From contig CALLQB010000005.1 in NCBI GenBank assembly GCA_938015295.1, positions 1 through 64,000 of the forward strand: a stretch of DNA of 64,000 nucleotides. The letters run 5' to 3'. The stretch is from an uncultured Acidimicrobiales bacterium (GTDB lineage Bacteria; Actinomycetota; Acidimicrobiia; Acidimicrobiales; SHLQ01). The notes beneath the pieces were generated by a model. It was not told the origin of the DNA. It saw only the letters and a list, made by a program, of their open reading frames with translations, and made no database searches. The translations under genes were made by a program, and so were the position numbers. Numbering within the stretch: position 1 is the first letter of the stretch; each line of letters opens with the position of its first letter. Below, in pieces: positions 1 to 64,000 of the stretch.

Positions 1-13
1 CTCTGAGGATCAA

Positions 14-859
14 GTGAGTACACCCGACCCCGGAAGCGGAGGCGGTGCGGCCACGATGTTGTCGGTTCTTGTGCCGCTGGCCATCATCGCCGGTCTGCTG
101 GCGCTGGCCATCGTGTTACTCCTTGGTCGCGACGAGGCAGAGAGCCCCGGACAGAACGCCACGAGTGCGTCGAGCGCGACCGTTGCGCCCAGTACTGCTG
201 TCCAGAATCCGGATAACTCGTCGCCACCCGCCGCGGTCGGCTCCGCAGAAGCAGTGGCTGCTGAGGCTTCGGCGATCGAACCCGACGTCGATCTGCCAGT
301 GCGGTCGAAGGGGGTCATCGAGACGTTCACCGATGGCGACGCCGATGGCCTGGGCGAAACCGACAATGGTCGTAATTGGGGCGAAGTTGCCGGGCAGTGG
401 GAAGTGCGGCAGGGCGCGGCAGTCCTGGTGACCGACCCGTCAATTCGCAGTATTGCTGTGGTCGACTCCGGCGTCGCCAACGGAGTGATCACGATTGAAT
501 CGGTGGTGACAAAGGCGAAGGCGGGAATCGTTTTCCGCTACGTCGACAAAGACAACTACTGGATGCTCACTGCGGTTCCCACAGCCGGCACCTGGAACGT
601 ACGCAAGGTGGTGGCAGGCGAGGTTGTTGATGTGGCAAACCTCGGCAACGCGAGCACCGGTAATGGCATCCTCTTGTCGGTCGAGCTGCGAGGCGCCGAA
701 ATTGGGATCGGCGTGAACGGTGTTGGCAAGGTCAAGTTCACCGACGAGACCCACCTCGACGGCACCGGCGTAGGCCTCACGGCAACAGGCGACGGCGCAA
801 CGGAAGCGGTGTGGGACAACTTAGTTGTTACCTCAGACCTGTTCTACGGGTTCGGTTAA
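14..859 (+). CDS. membrane-anchored hypothetical protein (N-terminal TM helix, Ser/Ala/Pro-rich linker, beta-rich C-terminal domain)
   Basis: ORF track 281 aa. Hydrophobic segment LSVLVPLAIIAGLLALAIVLLL after a short N-terminus. Gene begins at the window edge, so the start may be truncated or misplaced. Confidence 0.55.
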   Translation: MSTPDPGSGGGAATMLSVLVPLAIIAGLLALAIVLLLGRDEAESPGQNATSASSATVAPSTAVQNPDNSSPPAAVGSAEAVAAEASAIEPDVDLPVRSKGVIETFTDGDADGLGETDNGRNWGEVAGQWEVRQGAAVLVTDPSIRSIAVVDSGVANGVITIESVVTKAKAGIVFRYVDKDNYWMLTAVPTAGTWNVRKVVAGEVVDVANLGNASTGNGILLSVELRGAEIGIGVNGVGKVKFTDETHLDGTGVGLTATGDGATEAVWDNLVVTSDLFYGFG

Positions 860-869
860 TCAGACCCTG

Positions 870-2015
870 ATGGTCGAGTCGAACGCGGCGCACGCAGGTT
901 CGAAGGGTCGAATTGATGGCCTCGATGGCTATCGAGCGGTCGCGTCTATCGCCGTGTTTGTGTTCCATATTCTGTCGAGTTCGGGCTTTAACCAATCGAA
1001 TCCTGCCGGGATTTACACCGCACGTCTGGGCAACCTCGGTGTTGCGATCTTTTTTGTGCTGTCGGGGTTTCTCCTCTACCTGCCGTTCGTGCGGGCCAAT
1101 CTTGCCGAGAAGGACACCCGAACCTTTACCGGGTTTTGGTCGCGACGGTTTCTGCGGGTGTACCCGGCATATTGGGTGGTCATCTTTGTGCAGTTCGTGC
1201 TTCTCGGCGTCAACGTTCCGGCGAATAACGAAGGGCTAGTTGCGCACTTCCTGCTGTTGGGAAACTACGTTGGCAACCACCTTTTCGACGGGCTAGGGGT
1301 GGCGTGGTCGCTCTCGCTTGAGGTGACCTTCTACCTCGCACTGCCGGTGTTTGCGTGGCTTGTCAGAAGGGTCGGGTCGCCGAAGTCGGTGGCCTCGCGG
1401 TACCGAAACGAACTGTTGTGGATCGCTGCACTGGTGCTTTCTGGACCGCTGTTTCGTTTGTGGGTGGTCGAAGCAGGGCTGCCCGCCAATCGGTGGCGAT
1501 GGCTACCCGCGTATGGCGACTGGTTCGGCCTTGGCATGTTGCTGGCGATACTACGAACCCATCTTGAGCGCGGCGGGGTCCTGCCTCGGTTTCTCGCCTT
1601 CCTTGGAGCGCACCCTGGTGTCACGTTTGTGTTGGCTCTGGTGACGCTGTTTCCAACGGCGCACCTTGATCTGCCGCTCAACTTCGCGCCGGTCGATCCG
1701 GATTCTTTCCAGATTCTCACGCTGTTCAACGGTCTTGGAGCCTTCTTGCTGTTGGTTCCCCCGGCGCTTCGCCTCACGCCGCACACCAGTTGGGTGTTTC
1801 AGCCACTCCGTAGCCCGGTGATGGTCTGGCTTGGTGGCCTCTCCTATGGGATTTACCTGTGGCATTGGCTCTGGAACCGTGTCTATGAGGACTATGTGAA
1901 AGAGCACGACTTGGTCGCGAACCTCTTTTCGCAGTTTGTGGTGGTCGGATGCGCGACCTTGCTCACGTCATGGGCGCTTTTCCATCTAGTCGAGAAACCG
2001 TTGCAATCCCGTTAG
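870..2015 (+). CDS. acyltransferase family 3 (integral membrane O-acyltransferase)
   Basis: Multi-TM protein with the typical N-terminal GLDGYRAVASIAVFVFH motif of the acyltransferase-3 / OafA family. Start moved to the in-frame ATG at 870, after the upstream gene's stop at 859. Confidence 0.8.
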   Translation: MVESNAAHAGSKGRIDGLDGYRAVASIAVFVFHILSSSGFNQSNPAGIYTARLGNLGVAIFFVLSGFLLYLPFVRANLAEKDTRTFTGFWSRRFLRVYPAYWVVIFVQFVLLGVNVPANNEGLVAHFLLLGNYVGNHLFDGLGVAWSLSLEVTFYLALPVFAWLVRRVGSPKSVASRYRNELLWIAALVLSGPLFRLWVVEAGLPANRWRWLPAYGDWFGLGMLLAILRTHLERGGVLPRFLAFLGAHPGVTFVLALVTLFPTAHLDLPLNFAPVDPDSFQILTLFNGLGAFLLLVPPALRLTPHTSWVFQPLRSPVMVWLGGLSYGIYLWHWLWNRVYEDYVKEHDLVANLFSQFVVVGCATLLTSWALFHLVEKPLQSR

Positions 2016-2069
2016 CCGGTTGTCGTTGCGCTTTCTGCTGGGTTGATACATCTCCTTTTTCTTGAGGGT

Positions 2070-2120
2070 GCTTCTTCTTTAGCGTGCTTTCTTCTTTAGG
2101 GACCTTTCTTCTTTAGGGAC
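2070..2120. repeat. three tandem 17-bp direct repeats (CTTTCTTCTTTAGGGAC) in an AT-rich intergenic spacer
   Basis: gcttcttctttagcgtg / ctttcttctttagggac / ctttcttctttagggac. Lies between the acyltransferase stop and the next gene. Local GC is far below the window average. Confidence 0.85.
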
Positions 2121-2146
2121 CTTGGCTACACGCCGATCATTTTGGC

Positions 2147-2944
2147 GTGACCTCACCCGACGATGGCGACCTTCTCCCCCGCTCAGCCGAACCCCCTGTG
2201 CCCTCTGTGGCCTCGGTGCCTGGTGTTGTTGAGGAAGATCTCGCCCACAAAACATCTAACGTTGGTTCGGTGAGCCTTCTCGTTGTCCTCCTAGCCGTCG
2301 GAGCGTCGCTCTTTGGGGCGATGCTGGGTGTTGTCGGAACGCTGCGATACGTGGCATCAAATTCTTGCTCGTGCCCAACATCGTCGGCCGCGACACCCGC
2401 TGTACCAACGGTCGATGCCGCAGCGAGTGCCGTTGCGGTTGGCGTGACCTCGACAATTCCGTCTCCGGCGAGTGCTGCCCCGAGCACCACGATCCCTACC
2501 GCTCTGGCCTTCGCCGACGCTGTGGGCTCCGACTCAGCTCAGTGGATGTTGCAGCTCGATCCGAATCGCCCCGAGACCGACGGACTGGTTCTGAAAGGAA
2601 GCGGGGCGGGTAGCAACTATCCGTTGTTGATGATCCGCGATTTCAACAATGCGCCCATCGCCTGGGTCGCTCCGCACGGCGGACTTACGGTCACCGACAA
2701 CATTCGAGTTCGAACCGGTGTGTTTGAGGATGACGGCGTCAGCATGCGTCGCTGGACCGACAGCATCGAGCTCACCGGCCCGGGCGGATTTTCCTGGGAT
2801 GGCGCGACGCTTGTGCAGACAACGGTGGGTGGTGCTGGCGGCGCCGACCCATTGCCCGCAAACCCTGAGTTATGGCTTCGTGTCATCGACAACACCGGGC
2901 CCGAGCCACGGCATCTGGTAATTCCCGCTTTCCTCGAAGAGTAG
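2147..2944 (+). CDS. membrane-anchored hypothetical protein (TM helix plus Ala/Ser/Pro/Thr-rich linker plus globular domain)
   Basis: 265-aa ORF with a GTG start. TM segment VSLLVVLLAVGASLFGAMLGVVGTL. No recognisable catalytic motif. Confidence 0.5.
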   Translation: MTSPDDGDLLPRSAEPPVPSVASVPGVVEEDLAHKTSNVGSVSLLVVLLAVGASLFGAMLGVVGTLRYVASNSCSCPTSSAATPAVPTVDAAASAVAVGVTSTIPSPASAAPSTTIPTALAFADAVGSDSAQWMLQLDPNRPETDGLVLKGSGAGSNYPLLMIRDFNNAPIAWVAPHGGLTVTDNIRVRTGVFEDDGVSMRRWTDSIELTGPGGFSWDGATLVQTTVGGAGGADPLPANPELWLRVIDNTGPEPRHLVIPAFLEE

Positions 2945-3048
2945 TCGGGTACCTGAAAAGGCACCGTCAAAATGTTGTCTTCGTCGTCCTGCGTGGAAGT
3001 ATTTCCCTGTGATTCGCGAAGCAGCGACCTGAACTGGAGCACACGAAC

Positions 3049-3897
3049 ATGGCACGACTCGATGGTGGACACGCGTTGGTGACCGGAGGCGGAACCGGCA
3101 TTGGACTCGGCATTGCCCGTCGCCTTGCCGAAGCCGGAGCGGTGGTCACCATTGCCGGCCGCCGGGTTGAAGTTCTCGACGAAGCCGCCGATCTGCTCCG
3201 TGCAGATATCTCTGGGGCCGAGATCCGCACCGTTGGTTGCGATGTCACCGATGCCGAGAGCACCGAGGCTGCCGCTGCTGCGGCGTCGGACAGCGATGGC
3301 CGGCTCCAGATAGCGGTGGCCAATGCTGGCATGGGCACGGGGGGACCCTTTCTGCTGATGGAAGCCGAGACACTGCGCAACGTGCTCGACATCAACGTGG
3401 TCGGCGCGTTCAATACGATGAAGTCGGCAGGTCTTCGCATGCGCGATAGCGGCGGTTCGATTATCGCCATCTCGTCGATCGCCGGAGCGCTTGGCGGTCG
3501 TTTTCGAGCTGCCTATGGTGCAAGCAAAGCGGGTCTCGACATGATGGTACGGAGCGCCGCCGATGAACTTGGTGGGTTTGGTATTCGCATCAATTCGATT
3601 CGGCCGGGGGTGGTCGAGTCGGAGGCGACTGCACTGATGTTTGAACATATGCCACACGTGATTGACGACTACGTACGGCAGATGCCTCTCGGGTTCGTGG
3701 GCGACCCCGAAGACATCGGCGACGCTGCAGTGTGGTTGGCAAGTAGCGAGAGCCGATGGGTCACGGGCCAACAGATTGCGGTCGATGGCGGACACACGTT
3801 GCGTCGGGCTCCCGACCTCGAAGCAGCGATTCGGGCCCGTTGGGGAGACGAAGCTTTTGCTGCGGTTGTCAAGCCAGGTTTTGGCCCGAACCGGTAA
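3049..3897 (+). CDS. SDR family NAD(P)-dependent oxidoreductase
   Basis: TGGGTGIGLGIA Rossmann motif, overall classical SDR layout. GGAG ribosome-binding site 8 nt upstream of the ATG. Confidence 0.85.
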   Translation: MARLDGGHALVTGGGTGIGLGIARRLAEAGAVVTIAGRRVEVLDEAADLLRADISGAEIRTVGCDVTDAESTEAAAAAASDSDGRLQIAVANAGMGTGGPFLLMEAETLRNVLDINVVGAFNTMKSAGLRMRDSGGSIIAISSIAGALGGRFRAAYGASKAGLDMMVRSAADELGGFGIRINSIRPGVVESEATALMFEHMPHVIDDYVRQMPLGFVGDPEDIGDAAVWLASSESRWVTGQQIAVDGGHTLRRAPDLEAAIRARWGDEAFAAVVKPGFGPNR

Positions 3898-3906
3898 CGT
3901 TGGGCT

Positions 3907-5259
3907 ATGGCCAAAATCACTTTCGTCGGTGCCGGCAGCACCGTCTTCGCAAAGAACCTGCTCGGCGATATTCTCAGTTTGCCTGAACTTGCAGAGTCGA
4001 CGATCGCTCTCCACGACATCGACCAGGTTCGGCTCGACACCTCAGAGATTGTGGCGGGCAAGACTGCTGCCGCGGTCGGCGCAATGCCAACGATTGAGGC
4101 CACCACCGACCGTCGTGCAGCGCTCGAGGGTGCCGACTACGTCATCACGATGTTTCAGGTCGGAGGTTATGAGCCAGCCACCGTCATCGATTTCGATATT
4201 CCGAAGCAGTTTGGGCTTGAGCAAACGATTGCCGACACCCTTGGCATCGGTGGCATCATGCGCGGCTTGCGGACGATTCCGGTGTTACTCGACATCTGCA
4301 CCGACATCGAAAACGTTGCAGGTGACGCAACCTTGCTGAACTACGTCAACCCAATGTCGATGCTCTGTTGGGCGGTCGCTCGCGCGAGCACGGTACCCAC
4401 GGTTGGTCTGTGCCATAGCGTGCAACACACCGCCGAGCAACTGGCGGGCGACCTTGGCGTGCCGGCCGATGAGGTTCGTTACCGGTGCGCCGGTATCAAC
4501 CATATGGCTTTCTATCTCGACTTCGAACGCCAGACTCCCAACGGCCGAGTCGACTTGTATCCCGCCATCGCCGAACGGGCTGATCAACCGGCACCGATGC
4601 GCGGCGACGCTGCCCGCAGCGACGGGGGTATCGAGGGCCTTTCCGATGCGGTTCGATACGAAATGTTCAAACGGCTTGGGTATTTTGTTACCGAGTCGAG
4701 TGAACACTTCAGCGAGTACACGCCATGGTTCATTAAAGAAGGTCGGCCTGATCTGCTCGACAAATTCGGCGTGCCGCTCGATGAGTATCCGCGCCGGTGC
4801 GAGCGTCAGATTGGCCAGTGGGAAGACCTGCGGGCCGAGCTTGAAGATCCCGAGTCGAAGATCGAGGTTGAGCCGAGCGCCGAGTACGGCTCGGGCATCA
4901 TCCACAGCATGGAAACCGATGAACCGCGCGTGATCTATGGCAACGTGCCGAATGACGGCATCATCTCGAATCTGCCCGACGAGTGCATCGTCGAAGTGCC
5001 TTGCCTTGTCGACTCGAACGGTGTGCAGCCCACGGCTATCGGCGCGATTCCGCCGCAACTGGCGGCGTTGATGCAGACCAATATCAACGTGCAATCGCTG
5101 ACGGTTGAGGCCTCGCTTACCGGCAACCGCGACCATGTGTACCACGCGGCGATGCTCGATCCCCATACTGCTGCCGAGCTCGACCTCGATCAGATCTGGG
5201 CGATGGTCGACGCACTCATCGAAGCGCATGGCGACTTCATCCCCGACTCCCTCCGGTAG
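3907..5259 (+). CDS. glycoside hydrolase family 4 (NAD+/Mn2+-dependent alpha-glucosidase/alpha-galactosidase-like)
   Basis: N-terminal KITFVGAGSTVFAKNLLGDI Rossmann motif and a conserved CHSV cysteine motif characteristic of GH4 (MelA/AglA type). 450 aa. Confidence 0.85.
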   Translation: MAKITFVGAGSTVFAKNLLGDILSLPELAESTIALHDIDQVRLDTSEIVAGKTAAAVGAMPTIEATTDRRAALEGADYVITMFQVGGYEPATVIDFDIPKQFGLEQTIADTLGIGGIMRGLRTIPVLLDICTDIENVAGDATLLNYVNPMSMLCWAVARASTVPTVGLCHSVQHTAEQLAGDLGVPADEVRYRCAGINHMAFYLDFERQTPNGRVDLYPAIAERADQPAPMRGDAARSDGGIEGLSDAVRYEMFKRLGYFVTESSEHFSEYTPWFIKEGRPDLLDKFGVPLDEYPRRCERQIGQWEDLRAELEDPESKIEVEPSAEYGSGIIHSMETDEPRVIYGNVPNDGIISNLPDECIVEVPCLVDSNGVQPTAIGAIPPQLAALMQTNINVQSLTVEASLTGNRDHVYHAAMLDPHTAAELDLDQIWAMVDALIEAHGDFIPDSLR

Positions 5260-5421
5260 TCGATCCACCCCGAAATTTTCACGCAAACCCACCGCGCGCG
5301 GTCGCTTTGCGTCAACAGAACGGTTGGGTGGCGGCGCTGCCAGGTTCTCGGTCGGCCCGTAGCGAGCTATCGCTGCTTCGCGAGCTACCGGCCCGCTCGC
5401 CGCGACCGCTAAGTTCGCCAC

Positions 5422-6237
5422 ATGGGAACAGTTGTTATCACCGGCTCAGCGTCGGGTATCGGCGCTGCTACACGAACGCGAGTTGAAGCGGCTGGCCACA
5501 CAGTGGTGGGGGTCGATCTGCGTGACGCCGAGGTACTCGCCGATCTCTCGACCGACGAGGGCCGTTCGGCTGCGCTCGCCGACGTTCTCGAGAGAACCGA
5601 CGGCGTAATCGATGGTCTCGTGACCTCTGCGGGTGTGGGGCCGCCGGTCAACGAACATCTCGTGCTCGATATCAACTGGTTCGGCACCGAGGTGTTTCTC
5701 ACCGGACTTCGCGAGGCCCTCGCGGCCAGCGAAGGGATAGCCAAAGTTGTTGCGGTTTCGTCGAACTCGACAACTACGAGCCCGAACACCCCTGATGAGC
5801 TGATCGATGCTCTGCTTGCGATGGACGGCGCCTCAGCCCATGCCCAGCTCGAGGATCTTGGCGACTTCGTGATCGGCTTTGCCTACGCCGCGTCGAAGAC
5901 CGCGGTTGCCCGGTATGTGCGTCGTCATGCGCCGACACCCGAGTGGGCCGGTTCAGGTATCCGTATGAATGCCGTTGCTCCGGGCGCCACCATGACCCCG
6001 CTTCTCCAGGGAGGGCTCGACGACGAGATGTTTGGCCCGGCGATCAAGGGATTCCCTGTGCCAACCGGTGGTTTTGGTTCGCCCGAACAAATTGCAACGT
6101 GGATCGAAATGATGTTGTCCGATGCTGCCGATTTCATGGCTGGATCGATCGTGTTCGTCGATGGCGGCACCGATGCCATGGTGCGGGCCGATGACTGGCC
6201 TCGCACGTATAACTTCGATATGGGCAGCCTTAGTTAG
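5422..6237 (+). CDS. SDR family oxidoreductase
   Basis: TGSASGIGAA motif near the N-terminus, YxxxK-like catalytic region, 271 aa. Confidence 0.75.
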   Translation: MGTVVITGSASGIGAATRTRVEAAGHTVVGVDLRDAEVLADLSTDEGRSAALADVLERTDGVIDGLVTSAGVGPPVNEHLVLDINWFGTEVFLTGLREALAASEGIAKVVAVSSNSTTTSPNTPDELIDALLAMDGASAHAQLEDLGDFVIGFAYAASKTAVARYVRRHAPTPEWAGSGIRMNAVAPGATMTPLLQGGLDDEMFGPAIKGFPVPTGGFGSPEQIATWIEMMLSDAADFMAGSIVFVDGGTDAMVRADDWPRTYNFDMGSLS

Positions 6238-6253
6238 GTTCGAGCGAACGCGG

Positions 6254-6715
6254 CTACCGCTTGGCGCGTTGCGCCGCCACAATCTGTTCGAGCATTTCGG
6301 TAACTACTGGCAGTTGCGTCTCGTCGACATGGTCGAGGAGGTTTCGGCGCACCGATGCGACGTGCCCGGGTGCCGCCTCGGCAATGGCTTGAAGGCCCGC
6401 GGGCGTGACGACAGCGAAGGTGCTGCGGCGGTCGGCCGGGCATTGCTCACGACAAACGAGACCGCGCTTTTCCATGCGGTCGATGCGTTGGGTGAGACGG
6501 CTTCGTGAATGCACCAATAGCTCGGAGAGTTCGCTCATGCGAAGCCTCATGTCGGGCGCTTCGGTGAGATACACCAAAACTTCGTAGTCGTCGAAGGTCA
6601 GGCCAGCCGACGCCTTGAGGTCGGACTCGAGTTCCTGGTTGATTCGGGTTGTTGCCTCGATGAAGGCCCGCCACAAGCGCATCTCGTCGTCGTTCAGCCA
6701 ATTGGTATCGGGCAT
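6254..6715 (-). CDS. MarR family transcriptional regulator
   Basis: 153 aa. Winged-HTH region (LSELSELLVHSRSRLTQRIDRMEKRGLV) typical of MarR. Divergent from the azoreductase gene. Confidence 0.85.
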   Translation of the reverse strand: MPDTNWLNDDEMRLWRAFIEATTRINQELESDLKASAGLTFDDYEVLVYLTEAPDMRLRMSELSELLVHSRSRLTQRIDRMEKRGLVCREQCPADRRSTFAVVTPAGLQAIAEAAPGHVASVRRNLLDHVDETQLPVVTEMLEQIVAAQRAKR

Positions 6716-6858
6716 GTGTCACAGTATAGCCGTTTCGGGTTGAAATGTTTCAATGTTGAACTATAATGATTCAAACATTAACTATATGGCGACGAAGAAC
6801 CTACACTCATTCGTCCGCTTGACGGTCTCTACCCACCACTTCAGAAAGCAGTACTTCC
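6716..6858. promoter_or_regulatory. AT-rich divergent promoter/operator region between marR and azoR
   Basis: Locally low GC in a high-GC genome. Short inverted repeats TTGAAA-tg-TTTCAA and GTTGAA..TTCAAAC; -10-like TATAAT. Confidence 0.4.
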
Positions 6859-7440
6859 ATGACTTCCATCCTCCGCATTGACTCGAGCACTCGAGGCGCC
6901 GATTCGGTCACCTCCCTTCTTGCAACCGAGTTGATCGACAAACTGCGCACACCGAACTCAACGGTGGTCGAACGCGATCTCACTGGCCCCGTCCCGCTGT
7001 TGTCGGTTGCGAGTACCGCCGAGTTGACGGTTCCGGCCGGCGATCGTTCTTCGGGTGCAGCCAGTGACCTCGCGGTCGCCGACGCCTTGATCGAGGAGCT
7101 CCAGGCCGCTGACGTCATCGTGTTCGCTGCACCGATCTACAACTTTGGCGTGCCTGCGAGTCTCAAGGCGTGGGCCGACCTCGTGGCTCGTGCCGGCACC
7201 ACGTTTGGGTATGGCGAGACAGGACCTGTCGGTCTTCTCGCCGATCGTCCGGTCTACATCGTTGCCGCGAGCGGCGGAACAGAGATTGGCGGTGAACTCG
7301 ACTTCGGAACCCGCTGGCTTCGGCAGTTTCTCGGCTTTCTCGGGTTTCAGAATGTCACTGTCATCGCTGCCAACCACCAAGCAATCGACCCGCAGGGCGG
7401 TCTCGACGACGCCCGACGCCAACTTGCAGCGGTCGCATAA
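6859..7440 (+). CDS. azoR: FMN-dependent NADH-azoreductase
   Basis: 193 aa. N-terminal ILRIDSS and flavodoxin-like fold features of AzoR / ACP-phosphodiesterase-type azoreductases. Confidence 0.8.
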   Translation: MTSILRIDSSTRGADSVTSLLATELIDKLRTPNSTVVERDLTGPVPLLSVASTAELTVPAGDRSSGAASDLAVADALIEELQAADVIVFAAPIYNFGVPASLKAWADLVARAGTTFGYGETGPVGLLADRPVYIVAASGGTEIGGELDFGTRWLRQFLGFLGFQNVTVIAANHQAIDPQGGLDDARRQLAAVA

Positions 7441-7499
7441 CCCGTTCGATCTCAATTAGTGAAACGATACGCATAGACCACCTAACAAGCGAGGCCTCG

Positions 7500-8009
7500 A
7501 TGACCAGCAGCACCCCAATCAAACACGGTGAAGATGTCGACCGCAGCGACGAGTGGGAAATGCTTCGTCAAAAACACCTCCATGCCGATCGTCCGCCGTC
7601 AGCAGCGCAAGGTGTGCACCATCTTGCGCTGCTGTCGAGCGACGTCGAGCGCACCATTGCCTTCTACCAAGACCTCCTTGAGTTCCCGCTCACTGAGCTC
7701 TTCGAGAATCGCGACTATCAGGGTTCGACCCACTTCTTCTTCGACATCGGCAACGGCAACCTTCTTGCCTTCTTCGATTTCCCCGGACTTGACCTGGGGC
7801 CCTACGCCGAAGTGCTGGGTTCAATGCACCACCTGGCCATCTCGGTCTCGCCGGAAAAGCAGGCCTATTTGCGCAAAAAACTCATCGACGCTGGCGTCGA
7901 GATCGCGTTTGAACACGAGACGTCGCTGTACTTCATGGGACCCGACGGCGAACGGCTCGAGTTGTTGGCCGACGACCTCGGACAGATGTACGGCGAGTCG
8001 GTTGGTTAG
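7500..8009 (+). CDS. VOC (glyoxalase/bleomycin resistance/dioxygenase) family protein
   Basis: 169 aa. HHLALLSSDVERTIAFYQDLL and a second beta-alpha-beta-beta-beta module (HHLAISV) typical of VOC proteins. Confidence 0.7.
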   Translation: MTSSTPIKHGEDVDRSDEWEMLRQKHLHADRPPSAAQGVHHLALLSSDVERTIAFYQDLLEFPLTELFENRDYQGSTHFFFDIGNGNLLAFFDFPGLDLGPYAEVLGSMHHLAISVSPEKQAYLRKKLIDAGVEIAFEHETSLYFMGPDGERLELLADDLGQMYGESVG

Positions 8010-8025
8010 CCGCTGAACACTAGCG

Positions 8026-10293
8026 CTAGCTCTGAGCGTTCTGAATTGCTTGCCACACGCGCAGCGGGGTGCAAGGCATGTCGATGTGGCGGATGCCGAG
8101 ATGGGCGACTGCGTCGACCACCGCGTTCTGCACCGCTGGGGTGGAACCAATGGTTCCTGATTCGCCGATGCCCTTTGCTCCGAGTTCGTTGAACGGCGTT
8201 GGGGTTTCCATGACGTGGCGTTCGAAGCTTGGGAGCTCGGCGGCGCTGGGGATCGCATAGTCCATGAAGTTCGTCGACAGCGGATTGCCGTCGTCGTCGA
8301 AAAGAACTTCTTCGAACAGCGCCTGGGCTGCACCCTGCGCCAAACCGCCGTGCACCTGACCTGCAGCCAGCATCGGGTTGAGCAACATGCCAGCGTCGTC
8401 GACCGCAACAATGCGTTGCAGCTCTACGTGTCCGGTCTCGGCATCGATCTCGACGAGTGCGAGATGTGCTCCGAAGGGAAACGTTGGCTCCTGCGACTCG
8501 AGGTCGGAGATGAAGGTTAGGACGGTTTCGCTGGTCGAGGCAGTTCCGGCAACCGTCTCCCAGTCGACCGAGACCGATGGCGTGCCGGCTACATGAAACG
8601 CGCCGGCATCCTTATCGAGCACGATGTCGTCGACGTTGGCTTCGAGTTTGTCGGCAGCGAGAGCCATGGCTGCGACAACCAATTGGTTCGACGCATTACT
8701 CATGGCCGAACCGGCGAGCTGCGCCGAACGCGAGCCGCCGGTGATGCCACCTTCGGGAACGATGTCGGTGTCGCCGAACTGCACATCGATACGATCCATT
8801 GGCACACCCGTGCGTTCGGAAATGACCTGGGCCCAGGCGGTGAGATGGCCCTGTCCGTACGGCGTGGATCCGGTGATGGCAAGAATGCTGCCATCGTCAA
8901 GCAGACGAACTTCGCCGTAGTCCTTGCCGCCCATCGGTGCAGTGATTTCGACATAGCTGGCGACGCCGATACCGAGCAGCTTGGTGTCGCCCGCCTCCCG
9001 GCGATTGGCCTGTTCGGCTCGCAGCGCGTGGTAGTCGGACTTTTCGACCAGCATGTCGAGAGCTTCGACATACGCTCCGCTGTCGTAGAGCTTGCCTGTG
9101 GGCGTCGTGTACGGGAAGGCATTGCTCGCCACGAGGTTTTTGCGTCGAACCTCGACAGGGTCCATGCCGATTTCCGCGGCAAAGAGGTCGACCGCCCGTT
9201 CGATTGCTGCGGTGGCCTCTGGGCGGCCGGCACCGCGATAGGCGCCTGTCGGTGTGGTGTTGGTGACCACGGTTGCCGATTCGAACCCGATGGTGGCCAT
9301 GTCGTAGGTGCCGCCGGCCATCATTTGTGTGAACACTGGCAGAACACCACCGATGGCCGGATACGCTCCGGCGTCGGCGAGTACGCCGAGCTTGTAGGCG
9401 GTGATCTTGCCGTCCTTGGTGCCACCAATCGTCACGTTTTGGAGCTGCGCTCGGCTATGGCCCATGTTCGTCATGTTTTCGGTGCGGGTTTCTTCCCACG
9501 CAACGGGCCGGTTGAGTCGGTGCGACGCGACGGCTACCAATAACTCTTCGGGTGAGGTGCCGCTCTTGGCGCCGAAGCCGCCACCAACGTCTCCGACGAG
9601 TACCCGGACGTTTTCGGGCTCGAGACCCAAGACCGAAACGATGGCTTCTTTCGCCGGATGCGAACCTTGTGCTGAGGTGTAAAAGTTGAGCCGGCCATCA
9701 ATGATCTCGGCTGCAGCTGACCGTGGTTCGATCGGGGCTGGTGCCACACGTTGGTTGACGACGGCCGCCTCGACGACGACCTCGCAATCGTCGAAGCTTG
9801 CCTCCATGGGTGGAAGAGCAAAAACCGTGTTGGATTCGGTGCCAGCAAACATCGCCGATGCGGTCATCGCGGCGCCCGGTCGAACGACCGCGTCTTCAAA
9901 GTCGTAGTCGACGATGACCTGTTCGGCGGCGTCGGCTGCTTGGTAGACCGACTCGGCAAGTATGACCACGATGGGTTCGCCGACGAAACGCACGAGGCTG
10001 TCAGCGAGGAGGGGGCGCGACGTTTCGGCGGGGTAGAACGGTGGGCTCGGTGGCAGGACATCGAGGCCTACATCGGCGTTGGTCCACACGTCGATGATGC
10101 CTGGCATTGCTTTGGCGTCGGTGACATCGATGCTGGCGATCTGCGCCCGCGCAACGGTCGAGCGCACAAAAAACAGGTGCACAGGGTTATCGAGCGGACG
10201 ATTGCCGACGTACATCCCCTCGCCGCGCAGCAACGCTGGATCTTCGCGCCGGGCAACCGGATTTCCAAGAATCGAAGTGGAGGTGGCAGTCAT
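8026..10293 (-). CDS. xanthine dehydrogenase / aldehyde oxidase family molybdopterin-binding subunit (form-II CoxL-like)
   Basis: The 898-aa ORF is trimmed to the internal ATG at 10293 ([26 protein letters not shown], the canonical N-terminus of this family). Contains [11 protein letters not shown] (form-II-type AYRGAGR active-site loop). No small or medium subunit genes lie adjacent. Confidence 0.85.
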
Positions 10294-10378
10294 ACCCGGG
10301 ACACTACAACCCCCGTTCTGTTGTTGCGAAGTGACTCTTTTGTGTCGGGGTAGAGGAAAATTTCGGGTACTGGGTGGG

Positions 10379-11752
10379 TTAGGCGCGGTGCCAGGTTGCA
10401 CCGGTTGGCTTGTCTTCGACGACGATGCCTTGCTCTGCGAGTTCGTCACGGATCCGGTCGCTTGTGGCGAAATCCTTGGCCGCGCGGGCTTCATCACGCT
10501 GGGCGACAAGTGCGTCGATCGCTTCGTCTTCGCCCTGGCTTGCGCCACTCGCACCGGCAGTGCCGATGCCGAGCACGCCACGCAACTCGTCGACCGTTGA
10601 CGTAAGTACAGCCGCCCGCTCGGTATCGCCCGAACCCAGAGCGGCGTTTGCAGCGCGCAGCGTTTCAAAGATCGTCGCAACCGCCTTTGGGGTGCCCATG
10701 TCGTCGTCCATCGCCGCCACAAACTCGTCGATGATCTGCGAGTCGACGTCGGCCGACGCTAGCCCTGCCGCAGCGGCAGTGCGGTCGAGGGCGTCGAATC
10801 GTGCCAACGCCTGACCTGCAGCCTCAAGAGCGTCGCGGTTCATCTCCATGGTCTTGCGGTAGTGCGTTTGGAGCATGAGCAACCGAAGGATACGAGGGTC
10901 GAACGCGTCGAGAATATCGGCGAGTGTCGTGAAGTTGCCGAGCGACTTCGACATCTTCTCGCCGTCGACGTTGACCATGGCACTGTGAATCCACGTACGG
11001 GCAAACTCGACGCCCGTGCCAACCGCTTCGGCCCGCTCATTCTCGTGATGCGGAAACGCAAGATCGGTACCTCCGCCGTGAATATCGAAGCCCGGACCCA
11101 AAATGCCCAGAGACATCGCGACACATTCGATATGCCAGCCAGGCCGCCCCGGCCCCCACGGCGAGTCCCAAGTTGGTTCACCAGGCTTCGCTGCTTTCCA
11201 GAGCGCGAAGTCGAGCGGGTCGTCTTTCTCCGAATCAACCTCAACCCTGGCACCCGCACCCTCACGAAGGTCGTCGACCGAGCGGTGCACAAGCGCCCCA
11301 TAGTCGGCCAGTTCGCTCACGTCGAAGTACACGCCACTGTCGAGAACGTATGCCATGTTGCGCTCAAGCAGCGTCTCGATGGTGGAGATCATCTCGGCGA
11401 TGTACTCGGTTGCCCGCGTTCGATGATCGGGGTGCACGATGCCGAGCCGGTCGAGCTGGTCGACGTACGCCTTCTCGTAGGTGGCGGCGATCTCGGGCTC
11501 GGTCGAACCCTCGCGTTGGGCCCGGGCGATGATGTTGTCGTCGATATCGGTGATGTTGGCCGCGTAGACGACCTTCAGACCGCGCCAGCGGAGGTAACGA
11601 ACGAGCACGTCGTAGGTGAGCGCGGTGCGAGCGTGCCCGACGTGTGGCACGTCGTACACCGTCGGCCCGCACGAATACAGGGAGACCTCGCCTTCGATGC
11701 GAGGAACAAAATCACGTTTTTCGCTGGTGAGAGTGTCGTAGAACCTAAGCAC
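10379..11752 (-). CDS. cysS: cysteine--tRNA ligase
   Basis: 457 aa. HIGH motif (PHVGHAR), KMSKS motif (KMSKSLGN), zinc-binding Cys. Full-length class-I CysRS. Confidence 0.9.
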   Translation of the reverse strand: MLRFYDTLTSEKRDFVPRIEGEVSLYSCGPTVYDVPHVGHARTALTYDVLVRYLRWRGLKVVYAANITDIDDNIIARAQREGSTEPEIAATYEKAYVDQLDRLGIVHPDHRTRATEYIAEMISTIETLLERNMAYVLDSGVYFDVSELADYGALVHRSVDDLREGAGARVEVDSEKDDPLDFALWKAAKPGEPTWDSPWGPGRPGWHIECVAMSLGILGPGFDIHGGGTDLAFPHHENERAEAVGTGVEFARTWIHSAMVNVDGEKMSKSLGNFTTLADILDAFDPRILRLLMLQTHYRKTMEMNRDALEAAGQALARFDALDRTAAAAGLASADVDSQIIDEFVAAMDDDMGTPKAVATIFETLRAANAALGSGDTERAAVLTSTVDELRGVLGIGTAGASGASQGEDEAIDALVAQRDEARAAKDFATSDRIRDELAEQGIVVEDKPTGATWHRA

Positions 11753-11779
11753 TCGTTCAGGATAGAGGGCGCTGGCGTT

Positions 11780-12988
11780 TCAGCTCGCGGAATTACCTTC
11801 TGAGCGAGTCAAGGTAATGCCGAGCAGCGCTGCGCCTTCGATGAGGCCATCAACGGGCGAGGATGTTGTGGCATCTGCTGCACCCGGACCACTGTCGGCA
11901 AGAATCGCCATGGCGAGCTCGTCGAGTACGTCGCGTGCGGTGGCGGTGTGAAGATCGTTGTCGATAGCGCTACGGATGCGAGCAAGAAACGGTGTGGGGT
12001 CGGGTCCACCAGATGACCCTACGGCGCCTAACAAGCGAGCAAGTCGTTCATCGCCGTCTTCGATGTCTTCGTCGAACCATTCGAAACCGGCACGGTAGTG
12101 GTGGGCAAGCAACGCCAAACGAATCGCCCGCGGATCGTGGGTTTTGCGAAGTTCGCTCACAAAAACCAGATTGCCGAGCGACTTCGACATCTTCGTGCCC
12201 TCGTAACGCACCATCCCGCCATGCAGCCAGTGCTTGGCAAAAGGAGCGCCGTGGGCACTTTCGCTCTGGGCGACTTCGCACTCATGGTGCGGGAAGATCA
12301 GGTCGTCGCCGCCAGCGTGCAGGTCGAGCGGTTCGCCGAATGCCGCCCACGACATTGCCGAACACTCGATGTGCCAGCCAGGCCGTCCGGGGCCGAAAGG
12401 CGAGTCCCAGGACGGTTCGTCGTCGGCCGACGGCTGCCAGAGGATGAAGTCGAGCGGGTTCTTCTGGCGGGGATCGTCGGGGGTGCCGCCACGCTCGCGA
12501 GCAAACTCGATCATTTCTGCCTCGGAGTAGTGAGACAGCTTTCCGAAATCAGGGAACGTGGTGACATCGAAGTAGGTGATGCCTTCGACGGTGTAGGTCT
12601 GGCCCTTGGCCTCGAGGATCGACACCAAGGCGATGATGTCGTCGATCGACTCGGTGGCTCGAGGCTCAGCGTACGCCGGGCGCGCATCGAGCGATTCGAG
12701 GTCGCCGTGGAAACGTTCCATCTCCCGTGCAGCCAGCTCGAGAAAGTCGATGCCGAGCTCACGGGCTTTCGGCAGAATCGAGTCATCGACATCGGTGACG
12801 TTGCGAACCATCTGTACCTCGTGGCCCAGGTCTTCGAGACGTCGCACGATGAGGTCGATGGTGAGGTAGGTCATGGCGTGCCCGAGGTGGGTCGAATCGT
12901 AGGGCGTAATGCCACAAACGTAGATACGAACTACCGGACCCGGTTCGAACGCAATGACTTGTTGTGCTGCGGTGTCATACAACTTCAC
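11780..12988 (-). CDS. mshC: cysteine:1D-myo-inosityl 2-amino-2-deoxy-alpha-D-glucopyranoside ligase (mycothiol ligase)
   Basis: 402-aa CysRS paralog lacking the anticodon-binding C-terminus. N-terminus VRIYVCGITPYDSTHLGHAMTY and KMSKSLGN match the MshC subfamily of Actinobacteria. Confidence 0.8.
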   Translation of the reverse strand: MKLYDTAAQQVIAFEPGPVVRIYVCGITPYDSTHLGHAMTYLTIDLIVRRLEDLGHEVQMVRNVTDVDDSILPKARELGIDFLELAAREMERFHGDLESLDARPAYAEPRATESIDDIIALVSILEAKGQTYTVEGITYFDVTTFPDFGKLSHYSEAEMIEFARERGGTPDDPRQKNPLDFILWQPSADDEPSWDSPFGPGRPGWHIECSAMSWAAFGEPLDLHAGGDDLIFPHHECEVAQSESAHGAPFAKHWLHGGMVRYEGTKMSKSLGNLVFVSELRKTHDPRAIRLALLAHHYRAGFEWFDEDIEDGDERLARLLGAVGSSGGPDPTPFLARIRSAIDNDLHTATARDVLDELAMAILADSGPGAADATTSSPVDGLIEGAALLGITLTRSEGNSAS

Positions 12989-13044
12989 GCGGCGAAGGCT
13001 ACCGGGCGGGGGACGCTGCCCGGTAGCCGGTCATGTGGCTGTTG

Positions 13045-13437
13045 TTATTCAGCCTCGTCGACTGCGGCTTCGGTAGTCGCAGCAAATCCTGCTTCGTCGG
13101 CTGCGCTTCGTGCCGTTTCGGTAGCCGGCATCGTGGTGGTCGTGGCGGTCGTGGCCGTCTGGGTTGCCCAGGAGAAGTCTGGCTCTTGCCCAAGCTGCAC
13201 ACCGCTGTCGTCGAGCGCCACGCCGGCCGACGCGGCACTTGCCGGGTTATCGAGCAGCGCTGCAAGCAGCATGACAAGTCCGATCACGATCACCACGGTT
13301 CCTGCGACAGCACCTTCGCTGACATTGAGGATTCCGTGATCATCGACGAGGTAGGCCAATCCGGCGAAAGTAAACATGATTCCCGCTATAAGTGAGGTGC
13401 GATCGATGGGGTGTTTGGTGATGTTGAGTTGGCTCAT
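13045..13437 (-). CDS. small membrane protein (two TM helices, acidic/Thr-rich C-terminal tail)
   Basis: 130 aa. 4-nt overlap with the downstream PspC-domain gene suggests co-transcription. Confidence 0.5.
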   Translation of the reverse strand: MSQLNITKHPIDRTSLIAGIMFTFAGLAYLVDDHGILNVSEGAVAGTVVIVIGLVMLLAALLDNPASAASAGVALDDSGVQLGQEPDFSWATQTATTATTTTMPATETARSAADEAGFAATTEAAVDEAE

Positions 13438-14789
13438 TGGGTGACCTCTATCTGGCCGATACCGATTTCGATGTCGAGTATCAGTGTTCCGTTGGTGGAT
13501 GTTTCGCTGCCTTGGTTCAGGGTGACTTCGGCGTCAGGGCCGTCGGCTTGTTGGCCGAAGACCCGAACGTCTCCCACACCTGCGTGCGCTCGGATCTCGA
13601 GGCGGACGTCACTTGGAACCTGCACCTTGAGCTCGCCGACGCCATGGTCGATGCTGATTGCTCGCCGGGTTCCGTCGAGTTCGAGATTGCGGAAGTCGTA
13701 GCTGACCGCGCCGACCCCGGTGTCGAAATCGGCAAACTCGGTGTCATCGAGTTGGTCGACTGTCGTGATTTCGATTCGTCTTGTCTCAAAGTCGATGTCG
13801 AAATCATCGAGATCGGCGCCGGCTGCGAACATGAAGGGCAGCAGCAGGATGCCGAAGAAGATCAGACCACGTGCCCGGCCATAGAAGGCGCTGAAGGTAA
13901 GCACTGCGCCGATACCGACGATTCCCCAGGCGATAGTGCGATCGGCGTCGATGTTGAGCGCATTGGTCTGGTCGAGCACGATGGCGATGCCGAAGAAGGT
14001 CACGAGCGCAGCCAGGGCTAGCCAGGTCAGGCGAGACTTTGGTCGCTTTGGTTTCTTCGTCCTCTTTCTGGTATTTCCCTGGGTGCCAACCGGGGCGACC
14101 TGCGCTGGCTGCGGCGGGATCCAAGGTGTGTCGTTTGGTCCTCCCACTGGAGGAGCTGGTGGGATGACACCGGTGTAGGCCGATTCGCTGTAGGTCGTGC
14201 CGGTCGGCTCAAAGGTTGACTCTTGTGCCGCTTGAAAGGCCGCCGGCTCAACCGTCGAGACATCGGTCTGCGGAGTTGTGGTTTGCGTTCCCGGGAAGGG
14301 TGGGGGTGCAACGGGTTGCTGCGCCGGCGGCTGCCCTGCTGCTGTCGACGCGAGAGCGGTCGGCGATTTCCAGTACAGGAGGCCTGCGCCGATTGCGATG
14401 AGAAGGAAAGGTGCGACCAGGTTGCTGTCGCCGAGTTCGCCCATGAACACCAAGGCGCCTATTGCCAAAACGATGAGGCCCAGAATGGTCGCCGGGCTGC
14501 GATCGCTTTTGAGGTCATCGAGGGTAGTGAAACCCTGCCCTTCACCGTCTTCGGAAGGAATAAGGATGGCGCCCGCAAGATAGAGGATGATCCCGCTGCC
14601 GCCGAAAAGGCCGGTAATGACAAACAGCACCCGAACAACGTTGACGTCGATGCTGAGGTAGTCGGCGGCTGCCTGAGCGACGCCAGCGAGCTTGCGCCCA
14701 TCGACCGGTCTTTGCAGCATTCGCTGCGCTGGTGGGCCTTGTTGGGGCGGAGGTGGTTGGTTGGGTGGGTTCATCGTTTCTTCCTGCAT
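13434..14789 (-). CDS. PspC domain-containing membrane protein with LiaF-like (DUF2154-type) C-terminal domain
   Basis: N-terminal PspC motif (RKLAGVAQAAADYLSIDVNVVRVLFVITGLFGGSGIILYLAGAILIP), Pro-rich segments, several TM helices, C-terminal beta-rich LiaF-like region. Confidence 0.8.
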   Translation of the reverse strand: MQEETMNPPNQPPPPQQGPPAQRMLQRPVDGRKLAGVAQAAADYLSIDVNVVRVLFVITGLFGGSGIILYLAGAILIPSEDGEGQGFTTLDDLKSDRSPATILGLIVLAIGALVFMGELGDSNLVAPFLLIAIGAGLLYWKSPTALASTAAGQPPAQQPVAPPPFPGTQTTTPQTDVSTVEPAAFQAAQESTFEPTGTTYSESAYTGVIPPAPPVGGPNDTPWIPPQPAQVAPVGTQGNTRKRTKKPKRPKSRLTWLALAALVTFFGIAIVLDQTNALNIDADRTIAWGIVGIGAVLTFSAFYGRARGLIFFGILLLPFMFAAGADLDDFDIDFETRRIEITTVDQLDDTEFADFDTGVGAVSYDFRNLELDGTRRAISIDHGVGELKVQVPSDVRLEIRAHAGVGDVRVFGQQADGPDAEVTLNQGSETSTNGTLILDIEIGIGQIEVTQ

Positions 14790-14921
14790 ACCTCAAGCTT
14801 CGAGGTTTTGGGTGCCTCCCGAAATCGGGGACAACCCTGAAGTGTCCCTGAGGCGGCCTCAGGGTTGTGAGGGATGACCCTCTGTTGCTTTGGTTGTCGG
14901 GCGTGCGATCATAAAGAGGAC

Positions 14922-16166
14922 ATGTCCAATGCACTACCTCCGGTGTCCTCGCTTTCTGGGTTTTCCGGCAGCGCTGACCCTCAAGAGTCCCAGATTCGGC
15001 TGCGCCGCGCACAGGGTGGCCTGCTTACCGGAGTTTCGGCGGGGCTGGCTCGGCGTTTCTGCGTCGATACTTCGTTAGTCAGGCTCGCGTTTGTGGTACT
15101 CGGCCTCACCGGCGTTGGCTTACTCGCCTATGTGGCGGCTTTTGTTCGCATGCGCGAGGTCGATACTCGAGAGCTCGCCGACAACTGGCCTACCGAGACA
15201 CCCAAAGTTGTGGGTTTGGGCTTGTTCACCACCGGGCTCATGCTGCTGTTGCATCGTCTTGGGCTCTCGGTGCTGAGCGATTCGTTTTTCTGGCCGGTGC
15301 TCGTTGTTGCCGCCGGCTTCGGCGTGGTGTCGTGGCAGCTGAGCCTCGAACGCCAACAACGCCTTGCTTCGGCGTTTCAGCCCGACAGTCGATACGGAGC
15401 CCTTCGAATTGCTGCTGGGGTCGTCGTGGTGGCCGTCGGCATCTTTGCGGCGCTCGCCGGAGAGGTTTCGTTCTCGGCACTGGGTAGCAGTGCCTTCGCG
15501 CTCGTGCTCATTCTTGGCGGCCTTGCGGTGGTCTTTGGACCGTGGGCGTCCATACTTCTCAACGATGTCAGCAATGAACGTCGCCAGCGGGTGCGGGCTG
15601 ACGAGCGAGCCGACCTTGCCGCCCATCTTCACGATTCGGTTCTACAAACACTGGCACTGATTCAACGCACCGACGATCCGTCCGAAGCGGCAAGTTTGGC
15701 CCGTCGACAAGAGCGCGAGCTCCGGTCGTGGCTCTACAGCCGTCCTGAGTCCTTTGTTCATAGCGACGTCGATCTACAAAGTCTTTTCGAGTCGGCTGCG
15801 GCCGATGTCGAAGACCGACACAGCGTGCCCATCGAACTCGTCGTCGTTGGCGAGGTTGAGGTCGACGACTCGGTCATAACGCTCGCCAAGGCTGCACGCG
15901 AGGCCATGGTCAACGCGTCGAAGTTCTCCGGCGCTCCCCAGATTTCGGTATTTGTCGAGGGTGAGGCCGGCCAAGTCGAGGTCTGGGTTCGCGATCGCGG
16001 CGTCGGTTTTGACACTGACGCCATCGATCCCGACCGGCGGGGAATCCGCGATTCAGTACGCGGACGGCTCGCCCGCATCGGCGGCGAAGCGACCATCACC
16101 TCCACGCCCGGCGATGGCGCCGAGGTTTATCTTCTGCTTCCCGCCCAACGAAAGGCCTCACCATGA
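14922..16166 (+). CDS. PspC-domain sensor histidine kinase (LiaS-like, HisKA_3 plus HATPase_c)
   Basis: ORF trimmed to the ATG at 14922 behind an AAAGAGGA ribosome-binding site. PspC motif LLTGVSAGLARRFCVDTSLVRLAFVVLGL, phospho-acceptor H-box LAAHLHDSVLQ, C-terminal ATPase G-boxes. Confidence 0.8.
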   Translation: MSNALPPVSSLSGFSGSADPQESQIRLRRAQGGLLTGVSAGLARRFCVDTSLVRLAFVVLGLTGVGLLAYVAAFVRMREVDTRELADNWPTETPKVVGLGLFTTGLMLLLHRLGLSVLSDSFFWPVLVVAAGFGVVSWQLSLERQQRLASAFQPDSRYGALRIAAGVVVVAVGIFAALAGEVSFSALGSSAFALVLILGGLAVVFGPWASILLNDVSNERRQRVRADERADLAAHLHDSVLQTLALIQRTDDPSEAASLARRQERELRSWLYSRPESFVHSDVDLQSLFESAAADVEDRHSVPIELVVVGEVEVDDSVITLAKAAREAMVNASKFSGAPQISVFVEGEAGQVEVWVRDRGVGFDTDAIDPDRRGIRDSVRGRLARIGGEATITSTPGDGAEVYLLLPAQRKASP

Positions 16167-16804
16167 GCTGGCAACCCAGGGTTGTGATTGTCGACGACCA
16201 CGAACTCGTTCGGTCGGGCGTGAAGTCGTCGCTCGGCGATGCAGTGCACGTGGTTGGCGAGGCAGGCGACATTGGTGAAGCCGTCGCGGTGATCCTCGAC
16301 ACCAACCCCGATGTGGTGCTGCTCGACGTGCATCTGCCTAGTGGCACTGGCGGCGAGGTCATCACCCAGGTACACGCCGAAGGAAGCGACGTGAAATTTC
16401 TCGCACTTTCGGTCTCGGACGCAGCCGATGATGTCATTGGTGTCGTGCGTGCAGGTGCGCGCGGGTATGTCACCAAAACAATTAGTGGCGACGACCTGGC
16501 CGATGCCATTCGCCGAGTGGCCGAAGGCGACGCCGTGTTTTCTCCCCGCCTGGCCGGTTTTGTGCTCGACGCGTTCGCGACAAACGAACCTGCGCCCGTC
16601 GACGTGGAACTCGATCAGCTCACCAACCGCGAACGCGAGGTGATGCGACTTCTCGCGCGCGGGTACGCCTACAAAGAGGTCGCAGCAAAACTTGAGATTT
16701 CGGTGAAGACGGTCGAGACGCATGCGTCGTCGGTGCTGCGCAAGCTGCAGCTTTCGAATCGTCATCAGCTCACCACCTGGGCTACCAAGCGCAAACTTGT
16801 CTGA
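16163..16804 (+). CDS. LuxR/NarL-family response regulator
   Basis: REC domain (VVIVDDHELVRSGV..D) plus C-terminal LuxR HTH (LTNREREVMRLLARGYAYKEVA). ATGA overlap with the kinase gene. Confidence 0.9.
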   Translation: MSWQPRVVIVDDHELVRSGVKSSLGDAVHVVGEAGDIGEAVAVILDTNPDVVLLDVHLPSGTGGEVITQVHAEGSDVKFLALSVSDAADDVIGVVRAGARGYVTKTISGDDLADAIRRVAEGDAVFSPRLAGFVLDAFATNEPAPVDVELDQLTNREREVMRLLARGYAYKEVAAKLEISVKTVETHASSVLRKLQLSNRHQLTTWATKRKLV

Positions 16805-16837
16805 CACGGCCGCTGCGGATGGGTACAGTCTGGCTCG

Positions 16838-17857
16838 ATGACTTCTGAACGCGATCCTTTCTCGGCGCCCTTTGGCACCCTCTTCAGTGACTCGTTCACC
16901 ACAGCGGTTGGTGACGGTGATTCCTATACCTATAGCGGTGCTGTCGAGCCGCTCGCCGACTTCTCGTTACACCCGGCCACCCACGCCCTGCATTATGGGT
17001 CGACCTGTTTTGAGGGCCTCAAGGCCCATCGCCAGGCCGATGGTTCGGTGGCGATCTTTCGGCTCGACGATCATGTGGCGCGGTTCCAGCAGAGCATCGG
17101 CAAGCTCTATCTCGGTGTTCCCGAAGCCGCACTGATCCGCCAAATGATTGTTGACGCTGTTGCGGCCAATACCGACGATGTGCCGGTCAACCCTGGAGCC
17201 CTCTACATCCGGCCCACCGTTATCGGCACCGAACCCAACATTGGGGCAGCAGCAACACCCAGCAAAACCACGCTGCTGTACATCCTCAACAGCCCGGTCG
17301 GCGACTATTTTGCCGGCGGGATTCGGCCGCTAACCATTCTTGTTGAAACATCGACCCCCCGAACTACACCGCAGTTCGGCATGGTCAAATCTGGTGCGAA
17401 CTATGTGATGGCTTTGGGGGTCACCCTTGACGCGAAACGCGATCACGTTGCCGACCAGGTGCTTTTTGCGACCGAAGGCGACATTACCGAGACCGGCGCC
17501 TCAAACTTCTTTCTTGTCGACGACAACCGGTTGATTACCCGCAATCTCGACGAGTCGTTCCTGCACGGGGTAACACGAGCGTCGATTCTTACCCTTGCCG
17601 CCGACCTTGGCTACCAGGTCGAAGAGCGTTCGCTTACCGTCGACGAGCTTTTGGCTTGGGGCGATGGGGGAGAAGTGTTCCTCTCGGGTACTGCTGCAGT
17701 GGTTGCGCCGGTCGGCACGGTGATCGTCGATGGCGATCGCACCACGATGGGCGATGGTCAACCCGGCCCCAACACCTTGAAGCTCCGCGATGCCCTCACC
17801 AGTATCCAAGACGGCACGGCACCTGATCCCTATGGCTGGCGCACGCCTGTGGGCTAA
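16838..17857 (+). CDS. ilvE: branched-chain amino acid aminotransferase (PLP fold type IV)
   Basis: 339 aa. HYGSTCFEGLKAH and the conserved EGDITE-type motif (ATEGDITETGASNFF) of BCAT / class-IV aminotransferases. Confidence 0.8.
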   Translation: MTSERDPFSAPFGTLFSDSFTTAVGDGDSYTYSGAVEPLADFSLHPATHALHYGSTCFEGLKAHRQADGSVAIFRLDDHVARFQQSIGKLYLGVPEAALIRQMIVDAVAANTDDVPVNPGALYIRPTVIGTEPNIGAAATPSKTTLLYILNSPVGDYFAGGIRPLTILVETSTPRTTPQFGMVKSGANYVMALGVTLDAKRDHVADQVLFATEGDITETGASNFFLVDDNRLITRNLDESFLHGVTRASILTLAADLGYQVEERSLTVDELLAWGDGGEVFLSGTAAVVAPVGTVIVDGDRTTMGDGQPGPNTLKLRDALTSIQDGTAPDPYGWRTPVG

Positions 17858-17901
17858 AATCTTGGGGGTCGGGGGTTGATCCTGCCTGTAAGGTTCGAGG
17901 T

Positions 17902-18231
17902 ATGAGCGTCAAAGTCAGTGCCGAGGATCTTGCAACGCATGCCGCCGAATACGGCTCTACCGCGTTCGTTATCACCACAAAAGACGATGGCAGTGCCCAT
18001 GTGACGCACCAGTTGGTTTCGGTGGTCGATGGCATCGCCACCTGCCCAGCTGGCAAAGGCACCCGTGCCGCGGTGGCCCAGCGTCCGGCGGTGGTGTTGT
18101 TATGGCCGCCTACACCGTCGCAGACCTACAGCCTCATTGCCGATGGCACTGCGGTGGTCAACGATGACGGATTGGTCATCGAAATTTCTGGCGCAGTGCT
18201 TCATCGCCCTGCCGGTGCTGAAACCTGCTGA
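17902..18231 (+). CDS. small hypothetical protein, possibly pyridoxamine 5'-phosphate oxidase-like split-barrel family
   Basis: 109 aa. Beta-rich, with weak resemblance to the PNPOx-like / F420-dependent split barrel. Assignment is tentative. Confidence 0.4.
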   Translation: MSVKVSAEDLATHAAEYGSTAFVITTKDDGSAHVTHQLVSVVDGIATCPAGKGTRAAVAQRPAVVLLWPPTPSQTYSLIADGTAVVNDDGLVIEISGAVLHRPAGAETC

Positions 18232-18238
18232 ACAAGGG

Positions 18239-20320
18239 CTAGTTGTACTGAAACCAGCCGTTGCAGTGCAGAGTTTCGGCCTGCTTGTAGCCTTCGGCGC
18301 ATTTTGACCCTGGCCTCCAGCTGCCCTTTGATTTGACCTCAACGCCTTCGGTCTGGTGCACCACTCCATCGAGGACGATGCGATCGACTCGTAGGTTTCG
18401 ATCGATGGGCGGAGCGAAAAGGTCGTTGGTGAACCGCAGACGAATCTGCTCGGGTTGTAGTGGGCCGATGTGTTTGTAGGTGAACTCGTGGTACTTCGGC
18501 GTGTTGATATCGCCGCCAACGATCCACGTCGCTACGACCTTGCCGTCGATCTTGAGGTCCATAACCTCGTCGCCGTTGTTTCCGGCGGCGTAAATATGCA
18601 GAATTGAATCTGGTCCGGCTGCGGGGCTGGCAGGTTTCGCCGGGGCCTCGAGCGAGGGAGCGGTGCTGCTAGGCGGGGTGCCGGTGACGGTACCGGGGTC
18701 GACAACACCGGTTTTAGGGACAGTTGTTTTAGGGACAGTTGTTTTAGGGACAGTTGTGTTAGGGGCACTGCTCCTAGGGGTTGGAGCGACATCTGCGTAT
18801 TGGAAGAAGCCAGCGCAGGCAAGGATCTCGGTCGACTTGTTTCCCGCTTTGCAGCCGGTACCGCGGGTGAATCCGCCCTCGGAGTACACCGCAGCGTTGG
18901 TCGATGCGTACCAGTCGCCATCGACGGTGATGCCTTCGACGTGCAAGTTGCGGTCAAAGGAGCCGTCTGCATTGCGGAAGTCATTGATGAACTGCACCCG
19001 CACCCGTCCGGGAGTAACCGTCGATGGATGGGTGTAGTGAAACTCGCCTGCGGGCGAACCGATTTTGTTGGGCACTTTGTAGGTGGCTACCACGTTGCCA
19101 TCGATCTTGAGTTGCATCATCTCGGTACCGGTGAGACCCGTTGCTTTGATCACGATGAGCGACTTGGTCGACGTGGGTGCAGCGGTGGTTGCTGGTGCAG
19201 GTTTGGTGGTTGTGGGGGCCGCCGTGGTTGTGGGCGCTGGCCCCGACGCTCCGACTGCCTTCAGAAACGCCTTCTCGCCAGGTGACCAGAAGGTCGAGAA
19301 GACCGTTGAGGTGCCCTTGCCGTTGCTGCCCAACGCACCGCTTGCCCACTGCCAACGGTCGTTGTTGCCGAACATGATTGCATCGACACCCGCACGCAGG
19401 GCTGCTTTGACATCCGCGTCGATGTGATACGCGTTCGGCGCATTCCCCGGGCCGTGTTGAGGGCACGGATCCCAGTCAGGTTGGATGCCTTCGTAGCGCA
19501 TCTCGGCCGCCCAAACAGGCTTGTTGGTGCTGTTTACCACTGCGAGGAGGTCGCGGTACGCAGTGTCCGCGCTAACACAATGTCCCGTTTGGGGTGAAAG
19601 AAAGTCGAGCCATCCCTCGTTTGCGAACTGGGTGTGTCGATTGCGAAGTCCGGGCGTGTGATAGGTGGTTGGTTGCGAGCCGCCCTCGGATTCGAGCCCG
19701 GCCGCCAAGTTGCGCCAGATGTTGACGTCTTCGAAGTTGCAGAAGTTGTCGCCGCCCATGATCCAGTGATCGAGAGCGGGGTGATCGGCGAATGCTTTGC
19801 CGACTTGCTGACCGAGCCAGTAGGAGTTGTAGTCCTTGAGCGGTCCTTTCGAACCGCCGCCCTGACAGCCTTGGCGAAGGTCGTTGATGTAAAAGACACC
19901 CCAGATCGGCACCATGCCGACTTCGAGCCCACGAGCATGCGCGAGGTCGAGGAGCTTGCGAACGTGTTGGGTGTAGCCGGCATCGAGCTGGAACTGACCG
20001 TTCACCATCTTGGCGGTCGGGGCTCCGGCGCCGCGGCTTTTGGCCGTCATGCCGCCACCGGTGTGGTTGAACAGCGAGAGCCAAACGCCGGTGTAGCCGG
20101 CATTGGAAAGGTGATCGAAGTAGGTGGCTGCCTCGCTTTGGGTAGCCCAGAACGGGAGATCCCATGCGGTGTCGTAGATCGGTACAGCAGCCGCTGATTC
20201 AGCCGAGCGCTGCCCGGTGGTTAGCGACAGTGCCGAGAGAACGGTGCTGATGATGGCAAGGAGCGCGAGAAGTCGCCAGGCGCGCGTAGACGGGTTGGGT
20301 AGGTGTTCTTGCGCTGACAT
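18239..20320 (-). CDS. secreted glycoside hydrolase (TIM-barrel catalytic domain) with two C-terminal carbohydrate-binding modules
   Basis: 693 aa. Signal-peptide-like N-terminus, ~330-aa catalytic region, then two homologous ~120-aa modules (…CAGFFQY / …CNGWFQY) separated by Pro/Thr-rich linkers that include the repeat TTVPKTTVPKTTVPKT. Confidence 0.7.
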   Translation of the reverse strand: MSAQEHLPNPSTRAWRLLALLAIISTVLSALSLTTGQRSAESAAAVPIYDTAWDLPFWATQSEAATYFDHLSNAGYTGVWLSLFNHTGGGMTAKSRGAGAPTAKMVNGQFQLDAGYTQHVRKLLDLAHARGLEVGMVPIWGVFYINDLRQGCQGGGSKGPLKDYNSYWLGQQVGKAFADHPALDHWIMGGDNFCNFEDVNIWRNLAAGLESEGGSQPTTYHTPGLRNRHTQFANEGWLDFLSPQTGHCVSADTAYRDLLAVVNSTNKPVWAAEMRYEGIQPDWDPCPQHGPGNAPNAYHIDADVKAALRAGVDAIMFGNNDRWQWASGALGSNGKGTSTVFSTFWSPGEKAFLKAVGASGPAPTTTAAPTTTKPAPATTAAPTSTKSLIVIKATGLTGTEMMQLKIDGNVVATYKVPNKIGSPAGEFHYTHPSTVTPGRVRVQFINDFRNADGSFDRNLHVEGITVDGDWYASTNAAVYSEGGFTRGTGCKAGNKSTEILACAGFFQYADVAPTPRSSAPNTTVPKTTVPKTTVPKTGVVDPGTVTGTPPSSTAPSLEAPAKPASPAAGPDSILHIYAAGNNGDEVMDLKIDGKVVATWIVGGDINTPKYHEFTYKHIGPLQPEQIRLRFTNDLFAPPIDRNLRVDRIVLDGVVHQTEGVEVKSKGSWRPGSKCAEGYKQAETLHCNGWFQYN
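18711..18770 (-). repeat. 15-bp tandem repeat (4 units) encoding the TTVPK linker inside the glycoside hydrolase gene
   Basis: gttttagggacagtt x3 plus one diverged unit on the + strand. Locally AT-richer than the surroundings. Confidence 0.9.
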
Positions 20321-20476
20321 TGCTCTGCGGAGCTCCTGCGGTAACTATCGCCGTGGATGTTTGACCCGAATCCATCGGCGTAGCGCGGGCCCTCATGAGT
20401 CGAAAGGCCTACACATTTCGCCGTAAGCCCGCCACCTGCGGAAACGATGACGGAATCGCCAAAATCAGAACGCCGT

Positions 20477-21430
20477 TCAGCGCCCAGGCCCAAGAATCCA
20501 GCTACGAAAGATCAGGCCTTCGGTCGCTGCTATCCGCGCGAGCGTCGCGTGTTGCTCGTCGCCACGCTCGCCGGGATGCAGCAGCGCAACGATGGTGCCA
20601 CCTGAGCCGGCGTAGTTCGCTGGTGCGTCGTGTGCCCGTACTAGTTCGATGAGGCGAACATGACTTGGCGAGAGGTCAGAGATCGACGCCCGTAGGTCGA
20701 AAGAGGCGTTCATCGCGCGCCCCAGTTCTACGGTGTCGCCAGCGACGAAGGCTGCTGCGGCGCTGGTCGCCTGTAGGGCAAGGTCGTTCATCGCCCGGCG
20801 AACGTCGGTTTCACCGGCGTCGTATCGGCTTCGAAGGTTTCCGTGAAAGACCTGACTTGGTTCGCTCGCCGCCTCATCGCTGAGGATGCAGAAACGAAAA
20901 CTTGAACCCGGTGTAAGCGGCGTCACCGTGAATAGCGCCTGCGCAGACGTTTCGGCCCGCGGAAAGCTCATGTCGCAGGTGCCGCCGTAGGTTTGAACGA
21001 CGCGGTCCTGCAGCCCTGCGGTGATGCCCAGTCGTGTTTCGACGGCGAGGGCGAGCTCCGGAAGTTCGGCATCGGCGATCTCGTGCTGATGCAAAGCAGC
21101 GATTGCGCGAAGTGTTGCGATTACCAAGGCGCTCGAGCCGGCTAGGCCGACCGACCGTGGAATGTTTGTTTGCCAATCGATTCGTAGTGGCCCAAGGTTC
21201 CAGTCGCTTATGACTTGAAGAGTGGCAAGAAACAGATCGGTGTCGTCGTGGGAGAACGCCTGGTCCGCTGGATTGGCGAATGTCCGGTGGTCACCGATCT
21301 GAAACTCGTTGGCTGCGCCGACGGACACCGTTGCGGTAAATGCGGGCACAACGGTTGCTAGTACTCGGCCGTTGTAGCCATCAGAGGGGTTGCCGGCAAG
21401 GGCGGCTCGAGCTGGCACATCTTTTCGCAC
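20477..21430 (-). CDS. GHMP-family sugar/acid kinase
   Basis: 317 aa. ATP-binding glycine-rich motif PRSVGLAGSSALVIA (GHMP motif II) and an N-terminal GNPSDGY-like motif. Confidence 0.6.
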   Translation of the reverse strand: MRKDVPARAALAGNPSDGYNGRVLATVVPAFTATVSVGAANEFQIGDHRTFANPADQAFSHDDTDLFLATLQVISDWNLGPLRIDWQTNIPRSVGLAGSSALVIATLRAIAALHQHEIADAELPELALAVETRLGITAGLQDRVVQTYGGTCDMSFPRAETSAQALFTVTPLTPGSSFRFCILSDEAASEPSQVFHGNLRSRYDAGETDVRRAMNDLALQATSAAAAFVAGDTVELGRAMNASFDLRASISDLSPSHVRLIELVRAHDAPANYAGSGGTIVALLHPGERGDEQHATLARIAATEGLIFRSWILGPGR

Positions 21431-21595
21431 GGGTGAAATTCCTTGGCGCTTGATCGAATAACTGGACAGTTTTGTCCGACGGGAACAGGGTGCCTCGCAA
21501 AGGCATACGAGTTTGGGACGTTCGTTGAAGAATTTTCAGCACAGTGAACTTCCCTGACACTAGGTTGCATGACGTAGGGAAGGAGCGGTCATCCG

Positions 21596-22237
21596 GTGGC
21601 GGACTTTGTGGACGTAGTTATCCAATTTCCTACGATTATTTTTACTGTTGCTCTTGCGGCTTCATTCATCTTCTTTGTCCTGACAACGCTTCTGGGTCTG
21701 GGCGGTGAGGGCGGCTTCGACCTTGACGTTGACGTCGGCGGCGATGTTGGCGATCTTGACGCCGACCCAGGTGGCTTGTTCGAAAGTCTTGGGCTTGCAG
21801 GAATACCGCTTGCCGTTACCGCAACGTTGGTCTCGCTCTTCGCCTGGTTTTCGAGCCTGGTACTGATGTCTCTTGTGGGTGACCGCTCCACCGCAGTGCT
21901 GGTTGGGATCGGCTTCGTTGTCCTAGTGGTCGCGTTAGGGATTGGCTTTATCGCAGCGAGCTTTTTCTCCCGACCGATGTCCCGAATTTTCAACGCGACG
22001 GGCAGTCGTCGGCGCGGCGATCTTTCGGGGCAGCTGTGCACGGTCACCACACTCAAAGTCACCGAAGACTTCGGGCAGGCCGAAGTAGCCGATGCATCTG
22101 GCGGCAGCCACCTTGTGCAGATCAGATGTGGCGACGACAACAACCTCACGGCCGGCGATCAGGCGCTGATCTTTGGTCTCGATACCGCAACCGACGCCTA
22201 CCTTGTCTCTCCCGATGTGGGTGAAATCGGTGCGTAA
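21596..22237 (+). CDS. NfeD-family membrane protein (flotillin-associated, C-terminal OB-fold)
   Basis: 213 aa. GTG start with an AGGAG site 10 nt upstream. N-terminal TM helices, acidic/Gly loop, C-terminal soluble domain. Lies immediately upstream of the flotillin gene, as in nfeD-floT/yqiJK pairs. Confidence 0.7.
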   Translation: MADFVDVVIQFPTIIFTVALAASFIFFVLTTLLGLGGEGGFDLDVDVGGDVGDLDADPGGLFESLGLAGIPLAVTATLVSLFAWFSSLVLMSLVGDRSTAVLVGIGFVVLVVALGIGFIAASFFSRPMSRIFNATGSRRRGDLSGQLCTVTTLKVTEDFGQAEVADASGGSHLVQIRCGDDNNLTAGDQALIFGLDTATDAYLVSPDVGEIGA

Positions 22238-22247
22238 TCAGCCCCAC

Positions 22248-22282
22248 CTTCAGTACTCAATCTTCAGTACTCAATCTTCAGA
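22248..22282. repeat. 14-bp direct tandem repeat (2.5 units) in the nfeD-flotillin intergenic spacer
   Basis: cttcagtactcaat cttcagtactcaat cttcaga. Confidence 0.9.
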
Positions 22283-22345
22283 CCTTCTCTGCCCACCGGG
22301 CATATCTCCCTCTGCAAACCAGAGTTCAACGAAAGCGAGTAGTCC

Positions 22346-24382
22346 ATGACTATCTTGATTGGAATTGGCGTTGTCATTGCGTTCATCGTCGCCATCGCGC
22401 TGCTAGTCGGCCTGATGTTCAGCCGACTGTTTCGAAAGGTCCCGCAGGGCAAAGCGCTTGTGGTCAGCACGATGAACGACGTCGTGGTGTCCTTCACCGG
22501 CCGCGTCGTGCTGCCGGTGATCCACAAAGCCGAGATCATGGATACTTCGGTCAAAACGATCGAGATCGATCGGCGCGCCACCGAAGGGCTGATCTGCCGC
22601 GACAACATCCGGGCCGATATCAAGGTCAACTTCTTCGTGCGAGTCAACAACGTCGAAGAAGACGTCATCAAGGTGGCGCAGGCCATTGGCGTCGAGCGAG
22701 CAAGCCAACAGGAAACGCTCGAGGAGCTCTTCACCGCAAAATTCTCCGAAGCGCTCAAGACGGTGGGCAAGCGACTCGACTTCATCGATCTCTACACCGA
22801 ACGTCGCCGTTTCCGCGACGAAATCATTGAGGTCATCGGCACCGACCTCAACGGGTACGTGCTTGAGGATGCAGCGATCGACTATCTCGAACAGACACCG
22901 CTTTCGAGCCTCGACGACACCAACATTCTCGACGCACAGGGCATCCGCAAGATCACCGAACTCACCGCCCTTGAACATGTGGCAACCAACGTCGCCACCC
23001 GCGAAGAAGAAAAGCAGATCACCCAAAAAGACGTTGAAACCCGCGAAGCGGTGCTTGAGCTTCACCGCCAGCAAGCCGATGCTGAGGCCCGTCAGGCCCG
23101 CGAAATTCAGACGGTCCGCTCACGGGAGCAAGCAGAAACTGCCAAGGTCGCCGCTGAGGAACGCCTGCGTGCCGAAACAGCGCGCCTTCTCACCGAGCAA
23201 GACGTTGGGGTGCAAGAAGAGAACCGTCAGCGCGAGATCGAAGTTGCGGCGAAGAACCGAGAGCGAGTGGTCGCGATCGAAGAAGAACGCATCATCAAAG
23301 CGCGCGACCTCGAAGTGATTGCCCGCGAGCTCGAAACAGTCGGAGCGACCAAGGGTCTTGAAATCGAAAAAACCGAGATCGCCGAGATCGTGTCGAAACG
23401 AACCGCGGTCGAGAAATCGGTGGCCGAGGAAGAAGAAGCTATCAAGACGCTGCGAGTCGTCGAGGAAGCAAACCGCAACCGCGATGCACAGGTCATCGAA
23501 GCCGAAGCCGAAGCCGAAGGTGCATTCGTCAAAGACATCAAAGCCGCCGAGGCGGCAGAAAAGGCTGCGCAACACAAAGCCACCGAGCGGGTCACCTTGT
23601 CGCGAGCCGATCTCGAAGCGAGCGACCTTGATGCCAAGGCAATGACTCGTTTGGCCGAAGGAACCCAGGCCGAAGCTGCCGCAAAGGGCCTCGCCGAGGT
23701 GACCGTGCGCGAAGCCGACGCGGTCGCGATCGAAAAGGTGGGCTTGGCCGAAGTACGTGTCCGCGAAGCCGACGCCGGCGCAACCCAGAAAGAAGGCGTG
23801 GTCGGGGCTGCGGTTGTCCGCGAACTCGGTCTCGCTGAAGCTGAGGCCACCGAAGCGAAGCTTCGTGGAGAAGCGGCTGGTCTGACCGAGAAGGCCGCAG
23901 CAATGCGCGAACTTGAAGGTGTCGGCCAGGAGTTTGAAGAATTCACCCGTCGTCTCGATGCGCAAAAAGAGGTCGATCTCGCCAAGGTCGACGCTCAACT
24001 CGGTATCGGCACGGCACAGGCCGAGGCGTTGAAGGCCGGACTCGAAAGCGCAGACATCGACATCGTCGGAGGCTCAGATATCTTTGTCGATCGCCTCGTC
24101 GGCGCCGTAGCCGGTGGTAAATCGGTCGACGCCTTTGTCGAGAATTCGGGCACCACCAGCAAGGTGTTCGGCAAATACCTCGAAGGCGATGGCGACATCG
24201 TTGCCGACCTCACCGAGCTCACCGCAGGGCTTGGCGGCGCGGGTGTACGCGACCTCACTATCTCGGCATTCCTCGCCCAGATGATGAAGAACTCCAGCGG
24301 CGACACCAGCGCAAAGATCAATAACATCATCGAGGCCGTCGCCCGAGAGGGAATCGGCGACCTGCCGATCGGCGATCTCTAA
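22346..24382 (+). CDS. flotillin family SPFH-domain protein (FloT/YqiK-like)
   Basis: 678 aa. N-terminal TM anchor, SPFH/band-7 domain, long Glu/Ala/Arg-rich coiled-coil flotillin region, Gly/Ala-rich C-terminus. Confidence 0.9.
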   Translation: MTILIGIGVVIAFIVAIALLVGLMFSRLFRKVPQGKALVVSTMNDVVVSFTGRVVLPVIHKAEIMDTSVKTIEIDRRATEGLICRDNIRADIKVNFFVRVNNVEEDVIKVAQAIGVERASQQETLEELFTAKFSEALKTVGKRLDFIDLYTERRRFRDEIIEVIGTDLNGYVLEDAAIDYLEQTPLSSLDDTNILDAQGIRKITELTALEHVATNVATREEEKQITQKDVETREAVLELHRQQADAEARQAREIQTVRSREQAETAKVAAEERLRAETARLLTEQDVGVQEENRQREIEVAAKNRERVVAIEEERIIKARDLEVIARELETVGATKGLEIEKTEIAEIVSKRTAVEKSVAEEEEAIKTLRVVEEANRNRDAQVIEAEAEAEGAFVKDIKAAEAAEKAAQHKATERVTLSRADLEASDLDAKAMTRLAEGTQAEAAAKGLAEVTVREADAVAIEKVGLAEVRVREADAGATQKEGVVGAAVVRELGLAEAEATEAKLRGEAAGLTEKAAAMRELEGVGQEFEEFTRRLDAQKEVDLAKVDAQLGIGTAQAEALKAGLESADIDIVGGSDIFVDRLVGAVAGGKSVDAFVENSGTTSKVFGKYLEGDGDIVADLTELTAGLGGAGVRDLTISAFLAQMMKNSSGDTSAKINNIIEAVAREGIGDLPIGDL

Positions 24383-24403
24383 GTCAAGCGGCCGTTCACC
24401 ATT

Positions 24404-27400
24404 GTGACTGACGTACAAACCGAAGCCGTCGCTGCTGACGCGGTGGCCGACGCCGCCGGGGCAGGCACCTACGAGCTGCTCCGCGCCCGGCTTGTCGAAC
24501 ATGCTGACGAACTGGGACGCCGCGCGGCCCGGCTCAACGAGCAACGGTTGGATGCCTTCGGCACCAGTCGGTTCGAGCTCGTCGGCAGCGAACGGATTCG
24601 CACCGCGAACAATTGTGTGTCGCGCGATATCGCAGCAGTCGGCGACCAACTGCTGTTTGGTTACAACGTATTCATCGGTCTCAAAAGCGAAACGTCGATC
24701 GACGATGTCTTTAGCGCTCACCGCCTAACGACAGGAGACGACGGCGCCTTCGCGTTGTCGGTGCTTGACGAGGGCAGCGACGTCGGCTGGCTCCACGACC
24801 CGGCCTTTCTCAACGACTTCGCCGAGCTCACCCGCTATTACAAGGAGAACAAACTTCTTCAGATTCGACGCACTGAGGGTCGCTTGCTCGCGGTGTTTCA
24901 GATCGGCAATTCCATCGACGACATCCGCGTGTTTCGTTGGGAAATTTCACCCGACGGTGCAGCCCGGTATCTCGACAACCGGGGCGAACGCGATCATCAG
25001 TATCCACCCCAGTTCGGCTTCGAATGGACGCCGGTAAACCGCGAGCAGCAGGTCGGTGGACGAACGCCACACGTCAACATCGACGATCGTGTCTTTGTCT
25101 ACCTTGTCGGCGGCAAGCTCGAGATCAGGCTCGAAGACAACACCGAAACTGGACTAACCGTTCTCGCCGAGACTATCGACAACGCCGACCAGTCGGTCGA
25201 CGATGCCGACATGTCCTTCGCCTTGGTCGGCGACCTGGTTTTGCTGCGAGTGAAGCCCTACCTCGAAGACCACGACAGGTACTTCGTCGTCAACCTCTTC
25301 AACCGAACCGCCCTGCGTGCTGACGCGCTTGGCCAGTCTTGCCAGCTTCTTCCCGAGGATCATGGGCTCATTTTCCCGGGCGGCTATTACCTCCGCGAGG
25401 GCGACACAAAGATCTTCGATCTCGAAACTGCCTCGATGGAATTCAAGGCCGAGATCCGCTCGCCCAACGGCGAAGATGTGTTGTACGCCTTCCATCAGCG
25501 CAGCGAAGGTCGCACAATTCTCCTCAGCTACAACATGATTCGTCGAGAGGTAGCGCCACCGATCAACTGCCATGGCTACAGCCTGTTCGAGAACGGCACC
25601 CTCATCGTTTTTCGTGACGATGGTGAGCCGACTCGGGTGCACCCGATGCAGATTTGGGCGACGCCGTTTGTCAGTGCCGACTTCCACGCCCGACAACCGC
25701 TCGGCGACGGATTCCTCGATCGCATCGGCAATGCCGAAGCGGTGCGCGGCGTCAGCGAGGGGCTCAACATTCGGCGGCTTGTCGCTGATGTCGAACCGTC
25801 GGTCGCGGTGTTCGAGGCGTTGTCTACCAGCACGGTGCGAGTACTCGATGCCCACCCGTGGCTGGCTGATGATGCCGCAGGTGACCTCGCGTCGCCGCTG
25901 CACGAGATCCGGTCGACATCCGAGCTGATCATCGACGAGTTCGAAAAGGCCGAGTCGCTTAAGGCCACCGCCGTCGATGTAGTAGCAGAAGCCAGGACCG
26001 ACATCGATGCGGTAGTCGACGAACTTCGTCAGCAGAAGCCTTCGACCACCCAGCAGTACGTCACCGCGTTGCAGAAACTTCGCCGCCAACAGGGCCACCT
26101 GCTCACGATCCGCGATGTTCGCTACGTGGACAACGAGGCCCTCGACGAGCTCAGTGTCTCTGTACAGGAGGCGTTCGATCAACTGTCGAGCCAGGCTGTC
26201 GAGTTCCTTGCCGACGACGGCGCCTTTGAAGGATTCCATACCGACGTCGCACAACTGACCAACACGATCGAGGCGACATCGAAGGTCACCGAGCTCGCCC
26301 CGCATCTTGAGGCGCTCGACGAGATCGGCGGCGGACTCGACCTTCTCACCGAAGTAGTCGGCGGCCTCGACATCGAAGATGCCACCGTTCGCACCAGCAT
26401 TTTTGAACGCGTGTCGGTGGTGATGGGCCTACTCAACCGGTCGCGGGCCGTAGCCGAGAACCAGCGTCGCACGTTGGGCGACGCCGAAAGCAGCGCGGCG
26501 TTTGGTGTCGAGTTTGGTTTGTTTTCCCAATCGGTCACCGCCGAATTGTCGCGGTCGACGACCCCCGAGCGTGCTGACGCTGCGCTTGGGACGCTGCTGG
26601 TGCAGCTGGAAAATCTCGAGAGCAGGTTCGGCGAATCAGACGAGTACCTCGACCAGATCGGAACCAAACGCGAAGACGTGTACGAGGCGTTCTCGTCGCG
26701 CAAACAAACGCTGATCGACGACCGGCAGCGTTCGGCCCGACGGCTCGTCGACGCATCAGAACGCATTCTTACCAGCGTCAATCGCCGGATCGAAGGGTTC
26801 GAATCGCCCGACGAGATCAACGCCTTCTTTGTTGCCGACCCGCTGGTAGCAAAGGTTCGCACGATCGCCGAAGACCTCCGCGGACTCGATGAGCAGGTTC
26901 GGGCCGACGAAGTGCTTCGCACGCTTGAAACAGCGAAAGAGGAAGCCGCCCGGTCGTTGCGCGACCGCACCGACATCTTCGAAGAAGGCGGCCAGGTCAT
27001 TCGTCTTGGCCGGCACCGGTTCAGCGTCGACTCGCAGAACCTCGAACTCACCACCGCCGTGGTCGACGACGAACTCAACATCGTTCTCACCGGGACCGAC
27101 TTTCGCGAACCGGCGACCGCTAGCGAGCTTGAAGCGAGCGAGCTCGCAGAGCTTCGCCCGTTCTGGGATCAGACGCTCGTCTCTGAGCGTGCGAATTTTA
27201 GTCGGGTCGAGTTTCTCGCAACCTCAATTCTGGCCGATTCGGCATCGGGTCGAAACGAACTATCGATGCCGCTGCTCTGCGAGGCTGCAGGCTCAGCAAC
27301 TGGCCTTGAAGAACTTGTTCGCTCCGTCGGAGAAAAGCGGGTTGACGAAGGTTACGACCGAGGGGTTCACGACCACGACGCCGCAAAGATCCTTGCGGTT

Positions 27401-29518
27401 CTTGTGCAGCGCTGGGACGAAGTGGCACTGCTGCGCTTCGAGCCTGACGCACGGGCGCTGGCTCAGGTGTTCTGGGCGCACGGGGTCGACGAAGACACCC
27501 GACGAGATCTCCTCGCCCGCGGTATCAGTCTCGGTCGTCTCCGCGCCACCTTCGCAAACTCGCCGGCACTCGATGATTTCGTCGCTGACCTAACGAGCCG
27601 ACTGGCAGGCTTTGCCGAGCAGTATCGGTCGATCGCTGGCGACGTCGACCTGGTCGCCACCGCCAGGTATCTGTTTGAAGAACTTGCTGAAGAGCCACTG
27701 GCGTTTGTCGTCAGTAGTGCTGCAGCAGAACTTCGCGATGCCCTGCAGCTGCACCACGACACGTCAGGCATCGCCGAGGCGTTCGCAGAACTCGATGGCC
27801 TCGCCGATCGGCACCGGTTGTTGCATGCATGGTTCGAGGCTTTCGCTGCGGCCGAACGTCCCGCGTCGATTCCGTATGTCCCCGAAGCGGTTGCGTTGCT
27901 CATGGCAGCCGACCTTCCGCACCAGGCAGGAGCCGTCGACCTGCAGTGCACCGTCGAAGGCCTGCTTGCCCAACATCCCCGCATCCGTAACCAGTCTCTC
28001 GAGTTTCGCTACGACCAGCTGCTTGCTGAGGGCGAGCAATACCGTCGCGACGTGGTTCCCGGTTTCCGGTCGTATCAAACGCAACGCCACCAGTTGTTGA
28101 CAGCAGCACGGCGTCGGCTCCGGCTCGACGAGTTCACACCGAAGGTGATGAGCGCCTTTGTGCGTAATCAGCTGATCGACCAGGTGTATCTGCCCTTTAT
28201 TGGCGACAACCTTGCGAAACAGCTCGGAACGATCGAAGGTGGCCGCACCGATCAGATGGGCCTCCTCTTGCTGATCTCACCTCCGGGCTACGGCAAGACG
28301 ACGCTGATGGAATACGTCGCAAACCGTCTTGGCATGGTTTTTGTGAAAGTAAACGGTCCGGCGCTCGGCCATGGCGTCGACTCGCTCGACCCCACCGAAG
28401 CGCCCAACGCTACAGCGGCCCAAGAGGTCGACAAGATAAACTTTGCCCTCGAAATGGGCAGCAATGTGCTGCTCTATCTCGACGACATTCAGCACACGAA
28501 CCCCGAACTTCTGCAGAAGTTCATTTCGATGTCTGACGCGCAGCGCCGGATGGAGGGCGTGTGGAACGGCCGCACGCGAACCTATGACCTCCGTGGCAAA
28601 CGGTTCGCCGTGGTCATGGCCGGCAACCCCTACACCGAGTCCGGCGAACGCTTCCAGATTCCCGACATGCTCGCCAACCGCGCCGACACGTACAACCTTG
28701 GCGATGTGCTCACCGGCAACGATCAGCAGTTTGCACTCAGCTATCTCGAGAACTCGCTCACGTCGAATCCCGTGCTCGCCAGCCTTACCACTCGCGACCC
28801 GGCCGACACACTCAAACTCATCGCAATGGCACAGGGCGATGCCGTGTCGCCCGACGACCTTTCGCATCCGTACTCGGCGGTCGAGATCGACGAACTTGTC
28901 GCGACCTTCCGTCGGTTGATCCGGGTGCAGGAAGTACTGCTTGCGGTGAATCAGACCTACATCAGTTCAGCGTCGCAAGAAGACGAGTTCCGCACCGAGC
29001 CCCGGTTCCAGCTCCAGGGTTCGTACCGAAATATGAACCGTCTCGCCGAGAAGGTTTTGCCGGTGATGAACGACGACGAACTCGAAGCGCTGCTCGACGA
29101 TCACTACGTCGGCGAAGCCCAGACACTCACCACCGGAGCCGAGGCCAACCTGCTCAAGCTCCGTGAACTCCGCGGCGTCCTCGACGAGCAAGATGCGGCG
29201 CGTTGGGACGACATCAAGAACGGCTATCGGCGCACCAAACTGATGGGCGGCGCCGACGACGACCCGATGGTGCGCGTCGCAGGCGCCGTCAGCGGCATCT
29301 CTGAGCAACTTCGTGCGTTGGCCGCCCAGCGTGGCCCCGACGCGGCCGAGGCAATGGCGCTGTTCGACGAGACGCTGCGCGAGTTGATTCGAGCCGACGA
29401 AAAAAGCCGCGAGGAACGTCGGGCCGCCTATCGAGCGCGAGCCACCGACCAAGGTTCGGGCCCTAAGAGCACGCTGAAGCCGCCGCCTCCCGCTCCTGGC
29501 GACGAGTCAGCGGGATAG
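24404..29518 (+). CDS. giant AAA+ ATPase (1704 aa): large uncharacterised N-terminal domain, long helical middle region, single P-loop ATPase module near the C-terminus
   Basis: GTG start 21 nt after the flotillin stop. Walker A LLISPPGYGKTTL (~nt 28280), Walker B VLLYLDDIQH (~nt 28470), sensor-like VVMAGNPY. Overall layout resembles proteins that databases label 'DNA repair ATPase' / DUF3686-AAA, which I cannot verify here. Confidence 0.8.
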   Translation: MTDVQTEAVAADAVADAAGAGTYELLRARLVEHADELGRRAARLNEQRLDAFGTSRFELVGSERIRTANNCVSRDIAAVGDQLLFGYNVFIGLKSETSIDDVFSAHRLTTGDDGAFALSVLDEGSDVGWLHDPAFLNDFAELTRYYKENKLLQIRRTEGRLLAVFQIGNSIDDIRVFRWEISPDGAARYLDNRGERDHQYPPQFGFEWTPVNREQQVGGRTPHVNIDDRVFVYLVGGKLEIRLEDNTETGLTVLAETIDNADQSVDDADMSFALVGDLVLLRVKPYLEDHDRYFVVNLFNRTALRADALGQSCQLLPEDHGLIFPGGYYLREGDTKIFDLETASMEFKAEIRSPNGEDVLYAFHQRSEGRTILLSYNMIRREVAPPINCHGYSLFENGTLIVFRDDGEPTRVHPMQIWATPFVSADFHARQPLGDGFLDRIGNAEAVRGVSEGLNIRRLVADVEPSVAVFEALSTSTVRVLDAHPWLADDAAGDLASPLHEIRSTSELIIDEFEKAESLKATAVDVVAEARTDIDAVVDELRQQKPSTTQQYVTALQKLRRQQGHLLTIRDVRYVDNEALDELSVSVQEAFDQLSSQAVEFLADDGAFEGFHTDVAQLTNTIEATSKVTELAPHLEALDEIGGGLDLLTEVVGGLDIEDATVRTSIFERVSVVMGLLNRSRAVAENQRRTLGDAESSAAFGVEFGLFSQSVTAELSRSTTPERADAALGTLLVQLENLESRFGESDEYLDQIGTKREDVYEAFSSRKQTLIDDRQRSARRLVDASERILTSVNRRIEGFESPDEINAFFVADPLVAKVRTIAEDLRGLDEQVRADEVLRTLETAKEEAARSLRDRTDIFEEGGQVIRLGRHRFSVDSQNLELTTAVVDDELNIVLTGTDFREPATASELEASELAELRPFWDQTLVSERANFSRVEFLATSILADSASGRNELSMPLLCEAAGSATGLEELVRSVGEKRVDEGYDRGVHDHDAAKILAVLVQRWDEVALLRFEPDARALAQVFWAHGVDEDTRRDLLARGISLGRLRATFANSPALDDFVADLTSRLAGFAEQYRSIAGDVDLVATARYLFEELAEEPLAFVVSSAAAELRDALQLHHDTSGIAEAFAELDGLADRHRLLHAWFEAFAAAERPASIPYVPEAVALLMAADLPHQAGAVDLQCTVEGLLAQHPRIRNQSLEFRYDQLLAEGEQYRRDVVPGFRSYQTQRHQLLTAARRRLRLDEFTPKVMSAFVRNQLIDQVYLPFIGDNLAKQLGTIEGGRTDQMGLLLLISPPGYGKTTLMEYVANRLGMVFVKVNGPALGHGVDSLDPTEAPNATAAQEVDKINFALEMGSNVLLYLDDIQHTNPELLQKFISMSDAQRRMEGVWNGRTRTYDLRGKRFAVVMAGNPYTESGERFQIPDMLANRADTYNLGDVLTGNDQQFALSYLENSLTSNPVLASLTTRDPADTLKLIAMAQGDAVSPDDLSHPYSAVEIDELVATFRRLIRVQEVLLAVNQTYISSASQEDEFRTEPRFQLQGSYRNMNRLAEKVLPVMNDDELEALLDDHYVGEAQTLTTGAEANLLKLRELRGVLDEQDAARWDDIKNGYRRTKLMGGADDDPMVRVAGAVSGISEQLRALAAQRGPDAAEAMALFDETLRELIRADEKSREERRAAYRARATDQGSGPKSTLKPPPPAPGDESAG

Positions 29519-29584
29519 AATCGACGCGAGCGACTGAACATTCCTGGGCACGTCCTGGGCGGGAAACGAAAGAGGACAACACGA

Positions 29585-30310
29585 ATGCCACTACACAGCG
29601 AGTTGACGCAGTTCGGAGAAATTCCGGCCGGCGAGCAGCAGTTTCAGCTACAGAACAAAAAGCTGCTTCGGGTGACCCTGGCTTATGGGCCGGTCGAAGC
29701 AATGAGCGGATCGATGGTGGCATACCAAGGTGCTGCCACCTTCGAGAACAAAGGTTCGGGCAGCATGAGCAAGATGCTCAAGAAGGCGACCACCGGCGAG
29801 GGCGTCAAGATGATGCACGTCGGCGGAACGGGCGAGGTCTTCTTGGCTGACAAGGCCCACGACATCCAGGTGATGTATCTCGAGAACGACTCGATTTCGG
29901 TCAACGGGTCAAACGTCCTCGCGTTCTCAAGTTCGATTGAATGGGACATCCAGAAGCTGAGCGGCGGGGGAGTTGCTGGAGCAATGGCAGGTGGCCTGTT
30001 CAACGTGACGCTTCGCGGCACCGGCTACGTGGCAATCACCACCGATGGCCCGCCCGTCATGCTCGATGTTTCTGCCGGCACAACCTTCGGCGATCCGCAG
30101 GCCGTGGTGATGTGGACCTCCGGGGTCCAGATGAACCTCAAGACCGATACCACCGGCGGCCTGAAATCACTGGCTCGGGGTGGTTCGGGCGAAACCTTCC
30201 AGATGGATTTCCACGGTCAAGGTTTTGTGCTGGTGCAGCCTTCGGAAGGCCGTATTTCGCCGAGTACAGGCGATGGCGGCGGTGGCCTCCTCGGAGCACT
30301 CTCGGGTTAA
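29585..30310 (+). CDS. AIM24 family protein (DUF124 / TIGR00266)
   Basis: 241 aa. Gly-rich beta protein with the pattern conserved in bacterial AIM24-like proteins (…MLDVSAGTTFGDPQAVVMWTSGVQ…). Good ribosome-binding site (GAAAGAGGA). Confidence 0.7.
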   Translation: MPLHSELTQFGEIPAGEQQFQLQNKKLLRVTLAYGPVEAMSGSMVAYQGAATFENKGSGSMSKMLKKATTGEGVKMMHVGGTGEVFLADKAHDIQVMYLENDSISVNGSNVLAFSSSIEWDIQKLSGGGVAGAMAGGLFNVTLRGTGYVAITTDGPPVMLDVSAGTTFGDPQAVVMWTSGVQMNLKTDTTGGLKSLARGGSGETFQMDFHGQGFVLVQPSEGRISPSTGDGGGGLLGALSG

Positions 30311-30930
30311 CCCGCTTCGGGTACCGTTTCGAAAAGTGTGCTCGCATGATCAGCGGCCGCCGACAACCAGTCGGCCCGCTGGTCATCAGAGCTATCGGTG
30401 GTTGGGCCAAAGTGCAGTCGATCGACTGTTGGGTCGCCACAAAATGGCAACACACACCTTGTCCAGATCTGCGAGAGCGGATCGCCGAGGAGAGCTTCGC
30501 GCTCTGCGGGCGTATCGCCGGTGGTAATCACCAGCGCCGATTGCAATCGCAGGAGGCCCTCGGGTTCACCGCTCGCTTCGGCCAACCGGTAGGCCACACC
30601 GGGAATCAGCACCCGGTCCAACCAGCCGGCAAGAATTGCCGGAGGTTTTCCCCACCAGTTTGGGTGCACGACAACCAGGCCATCTGCTTCGGCAATCTCC
30701 GAGCGATAGTGGGCGACCAACCCGGTAGCGGAAGGAGTGTGGAGATCTTCGATCGCTTTGCCGATAGAGAAACATTCGTCGGCTTGCAAAATCGGATCAA
30801 AATTCTCCGCATAAAGATCATGAAAGCTGACCTGATGTCCCGCAGCGGCCAGCGCCTGCACGACGGTGTCGGCAATCGCGTGGTTGAAACTTTCGGTTCT
30901 TGGATGGGCAAGAAGAACGGTGACCAGCAT
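30307..30930 (-). CDS. NAD(P)H-dependent oxidoreductase, flavodoxin-like fold (NAD(P)H dehydrogenase (quinone) family)
   Basis: ORF trimmed to the ATG at 30930 (MLVTVLLAHPRTESF…). Motif VVVHPNWWGKPPAILAGWLDRVL is typical of the Flavodoxin_2 / MdaB / KefF family. Confidence 0.75.
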   Translation of the reverse strand: MLVTVLLAHPRTESFNHAIADTVVQALAAAGHQVSFHDLYAENFDPILQADECFSIGKAIEDLHTPSATGLVAHYRSEIAEADGLVVVHPNWWGKPPAILAGWLDRVLIPGVAYRLAEASGEPEGLLRLQSALVITTGDTPAEREALLGDPLSQIWTRCVLPFCGDPTVDRLHFGPTTDSSDDQRADWLSAAADHASTLFETVPEAG

Positions 30931-30985
30931 GGCGTAACCGTAGGGCGGCAAGAGCAGTCGAAGCTCACCCGTTAACCTAGAGAAC

Positions 30986-31897
30986 ATGGCAATCCGCAAA
31001 AAAATGGCAAAGAAAGCGGCGAAGAAGGCACTCAGCGCCGACATGATTCCCGCGCCGGTGCTCGAAGCAATCGGCAAGGGGATGGTCGAAGGCGTCGACA
31101 AGGCGGTCACCAAGCGTTGGCAGCGGGCGCTCGACCGAGCGGCCGAGACCCACGGCACCACCGAGCAGCGCATTGCCGAGGTGTACCAGGCATTTCAGAA
31201 AGAACTCACCGCAGCTGGCGCAGCCACAGGCGCCGCCGCAGCAACACCCGGTATTGGCACAGCCGCTGCAGCAAGCTGGCTTAGCGCCGATGTCGTGTGG
31301 TTGGCTCTTCGCTCGGCAGATCTCATCATGACGATTGCGGCAATCCACGGCCATACAGATTCAACGGTCGATCAACGGCGCGCGTGGGTGCTGTCGATTC
31401 TTGCCTTCGGCGACGAAGCGGCCGTTGAGTTTGGAACACTGGTAGAGCAGATGAATATCGGCACCTCCGCGTCGGCGGGAATGCGGATGCCCCTCGAGGT
31501 GATCGAACGGGTCAATACCTCACTCGGTTCGCACGTCCTCACCAAATACGGAACCCGACGCGGCATTGCGACCGTTGGTCGCCTGCTGCCGTTCGGTATC
31601 GGCGCGGTTATCGGCGGCGGCGCGAACTTCACGATGACCCGCAACCTTGCCAAACACGCCGACGCCTTCTTTCGAAACGCGCCGCTAGAAGAGTCGGGTT
31701 TCAACGCCGTCGAGGGCGAACGTTTTGTCATCGCCGCAGAAAGCCACGACCGATTCTCGGGCGCGTTACCTGCCGGAGAAGACTCGTATGGTCACCTTCC
31801 GCCGCCTCCTGTTGGTGCTGCCGGTTCCGAGCTACCTCCAGGCGACGACACGTCATCGAAACGCAGCCGGTTCGCTAGCCGGTGGAGTCGTAGCTGA
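30986..31897 (+). CDS. hypothetical protein (possibly EcsC-like)
   Basis: 303 aa. Lys-rich N-terminus, Ala/Gly-rich hydrophobic core. Family assignment is uncertain. Confidence 0.4.
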   Translation: MAIRKKMAKKAAKKALSADMIPAPVLEAIGKGMVEGVDKAVTKRWQRALDRAAETHGTTEQRIAEVYQAFQKELTAAGAATGAAAATPGIGTAAAASWLSADVVWLALRSADLIMTIAAIHGHTDSTVDQRRAWVLSILAFGDEAAVEFGTLVEQMNIGTSASAGMRMPLEVIERVNTSLGSHVLTKYGTRRGIATVGRLLPFGIGAVIGGGANFTMTRNLAKHADAFFRNAPLEESGFNAVEGERFVIAAESHDRFSGALPAGEDSYGHLPPPPVGAAGSELPPGDDTSSKRSRFASRWSRS

Positions 31898-33125
31898 CCG
31901 TCGGCTCGTCGTTGGCGACCGGCCCCAAACGGCTGGCCGAAAGCAGCGCCATAACAAACAGCACGCCAGACAGCACCCACACAGGCACGGTGAACCCATC
32001 GGTGGCGTCGGCGAGCAGTCCGGTGACAAAGGGGCCCAGGACACCGCCGATTTCGGCCGAAGTGAAAAACAAGCCACCAACCGCCGCCATGTTTTTCGGA
32101 CCGACGCGTTTGTGATCCATCAAGATCAGCATGCACACCGGCATGACCGCTGTACGCGCAAGACCCATCGATACCAGCGCAGGAGCGAGTACGACCGCTT
32201 CGCGCACCGCGACGAACAGCAAGCCAGCTGCTCCGAGCAACATGCCGCCTGAAAGAATCGCAACCCGCCGTTCGGGTGTTGCGAAACGCGGGAGATACAA
32301 CGTTGCCACGATGCCGAGCAGGGTGGGGAAAGAAGCCCAGTACCCGGCGGCAGCCGCCGACCATCCGGCATCTTCAAGGATGTCGACCAGCCAATTGCTA
32401 AGCGCATGGCTGTAGAAGAAAGCGCCAGTCGCCAGCACAAGAATCAATCGCACGATTGGCACCTGCAGCAGTTGACGACTGTTCAGGCTTGGATGGCTTT
32501 CGGTTGTCGAGAAGTGTGCGCTGACTCCCCGCGACAGCACTAGCCATGCCAGACCACACGCCAGACTTACCACCGCGAAGAGCGCCATGGTCGATCGCCA
32601 ATCGTCGCCGAACAAGGGCATCACCACACTGTTGGTGAGCGCCAACCCGCCAGCGCTACCTACAGCTGGGCCGGTGCCATAGATCCCGACAGCCTTTCGT
32701 CGCTCGGCATCGCTGAAGTACTCGGCGACCAGCTTCGGGGCGCCGATCGATATGAGCGGGCCGCCGATACCGAACAGGGCAACACCGAGCAGCAACGACA
32801 GAAACCCTTGGGAACCAGCTCGGAGAAATCCCGACGCTGCCATCACGACCGCCGCGAAGGCGATCGCTGCCCGCAGGCCGAAGCGATCGATGGCCTTGCC
32901 CGCTGGCACTGAAGCGGCAAGATACACAAACTGCCAGGCGCCGAGAATGAGCCCCATTTGGGTACGGCTCAGATCAAGCGCTGGTCGAATGGTCGGCACG
33001 AGAGCGGCGGTGGATCCGACCAGCAGCCCAAATCCGGCGTACACGAGCCACACCCCGAACAACAGCTTCCACCGGTCGGGTGAGGCGGCCGGAGCGCTCG
33101 GAGCTGATGGGTTGTTGATCTGCAC
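31875..33125 (-). CDS. MFS transporter
   Basis: About 12 predicted TM helices. MFS signature-like GLRAAIAFAAVVMAASGFLRAG and loop motifs. Start uncertain: GTG at 33125 or further upstream to 33242. Confidence 0.75.
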   Translation of the reverse strand: MQINNPSAPSAPAASPDRWKLLFGVWLVYAGFGLLVGSTAALVPTIRPALDLSRTQMGLILGAWQFVYLAASVPAGKAIDRFGLRAAIAFAAVVMAASGFLRAGSQGFLSLLLGVALFGIGGPLISIGAPKLVAEYFSDAERRKAVGIYGTGPAVGSAGGLALTNSVVMPLFGDDWRSTMALFAVVSLACGLAWLVLSRGVSAHFSTTESHPSLNSRQLLQVPIVRLILVLATGAFFYSHALSNWLVDILEDAGWSAAAAGYWASFPTLLGIVATLYLPRFATPERRVAILSGGMLLGAAGLLFVAVREAVVLAPALVSMGLARTAVMPVCMLILMDHKRVGPKNMAAVGGLFFTSAEIGGVLGPFVTGLLADATDGFTVPVWVLSGVLFVMALLSASRLGPVANDEPTVSYDSTG

Positions 33126-33204
33126 GGTGAGAGAACCATCGCAGATGTTGGCGGCGAGCAATAATCGCAGCGCCCTCGCCGGGCGACCAGCGTACGATTG
33201 CGGA

Positions 33205-33504
33205 ATGTTCGCAGTGATCTTCAGTAACGCACGAACCGACAACGATCCGGAAGGTTACGGGGCGATGGCAACGCGTATGGAAGCGTTGGCGGCGACCCAG
33301 CCGGGCTATGTCGGTTTTGAAAGCGCCCGCAATCCCGATGGCACCGGCATCGCGGTGAGCTATTGGGAAACCGAGGCTGATATCGAGGCCTGGAAAACGA
33401 ACGCCGAGCATCTGTTGGCGCAGCAGCACGGACAAACCGACTGGTATCACCGCTACACGACCCACGTCGCAGAGATCTCGCGAAGCTACAGCTTTCCCAC
33501 CTGA
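33205..33504 (+). CDS. antibiotic biosynthesis monooxygenase (ABM) family protein
   Basis: 99 aa from the internal ATG at 33205 (MFAVIFSNARTD…), ferredoxin-like ABM fold pattern. The upstream part of the 250-aa ORF is antisense to the MFS gene and is rejected. Confidence 0.65.
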   Translation: MFAVIFSNARTDNDPEGYGAMATRMEALAATQPGYVGFESARNPDGTGIAVSYWETEADIEAWKTNAEHLLAQQHGQTDWYHRYTTHVAEISRSYSFPT

Positions 33505-33530
33505 TACTCGGCCTGCAATAAGGTCCTCGC

Positions 33531-35006
33531 ATGGGAAGCACGGGAAACTCCGATGATCTGAGTTATGCGTCGGCCACAGCGGTTGCCGACATGATTCGAA
33601 CGAAAAAGGTGTCGAGCAGCGAGGTGCTCGAGCATTTCCTTGCTCGCGTCGAACGGTTCGATGGAGCGATCAACGCCGTGGTGACTCTCGACGAGGAGCG
33701 GGCGCGGGCCGCAGCGGCGACTGCAGACGCCGCTGTGGTGTCTGGCGCAAAGCTGGGCCCGCTGCACGGCGTGCCGATGACGGTGAAGGACAGCTACGCG
33801 ACCGCCGGGTTACGCACGACGTCAGGCGCTCCACAATTGGCCGACTACGTGCCCGAAGAAGATGCCTGGGCGGTCGCTGCCATGCGTGGCGCCGGCGCAA
33901 TCGTCTATGGCAAAACCAACCTGCCGATCTGGGCTGGCGACTTCCAATCGTTCAACGAGGTATTCGGCACCACCAACAATCCGTGGGACGTATCGCGTAC
34001 GCCCGGTGGCTCTTCGGGCGGCTCCGCCGCTGCTCTTGCGGCCGGGTTTACGCCCATTGAGCTCGGCAGCGACATCGGTGGGTCGATTCGTCTACCTGCG
34101 CATATGTGTGGGGTGCTTGGACACAAACCGAGCTACGGCATCGTGCCCGGCCATGGGCACGTTTCGGGCCCTCCCGGCACGCTGTCGATGGCCGACCTCG
34201 CCGTATACGGCCCAATGGCGCGTTCGGTCGACGACCTCAAACTTCAGCTTTCTCTCATGGCCGGACCAGACGTTTGGTCGAAGCCTGCGTGGCAGCTCGA
34301 TCTGCCGTCATCGCCGGTGGCGGGGGTGTCGGAGCTTCGGGTGGCGACCTGGTTCGACGACCCCGCGGCCCCTGTCGAATCCGACACGGTGGCGTTGTTG
34401 GAGGCTGCGGCGAAGACACTCGCCGATGCTGGTGCCATCGTCGACAACGAAGCTCGCCCACCGTTTACCCTCGAAAAGGTCGTTGAGACGTTTGGCAAAC
34501 TGCTGATGGCTGCGCTGTCGGGCGGCCACACCCGCGAGTCGATCGAGAAGTTTGCGGGTGATCAAAGCGATACCCCGTTGGGGCGCGATCGCCGGTACTC
34601 ATCGATGCGACATCGCGAATGGTTGAGCACCAACGAGCGGCGACTGCAGATGCGTCGGGAGTTCGCACGCTTTTTCGACGACTGGGATGTTCTGCTGCTA
34701 CCCGTCATGGCCCGCACGGCGTTCCCGCACGATCACCACTTTCCGCAGACGACTCGTCTGGTCGATGTTGGCGACAGCGAGGTGCAGTACATGGAGCTCA
34801 CCAACTGGATGGCGCCGGCGGGCAGTTGCTATCTGCCCGCGACGGTGGTTCCTGTTGGGCTTGGCGTCGATGGGTTGCCGGTCGGCATACAGATTGTTGG
34901 GCCGTTCCTCGGCGACCTGACCACGTTGGCGGTTGCCTCAATGCTCAGCGAGATGCTGCCTTCTCTCGGGGTTCCCGTTCTCGCCGAGGAAGGGGCAACA
35001 AAATGA
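33531..35006 (+). CDS. amidase (amidase-signature family)
   Basis: 491 aa. Gly/Ser-rich signature GGSSGGSAAALAAG with the Ser-cisSer-Lys catalytic pattern. Confidence 0.9.
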   Translation: MGSTGNSDDLSYASATAVADMIRTKKVSSSEVLEHFLARVERFDGAINAVVTLDEERARAAAATADAAVVSGAKLGPLHGVPMTVKDSYATAGLRTTSGAPQLADYVPEEDAWAVAAMRGAGAIVYGKTNLPIWAGDFQSFNEVFGTTNNPWDVSRTPGGSSGGSAAALAAGFTPIELGSDIGGSIRLPAHMCGVLGHKPSYGIVPGHGHVSGPPGTLSMADLAVYGPMARSVDDLKLQLSLMAGPDVWSKPAWQLDLPSSPVAGVSELRVATWFDDPAAPVESDTVALLEAAAKTLADAGAIVDNEARPPFTLEKVVETFGKLLMAALSGGHTRESIEKFAGDQSDTPLGRDRRYSSMRHREWLSTNERRLQMRREFARFFDDWDVLLLPVMARTAFPHDHHFPQTTRLVDVGDSEVQYMELTNWMAPAGSCYLPATVVPVGLGVDGLPVGIQIVGPFLGDLTTLAVASMLSEMLPSLGVPVLAEEGATK

Positions 35007-35893
35007 CGACCACGCTCGACTGGTTTGGTTGCGCAACCTTCCGCCTACAAACCGCCGACCTCACGATCTTTCTCGATGCGTACATCGATCGCGTGCCCAA
35101 CGCACCGGGCTCGGGGCTCACCGCCGGTGACATCGGCGAGTGCGACTGGATCCTGGTGGGACACTCACACTTCGACCATCTCTGGGGCGCCGAACGCATA
35201 GCGCGCAACACCGGGGCAACGATCGTTGGTAGCTACGAGTCGGTGCGGGTCATGGAGGCTGCCGGCGTGCCCCTCGACCAGATGATGTGTGTCGCCGGCG
35301 GTGAAACAATCGACCTCGGCAATGGGGTCACGGCTTCGGTCTACCCGTCGCAGCACTCGTGCGTGTGGTCGCACGCCCAGATGGATCAACCCGACGAGGT
35401 GTGTCTTGGCGATCTCGGTGTGACCTTCCAGGAACAGCGCGACCGGATGGGCCAGTTGTTCGAGTGGTTCGGCACGCTGGGTCCGCAGGTCGCTGAACAC
35501 ATGCGCCTGTCGTCTCCCGGGCACAGCGAGCGCGGCGATGGTGGAGCGTTGGTGTTTGTCATCGAAACCCCAGACGGCTCGGTGTTCTATCAGGACACCT
35601 CTGGTCACTGGAAAGGCGTACTTGAGACGCTTGATGTCGATGTCGCAATTCTCGGCGCAGCAGGACGCGGCAACATCGACGGCGAACCAATCCAGGGAAG
35701 CCTTGCCCAGTTTGTCGCCGAGCAGGCCCGGATGCTCGACCCGAAGCAGATCGTGCTGGGCCATCACGACGACTGGTTGCCGGGTTTTTCAATTGATACT
35801 GATGTTGCCCCGATCAAGGCGGCGATAACCGAGTTAGTGCCGGGTGCCGAGGTGCTCGATCTGGGCTATGTCGACGGCACTTTGCTCTTCTAG
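35003..35893 (+). CDS. MBL-fold metallo-hydrolase
   Basis: ATG overlaps the amidase stop (ATGA). HxHxDH motif (VGHSHFDH) with downstream His/Asp ligands. 296 aa. Confidence 0.75.
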   Translation: MTTTLDWFGCATFRLQTADLTIFLDAYIDRVPNAPGSGLTAGDIGECDWILVGHSHFDHLWGAERIARNTGATIVGSYESVRVMEAAGVPLDQMMCVAGGETIDLGNGVTASVYPSQHSCVWSHAQMDQPDEVCLGDLGVTFQEQRDRMGQLFEWFGTLGPQVAEHMRLSSPGHSERGDGGALVFVIETPDGSVFYQDTSGHWKGVLETLDVDVAILGAAGRGNIDGEPIQGSLAQFVAEQARMLDPKQIVLGHHDDWLPGFSIDTDVAPIKAAITELVPGAEVLDLGYVDGTLLF

Positions 35894-35940
35894 ATCGTCC
35901 CCCTACTTCAGTCTTGGTCTTGTCGACGTTTGGCGTAGCG

Positions 35941-36738
35941 TTAGGCCGGGGTGCAGTTCCAGGTCCAGTTGCGAACGTCGACGGTGTGGGTCGGCGCTGA
36001 GGCAGCTGATCCCGGATCAAGGCTGATTGCCTCGACCTGCAGGCGGGCGGCGGTTTCTGTTCCCCAATAATCGGGCTTCTGGCGGCGCGTATACGCCGAG
36101 GAAATTTCCTGTCCGTCGAGCAACAGAGTTGCCTCGTTGCGGTTGTGGTCGATACTCGCTTCGAAGGTGTGCCAGGCGTTGTCAGGTTCGATGAAGCCGG
36201 TGGTACGCCATGCGGCGTTGCTCATCGACCAGGTCTGAATCGATCCAAACTTGGGGTCCCACGGGTTCAGCACCCACTGAAATCCAAGCCCATAGTCGCG
36301 ACGAGTTGCGCCGCCGTCCCAGACAAAGAGGCCGCCTTCGACCGTTTGGGCTTTGACGCCCGGGTTGGTTGGCGTGTCGAGGTTTGGCATGCGAAATTCG
36401 TAGCTGCAATCGTGGATGTAGTCGAACAGCGTGTCGTCGATGAGTCGGTTGAAGGCAATGTTGTGGGCCATAATCGGGCGCTGGTTCACGTTTGCCAACA
36501 GGGCGCTATGCGTGCCGTAGTCGATGGTTGCCATGTCGCCGATGGCGACAGCGGCTACACCCGGACGGGCGTAAATGCCATCGCCCACGACGGTTTCCCA
36601 GCCAGCAAGGTCAGTGCCAGAGAGGCTCATGGGCGACAGGGCTGCGGTGGTTTCTTGAGCCAACGCACGGTCCATGCTCAGCGTGGTTGCGCTGAGTGTT
36701 GTTGCACCCATTACTCCGAGGAAGGTTCTGCGATTCAT
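35941..36738 (-). CDS. Tat-secreted hypothetical protein (beta-rich)
   Basis: ORF trimmed to the ATG at 36738, preceded by a GGAG ribosome-binding site. Twin-arginine signal MNRRTFLGVMGATTLSATTL…ALA. Confidence 0.6.
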   Translation of the reverse strand: MNRRTFLGVMGATTLSATTLSMDRALAQETTAALSPMSLSGTDLAGWETVVGDGIYARPGVAAVAIGDMATIDYGTHSALLANVNQRPIMAHNIAFNRLIDDTLFDYIHDCSYEFRMPNLDTPTNPGVKAQTVEGGLFVWDGGATRRDYGLGFQWVLNPWDPKFGSIQTWSMSNAAWRTTGFIEPDNAWHTFEASIDHNRNEATLLLDGQEISSAYTRRQKPDYWGTETAARLQVEAISLDPGSAASAPTHTVDVRNWTWNCTPA

Positions 36739-36851
36739 AGTTTGACTCCTGCTGCACTGGTGGATTCTTGGTTGTTGTTGACACACAACATTCATGACAA
36801 GCGTGCAAATAGTGTCGGACCCCCCAGCTGGTTTCTTCAGTCAGGGTTTGG

Positions 36852-37109
36852 TCAAGAAACCGCTTTCCTCGCCAAGCGCCGCAACGGTGGCTCAGTTTTG
36901 GGAGGTTGTTTTCGGGGCGGAAGTTCGTGCAACAGATCGTGCGTAGCTGCAGCAATGAGGCTCACCGCCCGCTCAAAAGCTTCCTCGGTGGCTACAGATG
37001 TTTTCTGGACCCCGCTGACTTTGCGGCAGTATTGCCTGGCTGCCGCCGCGATCTCCTCGTCGGTAGCCGTAGGTTCTAACCCACGTAACGTGGTGATGTT
37101 TCTGCACAT
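36852..37109 (-). CDS. DUF2277-like small protein
   Basis: 85 aa starting MCRNITTLRGLEPTATDEEIAAAARQYCRKVSG, the characteristic N-terminus of actinobacterial DUF2277 proteins. Confidence 0.55.
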   Translation of the reverse strand: MCRNITTLRGLEPTATDEEIAAAARQYCRKVSGVQKTSVATEEAFERAVSLIAAATHDLLHELPPRKQPPKTEPPLRRLARKAVS

Positions 37110-37141
37110 GGTGCTCCCTCTCCGGATCTCTCTGAATCTCT

Positions 37142-38593
37142 GTGGATGCTCGCTACGTGTCTGCGAGGCGTGTACTCGAAGAGGGTTGCAGGTCGACGTG
37201 GCATCGTAAAGACGCCGTGAGCAGGCCAGGCCGAAACAAGGTTGGTACGATAGGCAGACCTATTCACACCATCACGGGACCGCTTACCTCCTCCTGCGTC
37301 AACGATTGGGATTTCCGGTTGCTCGAAACCGACAAGATCGACGAACTTCTCGCCCGGTACACCGCTGCCGAGGCGCGAATCGCGGCCAACCTTCTAGAAC
37401 TCGACGAACACCCGACATTTAAAATTTTGGCTGGCGGAGGGCTTCGAGGAGCGACGTTGGCCAAGGTCGGCTCGGCGATGGAACGGTCGCCCGACTTGTG
37501 GCGTTGGCTCTCGCAGTTGCAGCGCGTCTTGGCTGACGCGCGCGATATCCGCGACGACGGCCGCATGAACTCCGAGCGACGGGCCCGCATCACCGAGCTG
37601 CTAACCGGGCGATCGATTCTGCTGCATGTCGACGAAAGGTCGCTGGCCCAACGTGGCCTGCTCGATGCCGGACAGACGAACGTTCGGAGCACGATCGAAC
37701 ATCTGTTGGCGCAAATGCGCGAGGCCTACGAACCTATTCGCGACGGTGTCGCAGCGGTCGACCAGGTCTGGACCGAGGTTGTGCCCCGCACCGATAGCGG
37801 CGCCACGACGCTACAGCGCCTTCAGGCCGAGGCCGATCGTTTGGGGTTGCGCGAACCGACTCTTTCGGTGCTGGACCGACGCCTGTCAGAGGTGCGGTCG
37901 GCGCTGGCCGAGGATCCTCTTTCGCTCAGCGGCACCTTTGCTGCCGATCTCGAGACGTTGGTGGGTGATGCCACACGGCAGATGGCGAGCATCGCCCGCG
38001 GCTACGACGAGCTCGACGGCGACATTGCTGCGACCGAGACGCAGCTCGCCGAGCTGCGCGTCTTGCGAAATCGGGCCGCCGCTGCTCACACGCAGTCTTC
38101 GACAAAGATCAAACGGGCAGACAATCTTGTACACACGCCCGACGTGGCGATTATCGATGGGGCCGGAGGCCTCGCTTCATTGGCTGATGCCATTCGGGCT
38201 GATGCCTCGTCGAACTGGCAGCAGAAACGGCAGCAACTCGACGCGTGGATGGCGAAAACCATTGCGTTGCGCGAGCAACTCACGAGAGCCTATGACCTCA
38301 ACGTCGCTCCGTTGCGCAAGCGAGACGAGCTTCGCGGCTTGTTGGCGGCGTATTGGGCCAAGGCCGCAGCGCTAGGCCGTGCTGAAGAGGCGTCGCTCTC
38401 CGATCTGCACGACGACGCCCACAACGAGCTTTTCACCTCGCCGACCGATCTTGATCGTGCGAGCATGCTGGTGGGTACTTTCGGAACCGCACTGCGGGTT
38501 CGAGGCGCCGACACCTCGCCACCCGCCAGTGCCTCACAAAACAGTGCCTCACAAAACAGTGCCTCAGAAAACAGTGCCTCAGGAGACCTCTGA
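37142..38593 (+). CDS. coiled-coil hypothetical protein, first gene of the zinc-ribbon kinase/phosphatase operon
   Basis: Long Arg/Ala/Leu/Glu-rich helical protein. C-terminal SASQNSASQNSASENSAS encoded by a 15-bp tandem repeat. Stop overlaps the kinase start (ATGA). True start uncertain. Confidence 0.55.
   Translation: MDARYVSARRVLEEGCRSTWHRKDAVSRPGRNKVGTIGRPIHTITGPLTSSCVNDWDFRLLETDKIDELLARYTAAEARIAANLLELDEHPTFKILAGGGLRGATLAKVGSAMERSPDLWRWLSQLQRVLADARDIRDDGRMNSERRARITELLTGRSILLHVDERSLAQRGLLDAGQTNVRSTIEHLLAQMREAYEPIRDGVAAVDQVWTEVVPRTDSGATTLQRLQAEADRLGLREPTLSVLDRRLSEVRSALAEDPLSLSGTFAADLETLVGDATRQMASIARGYDELDGDIAATETQLAELRVLRNRAAAAHTQSSTKIKRADNLVHTPDVAIIDGAGGLASLADAIRADASSNWQQKRQQLDAWMAKTIALREQLTRAYDLNVAPLRKRDELRGLLAAYWAKAAALGRAEEASLSDLHDDAHNELFTSPTDLDRASMLVGTFGTALRVRGADTSPPASASQNSASQNSASENSASGDL
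38531..38590 (+). repeat. 15-bp tandem repeat (4 units) encoding SASQN repeats and supplying the kinase ribosome-binding site
   Basis: gcctcacaaaacagt x2, gcctcagaaaacagt, gcctcaggagacctc. Confidence 0.9.
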
Positions 38594-41022
38594 TGACCGC
38601 GTGTAGCGTCACCGCCGGTTGTGCCGGCTCAATCGCCGCCGATGGGTATTGCGATACCTGTGGGGCGAAGGCGGTCGCGTCGACTGCGCAGCCGAGCCCC
38701 GCGCCTGCTGCAGTCGTCGCTGCTCAGCCGGGCAACGCCTGCACCCAGCAAGGGTGCGGCGGCACGGTTGCCACCGATGGGTACTGCGACACCTGCGGCC
38801 TCGCCTCCGCCCCGGCCGCAGCGACCGGTCAGACCACCCACCCTGCGCCTGCTTCGGCGGTGTCGATCGCCGCTCCAACCGCTCCGGGAACCGCGTCGCA
38901 ACGGTCAGGCTCAACGGCTTCGACCCGCAGGTCGAGTTCGACCCGGCGCACGGGTATAACACGCGAGCGACTCGGCATGGGACTCGTCGCAGTCGCCCCC
39001 ACGCCCGAAGGCGACCCTGCGGCTGCACTCATGTCAGCGGAAAAAGTGCAGGGAGTTCTCGGCGAGGTGCCCGAAGAAAAACGGGTGTGCACCACCTGCG
39101 GAAACGAGGTCGGCCGCACCACCGAGAACCGCCCTGGTCGGGTGCAGGGGTTCTGCGGCAGCTGCCGTACGCCCTTTAACTTCACCACCAACGCGCCAAC
39201 CCTGAAACAGGGCGACTTGGTTGGGGGGCAATACAAAATTCTCGGCCCACTTGCCCACGGCGGTATGGGCTGGATCTATCTCGGGCAGGACACAGCGGTA
39301 TCCAATCGCTGGGTCGTTCTCAAAGGCTTGCTCAACAGCGACGATGCCGATGCCGCTGCCTCGGCGGTCGCAGAACGGCAGTTCCTCGCCCGCATCGAAC
39401 ACGGCAGCATTGTCAACATTTACAACTTTGTTACCCATGCTGGTGCCGGCTACATCGTTATGGAGTACGTCGGAGGCGAATCGCTCAACTCGAAGCTGAA
39501 GGATCGCCGGCGGGCAAACGGCGGGGTTCCTGACCCGCTCCCGGTTACCGATGCGATCGCCTACATACTCGGCATCCTTCCGGCTTTGGGTTACCTGCAC
39601 GACTCAGGCCTTGTCTACAACGACCTGAAGCCGGCGAACATCATGAGTGTCGGCGACGGCGTCAAGCTCATCGATGTCGGTGGCGTCATGCAGATCGACG
39701 ATGTCGACGCTGCGATCTTTGGCACCCGCGGTTTTCAGGCGCCCGAGGTGGCGACTATGGGCCCGTCGGTAGCGTCGGACATCTTCACCGTTGGTCGGAC
39801 ATTGGCGGTAATGATTCTCGACTTCGTGTTCCATAAAGGAACCTTTGAGTACGCGCTTCCGGGCTCGGCTGCCGAGCCCCTCTTTGCGCAGTGGGAATCA
39901 CTGCACCGGTTCCTTCTCAAGGCCACTGCGGCACACCCTGACGATCGGTTCCAGAATGCCGACGAGATGGCGCTGCAGCTTGCTGGTGTTCTTCGTGAAA
40001 TTGTCGCTATTACGCAAAAGAGCCCCCGTCCGGTGCCGAGCGAGTTCTTTGAGGGCGACCGGCTCGCGACCTTGTTGCTCGAAGCCGACGACAACCTGTT
40101 GGTCGATACGCCGGAATGGCGAGTGCTTCCTCACCCCAAAGTTGATCCTGCCGACCCAGCGGCCGCCTTTCTGATCGACATCGAAGACGTCGAGCCGGCT
40201 CGGGCTATCGAACTGGTACGCGACGGCATGAGCGCTGGCACTGTTCCCGATACCCGCGAGGTCAGGTTCCGCATCGTGCGGGCATTGCTTGAAGCTGGTG
40301 GCGCCGCCGTGCAACAGGTTGGTCCGGCTATCGACCAGATCGAGCTCGAAGACCCCTGGGACTGGCGGGTCGATTGGTTCCGCGGCCTCCTACTTCTTGA
40401 AACCGGCGACCCACAGGCCGCGGCCGAGAAGTTCAGCCGGGTCTGGACCGATATTCCTGGTGAGGTCGCGCCAAAGGTGGCCGTGGCGCTTGCGGCCGAA
40501 CGAGCCGGCGAGTTCGCACGGGCCGCCGATCTTTATGGGATGGCAGCCTCGATCGACTCGACCTTTGTTTCCGCGCCCTTTGGGCTCGCTAGGTGCCGGG
40601 CGGCCCAAGGCGACCGGGCTGGCGCCGTCGCTGCCTACCGGCAGGTTCCGCCAAGCTCGGCGGCCTTCTCAGGAGCTCAGGTCGAGTCGGCTCGAACTCT
40701 TGCTGGAGCCCGTAGTACCGAGATTCCGTCGTCGGGCGAACTCGAAGCCGCCGCGCACACCATCGAGCAACTTCAGATCGACAACGCGGCGCGGGCGTCG
40801 TTGGCGGCGGAGGTTCTCGAGCGAGCGCTTGCGGCGATGGGCAGCGGTCAGCTGGCTCCCGATGCGTCGAAGAAGCTTTTTGGGCGCGGGCTTACCGAAA
40901 TTGACCTTCGTGCACAGCTCGAATCGGTGTACCGAGAGCAGGCCAGGCTGGCGCCAAACGAGACCGAGCGGTTTGCTCTGGTCGACAAGGCCAACCTCGT
41001 TCGCCCTCGGAGCTTGATCTGA
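38593..41022 (+). CDS. Ser/Thr protein kinase with two N-terminal zinc ribbons and a C-terminal TPR-like helical domain
   Basis: 809 aa. Two CxxC…CxxC ribbons (CAGSIAADGYCDTCG; CGGTVATDGYCDTCG), Ser/Thr-rich linker, kinase core (GxG loop AHGGMGW, VVLKGL lysine, catalytic loop LVYNDLKPANIM, DVG, QAPEV), then helical repeats. Confidence 0.85.
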   Translation: MTACSVTAGCAGSIAADGYCDTCGAKAVASTAQPSPAPAAVVAAQPGNACTQQGCGGTVATDGYCDTCGLASAPAAATGQTTHPAPASAVSIAAPTAPGTASQRSGSTASTRRSSSTRRTGITRERLGMGLVAVAPTPEGDPAAALMSAEKVQGVLGEVPEEKRVCTTCGNEVGRTTENRPGRVQGFCGSCRTPFNFTTNAPTLKQGDLVGGQYKILGPLAHGGMGWIYLGQDTAVSNRWVVLKGLLNSDDADAAASAVAERQFLARIEHGSIVNIYNFVTHAGAGYIVMEYVGGESLNSKLKDRRRANGGVPDPLPVTDAIAYILGILPALGYLHDSGLVYNDLKPANIMSVGDGVKLIDVGGVMQIDDVDAAIFGTRGFQAPEVATMGPSVASDIFTVGRTLAVMILDFVFHKGTFEYALPGSAAEPLFAQWESLHRFLLKATAAHPDDRFQNADEMALQLAGVLREIVAITQKSPRPVPSEFFEGDRLATLLLEADDNLLVDTPEWRVLPHPKVDPADPAAAFLIDIEDVEPARAIELVRDGMSAGTVPDTREVRFRIVRALLEAGGAAVQQVGPAIDQIELEDPWDWRVDWFRGLLLLETGDPQAAAEKFSRVWTDIPGEVAPKVAVALAAERAGEFARAADLYGMAASIDSTFVSAPFGLARCRAAQGDRAGAVAAYRQVPPSSAAFSGAQVESARTLAGARSTEIPSSGELEAAAHTIEQLQIDNAARASLAAEVLERALAAMGSGQLAPDASKKLFGRGLTEIDLRAQLESVYREQARLAPNETERFALVDKANLVRPRSLI

Positions 41023-42158
41023 TGGCAATGGCTTGTCCGAACTGTGGCGAGGTTGCCGTCGATGGTGCTCAGTGGTGCGAGGCTTGTGGCGCCGATCTCG
41101 ACGGGACGGCCGAGACCGCCTTGTCGACGGCATCGAGTTCACCTTGCATTAGCTGTGCGGCACCCAGCACCGATATTGCGGCCGACGGGTACTGTGGCCA
41201 CTGTGGCGCCAAGCAGCCCGACCCACGCGATCATCTCGAAGTCGACCTCGGCTGGCTGGTGATGGTGACCGACCGCGGAAAACGTCACCATCAAAACGAA
41301 GATTTCGGCGCGGTGGTTGCGGTTGATGGCAACTCGGCCCTTGTGGTTTGTGATGGTGTGTCGAGCACCGATAATCCCGAGCAGGCCTCCGCGGTGGCCA
41401 CCGAGGCAGCGATAGCTGTTTTGGAGCAGGCGTTGCGGGGTAGTGATGCCGATCTTCAGCAAGCCGATCTTCAGCAAGCAATGTCTGCGGCTATCGGTGC
41501 TGCCCAGGAGGCTGCGCTCACGGTGCCGACGAAGCCGGGCGGCAAAGGTTCGCCATCGTGCACGTTTGTTGCTTCGGTCGCTCGTGCTTCAGACGATGGC
41601 ATCACCGCAACGATTGGTTGGTTGGGCGACAGCCGCGCGTACTGGATCGATGAAGCGGGCCAGGCTACCCAGCTCACCTCTGATCATTCGTGGGCGAACG
41701 AGCAGGTGCGCGCTGGCGCAATGACCTCCGAACAGGCTGCGGCCGACCGTCGGGCCCACACCATTACCCGGTGGCTCGGCGACGACGCCGACGGTCTCGA
41801 AGCAGAGCTTGTCGATAGCCAGTTCGGTAACGGCTGGTTGCTGCTCTGCACCGATGGATTATGGAACTACGCGCCTGATGATGCTTCGATGACGACACAA
41901 ATCGCTGCACATCGTGGCGACACGTTGCTTACCACCGCACAAAATCTGGTGAACTTTGCGCTTGAGTCTGGCGGTCACGACAACACGACGGTCGCGATCG
42001 CCGACCACACGCTTGTTGCTGAAACCCCTGTTGCTGAAACCCCTGTTGCTGAACCTGCTGTTCCTGTACCCGCATCCACTCCGACTTCTACGGACGAAGC
42101 TGTAGTCACGTCGGAAAATGAGACCGAACCGGTCGACGAGAAAAGAGACCTGTCTTGA
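41022..42158 (+). CDS. PP2C-family Ser/Thr phosphatase with N-terminal double zinc ribbon
   Basis: 378 aa. CPNCGEVAVDGAQWCEACG and CISCAAPSTDIAADGYCGHCG ribbons, then the PP2C core (RHHQNEDF…VCDGVSS…DNTTV). Confidence 0.85.
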   Translation: MAMACPNCGEVAVDGAQWCEACGADLDGTAETALSTASSSPCISCAAPSTDIAADGYCGHCGAKQPDPRDHLEVDLGWLVMVTDRGKRHHQNEDFGAVVAVDGNSALVVCDGVSSTDNPEQASAVATEAAIAVLEQALRGSDADLQQADLQQAMSAAIGAAQEAALTVPTKPGGKGSPSCTFVASVARASDDGITATIGWLGDSRAYWIDEAGQATQLTSDHSWANEQVRAGAMTSEQAAADRRAHTITRWLGDDADGLEAELVDSQFGNGWLLLCTDGLWNYAPDDASMTTQIAAHRGDTLLTTAQNLVNFALESGGHDNTTVAIADHTLVAETPVAETPVAEPAVPVPASTPTSTDEAVVTSENETEPVDEKRDLS

Positions 42159-43447
42159 CTGACTTCCGTGCTGATGTGTTCCAAAACGAATACCTGCCAG
42201 ATGGCGGCGACGTTGTTGATGCCGTCGTAACCGTCACGGCGTCTGGCGGTGATGGCACCGTCGCAGCTGCGGCGGCGGGCCAAGAACGAGTCGAGGTCAT
42301 CGTCATCGACTGTTCAGGTTCGATGAACGAAGACGGCGGCGCGAAGATTCGTGCTGCTCGTCAGGCAACGATGACGGCGATCGACACATTGAGCGACGGC
42401 ACGTTGTTTGCTGTCGTCGCCGGTGTCGATGGTGCATATGCGCTCTATCCCCAGCAAGCCGGCTCGGTCGAACGTGCTTCGGCCCAAACCAAAGCACAGG
42501 CCAAAGAGGTGGTGTCGCAGGTGCGAGCCAAGGGCGGAACCGCAATCGGTACTTGGCTCCTCGCAGCAGGCGGCATTTTCAACTCGGTGCCGAACTCGAT
42601 CAACCACTGCATCCTGCTTACCGATGGCAAGAACCAGAGTGAAAGCGACCGGGCACTCAACACCGCCATCTCGCAGTGTGTCGGATTGTTTCAGTGCGAT
42701 GCGCGAGGTCTCGGCACCGACTGGAACATCGATGAGTTGCGTCGGATTTCGACAGCGCTGCTCGGAACCGTCGACATCATCCCGAGCCCCGATCAGATGG
42801 AGGCTGAGTTTCGAGCGCTGACCGAAGCGGCGATGGGTAAAGAGGTCGGTGATGTTGCGCTTCGGTTGTGGACTCCGCAAGGCTCGAACCTCGAGTTTGT
42901 GAAGCAGGTCGCACCAAATATCGACGATCTCACCCCCAAAGGGGTACCGGTCAAGGCGCTCACCAACGACTACCCGCTTGGCGCGTGGAGCGGCGACGAG
43001 TCACGTGATTATCACGTTCGCATCCGGATCCCGGTGGGGTCGGTGGGCGAAGAACGGCTCGGAGCGCGCGTCATGTTGGTCATCGATGGTGTCGAGCAAC
43101 CCAGCGCGCTTGTGCGCGCTATCTGGACCGACGACGAGGTGCTTTCTACCCGCATCAACCGGGAGGTCGCGCACTACACCGGCCAGGCCGAGCTCGCCGA
43201 TGTTATCGCTGACGGCTTGGCAGCTCGACAGGCGGGCGACGGCGACACCGCAACAATGAAACTGGGCCGTGCCGTGCAACTCGCCCACGAAGCAGGCAAC
43301 GGCGACACCGTGAAACTGCTCGAGAAGGTCGTTGATGTCGAGGACCCGGCTACGGGGACTGTTCGGCTGAAACGTCAAGTTGAGGATGCCGACGCAATGG
43401 CCCTCGATGTGCGGTCGACCCGTACTGTGCGAGTGAACAAGCAGTAA
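42155..43447 (+). CDS. von Willebrand factor A (vWA) domain protein, TerY-like
   Basis: 430 aa. TTG start overlapping the phosphatase stop. MIDAS motif VIVIDCSGSM…T…D. Confidence 0.8.
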   Translation: MTDFRADVFQNEYLPDGGDVVDAVVTVTASGGDGTVAAAAAGQERVEVIVIDCSGSMNEDGGAKIRAARQATMTAIDTLSDGTLFAVVAGVDGAYALYPQQAGSVERASAQTKAQAKEVVSQVRAKGGTAIGTWLLAAGGIFNSVPNSINHCILLTDGKNQSESDRALNTAISQCVGLFQCDARGLGTDWNIDELRRISTALLGTVDIIPSPDQMEAEFRALTEAAMGKEVGDVALRLWTPQGSNLEFVKQVAPNIDDLTPKGVPVKALTNDYPLGAWSGDESRDYHVRIRIPVGSVGEERLGARVMLVIDGVEQPSALVRAIWTDDEVLSTRINREVAHYTGQAELADVIADGLAARQAGDGDTATMKLGRAVQLAHEAGNGDTVKLLEKVVDVEDPATGTVRLKRQVEDADAMALDVRSTRTVRVNKQ

Positions 43448-43475
43448 CAACCGAAGTTTCTCGAAAGGCATCACG

Positions 43476-44201
43476 ATGGCAACCTGTCCGAACGGTCACG
43501 ACTCCACCTGGGATGATTATTGCTCGTCATGCGGCACGGCGATGGCTGGCGCTACTGCTGCCGCAGCCGCCCCGCCTGATGCTCCGTCTCCCGATGGTGG
43601 TGCAGCTTCGCCCGCAGATGGGTCGCAGTGTCCGAACTGTAACGAGGCCCACGGGCCAGCCGATGTGTTTTGCGAGAACTGTGGCTATGACTTTCTGGCC
43701 GGAAGCATGCCCGGCGGACTGCCCGAGCCAGATCCAGCCGTGGCCGGTCCGGCCGCTGCGCTTGCCGCAGCCGAGCGCGACGGCACCAACAGCGACACAC
43801 CAAAAGGTGCGGCTTGGAAGCTTGTGGTGTCGACCAACCGCTCATACTTCGACCGGATGTCTGCCGACAGCCAACTCGACTTTCCCGACCCTGCGCCGGA
43901 GATCGTCGAGATCGCACTGACGGTCGAACAGGCATTGGTTGGCCGGCGAAGTGACAGCCGGGGTGTGTTTCCTGAAGTGGATATTTTATCGATCACCGGC
44001 GATCCGGCGGTTTCGACTCGACACGCGATGCTCGAACGCCAGGCCGACGGCAGCTACACGCTGACCGATCTCGATTCGACAAACGGCACCTACCTCGGCG
44101 GTGCCGAAAAGGGCCTCGATGCAGGGGTTTCGTCGTCGCTCGCCGACGGCGATGTGGTCAACGTTGGCGCGTGGACGCAGCTCGAGTTGCGCATCGTGTA
44201 G
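43476..44201 (+). CDS. FHA domain protein with N-terminal double zinc ribbon
   Basis: 241 aa. CPNGHDSTWDDYCSSCG and CPNCNEAHGPADVFCENCG ribbons. C-terminal FHA core (…GRRSD…STRHAML…YTLTDLDSTNGTYL…). Confidence 0.8.
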   Translation: MATCPNGHDSTWDDYCSSCGTAMAGATAAAAAPPDAPSPDGGAASPADGSQCPNCNEAHGPADVFCENCGYDFLAGSMPGGLPEPDPAVAGPAAALAAAERDGTNSDTPKGAAWKLVVSTNRSYFDRMSADSQLDFPDPAPEIVEIALTVEQALVGRRSDSRGVFPEVDILSITGDPAVSTRHAMLERQADGSYTLTDLDSTNGTYLGGAEKGLDAGVSSSLADGDVVNVGAWTQLELRIV

Positions 44202-44312
44202 CGCGCTTTTGGTGGTCAGGTACCACCTGGCTGGCGGCAACAAACCCTCGCTTGTTGGTAAAGATTCCCTCTTTCTTTTGGAACTTACCTAACCGATGAT
44301 CCCGTTGAGTTC

Positions 44313-45440
44313 GTGTACCTCAGGCATCTGCGCCTGGGAAATTTCGAACGGAAAGAGAACATCGTGATCCCCCAAGTAGACCCTTCAGAACCACCCGCAG
44401 CGAAGCGCAGGTCACAGAAGAAGCTGGCGACCATGCTCCTGTCCTTCGGTGTGCTCGCCGCCGCCTGCGGATCCGACGCTGTGACCGAAACCGGAACCTC
44501 CGATGGCGCCGACGCTTCGGCAGAGGTCGTCGAGGAAGCCATGGCGGACGAGGCGATGGAAGAGGAAGCCATGGAAGAAGACGCCATGGAGGAAGACGCC
44601 ATGGAAGAAGAGGCAATGGACGACGCAGCCGGCACACTCGAGCTGAGCTTCGCCGGTCTTGAACCGCTCGCAAACGGTGTGCACTACGAAGGCTGGATCG
44701 TCGTCGACGGCGCCCCCGTCAGCACAGGGAACTTCAACGTCGATGGCGACGGCACACTGATTGATCTCGACGGCAACCCGATCGACACTCCGTTCTCGGC
44801 GGTGCACACCGACCGAGCCGAAGCCGTCGTGATCTCCATCGAACCCGCCGACGATGCAGACCCTGGGCCGTCAGCCATCAAGGTCCTCGGTGGCGATGTC
44901 GTCGAAGGCCAAGCCGAACTCACCACGGCGCACGCGGCAGCAATTGGCACCGACTTTGCGGATGCAGCAGGGGTCTACATCTTGGGCACACCAACCACTA
45001 CAGCTACCGACGACGAACTTTCGGGTGTCTGGTTCATCGGACTCGACGGCGGCGCGGTGCAAGGTCTCGACCTCCCGACGCTCAACGAAGGCTGGGTCTA
45101 TGAGGGCTGGGCTGTTATCGATGGTGTTCCAGTATCGACGGGTCGATTCACCGACCCGGCCGGCGCCGATGACTTCGCCGGGTTCTCCGGCACCGACGCC
45201 AGCGGACCGGCCTTTCCCGGTGAGGATTTCATCGTCAACGCTCCCGACGGCGTTACCTTCCCAGCCGATCTCCGTGATGGTGTGGTGGTCATCAGCGTCG
45301 AACCCATCGATGACGACAGCCCGGCTCCCTTCGCCCTGAAGCCGCTGGTCAGCGAAGTCACCGATGGTATTGGCGATCACGAAGTACAGCAGTTCGGTCA
45401 GGGTCCGGCGGCCATCACCGGCACCGCGACGCTCGGCTAA
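44313..45440 (+). CDS. lipoprotein with acidic AMEE repeats and an internally duplicated beta-rich domain
   Basis: Lipobox LAAAC|GS. 15-bp-periodic repeat encoding EEAMEEDAMEEDAMEEEAMDD. Two homologous ~100-aa modules (…YEGWIVVDGAPVSTGNF… / …YEGWAVIDGVPVSTGRF…). The true start is probably downstream of 44313. Confidence 0.6.
   Translation: MYLRHLRLGNFERKENIVIPQVDPSEPPAAKRRSQKKLATMLLSFGVLAAACGSDAVTETGTSDGADASAEVVEEAMADEAMEEEAMEEDAMEEDAMEEEAMDDAAGTLELSFAGLEPLANGVHYEGWIVVDGAPVSTGNFNVDGDGTLIDLDGNPIDTPFSAVHTDRAEAVVISIEPADDADPGPSAIKVLGGDVVEGQAELTTAHAAAIGTDFADAAGVYILGTPTTTATDDELSGVWFIGLDGGAVQGLDLPTLNEGWVYEGWAVIDGVPVSTGRFTDPAGADDFAGFSGTDASGPAFPGEDFIVNAPDGVTFPADLRDGVVVISVEPIDDDSPAPFALKPLVSEVTDGIGDHEVQQFGQGPAAITGTATLG
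44535..44630 (+). repeat. 15-bp-periodic coding repeat (gcc atg ga(a/g) ga(a/g) ga(c/g)) encoding AMEE[DE] x6
   Basis: Located in the N-terminal region of the lipoprotein gene. Confidence 0.85.
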
Positions 45441-45488
45441 CCATCTTCCGCAAGGTTTCCCCTCCTGAATCTTGCGGGAACCAACAGG

Positions 45489-45511
45489 GGCCCGGCCGTT
45501 AAGGCCGGGCC
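45489..45511. terminator. GC-rich hairpin terminator between convergent genes
   Basis: ggcccggcc-gttaa-ggccgggcc (perfect 9-bp stem) followed by gggttttcg. A weaker hairpin ccgcaag…cttgcgg sits at 45448-45477. Confidence 0.6.
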
Positions 45512-46065
45512 TACGTTGGGTTTTCGATAGCCACAACCGGCGCTGAGGCGAACGGGCTGGTCCTAACGAGGCCCATGGTCGTGTACACCGATGGCGGCAC
45601 CGAGATGTCGGCCACGTAGAGTTCGCCAACGTTGGACGAGCCTCGAAGCCCTTCTTTGGGTAAGGCAAGCGTAAGCGTCGCTGTGGCCGACACTGCGGCT
45701 CCCGGCCGGGTGCCCGCAGTGACATCGAGACCCGACGGTGTATCGAGCGACAACACTTTCGGCGCCAGCTTCGGCACTGCAGCAATGAGCTCGGCGGCAC
45801 GACCTCGTGGGGCGCCTCTGAGGCTGTAGCCGATGAGGGCGTCGATGAGCAGATCTGACGCAGCTGGCTCGTCGGAGATCACAACTCCCATCTGGCCCAG
45901 AATCGCAAGTTGTTCGCCGGGCACCCCGACGTATCGTCCGGCATCGGTGCTGAGGGTGACGTGCACGTTCACCCCGCGGTTGGCGAGGTGCCGTGCTGCG
46001 ACGAGTCCGCCGCCGCCATTGCCGCCTCGTCCTGCCAGTACCTGCACCGACGAAGGGGCGAACAA
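45511..46065 (-). CDS. NAD(P)H-hydrate epimerase (YjeF N-terminal domain protein)
   Basis: 184 aa. Motif AGRGGNGGGGLVAARHL typical of YjeF_N. N-terminus may extend upstream. Confidence 0.6.
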   Translation of the reverse strand: MFAPSSVQVLAGRGGNGGGGLVAARHLANRGVNVHVTLSTDAGRYVGVPGEQLAILGQMGVVISDEPAASDLLIDALIGYSLRGAPRGRAAELIAAVPKLAPKVLSLDTPSGLDVTAGTRPGAAVSATATLTLALPKEGLRGSSNVGELYVADISVPPSVYTTMGLVRTSPFASAPVVAIENPT

Positions 46066-46067
46066 GC

Positions 46068-46102
46068 AAAGGGGTCAGGCACCTAAAGTGCCTGACCCCT
46101 TT
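46068..46102. terminator. perfect 15-bp stem hairpin downstream of trpB2
   Basis: aaaggggtcaggcac-ctaaa-gtgcctgaccccttt. A/T runs lie at the stem ends rather than after the stem. Confidence 0.6.
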
Positions 46103-46108
46103 GGGTGG

Positions 46109-47476
46109 TTAACCGACGACGGGGACGGTGGTCATAGCGTCGGCGATGGCTTCTTCGCTGAGGTCGACATCGACCATCTCGCCGGCCAGGTACTTCTCGT
46201 AGCTAGCGAGGTCGAGGTGGCCATGGCCGCAGAGCGCGGTGAGGATGGTCTTTTCTTCACCCGATTCTTTGCAGGCCAGTGCTTCGCGAACCGCAGCGGC
46301 GATTGCATGTGTAGGTTCGGGCGCCGGAACAATGCCTTCGGCCCGAGCAAACTGCAGGGCGCCAGCGAAACACTCGTTTTGCGGAATCGAAATTGCCTCG
46401 ACCAAACCGAGCTCGTAGATGTGCGACACGAGGGGAGCCATGCCGTGGTAACGAAGACCACCAGCGTGGATGGGTTCGGGAATGAACGAGTGTCCGAGGG
46501 TGTGCATCTTCATCAGCGGAGTCATTCCGGCGGTGTCGCCAAAGTCGTAGCGGTACTCGCCTTTGGTAAGCGTGGGGCATGCAGCCGGCTCGACACACCG
46601 AATGGTCGGGTTCATGTTGCCCTTCATCTTCTCGCGAAGGAAGGGAAACGAAAGACCGCCGAAGTTCGAGCCTCCGCCGGTGCAACCAACCAGCACATCG
46701 GGGGTCTCGCCAACCTTGGCGAGTTGTAGGAGCGCCTCTTCGCCGATGATCGTCTGATGCATCAGCACATGATTGAGTACGCTGCCGAGCGCATATCGAA
46801 CGTCGTCGTGAGGCGCAGCCTGGCTAACGGCCTCAGAGATGGCGATACCTAGCGAGCCCGGATGCTCGGGATCTTCAGCAAGCAGCGACCGGCCGAAGTC
46901 GGTCACCTCTGATGGGCTCGGGTGCACGGTTGCGCCCCAGACCTCCATCATGGTTTTGCGGTGCGGCTTCTGCCGGTATGACGCAGCCACTTGCCAAACT
47001 TCGCATTCGAGGTCGTACTGCGCACACGCGAATGCGAGGGCCGAGCCCCACTGGCCGGCACCCGTTTCGGTCGTGAGCTTCTTCACACCAGCCTTGGCGT
47101 TGTAGTACGCCTGGGGCACCGATGTATTGGGCTTGTGGGAGCCAGCCGGGCTCACGCCTTCGTACTTGTAAAAGATCTTCGCCGGCGTATCGAGCAGTTT
47201 CTCGAGGCGCCGCGCTCGAAACAGCGGCGATGGCCGCCACAGCTTCAGCACATCAAGAACTTCGCCCGGAATATCGATGTACCTCTCCTGGCTGACTTCC
47301 TGCATGATGAGTTCCATCGGAAACAGCGGTGCGAAGTCGTCGGGGCCAGCTGGTTCGTGGGTGCCCGGGTGCAGAGCGGGCGGCGGCGGTTCGGGTAGAT
47401 CGGGCACGATGTTGTACCACTGTGTCGGAATCTCGGATTCGTCGAGCAGAATCTTGTGGTAGTCGTCGCTTGCCAT
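46109..47476 (-). CDS. TrpB-like PLP-dependent enzyme (tryptophan synthase beta type 2)
   Basis: 455 aa. PLP lysine region (AGSHKPNTSV), GGGSNFGG glycine loop and the N-terminal extension characteristic of TrpB2. Confidence 0.85.
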   Translation of the reverse strand: MASDDYHKILLDESEIPTQWYNIVPDLPEPPPPALHPGTHEPAGPDDFAPLFPMELIMQEVSQERYIDIPGEVLDVLKLWRPSPLFRARRLEKLLDTPAKIFYKYEGVSPAGSHKPNTSVPQAYYNAKAGVKKLTTETGAGQWGSALAFACAQYDLECEVWQVAASYRQKPHRKTMMEVWGATVHPSPSEVTDFGRSLLAEDPEHPGSLGIAISEAVSQAAPHDDVRYALGSVLNHVLMHQTIIGEEALLQLAKVGETPDVLVGCTGGGSNFGGLSFPFLREKMKGNMNPTIRCVEPAACPTLTKGEYRYDFGDTAGMTPLMKMHTLGHSFIPEPIHAGGLRYHGMAPLVSHIYELGLVEAISIPQNECFAGALQFARAEGIVPAPEPTHAIAAAVREALACKESGEEKTILTALCGHGHLDLASYEKYLAGEMVDVDLSEEAIADAMTTVPVVG

Positions 47477-47575
47477 GTCGGCCCCCTAGAGCTTGTCGTT
47501 ACAGAGTCGCGACCTTAGACGCGAGATCGCCGGCCAGTCCTGTCGAAATGTGGCCGGTTTGAGGGTCGACTGGGT

Positions 47576-48976
47576 CTACGCACCGCCGCGGCCGCGTCGG
47601 GTTGCTGCGTCGGCAAGGGCCGCGCCGAGTTCGGTGAAGCCACCGCGAACTGCGCCGACGGTGACGCGGATGAACTGGCCAGCGGTTGGAGAGGTATCGA
47701 GCATGAATGGTGTGCCCGGGGCGACAACGATGCCCTGGGCGGCGAGCGCGACCAGCGCGCTTCGTTCATCGTCCACTTCGACCCAAAGGTTGATGCCGTC
47801 GGTGCCGGTGTAACGAACACCCCGTTCGTCGAGAATGGTGGTAATTCTCGCTCGACGTTCGCCGGTGATTTGCCGAGCCTGTTCAACGGTTTGCCGAGCG
47901 GTCTCGTCGGTAAGCAGAGCTACTAGGAGTTGTTGCAGAATCCGGCTTGACCAGCCCGGACCAAGTTGGCGACGGCGGACCAGCTGACGCAGTGGTTCGC
48001 CCGCTCCGCCGATGGCCGCCAGCCGAATCTCGGGGCCGTGGGTCTTGGAAAAGCTTCGTATGACAAGGGTCTGAGCAGGGAGATGGCTTCCCAGGCTCAC
48101 GCCATTCGCTGCCCTGCTGTGATCATCTTCGATCACGAGTGTGGCGGTGGGTTTGACGATACGAGCCAACGCTTTGGCTCTCGTTGCGGTCATCGACACG
48201 CCAGTCGGGTTTTGTTGTGCCGGTTGACAAAAGACTGCAGCAGCAGGCGCCGACAAGGCTTCGGCCAGTGCAGCTGGGATGAGGCCGGCCTCGTCGAGAG
48301 GTACCCCAACGATCTCTGCTCCGGCAGCATCGAGCAGGTCGTAGATCGGCGGGAACGATGGGTCTTCGACGAGCACCCGGTCGCCTGGACGAACGACCAC
48401 CGAAATGATGCGGTCGAGTGCATCGAGAGCGCCGTCGACGACGGTGAGCTCTTCGGGTGGAAAGGGCCACTCCTGTCGAAGCAGCGCCAACAGTTCGTCG
48501 ATAACCGGTGCGTCGAGATACGAGTTCGCAGTGGTTGTAGCGGTGAGGGATGCGGTAGCTGCCGTGAGATCGGGAAGCAGCTTTGGATCGGGCACGCCCT
48601 CGCTCAGGTCGACTCCTCGGTCGCCGAGCTCTGGCGGGTAGAGCTGCCAGAACCGGGCGGACGCGATGGCGGGCGAGCGAACGAAGGTTCCTCGGCGACC
48701 GTTCGTTTCGATAACACCAGCCCGTGCCAACGACTGCCACACATCGCCGACGGTGGTTGGGCTGACACCGAGCGCCTTGGCAAGGTTGCGGACGGTCGGA
48801 AGTCGCTGTCCCGCCGGTAGCTCGCCTGCGGCGACCAGACTGCTCAGCAACTTGGTGAGTGAGGCTGCCCCACTGTCGCCTCCGGCCCGAAGAAGCTCGG
48901 CGGCTGCACAGATGCGCGAGAGCACCAGCTCAGGAGAAAGAGCCTCGGCAGGCGAAACGTTCGACAGGTCAGACAC
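47576..48976 (-). CDS. MocR/GabR-family transcriptional regulator (GntR HTH fused to aminotransferase-like domain)
   Basis: N-terminal GntR wHTH (LPTVRNLAKALGVSPTTVGDVWQSLARAGVIE) plus a large fold-type-I aminotransferase-like domain. Start placed at the GTG at 48976; the ORF track allows up to 48991. Confidence 0.8.
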   Translation of the reverse strand: MSDLSNVSPAEALSPELVLSRICAAAELLRAGGDSGAASLTKLLSSLVAAGELPAGQRLPTVRNLAKALGVSPTTVGDVWQSLARAGVIETNGRRGTFVRSPAIASARFWQLYPPELGDRGVDLSEGVPDPKLLPDLTAATASLTATTTANSYLDAPVIDELLALLRQEWPFPPEELTVVDGALDALDRIISVVVRPGDRVLVEDPSFPPIYDLLDAAGAEIVGVPLDEAGLIPAALAEALSAPAAAVFCQPAQQNPTGVSMTATRAKALARIVKPTATLVIEDDHSRAANGVSLGSHLPAQTLVIRSFSKTHGPEIRLAAIGGAGEPLRQLVRRRQLGPGWSSRILQQLLVALLTDETARQTVEQARQITGERRARITTILDERGVRYTGTDGINLWVEVDDERSALVALAAQGIVVAPGTPFMLDTSPTAGQFIRVTVGAVRGGFTELGAALADAATRRGRGGA

Positions 48977-48977
48977 T

Positions 48978-49008
48978 TTGTAACAGTACAAACAATAAGT
49001 TGTAACAG
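48978..49008. promoter_or_regulatory. direct repeat TTGTAACAG-N13-TTGTAACAG in the mocR/aminotransferase divergent promoter
   Basis: Two exact 9-mers whose starts are 22 bp apart, in an AT-rich spacer. MocR/GabR regulators bind direct repeats with this periodicity. Confidence 0.5.
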
Positions 49009-49034
49009 CAACGTATGTTTCGTACCATCCAGGT

Positions 49035-50351
49035 ATGGAAAACCTCGCTTCAACGACCTCGGGCGTGCACGCCGACCTCCACCAGCGGGCTCAAGCAGTC
49101 ATGCCGTCATGGCTGAAGCCCTTCTACGACGAACCCATCGCAATCGACCGAGGCGAAGGCACCCGAGTATGGGACCTGGAAGGCAACAGCTACCTCGACT
49201 TCTTTGGCGGCGTGCTCACGACGATGTGTGGCCACTCGGTGCCCGAGGTGGTCGAAGCAATTCAAGAGCAGGCCGCCAAGGTCATGCACACGAGCACGCT
49301 GTACCTCAGTGAGCCGCTCATCAAACTGTCAGAGATGGTCACGCGCCTTTCGGGAATCCCCGACGCACGAGTGTTCTTTACCCCCTCTGGCAGCGAAGCC
49401 AACGAGGCCGCGCTGATGCTCGCAACGCTTTACCGCAAGAGCAACGAGATCTTGGCAATTCGCAACAGCTACCACGGCCGCACGTTTGCGACCATTGGTA
49501 TCACCAGCCACAAGAGCTGGTCGCCATCGAGTCTTCACGGCTTGCAGGTGCACTTTGTGCAAGGCGGCTACCGTTTGCGAAGCCCCTTCAAAGCGCTTCC
49601 CGACGACGACTACACCCAAGCATGCCTGCAGGACCTCACCGACGTTCTTGACATGATGACCTCAGGCGACGTGGCAGCCATGATCGCCGAACCCATCCAA
49701 GGTGTCGGCGGCTTTGCGACCCCGCCCGACGGGTTCTTCGGTGCATTGAAGAAAGAACTCGACAACCACGGGATTTTGTTTATCAGCGATGAGGTGCAGA
49801 CCGGATGGGGGCGCACCGGCGACCACTTCTGGGGGTACGAAGCCCACGGCATCGTCCCCGACATGCTCACCTTCGCGAAGGGTGTCGGAAACGGCTTGGC
49901 CCTTGCCGGCGTAGTCGCCCGAGCCGAGGTGATGGACGCCATGACCGCTACCCACTTCTCCACCTTTGGTGGTAACCCACTCAATTCCGCCGGAGCGCAC
50001 GCGAACCTGCAATACCTGCTCGACAACGACCTGCAGGCCAACGCCAAAGCGCGAGGCGAACAGTTCAGAGCTGGGTTGCAGCCTACGGTCGACGCCAATG
50101 CCGGCATCGCCGAGATGCGCGGTCGCGGCCTGATGATTGGTATCGAACTGGTAGAACCGGGTGGGCTCACTCCCGACCCGTCGGCAGCGATGTCGATCCT
50201 GCAAAAGGCCAAGGATCACGGCATCCTGATCGGGAAGGGCGGCCTGTACGGCAATGTCCTACGCATCGCTCCGCCCCTCAGCGTGAGCGCCGATGAGATC
50301 GACACCGCAGTCGATGCACTCAAGTCAGCAATCGAAGCCACCTACAACTAA
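49035..50351 (+). CDS. class-III PLP-dependent aminotransferase (omega-amino acid / beta-alanine--pyruvate type)
   Basis: 438 aa. Class-III motifs (DEVQTGWGRTG, PLP-lysine region TFAKGVGNG). Divergent from the MocR regulator and followed by mmsA. Confidence 0.85.
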   Translation: MENLASTTSGVHADLHQRAQAVMPSWLKPFYDEPIAIDRGEGTRVWDLEGNSYLDFFGGVLTTMCGHSVPEVVEAIQEQAAKVMHTSTLYLSEPLIKLSEMVTRLSGIPDARVFFTPSGSEANEAALMLATLYRKSNEILAIRNSYHGRTFATIGITSHKSWSPSSLHGLQVHFVQGGYRLRSPFKALPDDDYTQACLQDLTDVLDMMTSGDVAAMIAEPIQGVGGFATPPDGFFGALKKELDNHGILFISDEVQTGWGRTGDHFWGYEAHGIVPDMLTFAKGVGNGLALAGVVARAEVMDAMTATHFSTFGGNPLNSAGAHANLQYLLDNDLQANAKARGEQFRAGLQPTVDANAGIAEMRGRGLMIGIELVEPGGLTPDPSAAMSILQKAKDHGILIGKGGLYGNVLRIAPPLSVSADEIDTAVDALKSAIEATYN

Positions 50352-50368
50352 CTAACGAAGAAGACACT

Positions 50369-51856
50369 ATGAACACCATCGAGCACTACATCGACGGCGC
50401 CTTTGTCGCCTCAACCTCTGGCAACACCAGCCCAGTCTTCAACCCGGCAACCGGCGACGTCATCGCTGAAGTCGGTCTTGCCAATATCGACGAGGTTGAC
50501 GCGGCAATCGCGGCGGCGAAAGCTGCTCTTCCAGGATGGCGCGCCACTTCACTCGCGCGCCGCTCTGAAATCCTTTTCGCCTTTCGCAATCTTGTCATCG
50601 AGCACAAAGACGAGATCGCTGCAGCGCTCACGGCCGAACACGGCAAGGTGCTCTCAGACTCAGCCGGCGAGATTCAGCGAGGCATCGAAAACATCGAGTT
50701 CGCCTGCGGCATCCCCGAGTTGCTGAAAGGCAGCTTCAGCGAGCAGGTGTCGACCGGCATCGATGTCTTTGAAATTCGCCAGCCTGTTGGCGTTGTTGCC
50801 GGTATCACGCCCTTCAACTTCCCGGCAATGGTGCCCATGTGGATGTACCCCAACGCCATCGCGTGCGGGAACACCTTTGTGCTCAAGCCAAGCGAAAAGG
50901 ATCCGTCGGTCAACAACATCGTGGCTCGGCTCTGGACCGAGGCCGGGCTTCCTGCTGGCGTTTTCAACGTCGTGCAGGGCGACCGGGTCGCGGTCGAACG
51001 GATTCTCGACCATCCTGATGTCGCAGCGGTGAGCTTCGTTGGATCGACGCCAATTGCGAAGTCGATTTACGCGACGGCTGCCGCAAACGGCAAACGGGTT
51101 CAAGCACTAGGTGGGGCAAAGAATCACATGATCGTTTTGCCCGACGCCGAGATGGAAGGCGCAGCCGACGCAGCGATTAGCGCGGCATATGGGTCGGCTG
51201 GCGAGCGGTGCATGGCGATCAGTGTCGCGGTGGCGGTCGGCTCCGCTGGCGACGCCCTCGTGAAGGCAATCGAAGAACGGATTCCGGGCGTAACTGTTGG
51301 TGACGGTACGAATCCGGCGAGCGAGATGGGTCCGCTCATCACTGGCGAACATCGCGACAAAGTGGCGGGCTATCTCACTAGCGGTGCTGAGCAGGGAGCG
51401 ACCGTTGTCGTCGATGGCCGCAACATGGAGTTCGACCTCAATGGTTTCTTCCTCGGGCCGTCCTTGCTCGACAACGTCACGACCGACATGGACGCTTACA
51501 AAGACGAGATCTTTGGCCCGGTGCTTTCGATCATTCGGGTCGACACCTATGAAGAAGCGGTCCAGCTGATCAACGACAACCCTTACGGAAACGGCACGGC
51601 GATCTTTACCCGAGATGGTGGCGCAGCTCGCAGGTTCCAGTTCGAAGTCGAGGCAGGCATGGTTGGCATCAACGTTCCGGTACCGGTGCCTGTTGCGGCG
51701 TACAGCTTTGGTGGCTGGAACTCTTCAGCGTTCGGCGACACCCATATCTACGGCAAAGAGGGTGTGCACTTCTACACCCGCACAAAGGTCGTAACGAGTC
51801 GTTGGCCAGACCCGGGCACCAGCAACATCGACCTAGGTTTCCCCACCAACACCTAA
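50369..51856 (+). CDS. mmsA: CoA-acylating methylmalonate-semialdehyde dehydrogenase
   Basis: 495 aa aldehyde dehydrogenase with the MmsA-type N-terminus (IEHYIDGAFVAS…VFNPATG) and catalytic Cys region (GERCMA). Confidence 0.8.
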   Translation: MNTIEHYIDGAFVASTSGNTSPVFNPATGDVIAEVGLANIDEVDAAIAAAKAALPGWRATSLARRSEILFAFRNLVIEHKDEIAAALTAEHGKVLSDSAGEIQRGIENIEFACGIPELLKGSFSEQVSTGIDVFEIRQPVGVVAGITPFNFPAMVPMWMYPNAIACGNTFVLKPSEKDPSVNNIVARLWTEAGLPAGVFNVVQGDRVAVERILDHPDVAAVSFVGSTPIAKSIYATAAANGKRVQALGGAKNHMIVLPDAEMEGAADAAISAAYGSAGERCMAISVAVAVGSAGDALVKAIEERIPGVTVGDGTNPASEMGPLITGEHRDKVAGYLTSGAEQGATVVVDGRNMEFDLNGFFLGPSLLDNVTTDMDAYKDEIFGPVLSIIRVDTYEEAVQLINDNPYGNGTAIFTRDGGAARRFQFEVEAGMVGINVPVPVPVAAYSFGGWNSSAFGDTHIYGKEGVHFYTRTKVVTSRWPDPGTSNIDLGFPTNT

Positions 51857-51883
51857 AGCACCCATCACCCATCACCCACCAAA

Positions 51884-51930
51884 ATCTCGTGACACACGGC
51901 GACAAAATTTGTCGCCTGGTGTCACGAGAT
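51884..51930. terminator. 47-bp near-perfect palindrome, bidirectional terminator between mmsA and azlD
   Basis: atctcgtgacacacggcgacaaaa|tttgtcgcctggtgtcacgagat, flanked by A and T runs. Confidence 0.65.
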
Positions 51931-51936
51931 TCCGGT

Positions 51937-52242
51937 TTAGGTGGCTGATCGGAGTAGGGCGGTGGTTGCTGCTGCTGCGAGAACTACCACGATGAAGGGC
52001 GCTTTTCTCCACACGAGAAGGGCGGCGACCGCGAGTCCAGCGAGTCGTTCGTCGAGTACCAACGTTCGGCCGTTGGCGATCGTGAGCTGGACAATCACGG
52101 CCATGACAACCGCTGCCGGAATCAGGTTCGCCGCGCGACTGAGCACTGGTCGCCGCTCGAGTAGCGGACCGACCAGAAACGCCCCGGCCAAGCGTTGCCC
52201 CCAGGCAGCGACGGTGAGCATGATGATGGCGAGGGTGGTCAT
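51937..52242 (-). CDS. azlD: AzlD-family branched-chain amino acid transport protein
   Basis: ~101 aa hydrophobic protein (MTTLAIIMLTVAAWGQRLAGAFLVG…). Start ATG overlaps the azlC stop (ATGA). It is the C-terminal part of a longer spurious ORF. Confidence 0.7.
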   Translation of the reverse strand: MTTLAIIMLTVAAWGQRLAGAFLVGPLLERRPVLSRAANLIPAAVVMAVIVQLTIANGRTLVLDERLAGLAVAALLVWRKAPFIVVVLAAAATTALLRSAT

Positions 52243-52934
52243 GTTGCCGGCTGCCGAACCAGCAGCAACGCAATCGCGACACCAAACACGCTCAAGATGA
52301 TGGGCAATCCCGCTGGCACCACGGGCAGCAACGTGAGACAGATCAAGCCACCAGCGGCGCCAGCGATTGCGCCGTCCTTCTTGCGAAGCATGTTTCCGAT
52401 TATGGCTAGTAGAGCTGCGGGAAAGACAGCATCGAGCCCGATGCGGCTGGTGTCGCCAACCACCGGGCCAAGAAAGGTGCCGACACCGATGCCGAGGAAC
52501 CAACCGATCATCATGCCGGCAGTGGTTCGCCAGAACTCTCGTTCGACCGCCGCTGGGTTGGATTGCTGCACGGCAACAGCGACGTTTGGATCGAACGCAT
52601 TCACCGCAGCGGCCGCCCTGCGGATGTTGCCCTGCGGAAGTTTCTGACTCAGGCTCACCGCGAGAATGCCGAACCTCGTGGCCACGATCCATCCTGCAGC
52701 GATCGCGGCCCAATCGCTGCCTCCACTGTCGCGGACGGCGAGGTACGCGAACTCCGACGTGGCCGAAAAGATGACTGCCGAGGCCACGAACGCCCGGGTG
52801 GTCGATGTTCCGGCATCGATTAGCAACACCTGCAACGTCACACCCAGCGAGAAGAACGTGATGCCCATCGTGGCGAAGTCGGCCTTGCTCAACCGGGGTC
52901 CTGCGACCTCATCGGGGTCGGCCGATTCGTCCAT
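52239..52934 (-). CDS. azlC: AzlC-family branched-chain amino acid permease
   Basis: Multi-TM protein with AzlC-type pattern. Start placed at the ATG at 52934; an alternative GTG lies at 52955. Confidence 0.75.
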   Translation of the reverse strand: MDESADPDEVAGPRLSKADFATMGITFFSLGVTLQVLLIDAGTSTTRAFVASAVIFSATSEFAYLAVRDSGGSDWAAIAAGWIVATRFGILAVSLSQKLPQGNIRRAAAAVNAFDPNVAVAVQQSNPAAVEREFWRTTAGMMIGWFLGIGVGTFLGPVVGDTSRIGLDAVFPAALLAIIGNMLRKKDGAIAGAAGGLICLTLLPVVPAGLPIILSVFGVAIALLLVRQPAT

Positions 52935-52980
52935 GTTGCGACCGTATCGAATCACCGACGCACCGGCCTATTCTCTACTC

Positions 52981-53928
52981 ATGACGAACCCGCAGCCTCT
53001 CGGTGGAAACTCCATGCCCAGATTCGGAGGCATCGCAACGTTTATGCGGCTGCCTGGTACGACGCCGCCGGTCGATCTCGACGTGGCGATCGTTGGCGTT
53101 CCGCTCGACATCGGAACCTCATGGCGGCCAGGCGCACGGTTCGGCCCGCGGGGGATCCGGTCTGAGTCGGTCATGACGAGGCCATACAACATGGCGACAA
53201 AGGCGGCTCCGTTCGACAGTTTGCGAATCGATGACACCGGCGATGTGGCGATTAACACGTTCAACCTGCTCGATTCGGTCGATCGCATCGAGGCGCATTA
53301 CGACGAATTACTCGCTAGCGACGTCATTCCGGTATCGATGGGCGGCGATCACACGATTGTGTTGCCTATCTTGCGGGCGTTGACAAAAAAGACCGGACCC
53401 GTCGGACTGGTGCATGTCGACGCACACACCGACATCAACGACACCATGTTTGGCGAGAAGATCGCGCATGGCACACCGTTTCGGCGGGCGGTCGAGGAAG
53501 GCTTGCTCGACCCCAGCCGTGTGGTGCAGATCGGGGTACGTGCCACCGGGTATGAGGCCGACGACTTCGAATGGTCTCGCCAACAGGGTTTCCGTGTGGT
53601 TGAGGCTGAAGAGTGCTGGCACAAATCGCTCACGCCCCTTATGGAAGAGGTGCGCGAACAGGTGTCGGGCGGTCCGGTGTATTTGAGCTTCGACATCGAC
53701 GGACTCGACCCGTCTGTCGCGCAGGGCACCGGCACGCCTGAGATCGGCGGTCTCACGTCGATCCAAGGGATGGAGATCATCCGCGGATGCTACGGCCTCG
53801 ATCTTGTTGGCTGCGATCTCGTCGAGGTAGCTCCGGTGTATGACACCAGCGGCAACACTGCTCACCTTGCAGCAAACCTGCTGTACGAAATGTTGTGTGT
53901 CCTTCCAGGCGTCGAACGTCGCTCCTAG
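52981..53928 (+). CDS. speB: agmatinase (arginase/ureohydrolase family)
   Basis: Manganese-ligand motifs GGDHT, DAHTD, SFDIDGLDP. ORF trimmed to the ATG at 52981. Confidence 0.85.
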   Translation: MTNPQPLGGNSMPRFGGIATFMRLPGTTPPVDLDVAIVGVPLDIGTSWRPGARFGPRGIRSESVMTRPYNMATKAAPFDSLRIDDTGDVAINTFNLLDSVDRIEAHYDELLASDVIPVSMGGDHTIVLPILRALTKKTGPVGLVHVDAHTDINDTMFGEKIAHGTPFRRAVEEGLLDPSRVVQIGVRATGYEADDFEWSRQQGFRVVEAEECWHKSLTPLMEEVREQVSGGPVYLSFDIDGLDPSVAQGTGTPEIGGLTSIQGMEIIRGCYGLDLVGCDLVEVAPVYDTSGNTAHLAANLLYEMLCVLPGVERRS

Positions 53929-53936
53929 CCCGTTCT

Positions 53937-53970
53937 GATGTTGCGCAACGACCGTTTTCGGTCGTTGCGC
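53937..53970. terminator. 15-bp stem/4-nt loop hairpin between agmatinase and the large secreted protein gene
   Basis: gttgcgcaacgaccg-tttt-cggtcgttgcgcaac followed by aaaattt. Confidence 0.65.
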
Positions 53971-53996
53971 AACAAAATTTCGGGGATGGGTGGGGG

Positions 53997-56900
53997 CTAG
54001 TTGATGACGATGGTGCCGCAGTCGATGTCGCCTTGGCCGGTGCGAATCAGGTAGCTGACCGTGCCAACTGGCGGTAGAGGATCAGTGAACGACAGACCGT
54101 TGGTGCTGGCGAGGAAGCTGCCATTGCGGCGAATCGAGTAACTCGACGCACCGATATCGGTCCAGCTCAGCAGTACGCCAAGCGTCGAACCGGTCGCGGT
54201 GCACGAAGGCGCAGTAACGTTCAACGAACCACAAGCCATATCGCCTTGGCTGGTGCGGATCACATAGTCAACGTTGCCCGGCGGCGGGGTGAAGTCGGTA
54301 AACGACAGACCATTGGTGCTGGCGAGGAAGCTGCCGTTGCGACGGATCGAGTAACTCGATGCGCCAAGATCGGACCAGCTGAGCTGCACCCCGTCGGAGG
54401 TTGAAGCTGCGGTACAGGTTGGGGCAGCCCCCGAGACCGAGCCGCAGGGGACATCGGTGACGGTACCGTTTGCACGGATACGTAGCTCGTAAACGTTCGC
54501 ACCACCGGCAAGTGCCGGATCGGTAAACGAGCTTGTGCCGGTGACCGTCGCGAGGAACTTGCTGTTTCGGCGGAGGATCAAGGCGTCGCCGTTGGCGTTT
54601 TGCCAGGTGACCTTGGCGCCGCCGCCGAGGGCCGTCGCGCTACACGATGGCGCAGTGAAGCTCACCGACCCACAACTTTCGGTGATCTTCACGCCGTCGA
54701 CAAAGGCCCGAACTTCGTAGCTGTAGGTGCCAGCGCCTGGCGCCGCATCGGTGTAGTTCGTCACCGTCGAACTGGCGATGAACCGATCGTTTCGGCGAAC
54801 CGAATACGAACTGACGCCGATGCCATCCCAGTTGAGTTTGACGTCGCTGCCAGCAATGGTTGCTGTGCAATTCATTGCCGGTGTTCCAATGCTCGCGGAG
54901 CCGCACTGGGTGTCGGTGACCACGCCGCCGCTGGAGGTGCGGGCAAGGTAGCTGTAGGTGCCAGCTGTGCCGACGGTGTCGACGAGTGCGCCGTCTGGGC
55001 CGGTGGATGATCCGGCAAACACATCGTTGCGTCGCACGATGACGGTGGTGTCTCGGGCGTTGGTCCAACTGACCTCAACGGTCGTTGGGTTGAGCTTGCG
55101 CACCGTGCATGTCGGAGCGGGGTTCCGCGACCACACCTTGATTTCTGCAACATCAAGTTGTTGGTTGCTCGTCGCGACACGCACGTAGCGACCGTTGACC
55201 ACGTTGCGGAGATGCAGCTGCGACGAACGCTCGCCGACGTACCGGTACTCGGTGACCTCACTTTGCGCACGTGTGGCAGCGAGATCGTCGGATCCGAACG
55301 GCACCTTGCTGACAAAGACACTGATGTCCGCGAAGTTGGTGGAGAAGTTGGTGTTCGGGCCAAATACGTTGAGTCGGTTGATCGGCACGCTTTCGCCGAG
55401 ATCAACATCGACAAACGCAGGCGAACCCGCGGCGGTCGAAAACTTCGACGCAACAGGATCGGTATTTCCGTCGACAACGTTGTTGGCGACATTCCCACCA
55501 ATCGGCGCCGAGCTGCGAACGGTTTTACCAAGGGCGACGTTGATGAAATCACCGTTGTCGAACTCGGCGGCATAACCGGTAAGCGTTTCTTGTACCCGGT
55601 CGTTGTCTTGCCCAAGAAGGAGGCCGCGGTCGGTAATGGTGAGGTCGAGGACGCCCTTGAAGGCATTGGACGTGGGGTTCCAGGTGGGCATGCCTTTGCC
55701 GGTGTAGGGCGAAAGGGCCCCGATCTGCTCGGCTCGGTACACATAACCTGGCGAGACGAGCTCGTCTTGGAACGTGGGGTCGGTAACCGGGTCGGCTTCG
55801 TAGATGTTCCACGGATTCATCGGGTTATCGATACGGCCGGGGTACGCGGAGGGGGCCTTCGGGTGGGGGAGATACCGGAAATGTCCGCCCACGTACACTG
55901 CGTCGTCGTCGATCGCGACGGAAAATACTGAGTCAAACGCTCGAGTCCGCCACGTTGGAGCGGTCGCTCCCGTTGCGAACGTCTCATAGCGATGGATCTG
56001 GTCGCACACCAGCAGGCCGTCGGCTCCAGTGTGAGTCACGACAAAGTACGAACCATCGGGAGAGATTTCCATGTCGGTGACCCGGATGCCCTGATTGTTG
56101 CACCGCTCCATGCCGTAAATCGGCTCGGCGAGATCAGGGGTGGAGGCGACAAAACTTGTGAGTGTTCCTCCGCCGTTGGTGATGTCGATCGTGGCGAGTC
56201 CGGGCCGTGATTGGCCACCGATGAGAAGACCGCGATGAAGCACAACGAGGCGGGTGTTGTCGGGGGTGACATCGACAGTGACCACGCCGCCTTGGCGGTT
56301 CGGCGGTTGCGGAACGCCGTTGATGTCGGGCGGCCAGCTAAGTGGGCGTCCGGCTTCGACGGTGCTGCCGAAGTCGAACGTTGGGTCGATGTCACCAGTT
56401 TCAATGTCGACTCGAAGTAATCCGTTTCGAACCAGTTGCTGCGATTCTTTGAAGCTACCGCCCATGTACAAGTGCCGATCGCTGACGGCCATCGTGGCAA
56501 CCTGCGAGTTGACGTTGGCGATGAATTTCGTCGAGATGGCACCCGTGTTTACGTTGTACATGGCGACGTTCTTGCGGCGCCGTTCGTTGGCGTAGCCGAA
56601 CGAACCGCCGACAAAGATGTTCTTGTCATCGCCTTTCGGCACGAGCGCGAGGACGCTGTCGTCGAGAACGGGTCGGAAGTGGTCGGCAAACTCGCCGGTT
56701 TCGGCGTGGTAGGCGTAGAGGTACGGCTGCGGCACATTGGTGCCGTCCTGCAACAAAACATGGGTGAACGTGCCGCCGACGACGACGTAGTCGCCAACCT
56801 GTTCAATGTCGTAGACCTTGCCGTCTTCAACGATCGGCAGACCTGTGCGAACGTCCTCGGTGACTGTTGCGCCTGCCGGGGTAGGCGCAATGAGAGCGAA

Positions 56901-56999
56901 GCTGCTGATGAACGTAAGCGCAAGCACGGCCACGGCCAGGGCGCGAAAGCCAGCAGAGCATTGTCGACGTGGTGAACGCCGTTCGGAAAGATGCGACAT
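53997..56999 (-). CDS. large secreted protein: N-terminal beta-propeller-like region, F5/8 type C (discoidin)-like domain, five C-terminal Cys-bracketed Ig/FN3-like repeats
   Basis: ORF trimmed to the ATG at 56999 (MSHLSERRSPRRQCSAGFRALAVAVLALTFISSFALIAPTPAGA, signal peptide). Five ~70-80-aa repeats each starting C(T/S)A… and containing S(Y/I)(S/V)(I/V)RRN…CGS; the last two are near-identical. Confidence 0.75.
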   Translation of the reverse strand: MSHLSERRSPRRQCSAGFRALAVAVLALTFISSFALIAPTPAGATVTEDVRTGLPIVEDGKVYDIEQVGDYVVVGGTFTHVLLQDGTNVPQPYLYAYHAETGEFADHFRPVLDDSVLALVPKGDDKNIFVGGSFGYANERRRKNVAMYNVNTGAISTKFIANVNSQVATMAVSDRHLYMGGSFKESQQLVRNGLLRVDIETGDIDPTFDFGSTVEAGRPLSWPPDINGVPQPPNRQGGVVTVDVTPDNTRLVVLHRGLLIGGQSRPGLATIDITNGGGTLTSFVASTPDLAEPIYGMERCNNQGIRVTDMEISPDGSYFVVTHTGADGLLVCDQIHRYETFATGATAPTWRTRAFDSVFSVAIDDDAVYVGGHFRYLPHPKAPSAYPGRIDNPMNPWNIYEADPVTDPTFQDELVSPGYVYRAEQIGALSPYTGKGMPTWNPTSNAFKGVLDLTITDRGLLLGQDNDRVQETLTGYAAEFDNGDFINVALGKTVRSSAPIGGNVANNVVDGNTDPVASKFSTAAGSPAFVDVDLGESVPINRLNVFGPNTNFSTNFADISVFVSKVPFGSDDLAATRAQSEVTEYRYVGERSSQLHLRNVVNGRYVRVATSNQQLDVAEIKVWSRNPAPTCTVRKLNPTTVEVSWTNARDTTVIVRRNDVFAGSSTGPDGALVDTVGTAGTYSYLARTSSGGVVTDTQCGSASIGTPAMNCTATIAGSDVKLNWDGIGVSSYSVRRNDRFIASSTVTNYTDAAPGAGTYSYEVRAFVDGVKITESCGSVSFTAPSCSATALGGGAKVTWQNANGDALILRRNSKFLATVTGTSSFTDPALAGGANVYELRIRANGTVTDVPCGSVSGAAPTCTAASTSDGVQLSWSDLGASSYSIRRNGSFLASTNGLSFTDFTPPPGNVDYVIRTSQGDMACGSLNVTAPSCTATGSTLGVLLSWTDIGASSYSIRRNGSFLASTNGLSFTDPLPPVGTVSYLIRTGQGDIDCGTIVIN
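54000..55109 (-). repeat. five tandem ~204-240-bp coding repeats (Cys-bracketed modules); the last two share long identical DNA stretches
   Basis: DNA near 54105-54150 recurs at 54318-54370 (…gtgctggcgaggaagctgcc(a/g)ttgcg(g/a)cg(a/g)atcgagtaactcga…). Confidence 0.8.
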
Positions 57000-57040
57000 C
57001 TTCGAGTAATCGGCCGTTTTGACCTGCACCTTTACCCCAG

Positions 57041-57088
57041 CGTTGTCCCCCCTTACTCCCGGCGTTGTCTCCCATCGTTGTACCCCCT
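57041..57088. promoter_or_regulatory. three direct repeats of CGTTGT-N-CCCC in the divergent promoter between the secreted-protein gene and the aldehyde dehydrogenase gene
   Basis: gcgttgtcccccc / gcgttgtctccc / tcgttgtaccccc with ~11-22-bp spacing. Confidence 0.45.
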
Positions 57089-57167
57089 GGTTGAGGTTGT
57101 GGTGGCGGGGTCCGTGGCTCGTCGCTTGTGACGGGTCACCGATACGATCCTTCAAGAAGCTCAACAT

Positions 57168-58607
57168 GTGGAGACGATGATGCAGACGAAACTTCTGGTA
57201 GGTGGAACCTGGCGAGAGGGCGCAGATGGCGACAGCTTTGCGGTAATCGACCCGGCAACTGGCGAAGAAATAGCCACCGTCGCGGCTGGAACACCAGCCG
57301 ACGCCACAGCCGCTGTTGACGCTGCCGACGCAGCCCAACAACGTTGGGCCAAGATGCCCCCTCGTGAGCGGGGCGAGATCCTGCGAGCCTGCTGGCAAAC
57401 GCTAATCGATCACACCGATGAACTCGCTGGCCTCATCACCGCCGAACACGGAAAGCCACTCGCTGACGCGAAGGGCGAGATCGCCTACGCCGCCGAATTC
57501 TTCCGGTGGAACTCCGAAGAAGCTGTGCGCATCCACGGCACGATTGGCATGGCACCGTCGGGCAACAACCGGATCATTGTTCGCCACCCACCACTCGGCG
57601 TGATCGTTATCGTCACCCCGTGGAACTTTCCGGCGGCGATGATCACCCGCAAAGTCGCTCCAGCACTTGCCGCCGGAAACGCCGTGGTGATCAAGCCGCC
57701 ACGCGAGACCCCACTCACGGCGCTTCGTATTGCCGAACTCCTCGAAGACGCAGGTGTACCCCCGGGTGTCGTCAACGTTGTTCCTACACTCACCTCAGGC
57801 GAGTGGTTTCATGCGGCAACCGAACACCGGGCTACCCGCATGGTGTCGTTCACCGGGTCGACCGAGGTTGGTCGGGTGCTCCTTCGTCGCGCCGCCGATC
57901 GTGTCTTGCGAACCGGCATGGAACTTGGCGGAAACGCACCGTTTGTTGTCTTCGCCGATGCCGACATCGACGCAGCGGTTGAAGGAGCGATGGTCGCCAA
58001 GATGCGTCACTCTGCGCAGGTCTGTACAGCTGCCAATCGTTTCTACGTCGAAGCTGGTGCCGAAGCAGAGTTCACCGAAAAGCTCGCTGCAGCGATGGGG
58101 GCAATGAAGGTCGGCAACGGCCTCGATGCCGATGTCACGTGCGGTCCAATGATCAATGCGAAAGCTATCGAAGACATCGATGGCCTTGTGCAGTCGGCGA
58201 TTGGGGCTGGTGCCAGCGCAGTCATTGGCGGTTCCCCGCTCGACCAGCCCGGCTATTTCTATCCGCCGACGGTTCTTGGTGGGGTGTCACCCGACTCACC
58301 GATCACCACCGAGGAGATCTTCGGGCCGGTTGCACCGGTCATTGCCTTTACCGATGCTGAAACGATGCTTTCGCACGCGAACAACACCGAGATGGGCCTC
58401 GCCGCCTACGTCTACAGCTCTGACCTTGCCAAAGCATTGAACATTGGCGAGCGCATCGAGTCGGGCATGGTCGGTATCAACCGTGGCGCGATGTCGGATC
58501 CTGCGGCACCCTTTGGTGGTATGAAGCAGTCGGGTCTCGGCCGCGAGGGCGGCTACGAAGGGATCTATGAGTTCTGTGAAACCCAATACATCGCCGCGAG
58601 CTGGTAA
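57168..58607 (+). CDS. NAD(P)+-dependent aldehyde dehydrogenase, succinate-semialdehyde dehydrogenase-like
   Basis: 479 aa. ALDH motifs (ELGGNAP, catalytic Cys in SAQVCTAANR). High similarity pattern to GabD-type SSADH. Confidence 0.8.
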   Translation: METMMQTKLLVGGTWREGADGDSFAVIDPATGEEIATVAAGTPADATAAVDAADAAQQRWAKMPPRERGEILRACWQTLIDHTDELAGLITAEHGKPLADAKGEIAYAAEFFRWNSEEAVRIHGTIGMAPSGNNRIIVRHPPLGVIVIVTPWNFPAAMITRKVAPALAAGNAVVIKPPRETPLTALRIAELLEDAGVPPGVVNVVPTLTSGEWFHAATEHRATRMVSFTGSTEVGRVLLRRAADRVLRTGMELGGNAPFVVFADADIDAAVEGAMVAKMRHSAQVCTAANRFYVEAGAEAEFTEKLAAAMGAMKVGNGLDADVTCGPMINAKAIEDIDGLVQSAIGAGASAVIGGSPLDQPGYFYPPTVLGGVSPDSPITTEEIFGPVAPVIAFTDAETMLSHANNTEMGLAAYVYSSDLAKALNIGERIESGMVGINRGAMSDPAAPFGGMKQSGLGREGGYEGIYEFCETQYIAASW

Positions 58608-58637
58608 CCCGCCGGCACCGCGAACGGTGACGTCCTA

Positions 58638-59903
58638 GTGGTCGCCCTCAAGCTTCGGCGCTCGCCGAGTCGTCCGGCACTGCTCGGTCTGCCCTGGAAC
58701 CAGCCGCTCGAAGCTTGGCCCGATGCCGACTTTGTTCGGCTGCCGGCCGGAACGCATCGCCACGTCGTGCGCTTTCTTCGCCACGGCGACGAGTACTACG
58801 CGCTGAAGGAACTTCCGCCGAGGCTGGCCGAGCTCGAGTTCACGAATCTCGATCAACTTCGCACCGATGGCTTGCCGGCGGTCACTCTTATCGGCATCGC
58901 GGCTGACCGAGTCGATGATGACGGCGAGCCGCTCGAGTCAGTGTTAATCACGCGACATCTCCGCTACTCCCTGCCGTACCGGACCGTTTTCACTGACCTG
59001 AGCAACGAGGTTCAGCGACGTCAGATGATCGACGCGCTAGCGGTGCTGCTCGTGCGTTTGCACATCGGCGGGTTCTATTGGGGCGACTGTTCGCTCAACA
59101 ACGTCTTGTTTCGTCGAGATGCTGGAGCGCTTCGGGCGTACGTCGTCGACACCGAGACCTCCGAATTTCAGGACAACCTGTCTGACGGGCGACGCGAGCA
59201 CGATCTGGCTATCGCCGCTGAAAATGTCATTGGAGGCCTTTTCGACCTTCAGGCTGCCGGCCGACTCTCCGAGGAGATCGACGCTCTCGACGTTGCTGAA
59301 GCGCTGACCGATCAGTACCGGCTGTTGTTTGCTGACCTCACCGCAGCCGAAGAAGTGCCCGCCAGCGAGTTGGGGCGAATCCAAGAGCGACTCGAACGGT
59401 TGAACGACCTCGGATTCGATACCGAGGAGTATGAGCTTCGAGACGACAATGGCATCGTTCGCTTTCGGCCAACGGTGGTCGAGGAGGGCTATCACAAACG
59501 GGCACTGGCTCGACTTACTGGCATAACGGCGCATGAAAACCAGGCACGCCGGCTTTTGAATGCGTTGCGAGGGTACGGCGCTTGGCTAGCGCAGACCGAA
59601 GGCGAGGCCTTGCCCGAAGCGGTTATGGGGTACCGGTGGCTTACCGAACGTTGGCACCCTGCCCTCAACGCCATCCCGCCTCATCTTCGCTCGCGGCTTG
59701 AAGACGCCGAAATCTACCATCAGCTACTCGAACACAACTGGTACCTCAGCGAGCAGGCAGGCGAAGAGGTCGAGCTTGCCGCGGCCGTCGAAAGCTATAT
59801 CGCGACCGTGCTTGAGTCGGCCGACGACGAACGCAGCGTGTTGCCGATCGAAGACGATGCCAGTGGACAAACCAGCGGCGAACCGTTCGACGAGCCGGTC
59901 TAG
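58638..59903 (+). CDS. hypothetical protein with atypical kinase-like N-terminal half (possibly DUF4032-like)
   Basis: 421 aa. GTG start. Acidic C-terminal tail. No canonical catalytic motifs confirmed. Confidence 0.4.
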   Translation: MVALKLRRSPSRPALLGLPWNQPLEAWPDADFVRLPAGTHRHVVRFLRHGDEYYALKELPPRLAELEFTNLDQLRTDGLPAVTLIGIAADRVDDDGEPLESVLITRHLRYSLPYRTVFTDLSNEVQRRQMIDALAVLLVRLHIGGFYWGDCSLNNVLFRRDAGALRAYVVDTETSEFQDNLSDGRREHDLAIAAENVIGGLFDLQAAGRLSEEIDALDVAEALTDQYRLLFADLTAAEEVPASELGRIQERLERLNDLGFDTEEYELRDDNGIVRFRPTVVEEGYHKRALARLTGITAHENQARRLLNALRGYGAWLAQTEGEALPEAVMGYRWLTERWHPALNAIPPHLRSRLEDAEIYHQLLEHNWYLSEQAGEEVELAAAVESYIATVLESADDERSVLPIEDDASGQTSGEPFDEPV

Positions 59904-60886
59904 CTCCAGAGCGTGACGTGCACGCTGGGTCGAAAGTGGCTGATGTTTGCTGCGGATCCCGAGAGCATGGCCTGTGTTGCACGGGGTGTGGTGATGAATC
60001 GCATCAGCTCGAGTGCCACCGCCGAAGACTGAACCGGTGCCAGGCTGCTGGCCGTCCAGAGGCTGCTGGCCGACGCTCCGACAACGTTGAGACGATGCAG
60101 CATCCCCGATGAAATGTCGCCTTGCACCCGAAACTCCGGGACCACGGCAATGCCACCGCCTGTGTGGGCTTCGGCTATCGCTGCCGCATGACTTTGAAAG
60201 ACCTGCTGGTGCGATTCGGGGACCTTAAACCGCCTCAGCAGTTGGGCGGTGGCGCCGTTGGGCTCAACCGCAGATGGGCCAAGGAGCCATGGTTGCCGAG
60301 CGATCGAATCGGCTGGAGGGCGAGAGCCAGACAGTTCGTGTTTGGAGGCGACTACCAAAATCAATTGGTACTTGAGGAAGTCGCGGTGGCGGAAACGCTC
60401 GTCAGGCCGGTTGCGGTTTGGCCCAACAGCGACGTCGGCTTGTCGAGAGCTGAGAAGCTCCGCGAAACGGTCGCCCGAGTGCACACTCAGTTCGACCTGG
60501 AGATCGTCGGCCCGTGTTGAAAAAAGTTCGATGAGACCGGGGGCTGCATATTCGGCGAACAGGCTGGTGGTTGCCAACCGCAATACCCGACGTCCCTGGC
60601 TTGCGGCGAGTACCTCTTGGCGGGTTTGGTCCTGCAATCCCAAGAGCTCGACGGCCCTGGTAGCCAGACGTAATCCTCCGGGCGTGAACACCAAACCATT
60701 GGCAGCCCGTTTGTACAGCTGGTCGTCGAGCTCGCGACGCAGCGCTGAGGTGTGCGACGAGATCGCGGCTTCGCTGACACCGAGTTCGGTCGCGGCAGCC
60801 TTGGCTGAACCGTGTCGCACGATGGCGGCGTAAGCGGTCAGCTGAGCTGGTGTCACAGGCCCCAGCGTGGCCGAACAGTTCTTCAT
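59900..60886 (-). CDS. LysR-family transcriptional regulator
   Basis: N-terminal HTH (LTAYAAIVRHGSAKAAATELGVSEAAISSHTSALRREL) plus LysR substrate-binding domain. Start placed at the ATG at 60886. Confidence 0.8.
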   Translation of the reverse strand: MKNCSATLGPVTPAQLTAYAAIVRHGSAKAAATELGVSEAAISSHTSALRRELDDQLYKRAANGLVFTPGGLRLATRAVELLGLQDQTRQEVLAASQGRRVLRLATTSLFAEYAAPGLIELFSTRADDLQVELSVHSGDRFAELLSSRQADVAVGPNRNRPDERFRHRDFLKYQLILVVASKHELSGSRPPADSIARQPWLLGPSAVEPNGATAQLLRRFKVPESHQQVFQSHAAAIAEAHTGGGIAVVPEFRVQGDISSGMLHRLNVVGASASSLWTASSLAPVQSSAVALELMRFITTPRATQAMLSGSAANISHFRPSVHVTLWS

Positions 60887-61008
60887 CGGCAAAGCCCAGC
60901 GCCCCACAAACCCCGAGCGACTTAAGGGATGGCTTAAGTAGCGGTTGACCAACACCTGACGCTTTTCCTATACCTGCCTCAGCCGCATTTCTTCAGGGGG
61001 AGACAACT

Positions 61009-61884
61009 ATGCAGGTACCTGCACCGTTCGAGTATGAACGGGCGACGAGTGTCGAACAAGCCATCGCGCTTCGAGAGCGATTGGGCGAGGAGGCCCGCTT
61101 TATCGCGGGTGGCCACAGCCTGTTGCCAATGATGAAACTTCGCTTGGCCAACCCCGAGTACCTCATCGACATCAATGATTGCACTGAGCTTTTCTACATC
61201 ACTGAGGATGCAGACCAGATTCGTATCGGTGCGATGACCCGTCACCGCGAGCTGCTCGATTCAGCGCTGCTCGCCCAGCACTTCCCGATTTTTCGCGACG
61301 CAGAAAAAGTAATTGCGGACCCCGTGGTGCGGAACCGAGGCACCCTCGGAGGGTCGCTCTGCCAGGCAGATCCGTCGGAAGACCTTTCTGCGGTCTGCGC
61401 GACACTCGATGCGAGCTGCGTGATCAAATCGACCACCGGCGAACGCGTGGTATCGATGCATGATTTCCACGTCGGCCCCTACGAAACCGCGGTCGGCGAC
61501 GCCGAAATGCTCACCGAGATTCGTATCCCGCTCAAACCAAACGGTAGCTCGGCTTACGAAAAGGTCGAGCGGCGAGCCGGTGACTGGGCGGTGGTTTCGG
61601 CTGGCGCTGCGGTTTGGATGGATGGTGCAACCATTGCAGAGGGCCGGGTTGGCCTTGCAGCGGTCGGCGCCAACACCACGTCGATTGGGCCTGTCTCAGA
61701 GATCCTCCGAGGCGCCACGCCGTCTGAGGAGTTATATCAACAAGCCGGTGAGGCGGCGGCCGCCAATTGTTCACCGCAGACCGACCAGCGCGGAACCGCT
61801 GAGTACAAAACCCATCTCGCCATGGAACTCACCAAACGCGCATTGCGCCGTTCGGTGACCCGAGCAAACGGACAGGAGGCCTGA
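61009..61884 (+). CDS. coxM: FAD-binding subunit of a molybdenum hydroxylase (CO dehydrogenase medium subunit-like)
   Basis: 291 aa. FAD-binding_5 pattern (FIAGGHSLLPMMKLRLA…, LGGSLCQADPSED). Confidence 0.85.
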   Translation: MQVPAPFEYERATSVEQAIALRERLGEEARFIAGGHSLLPMMKLRLANPEYLIDINDCTELFYITEDADQIRIGAMTRHRELLDSALLAQHFPIFRDAEKVIADPVVRNRGTLGGSLCQADPSEDLSAVCATLDASCVIKSTTGERVVSMHDFHVGPYETAVGDAEMLTEIRIPLKPNGSSAYEKVERRAGDWAVVSAGAAVWMDGATIAEGRVGLAAVGANTTSIGPVSEILRGATPSEELYQQAGEAAAANCSPQTDQRGTAEYKTHLAMELTKRALRRSVTRANGQEA

Positions 61885-61885
61885 C

Positions 61886-62371
61886 ATGCAGGTAACGATG
61901 ACAGTCAACGGCAACGAGGTCAGCGAGGAGATCGAACCCCGTCACCTCCTTGTGCACTTCATTCGCGATCAACTAGGGCTCACCGGGACTCACTGGGGTT
62001 GCGACACCAGCAACTGCGGCACCTGTGTGGTGCTCATCGACGGTGAACCCACAAAGTCGTGCACGACTTTGGCAGCGATGACCGGTGGCCACGAGGTCAC
62101 CACCGTCGAGGGACTCGAGGTCGACAACGTGCTCGATCCAGTGCAAGAGGGGTTCATGCAGTGTCACGGCCTGCAGTGCGGCTTTTGTACACCCGGCATG
62201 ATGCTCACCGCACGTGCACTTCTCGATAGCAACCCAAACCCAAGCGAAGATGTCATTCGCGAAGCAATCTCGGGGCAGATTTGCCGCTGCACCGGCTATT
62301 CCACCATCGTCCGGTCTATCCAGTGGGCCGCCGAACATGAATCCGCAGTTTCGATCGGGAGCCCCGCATGA
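61886..62371 (+). CDS. coxS: (2Fe-2S)-binding small subunit of a molybdenum hydroxylase
   Basis: 161 aa. Two [2Fe-2S] cysteine clusters (CDTSNCGTC; CGFCTPGM…CRCTGY). Confidence 0.9.
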   Translation: MQVTMTVNGNEVSEEIEPRHLLVHFIRDQLGLTGTHWGCDTSNCGTCVVLIDGEPTKSCTTLAAMTGGHEVTTVEGLEVDNVLDPVQEGFMQCHGLQCGFCTPGMMLTARALLDSNPNPSEDVIREAISGQICRCTGYSTIVRSIQWAAEHESAVSIGSPA

Positions 62372-64000
62372 CCACCACAGAACCAGCCCCAACCGAAGCC
62401 GAAGAACGTCCGGTTGGTTTCGGACGCCTCCTCCGCAAAGAAGACCCCCGTCTGATTCGAGGCATGGGCAAGTTTGTCGACGACATCCAGATGCCCGGCA
62501 TGTTGCACCTCGCGATCCTCCGGTCGCCGATGGCCCACGCCAAAATTGTGAGCATCGACAAGTCGGCAGCTGAGGCACATCCGAAGGTCGTCGCAGTTAT
62601 CACCGGTGAAGACCTTGCCGAGCAGGGTCTTGCCTGGATGCCCACGTTGTCCAACGACGTGCAGGCAGTGCTTGCCACCGACAAGGTGCGGTTCCAACAC
62701 CAAGAGGTCGCGTTTGTTGTTGCCGAGGATCGTTACTCGGCCCGTGATGCTCTCGAGCTGATCGAGGTCGACTACGAGTGGATCGACCCGGTGGTCGACG
62801 TCCGTTCCGCCATGGACGCCGACACACCGGTCATCCGCGATGACCTTGAGGGCAAAACCGACAACCACATCTTCGATTGGGAGACCGGCGATGAGGCCGC
62901 GACCAACGCAATCTTCGAATCTGCCGACGTAGTCGTCAGCGAAGAAATCATCTACCCGCGGGTGCATCCGGCACCCATGGAGACCTGCGGTTGTGTTGCC
63001 GACGTCGAGCGGGTGAGCGGACAGCTCACGCTGTGGAGTACCACCCAGGCACCCCACGCTCACCGCACGGTCTACGCACTTGTCGCTGGCCTGCCCGAGC
63101 ACAAGATTCGGGTCATCGCCCCAGATATTGGCGGCGGCTTCGGCAACAAGGTACCGATCTACCCAGGGTATGTCTGTGCGATCGTTGCGTCGCTGGTCAT
63201 CGGTAAACCCGTCAAATGGATGGAAGATCGAACCGAAAACCTCGTCAGTACGGGTTTTGCTCGCGATTACGTGATGCAGGGAGAAATTGCCGCCACCAAG
63301 GACGGAAAGATCCTTGCGGTTCGCACAAATGTGCTCGCAGACCACGGCGCCTTCAACGGTGTCGCTGCACCAACCAAGTACCCGGCCGGGTTCTTTGGCG
63401 TGTTCACCGGCAGCTACGACCTTGAGGCGGCGTACTGCAAGATGCAGGCCGTTTACACCAACAAAGCACCGGGCGGCGTTGCCTACGCCTGCTCGTTCCG
63501 CATCACCGAAGCCGTCTATCTCATCGAACGCATCGTCGATTGTCTGGCCTACGAGCTCGAGATGGATCCGGCCGAACTTCGCTTGAAAAACTTCATTCAA
63601 CCCGACCAGTTCCCCTACGAGAGCAAAACGGGCTGGGTGTACGACTCGGGCGACTACGAGCCGGCGATGCGTCTTGCGATGGAGATGGCCGGCTACGACG
63701 AGCTTCGTCGAGAGCAGGCCGAGAAACGCGAGAAGGGCGAGCTGATGGGTATCGGCATTTCGTTCTTCACTGAGGCGGTGGGTGCAGGTCCTCGCAAGGA
63801 CATGGACATCCTCGGCTTGGGTATGGCCGATGGCTGCGAGTTGCGGATCCACCCCACCGGCAAGGCGGTTGTGCGTTTGTCGGTCAAGACCCAGGGTCAG
63901 GGCCACGAAACCACCTTTGCGCAGATCGTCGCTGAGGAGATCGGTATTCCGCCCGAGGACATCGAGGTCATTCACGGCGACACCGACAACACCCCGTTTG
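62368..64000 (+). CDS. coxL: molybdopterin-binding large subunit, form-I-like CO dehydrogenase CoxL (5' partial; runs off the window end)
   Basis: Not in the ORF track because no stop codon lies in the window. ATG at 62368 overlaps the coxS stop (ATGA). Translation MTTTEPAPTEAEERPVGFGRLLRKEDPRLIRGMGKFVDD… contains VAYACSFRITEA (form-I-type AYxCSFR loop). M-S-L gene order. Confidence 0.85.
   Translation, partial: MTTTEPAPTEAEERPVGFGRLLRKEDPRLIRGMGKFVDDIQMPGMLHLAILRSPMAHAKIVSIDKSAAEAHPKVVAVITGEDLAEQGLAWMPTLSNDVQAVLATDKVRFQHQEVAFVVAEDRYSARDALELIEVDYEWIDPVVDVRSAMDADTPVIRDDLEGKTDNHIFDWETGDEAATNAIFESADVVVSEEIIYPRVHPAPMETCGCVADVERVSGQLTLWSTTQAPHAHRTVYALVAGLPEHKIRVIAPDIGGGFGNKVPIYPGYVCAIVASLVIGKPVKWMEDRTENLVSTGFARDYVMQGEIAATKDGKILAVRTNVLADHGAFNGVAAPTKYPAGFFGVFTGSYDLEAAYCKMQAVYTNKAPGGVAYACSFRITEAVYLIERIVDCLAYELEMDPAELRLKNFIQPDQFPYESKTGWVYDSGDYEPAMRLAMEMAGYDELRREQAEKREKGELMGIGISFFTEAVGAGPRKDMDILGLGMADGCELRIHPTGKAVVRLSVKTQGQGHETTFAQIVAEEIGIPPEDIEVIHGDTDNTPF

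Follow-up and report, generated by a model that had tools for sequence, protein, structure and literature searches.

Three consecutive genes of the window (the whole 64,000-nucleotide stretch of DNA that was analyzed) form a conserved unit. These genes, which encode a YqiJ/DUF1449-like membrane protein, a flotillin, and a giant AAA+ ATPase, are inherited together and in the same order in at least seven phyla, and they are often translationally coupled. The evidence for this linkage, the features of the three proteins, and the possible role of the ATPase in membrane stress are described below.

Locus layout and conserved linkage of three genes

All genes of interest lie on the forward strand. 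Gene 1 (21596..22237, GTG start) encodes a YqiJ/DUF1449-like, NfeD-analogous protein of 213 aa, with the Shine-Dalgarno motif GGAAGGAG about 10 nt 5' of the start codon. Gene 2 (22346..24382, ATG start) encodes a YqiK/FloT-type flotillin (SPFH/Band-7) of 678 aa, and gene 3 (24404..29518, GTG start) encodes the giant AAA+ ATPase of 1704 aa, which carries the NCBI name "DNA repair ATPase". These are followed by an AIM24/DUF124-family gene (29585..30310, ATG start, 241 aa), with successive intergenic gaps of 108, 21, and 66 nt. The coordinates, strands, and gaps given in the original prediction matched our list of open reading frames (ORFs) exactly, and independent gene calls of a public protein collection had identical ORF lengths. 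A terminator-like site was found in none of the three gaps, including that between 24382 and 24404.

The genome loci that we examined were the 80 best among at least 570 that matched the window. Of 82 related loci for which upstream DNA was available, 81 have the flotillin gene directly 5' of the ATPase gene and in the same orientation; these comprise 75 of 76 genome loci and six more (pQBR103, Deinococcus, Vibrio, Hymenobacter, Proteus, and a member with only 29% N-domain identity). One locus, L004, has an ATPase gene but neither of the two membrane-protein genes. Homologues of gene 1 preceded the flotillin gene in about 72 of the 76 loci with upstream DNA among those best 80 of at least 570. 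The genes are also tightly spaced: the estimated median gap between the flotillin stop and the ATPase start was 4 nt, with a 4-nt overlap in 29/76 loci, and that between the YqiJ-like gene and the flotillin gene was 13.5 nt. A lack of conserved synteny, which had been named as the result that would speak against a flotillin-ATPase association, is decisively contradicted by these counts, and chance juxtaposition of the two genes was rejected on the same basis.

No other conserved neighbor, upstream or downstream, emerged from all-against-all ORF clustering, which was done on a reduced ORF set, or from the flanking genes of the related loci. One cluster antisense to the flotillin gene proved to be spurious, as it arose from antisense ORFs in high-GC DNA. 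Two candidate fusion proteins were also considered. P0314 is not a flotillin-ATPase fusion; P0379 does contain flotillin residues 189-596 fused to an ATPase portion that starts at about residue 248, but this is one metagenomic protein with a truncated N-terminus, which may have arisen through faulty assembly and was not used as evidence of interaction.

Features of the three proteins

The gene-1 protein has three to four hydrophobic segments (residues 14-32, about 61-94, and 101-119), an acidic Asp/Gly loop, and a beta-rich C-terminal domain that is predicted to be cytoplasmic. It had been labeled NfeD; Pfam, NCBIfam, and PADLOC gave no usable match for it, however, and neither NfeD (PF01957) nor YqiJ_OB (PF07290) was matched in Pfam by the window protein or by 26 members of its family. 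A PDB sequence search with the family profile returned noise only. The family alignment contains a conserved C-terminal block, G..C.V.T..V...FGQAEV...G....VQVR...L..G..ALIF.YD, and an hhalign comparison of the family profile with Escherichia coli YqiJ covered 126 columns including this block (E 2.8e-4, probability 41%). In addition, BLASTP aligned E. coli YqiJ with a member of the family at E 7e-4, Pfam YqiJ_N faintly matched 3 of the 26 members, and relatives carry the NCBI name DUF1449. The name NfeD is thus better replaced by YqiJ/DUF1449-like, a label that these matches support weakly.

Gene 2 had been predicted to encode a flotillin, and this label held, even though Pfam misses the protein: Band_7 gave no match at E values up to 10, NCBIfam and PADLOC gave none either, and a PDB sequence search yielded only noise. 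BLASTP aligned the 678-aa protein with E. coli YqiK over 457 aa (27% identity, E 4e-34), beginning at the membrane anchor and continuing across the SPFH domain to residue about 460 in the YqiK coiled-coil region. Its homologues with 59-60% identity contain PF01145, and their names assign them to the flotillin family or describe them as SPFH domain-containing. The protein, whose composition is 14.6% Ala and 13.0% Glu, has one transmembrane segment at residues 3-21, followed by R27, R30, and K31, and a long coiled-coil region rich in these two residues, Ala and Glu. Module-linked flotillins share 72-74% identity in the SPFH region versus 27-34% to YqiK, and they form a separate, tightly conserved subfamily. 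The C-terminal extension was considered as a conserved docking site and rejected, because the tail is conserved at 21-29% only; no docking site can therefore be named there.

The original prediction of a giant single-module AAA+ ATPase was borne out for gene 3 by HMM searches, which gave DUF3686, DUF7902, and one AAA module. The DUF3686 domain (residues 36-484; 24509..25855, forward strand) matched positions 1-447 of the 448-position PF12458 profile (E 4e-184). A helical region of about residues 437-1280 (25712..28243, forward strand) includes DUF7902 (residues 607-689; Pfam E 2.3e-26). The single AAA+ core, about residues 1281-1430 (28244..28693, forward strand), is recognized by Pfam AAA and AAA_5, with an AAA score of 29.9 bits against a cut-off of 21.2. 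The architecture thus runs from an N-terminal helix and a beta-propeller-like DUF3686 domain through long helical bundles to one AAA+ module; no hydrophobic segment was found, and the 1704-aa protein is predicted to be soluble. The AlphaFold2 (AF2) model of residues 1-700 (mean pLDDT 84.6) shows a helix (residues 22-52) and then strands (residues 58-419), and its best Foldseek matches in the PDB were beta-propellers (nucleoporin, clathrin terminal domain, WD40, and paraoxonase; E 3e-6 to 1e-3) with low TM-scores. Among 4348 ATPase homologues, the 120 matches listed measured 1599-1936 aa and had the same architecture, and the family of the N-domain comprised 764 cluster representatives, whose near-complete members were mostly 1500-2000 aa long.

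In the AF2 model of residues 1101-1704 (pLDDT 78.6), the AAA+ core was most similar to RuvB, NorQ/CbbQ (MoxR), and MCM (Foldseek E about 5e-7). When the ATPase profile was used for a sequence search of the PDB, classical AAA proteins were matched in their Walker A region only. The core carries the motifs Walker A (SPPGYGKTT), Walker B (LDDIQH), sensor-1 (AGNPYTE), and Arg (PDMLANRA), which could be read in 86 of 89 scanned related loci and are essentially invariant. Walker B was Asp-Asp, not Asp-Glu, in all 86 readable loci, so that the usual catalytic Glu is absent. The resemblance of the module to RuvB, MoxR, and MCM types more than to classical unfoldases, together with a Walker B motif without this Glu, suggests that the AAA+ module could operate as a slow switch rather than as a motor.

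Earlier description, the Psp link, and competing explanations

The combination had been regarded as undescribed. The same trio architecture is, however, already present in the neighborhood survey of Ravi et al. (mSystems 2024, PMC11237479), who described operons in which a YqiJ-YuaF transmembrane protein is followed by a Band-7, coiled-coil, and flotillin protein and then by a beta-propeller, coiled-coil, and AAA-ATPase protein. These operons occur either with a CesT/Tir-PspA pair or in an "abbreviated" form without it, and were tied to the phage-shock membrane-stress network with a proposed role in sub-membrane dynamics, the neighborhood of Dokdonia donghaensis IS97_2772 serving as an example. 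That description is in silico and leaves the ATPase family unnamed (PMC11237479). The window trio, which shares the three protein architectures and the gene order, is therefore an operon type already catalogued in silico (2020/2024). We infer that the window ATPase belongs to the family of Ravi et al. because of the same architecture and because of a Hymenobacter plasmid locus, in which genes for a Tir-like chaperone, PspA, a DUF1449 protein, a flotillin-like protein, and the ATPase follow one another in this order, with the ATPase being 41% identical to that of the window. Unlike the full form, the window has a divergent GHMP kinase gene 5' of gene 1 and no adjacent CesT/Tir-PspA pair, and hence the "abbreviated" form of the operon.

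Genes of membrane stress were found beside several other copies of the trio: a yjfJ-type PspA cluster is immediately 5' of it on pQBR103, PspA is likewise 5' of it in L077, and a TelA gene directly follows the ATPase gene in L085. PspA/IM30 was near the trio in about 3 of 82 loci, and tblastn with two PspA proteins detected none in the 64-kb window. The small number of PspA-adjacent loci and this negative result suggest that the Psp link may hold for a subset of the operons only.

Competing explanations of the locus concern first its extent. The original prediction had joined all four genes into one functional membrane-microdomain system, and the AIM24 assignment itself is firm (PF01987, E 3.6e-35, profile positions 2-204 of 205, the TIGR00266 score being under its cut-off). 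The gene is on the same strand as the trio, the 66-nt gap before it has no terminator-like hairpin, and the arrangement is repeated in the closest relative, L081, where AIM24 lies 3' of an ATPase gene whose product is 82% identical. Although genes 1-3 are co-conserved far beyond chance, AIM24 is not: it was present within 10 kb on either side of the ATPase gene in 0 of 80 genome loci (the best 80 of at least 570) and as the immediate downstream gene in 0/65. It is already gone in L082 and L083 (ATPases 77% and 60% identical), and in the relative with the 77% identical ATPase its place is taken by a convergent histidine-kinase gene. Furthermore, AIM24 has its own ribosome-binding site (AAGAGGA, 8 nt 5' of the ATG), and an EcsC gene directly follows it in L081, with the same EcsC near in the window, so AIM24 may belong with EcsC. 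The four-gene system is largely refuted by synteny, and we consider it highly improbable. AIM24 is instead a lineage-specific downstream neighbor outside the conserved module, appended in the lineage of the window, unlike the operons of Ravi et al., and in this genome it may be read through from the operon.

Two further explanations concern the function of the trio itself. One is a mobile anti-phage or abortive-infection system, with the ATPase as its putative sensor or switch and a membrane-directed effector formed by the flotillin and the YqiJ-like protein. In its favor, the trio is patchy across distant phyla, yet the ATPase is 47-58% identical between Actinomycetota, Myxococcota, and Gammaproteobacteria, which for a protein of about 1,700 aa suggests horizontal transfer; copies reside on megaplasmids (pQBR103, Deinococcus, Hymenobacter, and Streptomyces); and a large NTPase with a membrane protein is a common layout of defense systems. 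Nevertheless, a PADLOC search with the four proteins returned only P-loop-level matches (IetA and mad8, E ≥ 0.002), nuclease, protease, and pore-forming toxin domains were not detected, and the flanking genes vary, most of them having housekeeping or regulatory functions, and defense genes do not recur among them, whereas the specific neighbors that do recur, PspA and TelA, are membrane-stress genes. A defense role is accordingly improbable in our judgment. We give still less credence to the view that the ATPase repairs or translocates DNA and that its adjacency to flotillin is without mechanistic meaning. Pfam and NCBI do use the names "ATPase involved in DNA repair" and "DNA repair ATPase", and RuvB and MCM are among the best structural matches of the AAA+ core; these two, however, do not outscore NorQ/CbbQ, which are non-DNA ATPases. 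Domain searches detected no DNA-binding domain; LexA, RecA, and other repair genes were not recurrent nearby, and a near-obligate, often overlapping operon with two membrane proteins would be unexpected for a repair enzyme. A literature search for DUF3686/PF12458 and for flotillin/SPFH with DNA repair ATPase retrieved no paper and no experiment behind the name, which finds no support in this analysis; the genomic context of DUF3686 ATPases points to membrane stress, not DNA repair.

Possible role of the ATPase and comparison with known systems

We lean, by a modest degree, toward an ATP-driven remodeler that would act on a flotillin scaffold at the cytoplasmic face of the membrane during envelope stress, as the most likely function. 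SPFH proteins form large membrane-attached oligomers, and HflK/C encloses the AAA+ protease FtsH. In the trio, hydropathy and charge predict that all soluble parts are cytoplasmic (the SPFH and coiled-coil regions of the flotillin, the YqiJ-like protein's C-terminal domain, and the ATPase in its entirety), and basic residues follow the last membrane segment in both membrane proteins. The flotillin and its YqiJ-like partner may assemble into an oligomeric scaffold at the inner side of the membrane, onto which the ATPase would dock via its propeller and helical arm. ATP binding and hydrolysis would then assemble, disassemble, or reorganize the scaffold or the proteins held there, as part of an envelope-stress or membrane-maintenance response, in which PspA, encoded near the trio or at another genomic site, may cooperate. 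The physical coupling of a flotillin scaffold to a mechano-enzyme, as originally suggested, is a reasonable inference.

E. coli K-12 yqiJ-yqiK lacks the ATPase gene, as had been stated, with yqiK being followed by sibD/ibsD, and Bacillus subtilis yuaF-floT presumably lacks it as well. In both operons, as in the window, a membrane protein with a C-terminal beta domain precedes an N-terminally anchored flotillin with SPFH and coiled-coil regions. The window differs from yqiJ-yqiK in its ATPase gene and in the distance of its proteins, since gene 1 matches YqiJ only weakly and the SPFH domain is about 30% identical to that of YqiK, to which the window flotillin is homologous. The operon logic is the same: SPFH genes are usually accompanied in their operons by a gene for an NfeD-type protein (PMC2636767).

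The pairing of an SPFH scaffold with a hexameric AAA+ enzyme at the membrane, as proposed for the trio, is also found in HflK/HflC-FtsH. FtsH is a membrane-anchored zinc protease of the classical AAA type, the SPFH domains of HflK/C are periplasmic, and hflKC and ftsH are not co-operonic. In contrast, the window ATPase is predicted to be soluble, has no protease domain, measures about 1,700 aa, carries a propeller and a helical arm, and is RuvB/MoxR-like; the window SPFH domain is predicted to be cytoplasmic and the window genes are co-operonic. ESCRT-III/Vps4 and PspA-linked AAA+ systems embody the same concept, that is, a self-assembling scaffold at the membrane face with an ATPase gene in the operon, and the trio adjoins PspA in some genomes. 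Flotillin, however, is not homologous to ESCRT-III/PspA, and the window ATPase, which has no MIT domain, falls outside the classical Vps4-like AAA proteins.

A more specific version of the remodeling proposal, which we regard as conceivable though unlikely, is that the ATPase serves as a "Vps4 for SPFH scaffolds", a dedicated factor that would use ATP to assemble or disassemble cytoplasmic flotillin cages, taking hold of the flotillin cap or the YqiJ OB domain with its arm of propeller and helices. If so, it would be the first known enzyme controlling the dynamics of bacterial flotillin microdomains, and as a prokaryotic machine it would resemble coat proteins in placing helical repeats after a beta-propeller. 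We know of no regulator of bacterial flotillin assembly and turnover, and the ATPase, being almost always co-operonic with one flotillin subfamily in at least seven phyla, is an obvious candidate. It also offers an experimental handle in tractable hosts such as Streptomyces, Myxococcus, Proteus mirabilis, and Pseudomonas fluorescens SBW25 with pQBR103.

Products of the four genes

Reading of the open reading frames (ORFs) recovered exactly the four genes, common strand and gaps originally predicted: a GTG-initiated gene for a YqiJ/NfeD-like protein (21596-22237, + strand, 213 aa), an ATG-initiated flotillin gene (22346-24382, +, 678 aa), a GTG-initiated gene for a giant AAA+ ATPase (24404-29518, +, 1704 aa), and an ATG-initiated AIM24 gene (29585-30310, +, 241 aa), separated by 108, 21, and 66 nt. 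For all four, identical products of equal length are present in the public protein collection, so other gene callers picked the same boundaries. A ribosome-binding site, GGAAGGAG, lies approximately 10 nt 5' of the GTG start of the first gene, and AAGAGGA lies 8 nt 5' of the ATG of the AIM24 gene. No terminator-like hairpin was found in the three intergenic gaps, and the 3' end of the ATPase gene folded no better than shuffled sequence. The window has a G+C content of about 60%, and close relatives are Acidimicrobiales MAGs.

Three to four hydrophobic segments and an acidic Asp/Gly loop characterise the first product, which ends in a beta-rich C-terminal block that is conserved. A profile of its 26-member family was aligned with E. 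coli YqiJ by hhalign (E 2.8e-4, probability 41%), BLASTP of YqiJ against one family member gave E 7e-4, and Pfam YqiJ_N was faint in 3 of the 26 members. Relatives in gammaproteobacteria and Hymenobacter are named "DUF1449" by NCBI, as is E. coli YqiJ's own record. These comparisons point to a real but weak relationship to YqiJ; we call the protein YqiJ/NfeD-like by architecture and position, with a putative OB fold.

For the second product, permissive searches of Pfam, NCBIfam, and PADLOC gave no match, nor did a PDB sequence search, and its flotillin label therefore needed a test. Alignment with E. coli YqiK (E 4e-34, 27% identity across 457 residues) spanned the membrane anchor and SPFH domain and reached into the coiled coil, and those of its more than 8000 homologs that belong to Streptomyces are named "flotillin family" or "SPFH domain-containing", some with PF01145. 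The protein has a single N-terminal hydrophobic segment followed by basic residues, and its Ala and Glu content is high. Alignment and homolog names thus uphold its assignment as a YqiK/FloT-type flotillin despite the missing Pfam match, and most of the protein is predicted to lie in the cytoplasm.

HMM searches, proposed with the original prediction for the last two proteins, matched the 241-aa product cleanly to AIM24/DUF124 (E 3.6e-35) and the 1704-aa product to DUF3686 (residues 36-484, full length, E 4e-184), DUF7902 (607-689), and a single AAA module (1288-1412), all three in Pfam; hydropathy analysis of the ATPase revealed no hydrophobic segment. In an AlphaFold2 model of ATPase residues 1-700, built on 32 sequences (mean pLDDT 84.6), residues 22-52 form a long helix, 58-419 an all-beta domain, and 437-699 further long helices. 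The PDB matches that Foldseek gave for this N-terminal part were beta-propeller proteins, several with helical repeats after the propeller: a nucleoporin, clathrin (terminal domain and linker), WD40 proteins, and paraoxonase (E 3e-6 to 1e-3); TM-scores were low, so the modelled all-beta domain is considered beta-propeller-like at fold level only. A model of residues 1101-1704 had a pLDDT of 78.6, and structure comparison placed the AAA+ core nearest RuvB, NorQ/CbbQ (MoxR type), and MCM (E ~5e-7); in sequence searches, similarity to classical AAA proteins was confined to the surroundings of Walker A.

The motifs SPPGYGKTT (Walker A), hDDIQH (Walker B; 28481-28498, residues 1360-1365), AGNPYTE, and PDMLANRA were readable in 86 of 89 related loci, among which Walker A, sensor-1, and the Arg motif are essentially invariant; this constancy indicates that the nucleotide site is under strong selection. 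Walker B carries Asp-Asp instead of the usual Asp-Glu, the usual catalytic Glu being Asp in all 86, and ATP hydrolysis may accordingly be slow, regulated, or otherwise unusual. Clustered at 50%, the DUF3686 domain family comprises 764 representatives, with near-complete members mostly of 1500-2000 aa; shorter entries look like gene fragments.

Conservation of the trio

The ATPase alignment was used to scan one genome per species, giving at least 570 loci, and the best 80, from Actinomycetota, Myxococcota, Acidobacteriota, Planctomycetota, and Gammaproteobacteria, were kept with 10 kb on each side. By tblastn with the window proteins, 75 of the 76 loci with upstream DNA have a flotillin gene immediately before the ATPase gene in the same orientation, and in approximately 72 a homolog of the first gene precedes flotillin. 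The flotillin-ATPase pairing recurs in six more loci: the P. fluorescens SBW25 megaplasmid pQBR103, Deinococcus, Vibrio campbellii, Hymenobacter, Proteus mirabilis, and a metagenomic member whose N-domain is just 29% identical. The gap between flotillin stop and ATPase start has an estimated median of 4 nt, with a 4-nt overlap in 29/76 loci, and that between the first gene and flotillin a median of 13.5 nt across related loci. ORF clustering found no further conserved family near the trio in more than 11 loci, and a Pfam scan of the genes immediately downstream (65) and upstream (64) found none in more than three. The three genes are co-inherited and tightly coupled, and the ATP site is conserved.

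AIM24 was absent from all 80 loci. It follows the ATPase gene only in the closest relative (ATPase 82% identical), which shares the whole neighbourhood; a relative with a 77% identical ATPase has a convergent histidine-kinase gene in its place, and one with a 60% identical ATPase also lacks it. AIM24 is therefore a neighbour of the trio specific to this lineage.

Membrane-stress context and proposed function

In a Hymenobacter sp. DG25B plasmid (2559-11872), the full operon is present, with genes for a Tir-like chaperone, PspA/IM30, a DUF1449 protein, a flotillin-like protein, and a "DNA repair ATPase" in that order. On pQBR103 (record 85112-97641), a well-studied megaplasmid that offers a tractable experimental system, the trio directly follows a yjfJ-type cluster (PspA, rhomboid, DUF2491, DUF350, DUF1190, and a glutathionylspermidine-synthase-like gene), and in a Cellvibrionaceae locus PspA is immediately upstream. 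The most distant member examined (L085, N-domain 29% identical) has a gene for TelA (toxic anion resistance) after the ATPase gene and in the same orientation (11001-12221). PspA occurs near the trio in a minority, approximately 3 of 82 loci; no specific neighbours recur other than PspA and TelA, and these cases consistently point towards membrane stress.

Literature searches on DUF3686/PF12458 by family and name combinations found no paper, and a broader search led to Ravi et al. (mSystems 2024, PMC11237479; preprint 2020), who report this operon type, and describe abbreviated operons with only these proteins as spread more widely and possibly acting with PspA encoded elsewhere. The architecture derived independently here and the Hymenobacter locus agree with their description, so that the window contains an abbreviated operon from an actinobacterium. 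The locus is a further example of a computationally described operon type, not a new kind of system; of the original reading as an undescribed four-gene membrane-microdomain system, the flotillin-ATPase coupling stands, whereas AIM24 membership and novelty do not. Its contrast with the canonical operon was borne out: the classical E. coli yqiJ-yqiK operon (operon logic in PMC2636767) has no ATPase gene.

All soluble domains of the trio are predicted to share one compartment. Flotillin and its YqiJ-like partner would build a scaffold on the cytoplasmic membrane face, on which the ATPase would dock via its propeller and helical arm, spending ATP to assemble, disassemble, or reorganise the scaffold or its clients in envelope stress. 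We lean slightly towards this scheme as a whole, most of its uncertainty sitting in the remodelling step. HflK/C-FtsH and ESCRT-III/Vps4 are functional analogies to the flotillin-ATPase pair, not relatives.

A role of the trio in defence appears unlikely, as PADLOC matched no defence system among the four proteins and neighbour scans found no recurring defence genes. That the ATPase is a true DNA repair enzyme or translocase, as its database name "DNA repair ATPase" implies, is harder still to credit, as no DNA-repair genes recur nearby either; the present analysis corrects this misleading name. Equally improbable is a single system of all four genes, contiguous as they are here, given the absence of AIM24 from 80/80 related loci. 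For experiments on how flotillins are regulated, the locus is a good starting point.

Flanking genes and variant loci

In the closest relative, an EcsC-family gene directly follows AIM24 (11316-13021 of that locus). In the window (29585-31897), a minus-strand flavodoxin_2/FMN-reductase ORF (30307-31173), which at its 5' end as annotated overlaps the start of the EcsC ORF (30986), separates the two; the gene with which AIM24 belongs may be EcsC and not the ATPase. The 108-nt spacer between the first gene and flotillin contains a perfect 14-bp tandem repeat, CTTCAGTACTCAAT (22248-22281, 2.4 copies), which may serve in regulation or have arisen by slippage.

The sole examined locus with an ATPase gene but without a flotillin or YqiJ-like gene upstream (L004, 9133-15408) has a GH114 gene ahead of it, and its ATPase ORF is extendable to 2091 aa. 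In P0379, a single metagenomic protein of 1798 aa truncated at the N-terminus, flotillin residues 189-596 run in frame into the ATPase, which starts at about its residue 248, either by natural deletion fusion or as an assembly artefact. Flanking the Hymenobacter operon are a gene for a LexA-family regulator and a LytTR/histidine-kinase pair. Upstream of the window operon, on the minus strand, lie genes for an apiosidase-like glycoside hydrolase with two CBM60 modules (18239-20320, 693 aa) and a GHMP-family kinase (20477-21430), which flank the operon in the closest relative too.

Follow-up and report, generated by a model that had tools for sequence, protein, structure and literature searches.

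The gene at 24404..29518 of the window (the whole 64-kb stretch of DNA analysed here, on whose + strand all features given below lie) raises the question of what a soluble AAA+ ATPase of 1704 residues does behind a flotillin gene, and whether the name of its family, 'DNA repair ATPase', tells anything about it. Because genes of this family directly follow one for a flotillin throughout, membrane remodelling rather than DNA repair is the most likely role of the protein. The reading favoured here, with a probability of about 0.6, is that the protein is the subunit that consumes ATP in a membrane-associated flotillin module encoded by three genes (hereafter the cassette, of which it is the third gene), and that it remodels assemblies of flotillin and possibly of PspA. 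The protein belongs to a known, experimentally uncharacterised family, and its operon was already noted in 2024 in a computational description, which proposed roles in sub-membrane dynamics and left the AAA clade, the spectrin-like region and the DD Walker B motif unassigned (Ravi et al. 2024, mSystems, PMC11237479). This publication had escaped the initial annotation of the locus. The window, from an Acidimicrobiales-like genome, holds the same family and the same operon in the 'abbreviated' form (YqiJ-like gene, flotillin and ATPase); nothing essential differs, and this copy adds nothing beyond the family-level picture sketched in 2024.

The ATPase gene is confirmed to be real and intact. 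It is translated without interruption from a GTG codon into 1704 residues, its GC3 of 0.72 is coding-typical for the window, and its product is colinear with thousands of homologues. Since public data contain an identical 1704-aa protein, and the homologues retrieved span 95–99% of its length, the frameshift or assembly artefact that had been considered initially can be discarded. The GTG start had also been described as having no obvious ribosome-binding site, and indeed the 21 nt separating it from the flotillin stop (24382) contain no Shine-Dalgarno-like sequence. The translational coupling to flotillin proposed on these grounds is plausible as far as the family is concerned, where, among 79 related loci, 15 show a 4-nt overlap (GTGA) between the ATPase GTG and the flotillin stop, and in 36 the two genes overlap or are at most 30 nt apart; it is, however, a trait of a lineage (Actinomycetota), and stands unproven for the window copy. 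Promoter and terminator scans gave nothing beyond shuffled expectation.

According to its Pfam matches, the protein can be assigned to the DUF3686/DUF7902 'DNA repair ATPase' family, a membership that had previously been missed. PF12458 (DUF3686) matches residues 36–484 (E 4e-184), PF25472 (DUF7902) residues 607–689 (E 2e-26), and AAA/AAA_5 residues 1288–1412. This architecture, with the AAA module at the C-terminus, is common to all listed homologues, and the DUF3686 domain is almost confined to proteins of 1590–2036 residues.

The layout of the protein was derived from AlphaFold (AF2) models 1 and 2 (pLDDT 87–88) and from fold searches. Residues 1–20 are unconserved and of low model confidence (pLDDT <50 for residues 1–19 in model 1). 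They are followed by a long helix (residues ~21–55, 24464..24568; H22-52 in model 1) and by a predicted beta-propeller, the core of DUF3686 (residues ~56–422, 24569..25669), where 25% of the residues are invariant across phyla. Helical region A (residues ~423–860, 25670..26983) is predicted to consist of tandem long-helix bundles resembling spectrin repeats, and holds DUF7902 (26222–26470). A small beta domain comes next (residues ~861–910, 26984..27133; strands at residues 25–63 of model 2, equivalent to 865–903 of the protein), and then helical region B, which includes a second small beta element (residues ~1173–1202) and a long connecting helix (residues ~911–1245, 27134..28138), and is the least conserved part of the protein, with 8–13% of invariant residues. 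The AAA+ alpha/beta core (residues ~1246–1440, 28139..28723) leads into a helical lid and C-terminal helical domain (residues ~1441–1682, 28724..29449), defined by invariance and by the AF2 model and bearing the invariant motif EPxFQLQGSYRNMN (residues ~1532–1544). The protein ends in a Pro-rich, unconserved and disordered tail (residues 1683–1704, 29450..29515; pLDDT <50), and hydropathy reveals no transmembrane segment in it. The initial annotation had anticipated most of this layout: a beta-rich N-terminus of ~430 residues, a helical region of ~850 residues dominated by Leu, Ala, Glu and Arg (which are the top four residues of positions 430–1280), and a P-loop only in the last part of the protein, where the single AAA core is found. 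The two beta elements interrupting the helical part had been overlooked.

Database labels of the relatives include 'DNA repair ATPase', 'ATPase involved in DNA repair', 'MoxR-like ATPase' and 'AAA family ATPase'. The first of them had been suspected of having no experimental support, and the literature search, in which neither experimental work on any family member nor any mention of DUF3686 or PF12458 was found, bears this out. An ATPase of the SMC/Rad50/SbcC type acting in DNA repair would have in its favour only this name and the superficial fact that a P-loop occurs together with long helices. In ATPases of the ABC/SMC type, an antiparallel coiled coil separates Walker A at the N-terminus from Walker B at the C-terminus, whereas here both motifs lie ~65 residues apart (residues 1292–1361) within an AAA+ fold. 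Likewise, Pfam and fold searches found no nuclease, helicase or DNA-binding fold, and no ABC, SMC or nuclease Pfam match, in the ATPase. The N-terminal ~1250 residues, where fold searches were directed at a nuclease or helicase and retrieved neither, are made up of the propeller and the spectrin-like helices, in keeping with the earlier view that this part carries no catalytic motif. Among the neighbouring genes there is neither an SbcD-like one nor another repair gene, and the linkage to membrane-protein genes is invariant (80/80 informative loci). Repair by an enzyme of this type is highly improbable; we infer that the ATPase is not a DNA-repair enzyme, and its unsupported name should not be propagated.

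The AAA+ core holds the Walker A motif SPPGYGKTT (residues 1292–1300, 28277..28303), with an invariant GYGKTT, and the Walker B motif LLYLDD (residues 1356–1361, 28469..28486), with invariant D1360 and D1361, both within a few nucleotides of where they had first been placed (~28281–28309 and ~28466–28489). The sensor-1 NPY that had been recognised along with them (residues 1408–1410, 28625..28633) has an invariant N1408 and lies at the end of strand beta4. A LANRAD motif preceding beta5 (residues 1423–1428, 28670..28687) contains the invariant R1426, which we take to be a candidate arginine finger by analogy with the 'LDRF' motifs of MoxR-type proteins. Together with the alpha/beta core and the helical lid, these are features of the AAA+ superfamily, and 54% of the core residues are invariant across phyla. 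The predicted structure also shows a pre-sensor-1 beta-hairpin (residues 1382–1395). Two traits of the core bear on its mode of action. Since the usual catalytic Glu of Walker B is replaced by an invariant Asp, ATP hydrolysis may be slow or switch-like, and the stretch behind strand beta2 (sequence GPALGHGVDSLDP) lacks an aromatic pore-loop residue, which makes substrate threading of the classical kind unlikely.

In structure and profile, the AAA module resembles MoxR ATPases, dynein and midasin most, in line with the AAA_5/MoxR/dynein-like grouping that had initially been proposed as a check. CbbQ and NorQ match its structure best, and the structure-based margin for the MoxR-clade placement is only 3 Z. 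Queried with the protein sequence itself and with a profile of 32 sequences, the PDB gave matches in the Walker A region only (best E 2e-4), the hits being classical AAA proteins (Rix7, NVL and p97) and RuvB, and these are uninformative on clade. The two best structural matches, the alignment of the Pfam AAA_5 model over nearly its full length and the label 'MoxR-like ATPase' that JGI gives to some members would suit a canonical MoxR-type maturation chaperone, which, like CbbQ/CbbO, NorQ/NorD or RavA/ViaA, would insert a cofactor into a client enzyme or activate it, while the flotillin would only localise the ATPase. Canonical MoxR proteins, however, work with a VWA partner, and no VWA domain was found in the ATPase or in neighbouring genes, nor any VWA/MIDAS partner in the cassette; no conserved client gene adjoins the cassette either. 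MoxR proteins such as CbbQ, NorQ and RavA measure ~270–500 residues, and the extension of ~1250 residues with the propeller and the spectrin-like helices is foreign to those known. They also differ from the giant ATPase in their DE Walker B (DD here) and in the sequence around Walker A, which is here nearest to that of Rix7/NVL/p97. As for the helix-2 beta-insert of this clade, none is evident in the predicted structure, where an 18-residue loop without a hairpin joins beta2 and alpha2. A role as a chaperone of this kind is quite unlikely.

The remodelling of flotillin assemblies, favoured above, draws instead on the genes that accompany the ATPase. By sequence similarity, the two upstream genes form an SPFH2 (flotillin)-NfeD2 operon pair, in the same order as E. 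coli yqiJK. Operons of this type are established (Hinderhofer et al. 2009, PMC2636767), and unlike the window cassette, E. coli yqiJK and B. subtilis yuaF-floT lack a giant ATPase. The first gene (21596..22237), which the initial annotation had missed as a third member of the cassette, encodes a YqiJ/YuaF (NfeD2)-like small membrane protein of 213 residues, with three hydrophobic segments (by hydropathy) and a C-terminal OB-like beta domain. It is preceded by a good SD-like GGGAAGGAG, and its family alignment matches E. coli YqiJ with an hhalign probability of 91.4% (E 9e-7). The second gene (22346..24382) encodes a flotillin-family (SPFH2, YqiK-like) protein of 678 residues, with a single N-terminal transmembrane helix (residues 1–32), an SPFH domain and a long Glu/Ala-rich coiled-coil region. 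Its identification as a flotillin, initially put forward from the sequence, is upheld by comparison with YqiK from the E. coli K-12 genome, to which it is homologous (BLASTP E 4e-34, 27% identity over residues 15–462; hhalign probability 99.9%). It represents a divergent subfamily: Pfam and NCBIfam gave no match for the window protein, the Pfam Band_7 model matches only 3 of 25 family members, and a search of the PDB with the flotillin profile found nothing.

The association of these genes holds across the 82 genome loci compared, from Actinomycetota, Myxococcota, Gammaproteobacteria, Acidobacteriota and one Clostridia MAG. The flotillin gene lies directly 5' of the ATPase in 80 of them, the two exceptions being contig ends, which supports the initial argument that the flotillin context points to a membrane rather than a DNA role. 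A YqiJ-like homologue is present 5' of the flotillin in 65/82 genome loci and 56/66 metagenome loci. Reciprocally, the ATPase is found 3' of the flotillin in 60 of the 66 metagenomic flotillin loci. Since the remaining ~9% of the loci of this flotillin subfamily hold no ATPase, the flotillin does not require it to function. No further conserved neighbour emerged from neighbour clustering across loci, which was based on naive longest-ORF calls, with antisense shadow ORFs in high-GC DNA, and was used for this negative result only.

The gammaproteobacterial cassettes sit within PspA (YjfJ)/CesT-like envelope-stress operons. PspA (YjfJ) and DUF2170 genes lie upstream in 13 loci, a phospholipase D (PLD) gene downstream in 8, and a rhomboid gene adjoins the cassette in 6 (five downstream, one upstream), the full form being DUF2170 - PspA - YqiJ-like - flotillin - ATPase - rhomboid/PLD. 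On plasmid pQBR103, the cassette is fused to a PspA/rhomboid/polyamine operon. A PspA HMM, which could miss distant homologues as well as genes at other sites in the genome, found no PspA gene in the 64-kb window, nor, at loci from outside the Gammaproteobacteria, up to 10 kb away from the cassette.

The rhomboid genes suggest membrane-protein quality control, in which the flotillin would act as a platform and the ATPase would extract or unfold damaged membrane proteins for intramembrane or membrane-bound proteases, like a soluble counterpart of FtsH in HflK/C cages, or like p97 with rhomboid-like derlins. At several gammaproteobacterial loci, the ATPase gene is directly followed by rhomboid or M50B-type peptidase genes, a rhomboid gene lies upstream of the cassette on pQBR103, and pairs of SPFH proteins with AAA+ proteases are a known theme (PMC13376388, PMC12005517). 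Nevertheless, protease genes occur at only 6–7 of the 82 loci and are absent from the window, and the ATPase has no aromatic pore loop and an AAA module nearer to the MoxR type than to unfoldases of the Clp/FtsH type. This function is therefore considered unlikely.

The family is distributed patchily, with at least 571 matched stretches in 185,579 species genomes, and is present in experimentally tractable bacteria, namely Streptomyces, Myxococcus, Pseudomonas (including pQBR103), Proteus mirabilis and Vibrio campbellii. This distribution, the presence of the cassette on some megaplasmids, a phospholipase D gene adjoining it at some loci, and an EcsC-like gene near it in the window that matches the PADLOC candidate PDC-S29 would be compatible with an anti-phage or abortive-infection module, relying on a membrane scaffold together with a large NTPase for its sensor and effector functions. 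Against such a module, none of the three cassette proteins obtained a significant match in PADLOC (PADLOC-DB v2): the ATPase obtained Walker-A-level matches only (IetA, E 2e-3; mad8, E 3e-3), and the flotillin and the small protein none at all. No homologue was found among 50,697 phage records. Unlike fast-evolving defence genes, the ATPase is highly conserved, with 44–54% identity across phyla (82% to the closest relative of the window protein) and the degree of core invariance given above, and the cassette is surrounded in the window by housekeeping or metabolic genes. Linkage of EcsC to the cassette is confined to the closest relative, and a defence role appears very unlikely. The AIM24 and EcsC-like genes downstream were rejected as members of the cassette, being conserved only in that relative (L003).

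As for how flotillin remodelling could proceed, we infer that the giant protein contacts flotillin, forms a ring and has ATPase activity. The AAA+ modules would assemble, as in other AAA+ proteins, into a ring, probably a hexamer, from which six long helical arms ending in beta-propellers would project. These arms could dock on the cytoplasmic flotillin dome or on the coiled-coil and C-terminal segments of flotillin, and possibly on PspA polymers, and ATP binding and hydrolysis would serve to build up, take apart or reshape these scaffolds when the membrane is stressed or under repair. Such a mechanism would resemble the action of Vps4 on ESCRT-III, or the SPFH-AAA+ pairs HflK/C-FtsH and prohibitin-m-AAA. 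In these pairs, as presumably here, an oligomeric SPFH scaffold is coupled both genetically and functionally to an AAA+ ATPase at the membrane. FtsH and m-AAA are membrane-anchored proteases of the classical clade, while the giant ATPase is soluble, MoxR-like and devoid of a protease domain, and its SPFH partner is a flotillin (SPFH2) accompanied by an NfeD2/YqiJ protein. Vps4/ESCRT-III and PspF/PspA are analogous only in that an AAA+ protein remodels or regulates a membrane-bound polymeric scaffold, although the PspA genes do link the gammaproteobacterial cassettes to the ESCRT-III superfamily. Vps4 (classical) and PspF (a sigma-54 activator) belong to AAA clades other than that of the giant ATPase, which holds neither a MIT domain nor a DNA-binding domain.

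The function of bacterial flotillins is disputed and, to our knowledge, no energy-consuming partner has been described for them. The invariant flotillin linkage, the strong conservation and the ties to PspA operons thus offer a concrete, testable handle on flotillin function. A more specific version of this mechanism, put forward only tentatively, would be a machine dedicated to flotillin, with a hexameric MoxR-like ring whose six spectrin-like, propeller-tipped arms grip the flotillin dome (and PspA, where it occurs) and drive its opening, closing or recycling at the expense of ATP. If true, it would be the first flotillin regulator known to depend on ATP, and would parallel in bacteria the uncoating of coats or reactions of the Vps4 type; the propeller-plus-helical layout of the ATPase itself recalls that of eukaryotic membrane-coat proteins.

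The giant ATPase is a soluble, intact protein in which a very strongly conserved MoxR-like AAA+ module is joined to a large propeller/spectrin extension. Its gene (24404-29518, forward strand) starts with GTG and holds an uninterrupted reading frame of 1704 residues, with a GC content at third codon positions (0.72) in line with that of genuine genes elsewhere in the window. Neither a frameshift nor an assembly error can account for this ORF, since public data hold an identical 1704-aa protein and query coverage reaches 93–100% in each of the best 120 of more than 4,300 scored homologues; the ORF is thus real. Homologues form two length classes, ~1600–1660 aa (mostly Actinomycetota) versus ~1840–1930 aa (Acidobacteriota, Myxococcota/'delta'). 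The longer class, exemplified by the genomic locus L020 with ~195 further codons past the aligned region, apparently owes its size to a C-terminal extension.

The initial annotation divided the protein into a beta-rich N-terminal domain, a helical region and a late P-loop module, a layout that is correct overall, except that the helical region is broken by small beta elements in the AlphaFold2 prediction. Pfam recognizes DUF3686 (aa 36-484, E 4e-184), DUF7902 (aa 607-689, E 2e-26) and, weakly but still above threshold, AAA and AAA_5 (aa 1288-1412). Two overlapping AlphaFold2 models from 82-sequence alignments, both confident (residues 1-860, pLDDT 88.5; residues 841-1704, pLDDT 87.4, pTM 0.76), predict a disordered head (aa 1-20), a long helix (aa 22-52), a beta-propeller of ~30 strands in sets of four (aa ~56-422, window 24569-25669), and a spectrin-like region of very long helices, with 48–58 residues each, up to aa ~860. 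These are followed by a small beta domain (aa 865-903), a second helical region up to aa ~1170, a small beta element with a long connecting helix (aa ~1173-1239), the AAA+ alpha/beta core (aa ~1246-1440), a helical lid and C-terminal domain up to aa 1682, and a disordered Pro-rich tail (aa 1683-1704). Hydropathy analysis of the whole protein revealed no TM-compatible hydrophobic segment. Among 32 sequences from several phyla, invariant residues make up 54% of the AAA core, 25% of the propeller and 8–13% of the helical parts. The propeller is rich in invariant charged/aromatic motifs, among them DNRGERDH (aa ~191-198), RSPNGEDV (aa ~352-359) and EPTRVHPMQxWxTP (aa ~408-421), which exceed the needs of a passive scaffold and suggest a site that binds a specific ligand or peptide, or that may even be catalytic.

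The Walker A (SPPGYGKTT, aa 1292-1300, nt 28277-28303), Walker B (LLYLDD, aa 1356-1361, nt 28469-28486) and NPY (aa 1408-1410) motifs, all on the forward strand, lie within a few bases of the positions first assigned to them. The check first proposed on the clade of the AAA+ module places it with the AAA_5/MoxR/dynein group by a modest margin: in structural comparisons, the MoxR-type proteins CbbQ (17.2, 240/267 residues aligned) and NorQ (16.3) rank ahead of dynein (15.5), midasin (14.9), ClpA (13.9), ClpB (13.1) and the classical AAA proteins (about 12), and the AAA_5 profile aligns over almost its full length, whereas that of AAA covers just Walker A to Walker B. The model also contains a pre-sensor-1 beta-hairpin (aa 1382-1395), with no obvious helix-2 insert, and the sequence at and just ahead of Walker A is nearest to classical AAA proteins (Rix7, NVL, p97). 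Where a pore loop is normally placed, after strand beta2, the sequence shows no aromatic residue. The last two residues of Walker B are an invariant Asp-Asp (aa 1360-1361, window 28481-28486), in place of the Asp-Glu of most AAA+ ATPases; such a DD Walker B, also used by DnaA-type initiators, may imply slow, switch-like hydrolysis. A canonical MoxR role in client maturation is less well supported than the remodelling of a flotillin scaffold.

The 678-aa protein encoded immediately upstream (22346-24382) is unrecognised by Pfam and NCBIfam, but its matches to E. coli YqiK (BLASTP E 4e-34 over aa 15-462; profile comparison probability 99.9%) clearly mark it as a flotillin, with a single N-terminal TM helix predicted by hydropathy. 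The next gene upstream (21596-22237) encodes a 213-aa protein that contains three hydrophobic stretches and has a beta domain at its C-terminus; its family profile matches E. coli YqiJ (probability 91.4%). From both matches, these genes are assigned to the NfeD2-flotillin pair (yqiJK / yuaF-floT), a classical gene pair (PMC2636767). In the 108-nt spacer between them, the 14-nt unit CTTCAGTACTCAAT is repeated in tandem without mismatch (22248-22281, 2.4 copies), which may serve regulation or may stem from duplication by slippage.

As initially noted, the GTG start lacks an obvious ribosome-binding site, with no Shine-Dalgarno-like sequence in the 21 nt that follow the flotillin stop codon (24380-24382). 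Of 79 loci, 15, each with a GTG start, have the first codon of the ATPase gene run into the flotillin stop (GTGA), and in 36 both genes overlap or lie within 30 nt, which makes translational coupling to flotillin credible as a lineage trait; for the 21-nt gap of the window, coupling is only inferred. In four loci (L040, L068, L069, L079), the gap is 420–520 nt, where an extra small gene could fit.

The ATPase is obligately linked to the flotillin-NfeD2 pair, and this cassette is repeatedly embedded in PspA operons. Among 82 loci from species-representative genomes (Actinomycetota, Myxococcota, Gammaproteobacteria, Acidobacteriota and one Clostridia MAG), flotillin lies immediately upstream in 80, the other two being contig ends, and a YqiJ-like gene is found in 65. 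Reciprocally, the ATPase follows in 60/66 metagenomic loci of the same flotillin subfamily with downstream room. The linkage is thus asymmetric (100% from the ATPase to flotillin, about 91% in the reverse direction): six metagenomic loci (L101, L111, L116, L142, L143, L144) hold a same-subfamily flotillin (47–51% identity) with no giant ATPase downstream, so flotillin can occur without it, while the ATPase was never seen without flotillin in the sampled loci. In L078 (Myxococcales bacterium 68-20), the flotillin gene lies ~6.4 kb upstream, not adjoining. Neighbour comparison found no further gene conserved across the cassette loci. An AIM24-family gene (29585-30310; PF01987, E 4e-35) and an EcsC-like gene (30986-31897; PF12787; PADLOC candidate PDC-S29, E 9e-18) lie downstream in the window; retained in the closest relative, L003, and in 0/81 other loci, they were therefore rejected as cassette members. 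Phytohabitans suffuscus (L001/L002) carries Dynamin_N, IniB and HSP70-like genes, also membrane-remodelling, on the opposite strand ~1–5 kb downstream, an association not seen as conserved in the other loci compared.

In 13 gammaproteobacterial loci, DUF2170 (YjfI) and PspA/IM30 genes precede the cassette, and in eight loci a PLD gene follows it. Together with the upstream flotillin, this embedding supports the membrane-associated role initially favoured over the database name 'DNA repair ATPase', for which nothing beyond the name itself was found. In the most likely mechanism, the ATPase would assemble into a ring, probably hexameric, whose arms would dock on the cytoplasmic flotillin assembly and possibly on PspA, so that ATP turnover could reshape the flotillin scaffold in membrane stress or repair. 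Rhomboid or M50B peptidase genes adjoin the cassette in several gammaproteobacterial loci, and membrane-protein quality control with such proteases is a less well supported reading than scaffold reshaping. The same applies to phage defence; PADLOC gave no meaningful match for the cassette, and the family is absent from 50,697 phage records.

The family, its outline architecture and its membrane context are already published: exactly this operon, CesT/Tir-PspA plus three genes including a YqiJ/YuaF 3-TM protein, was described by Ravi et al. 2024 (mSystems; PMC11237479), with PLD in some operons and abbreviated forms without PspA widespread; the window copy is an abbreviated form. Added here are the placement of the module in the MoxR clade, the likeness of the helical region to spectrin, the Asp-Asp end of Walker B, figures for the asymmetric linkage and the start/stop overlaps. 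With no experimental study found in the literature, the family is described computationally but experimentally uncharacterised, and the ATPase offers a good experimental way into flotillin function rather than a new discovery. On plasmids, the family is rare, occurring in 13/72,556 records, mostly megaplasmids or chromids. In megaplasmid pQBR103 of Pseudomonas fluorescens SBW25 (L084; NC_009444.1 85464-104347), the cassette is fused to a PspA-containing operon in the order PspA, rhomboid, DUF2491, DUF350, DUF1190, glutathionylspermidine-synthase-like, YqiJ-like, SPFH and 'DNA repair ATPase', providing a tractable experimental system.
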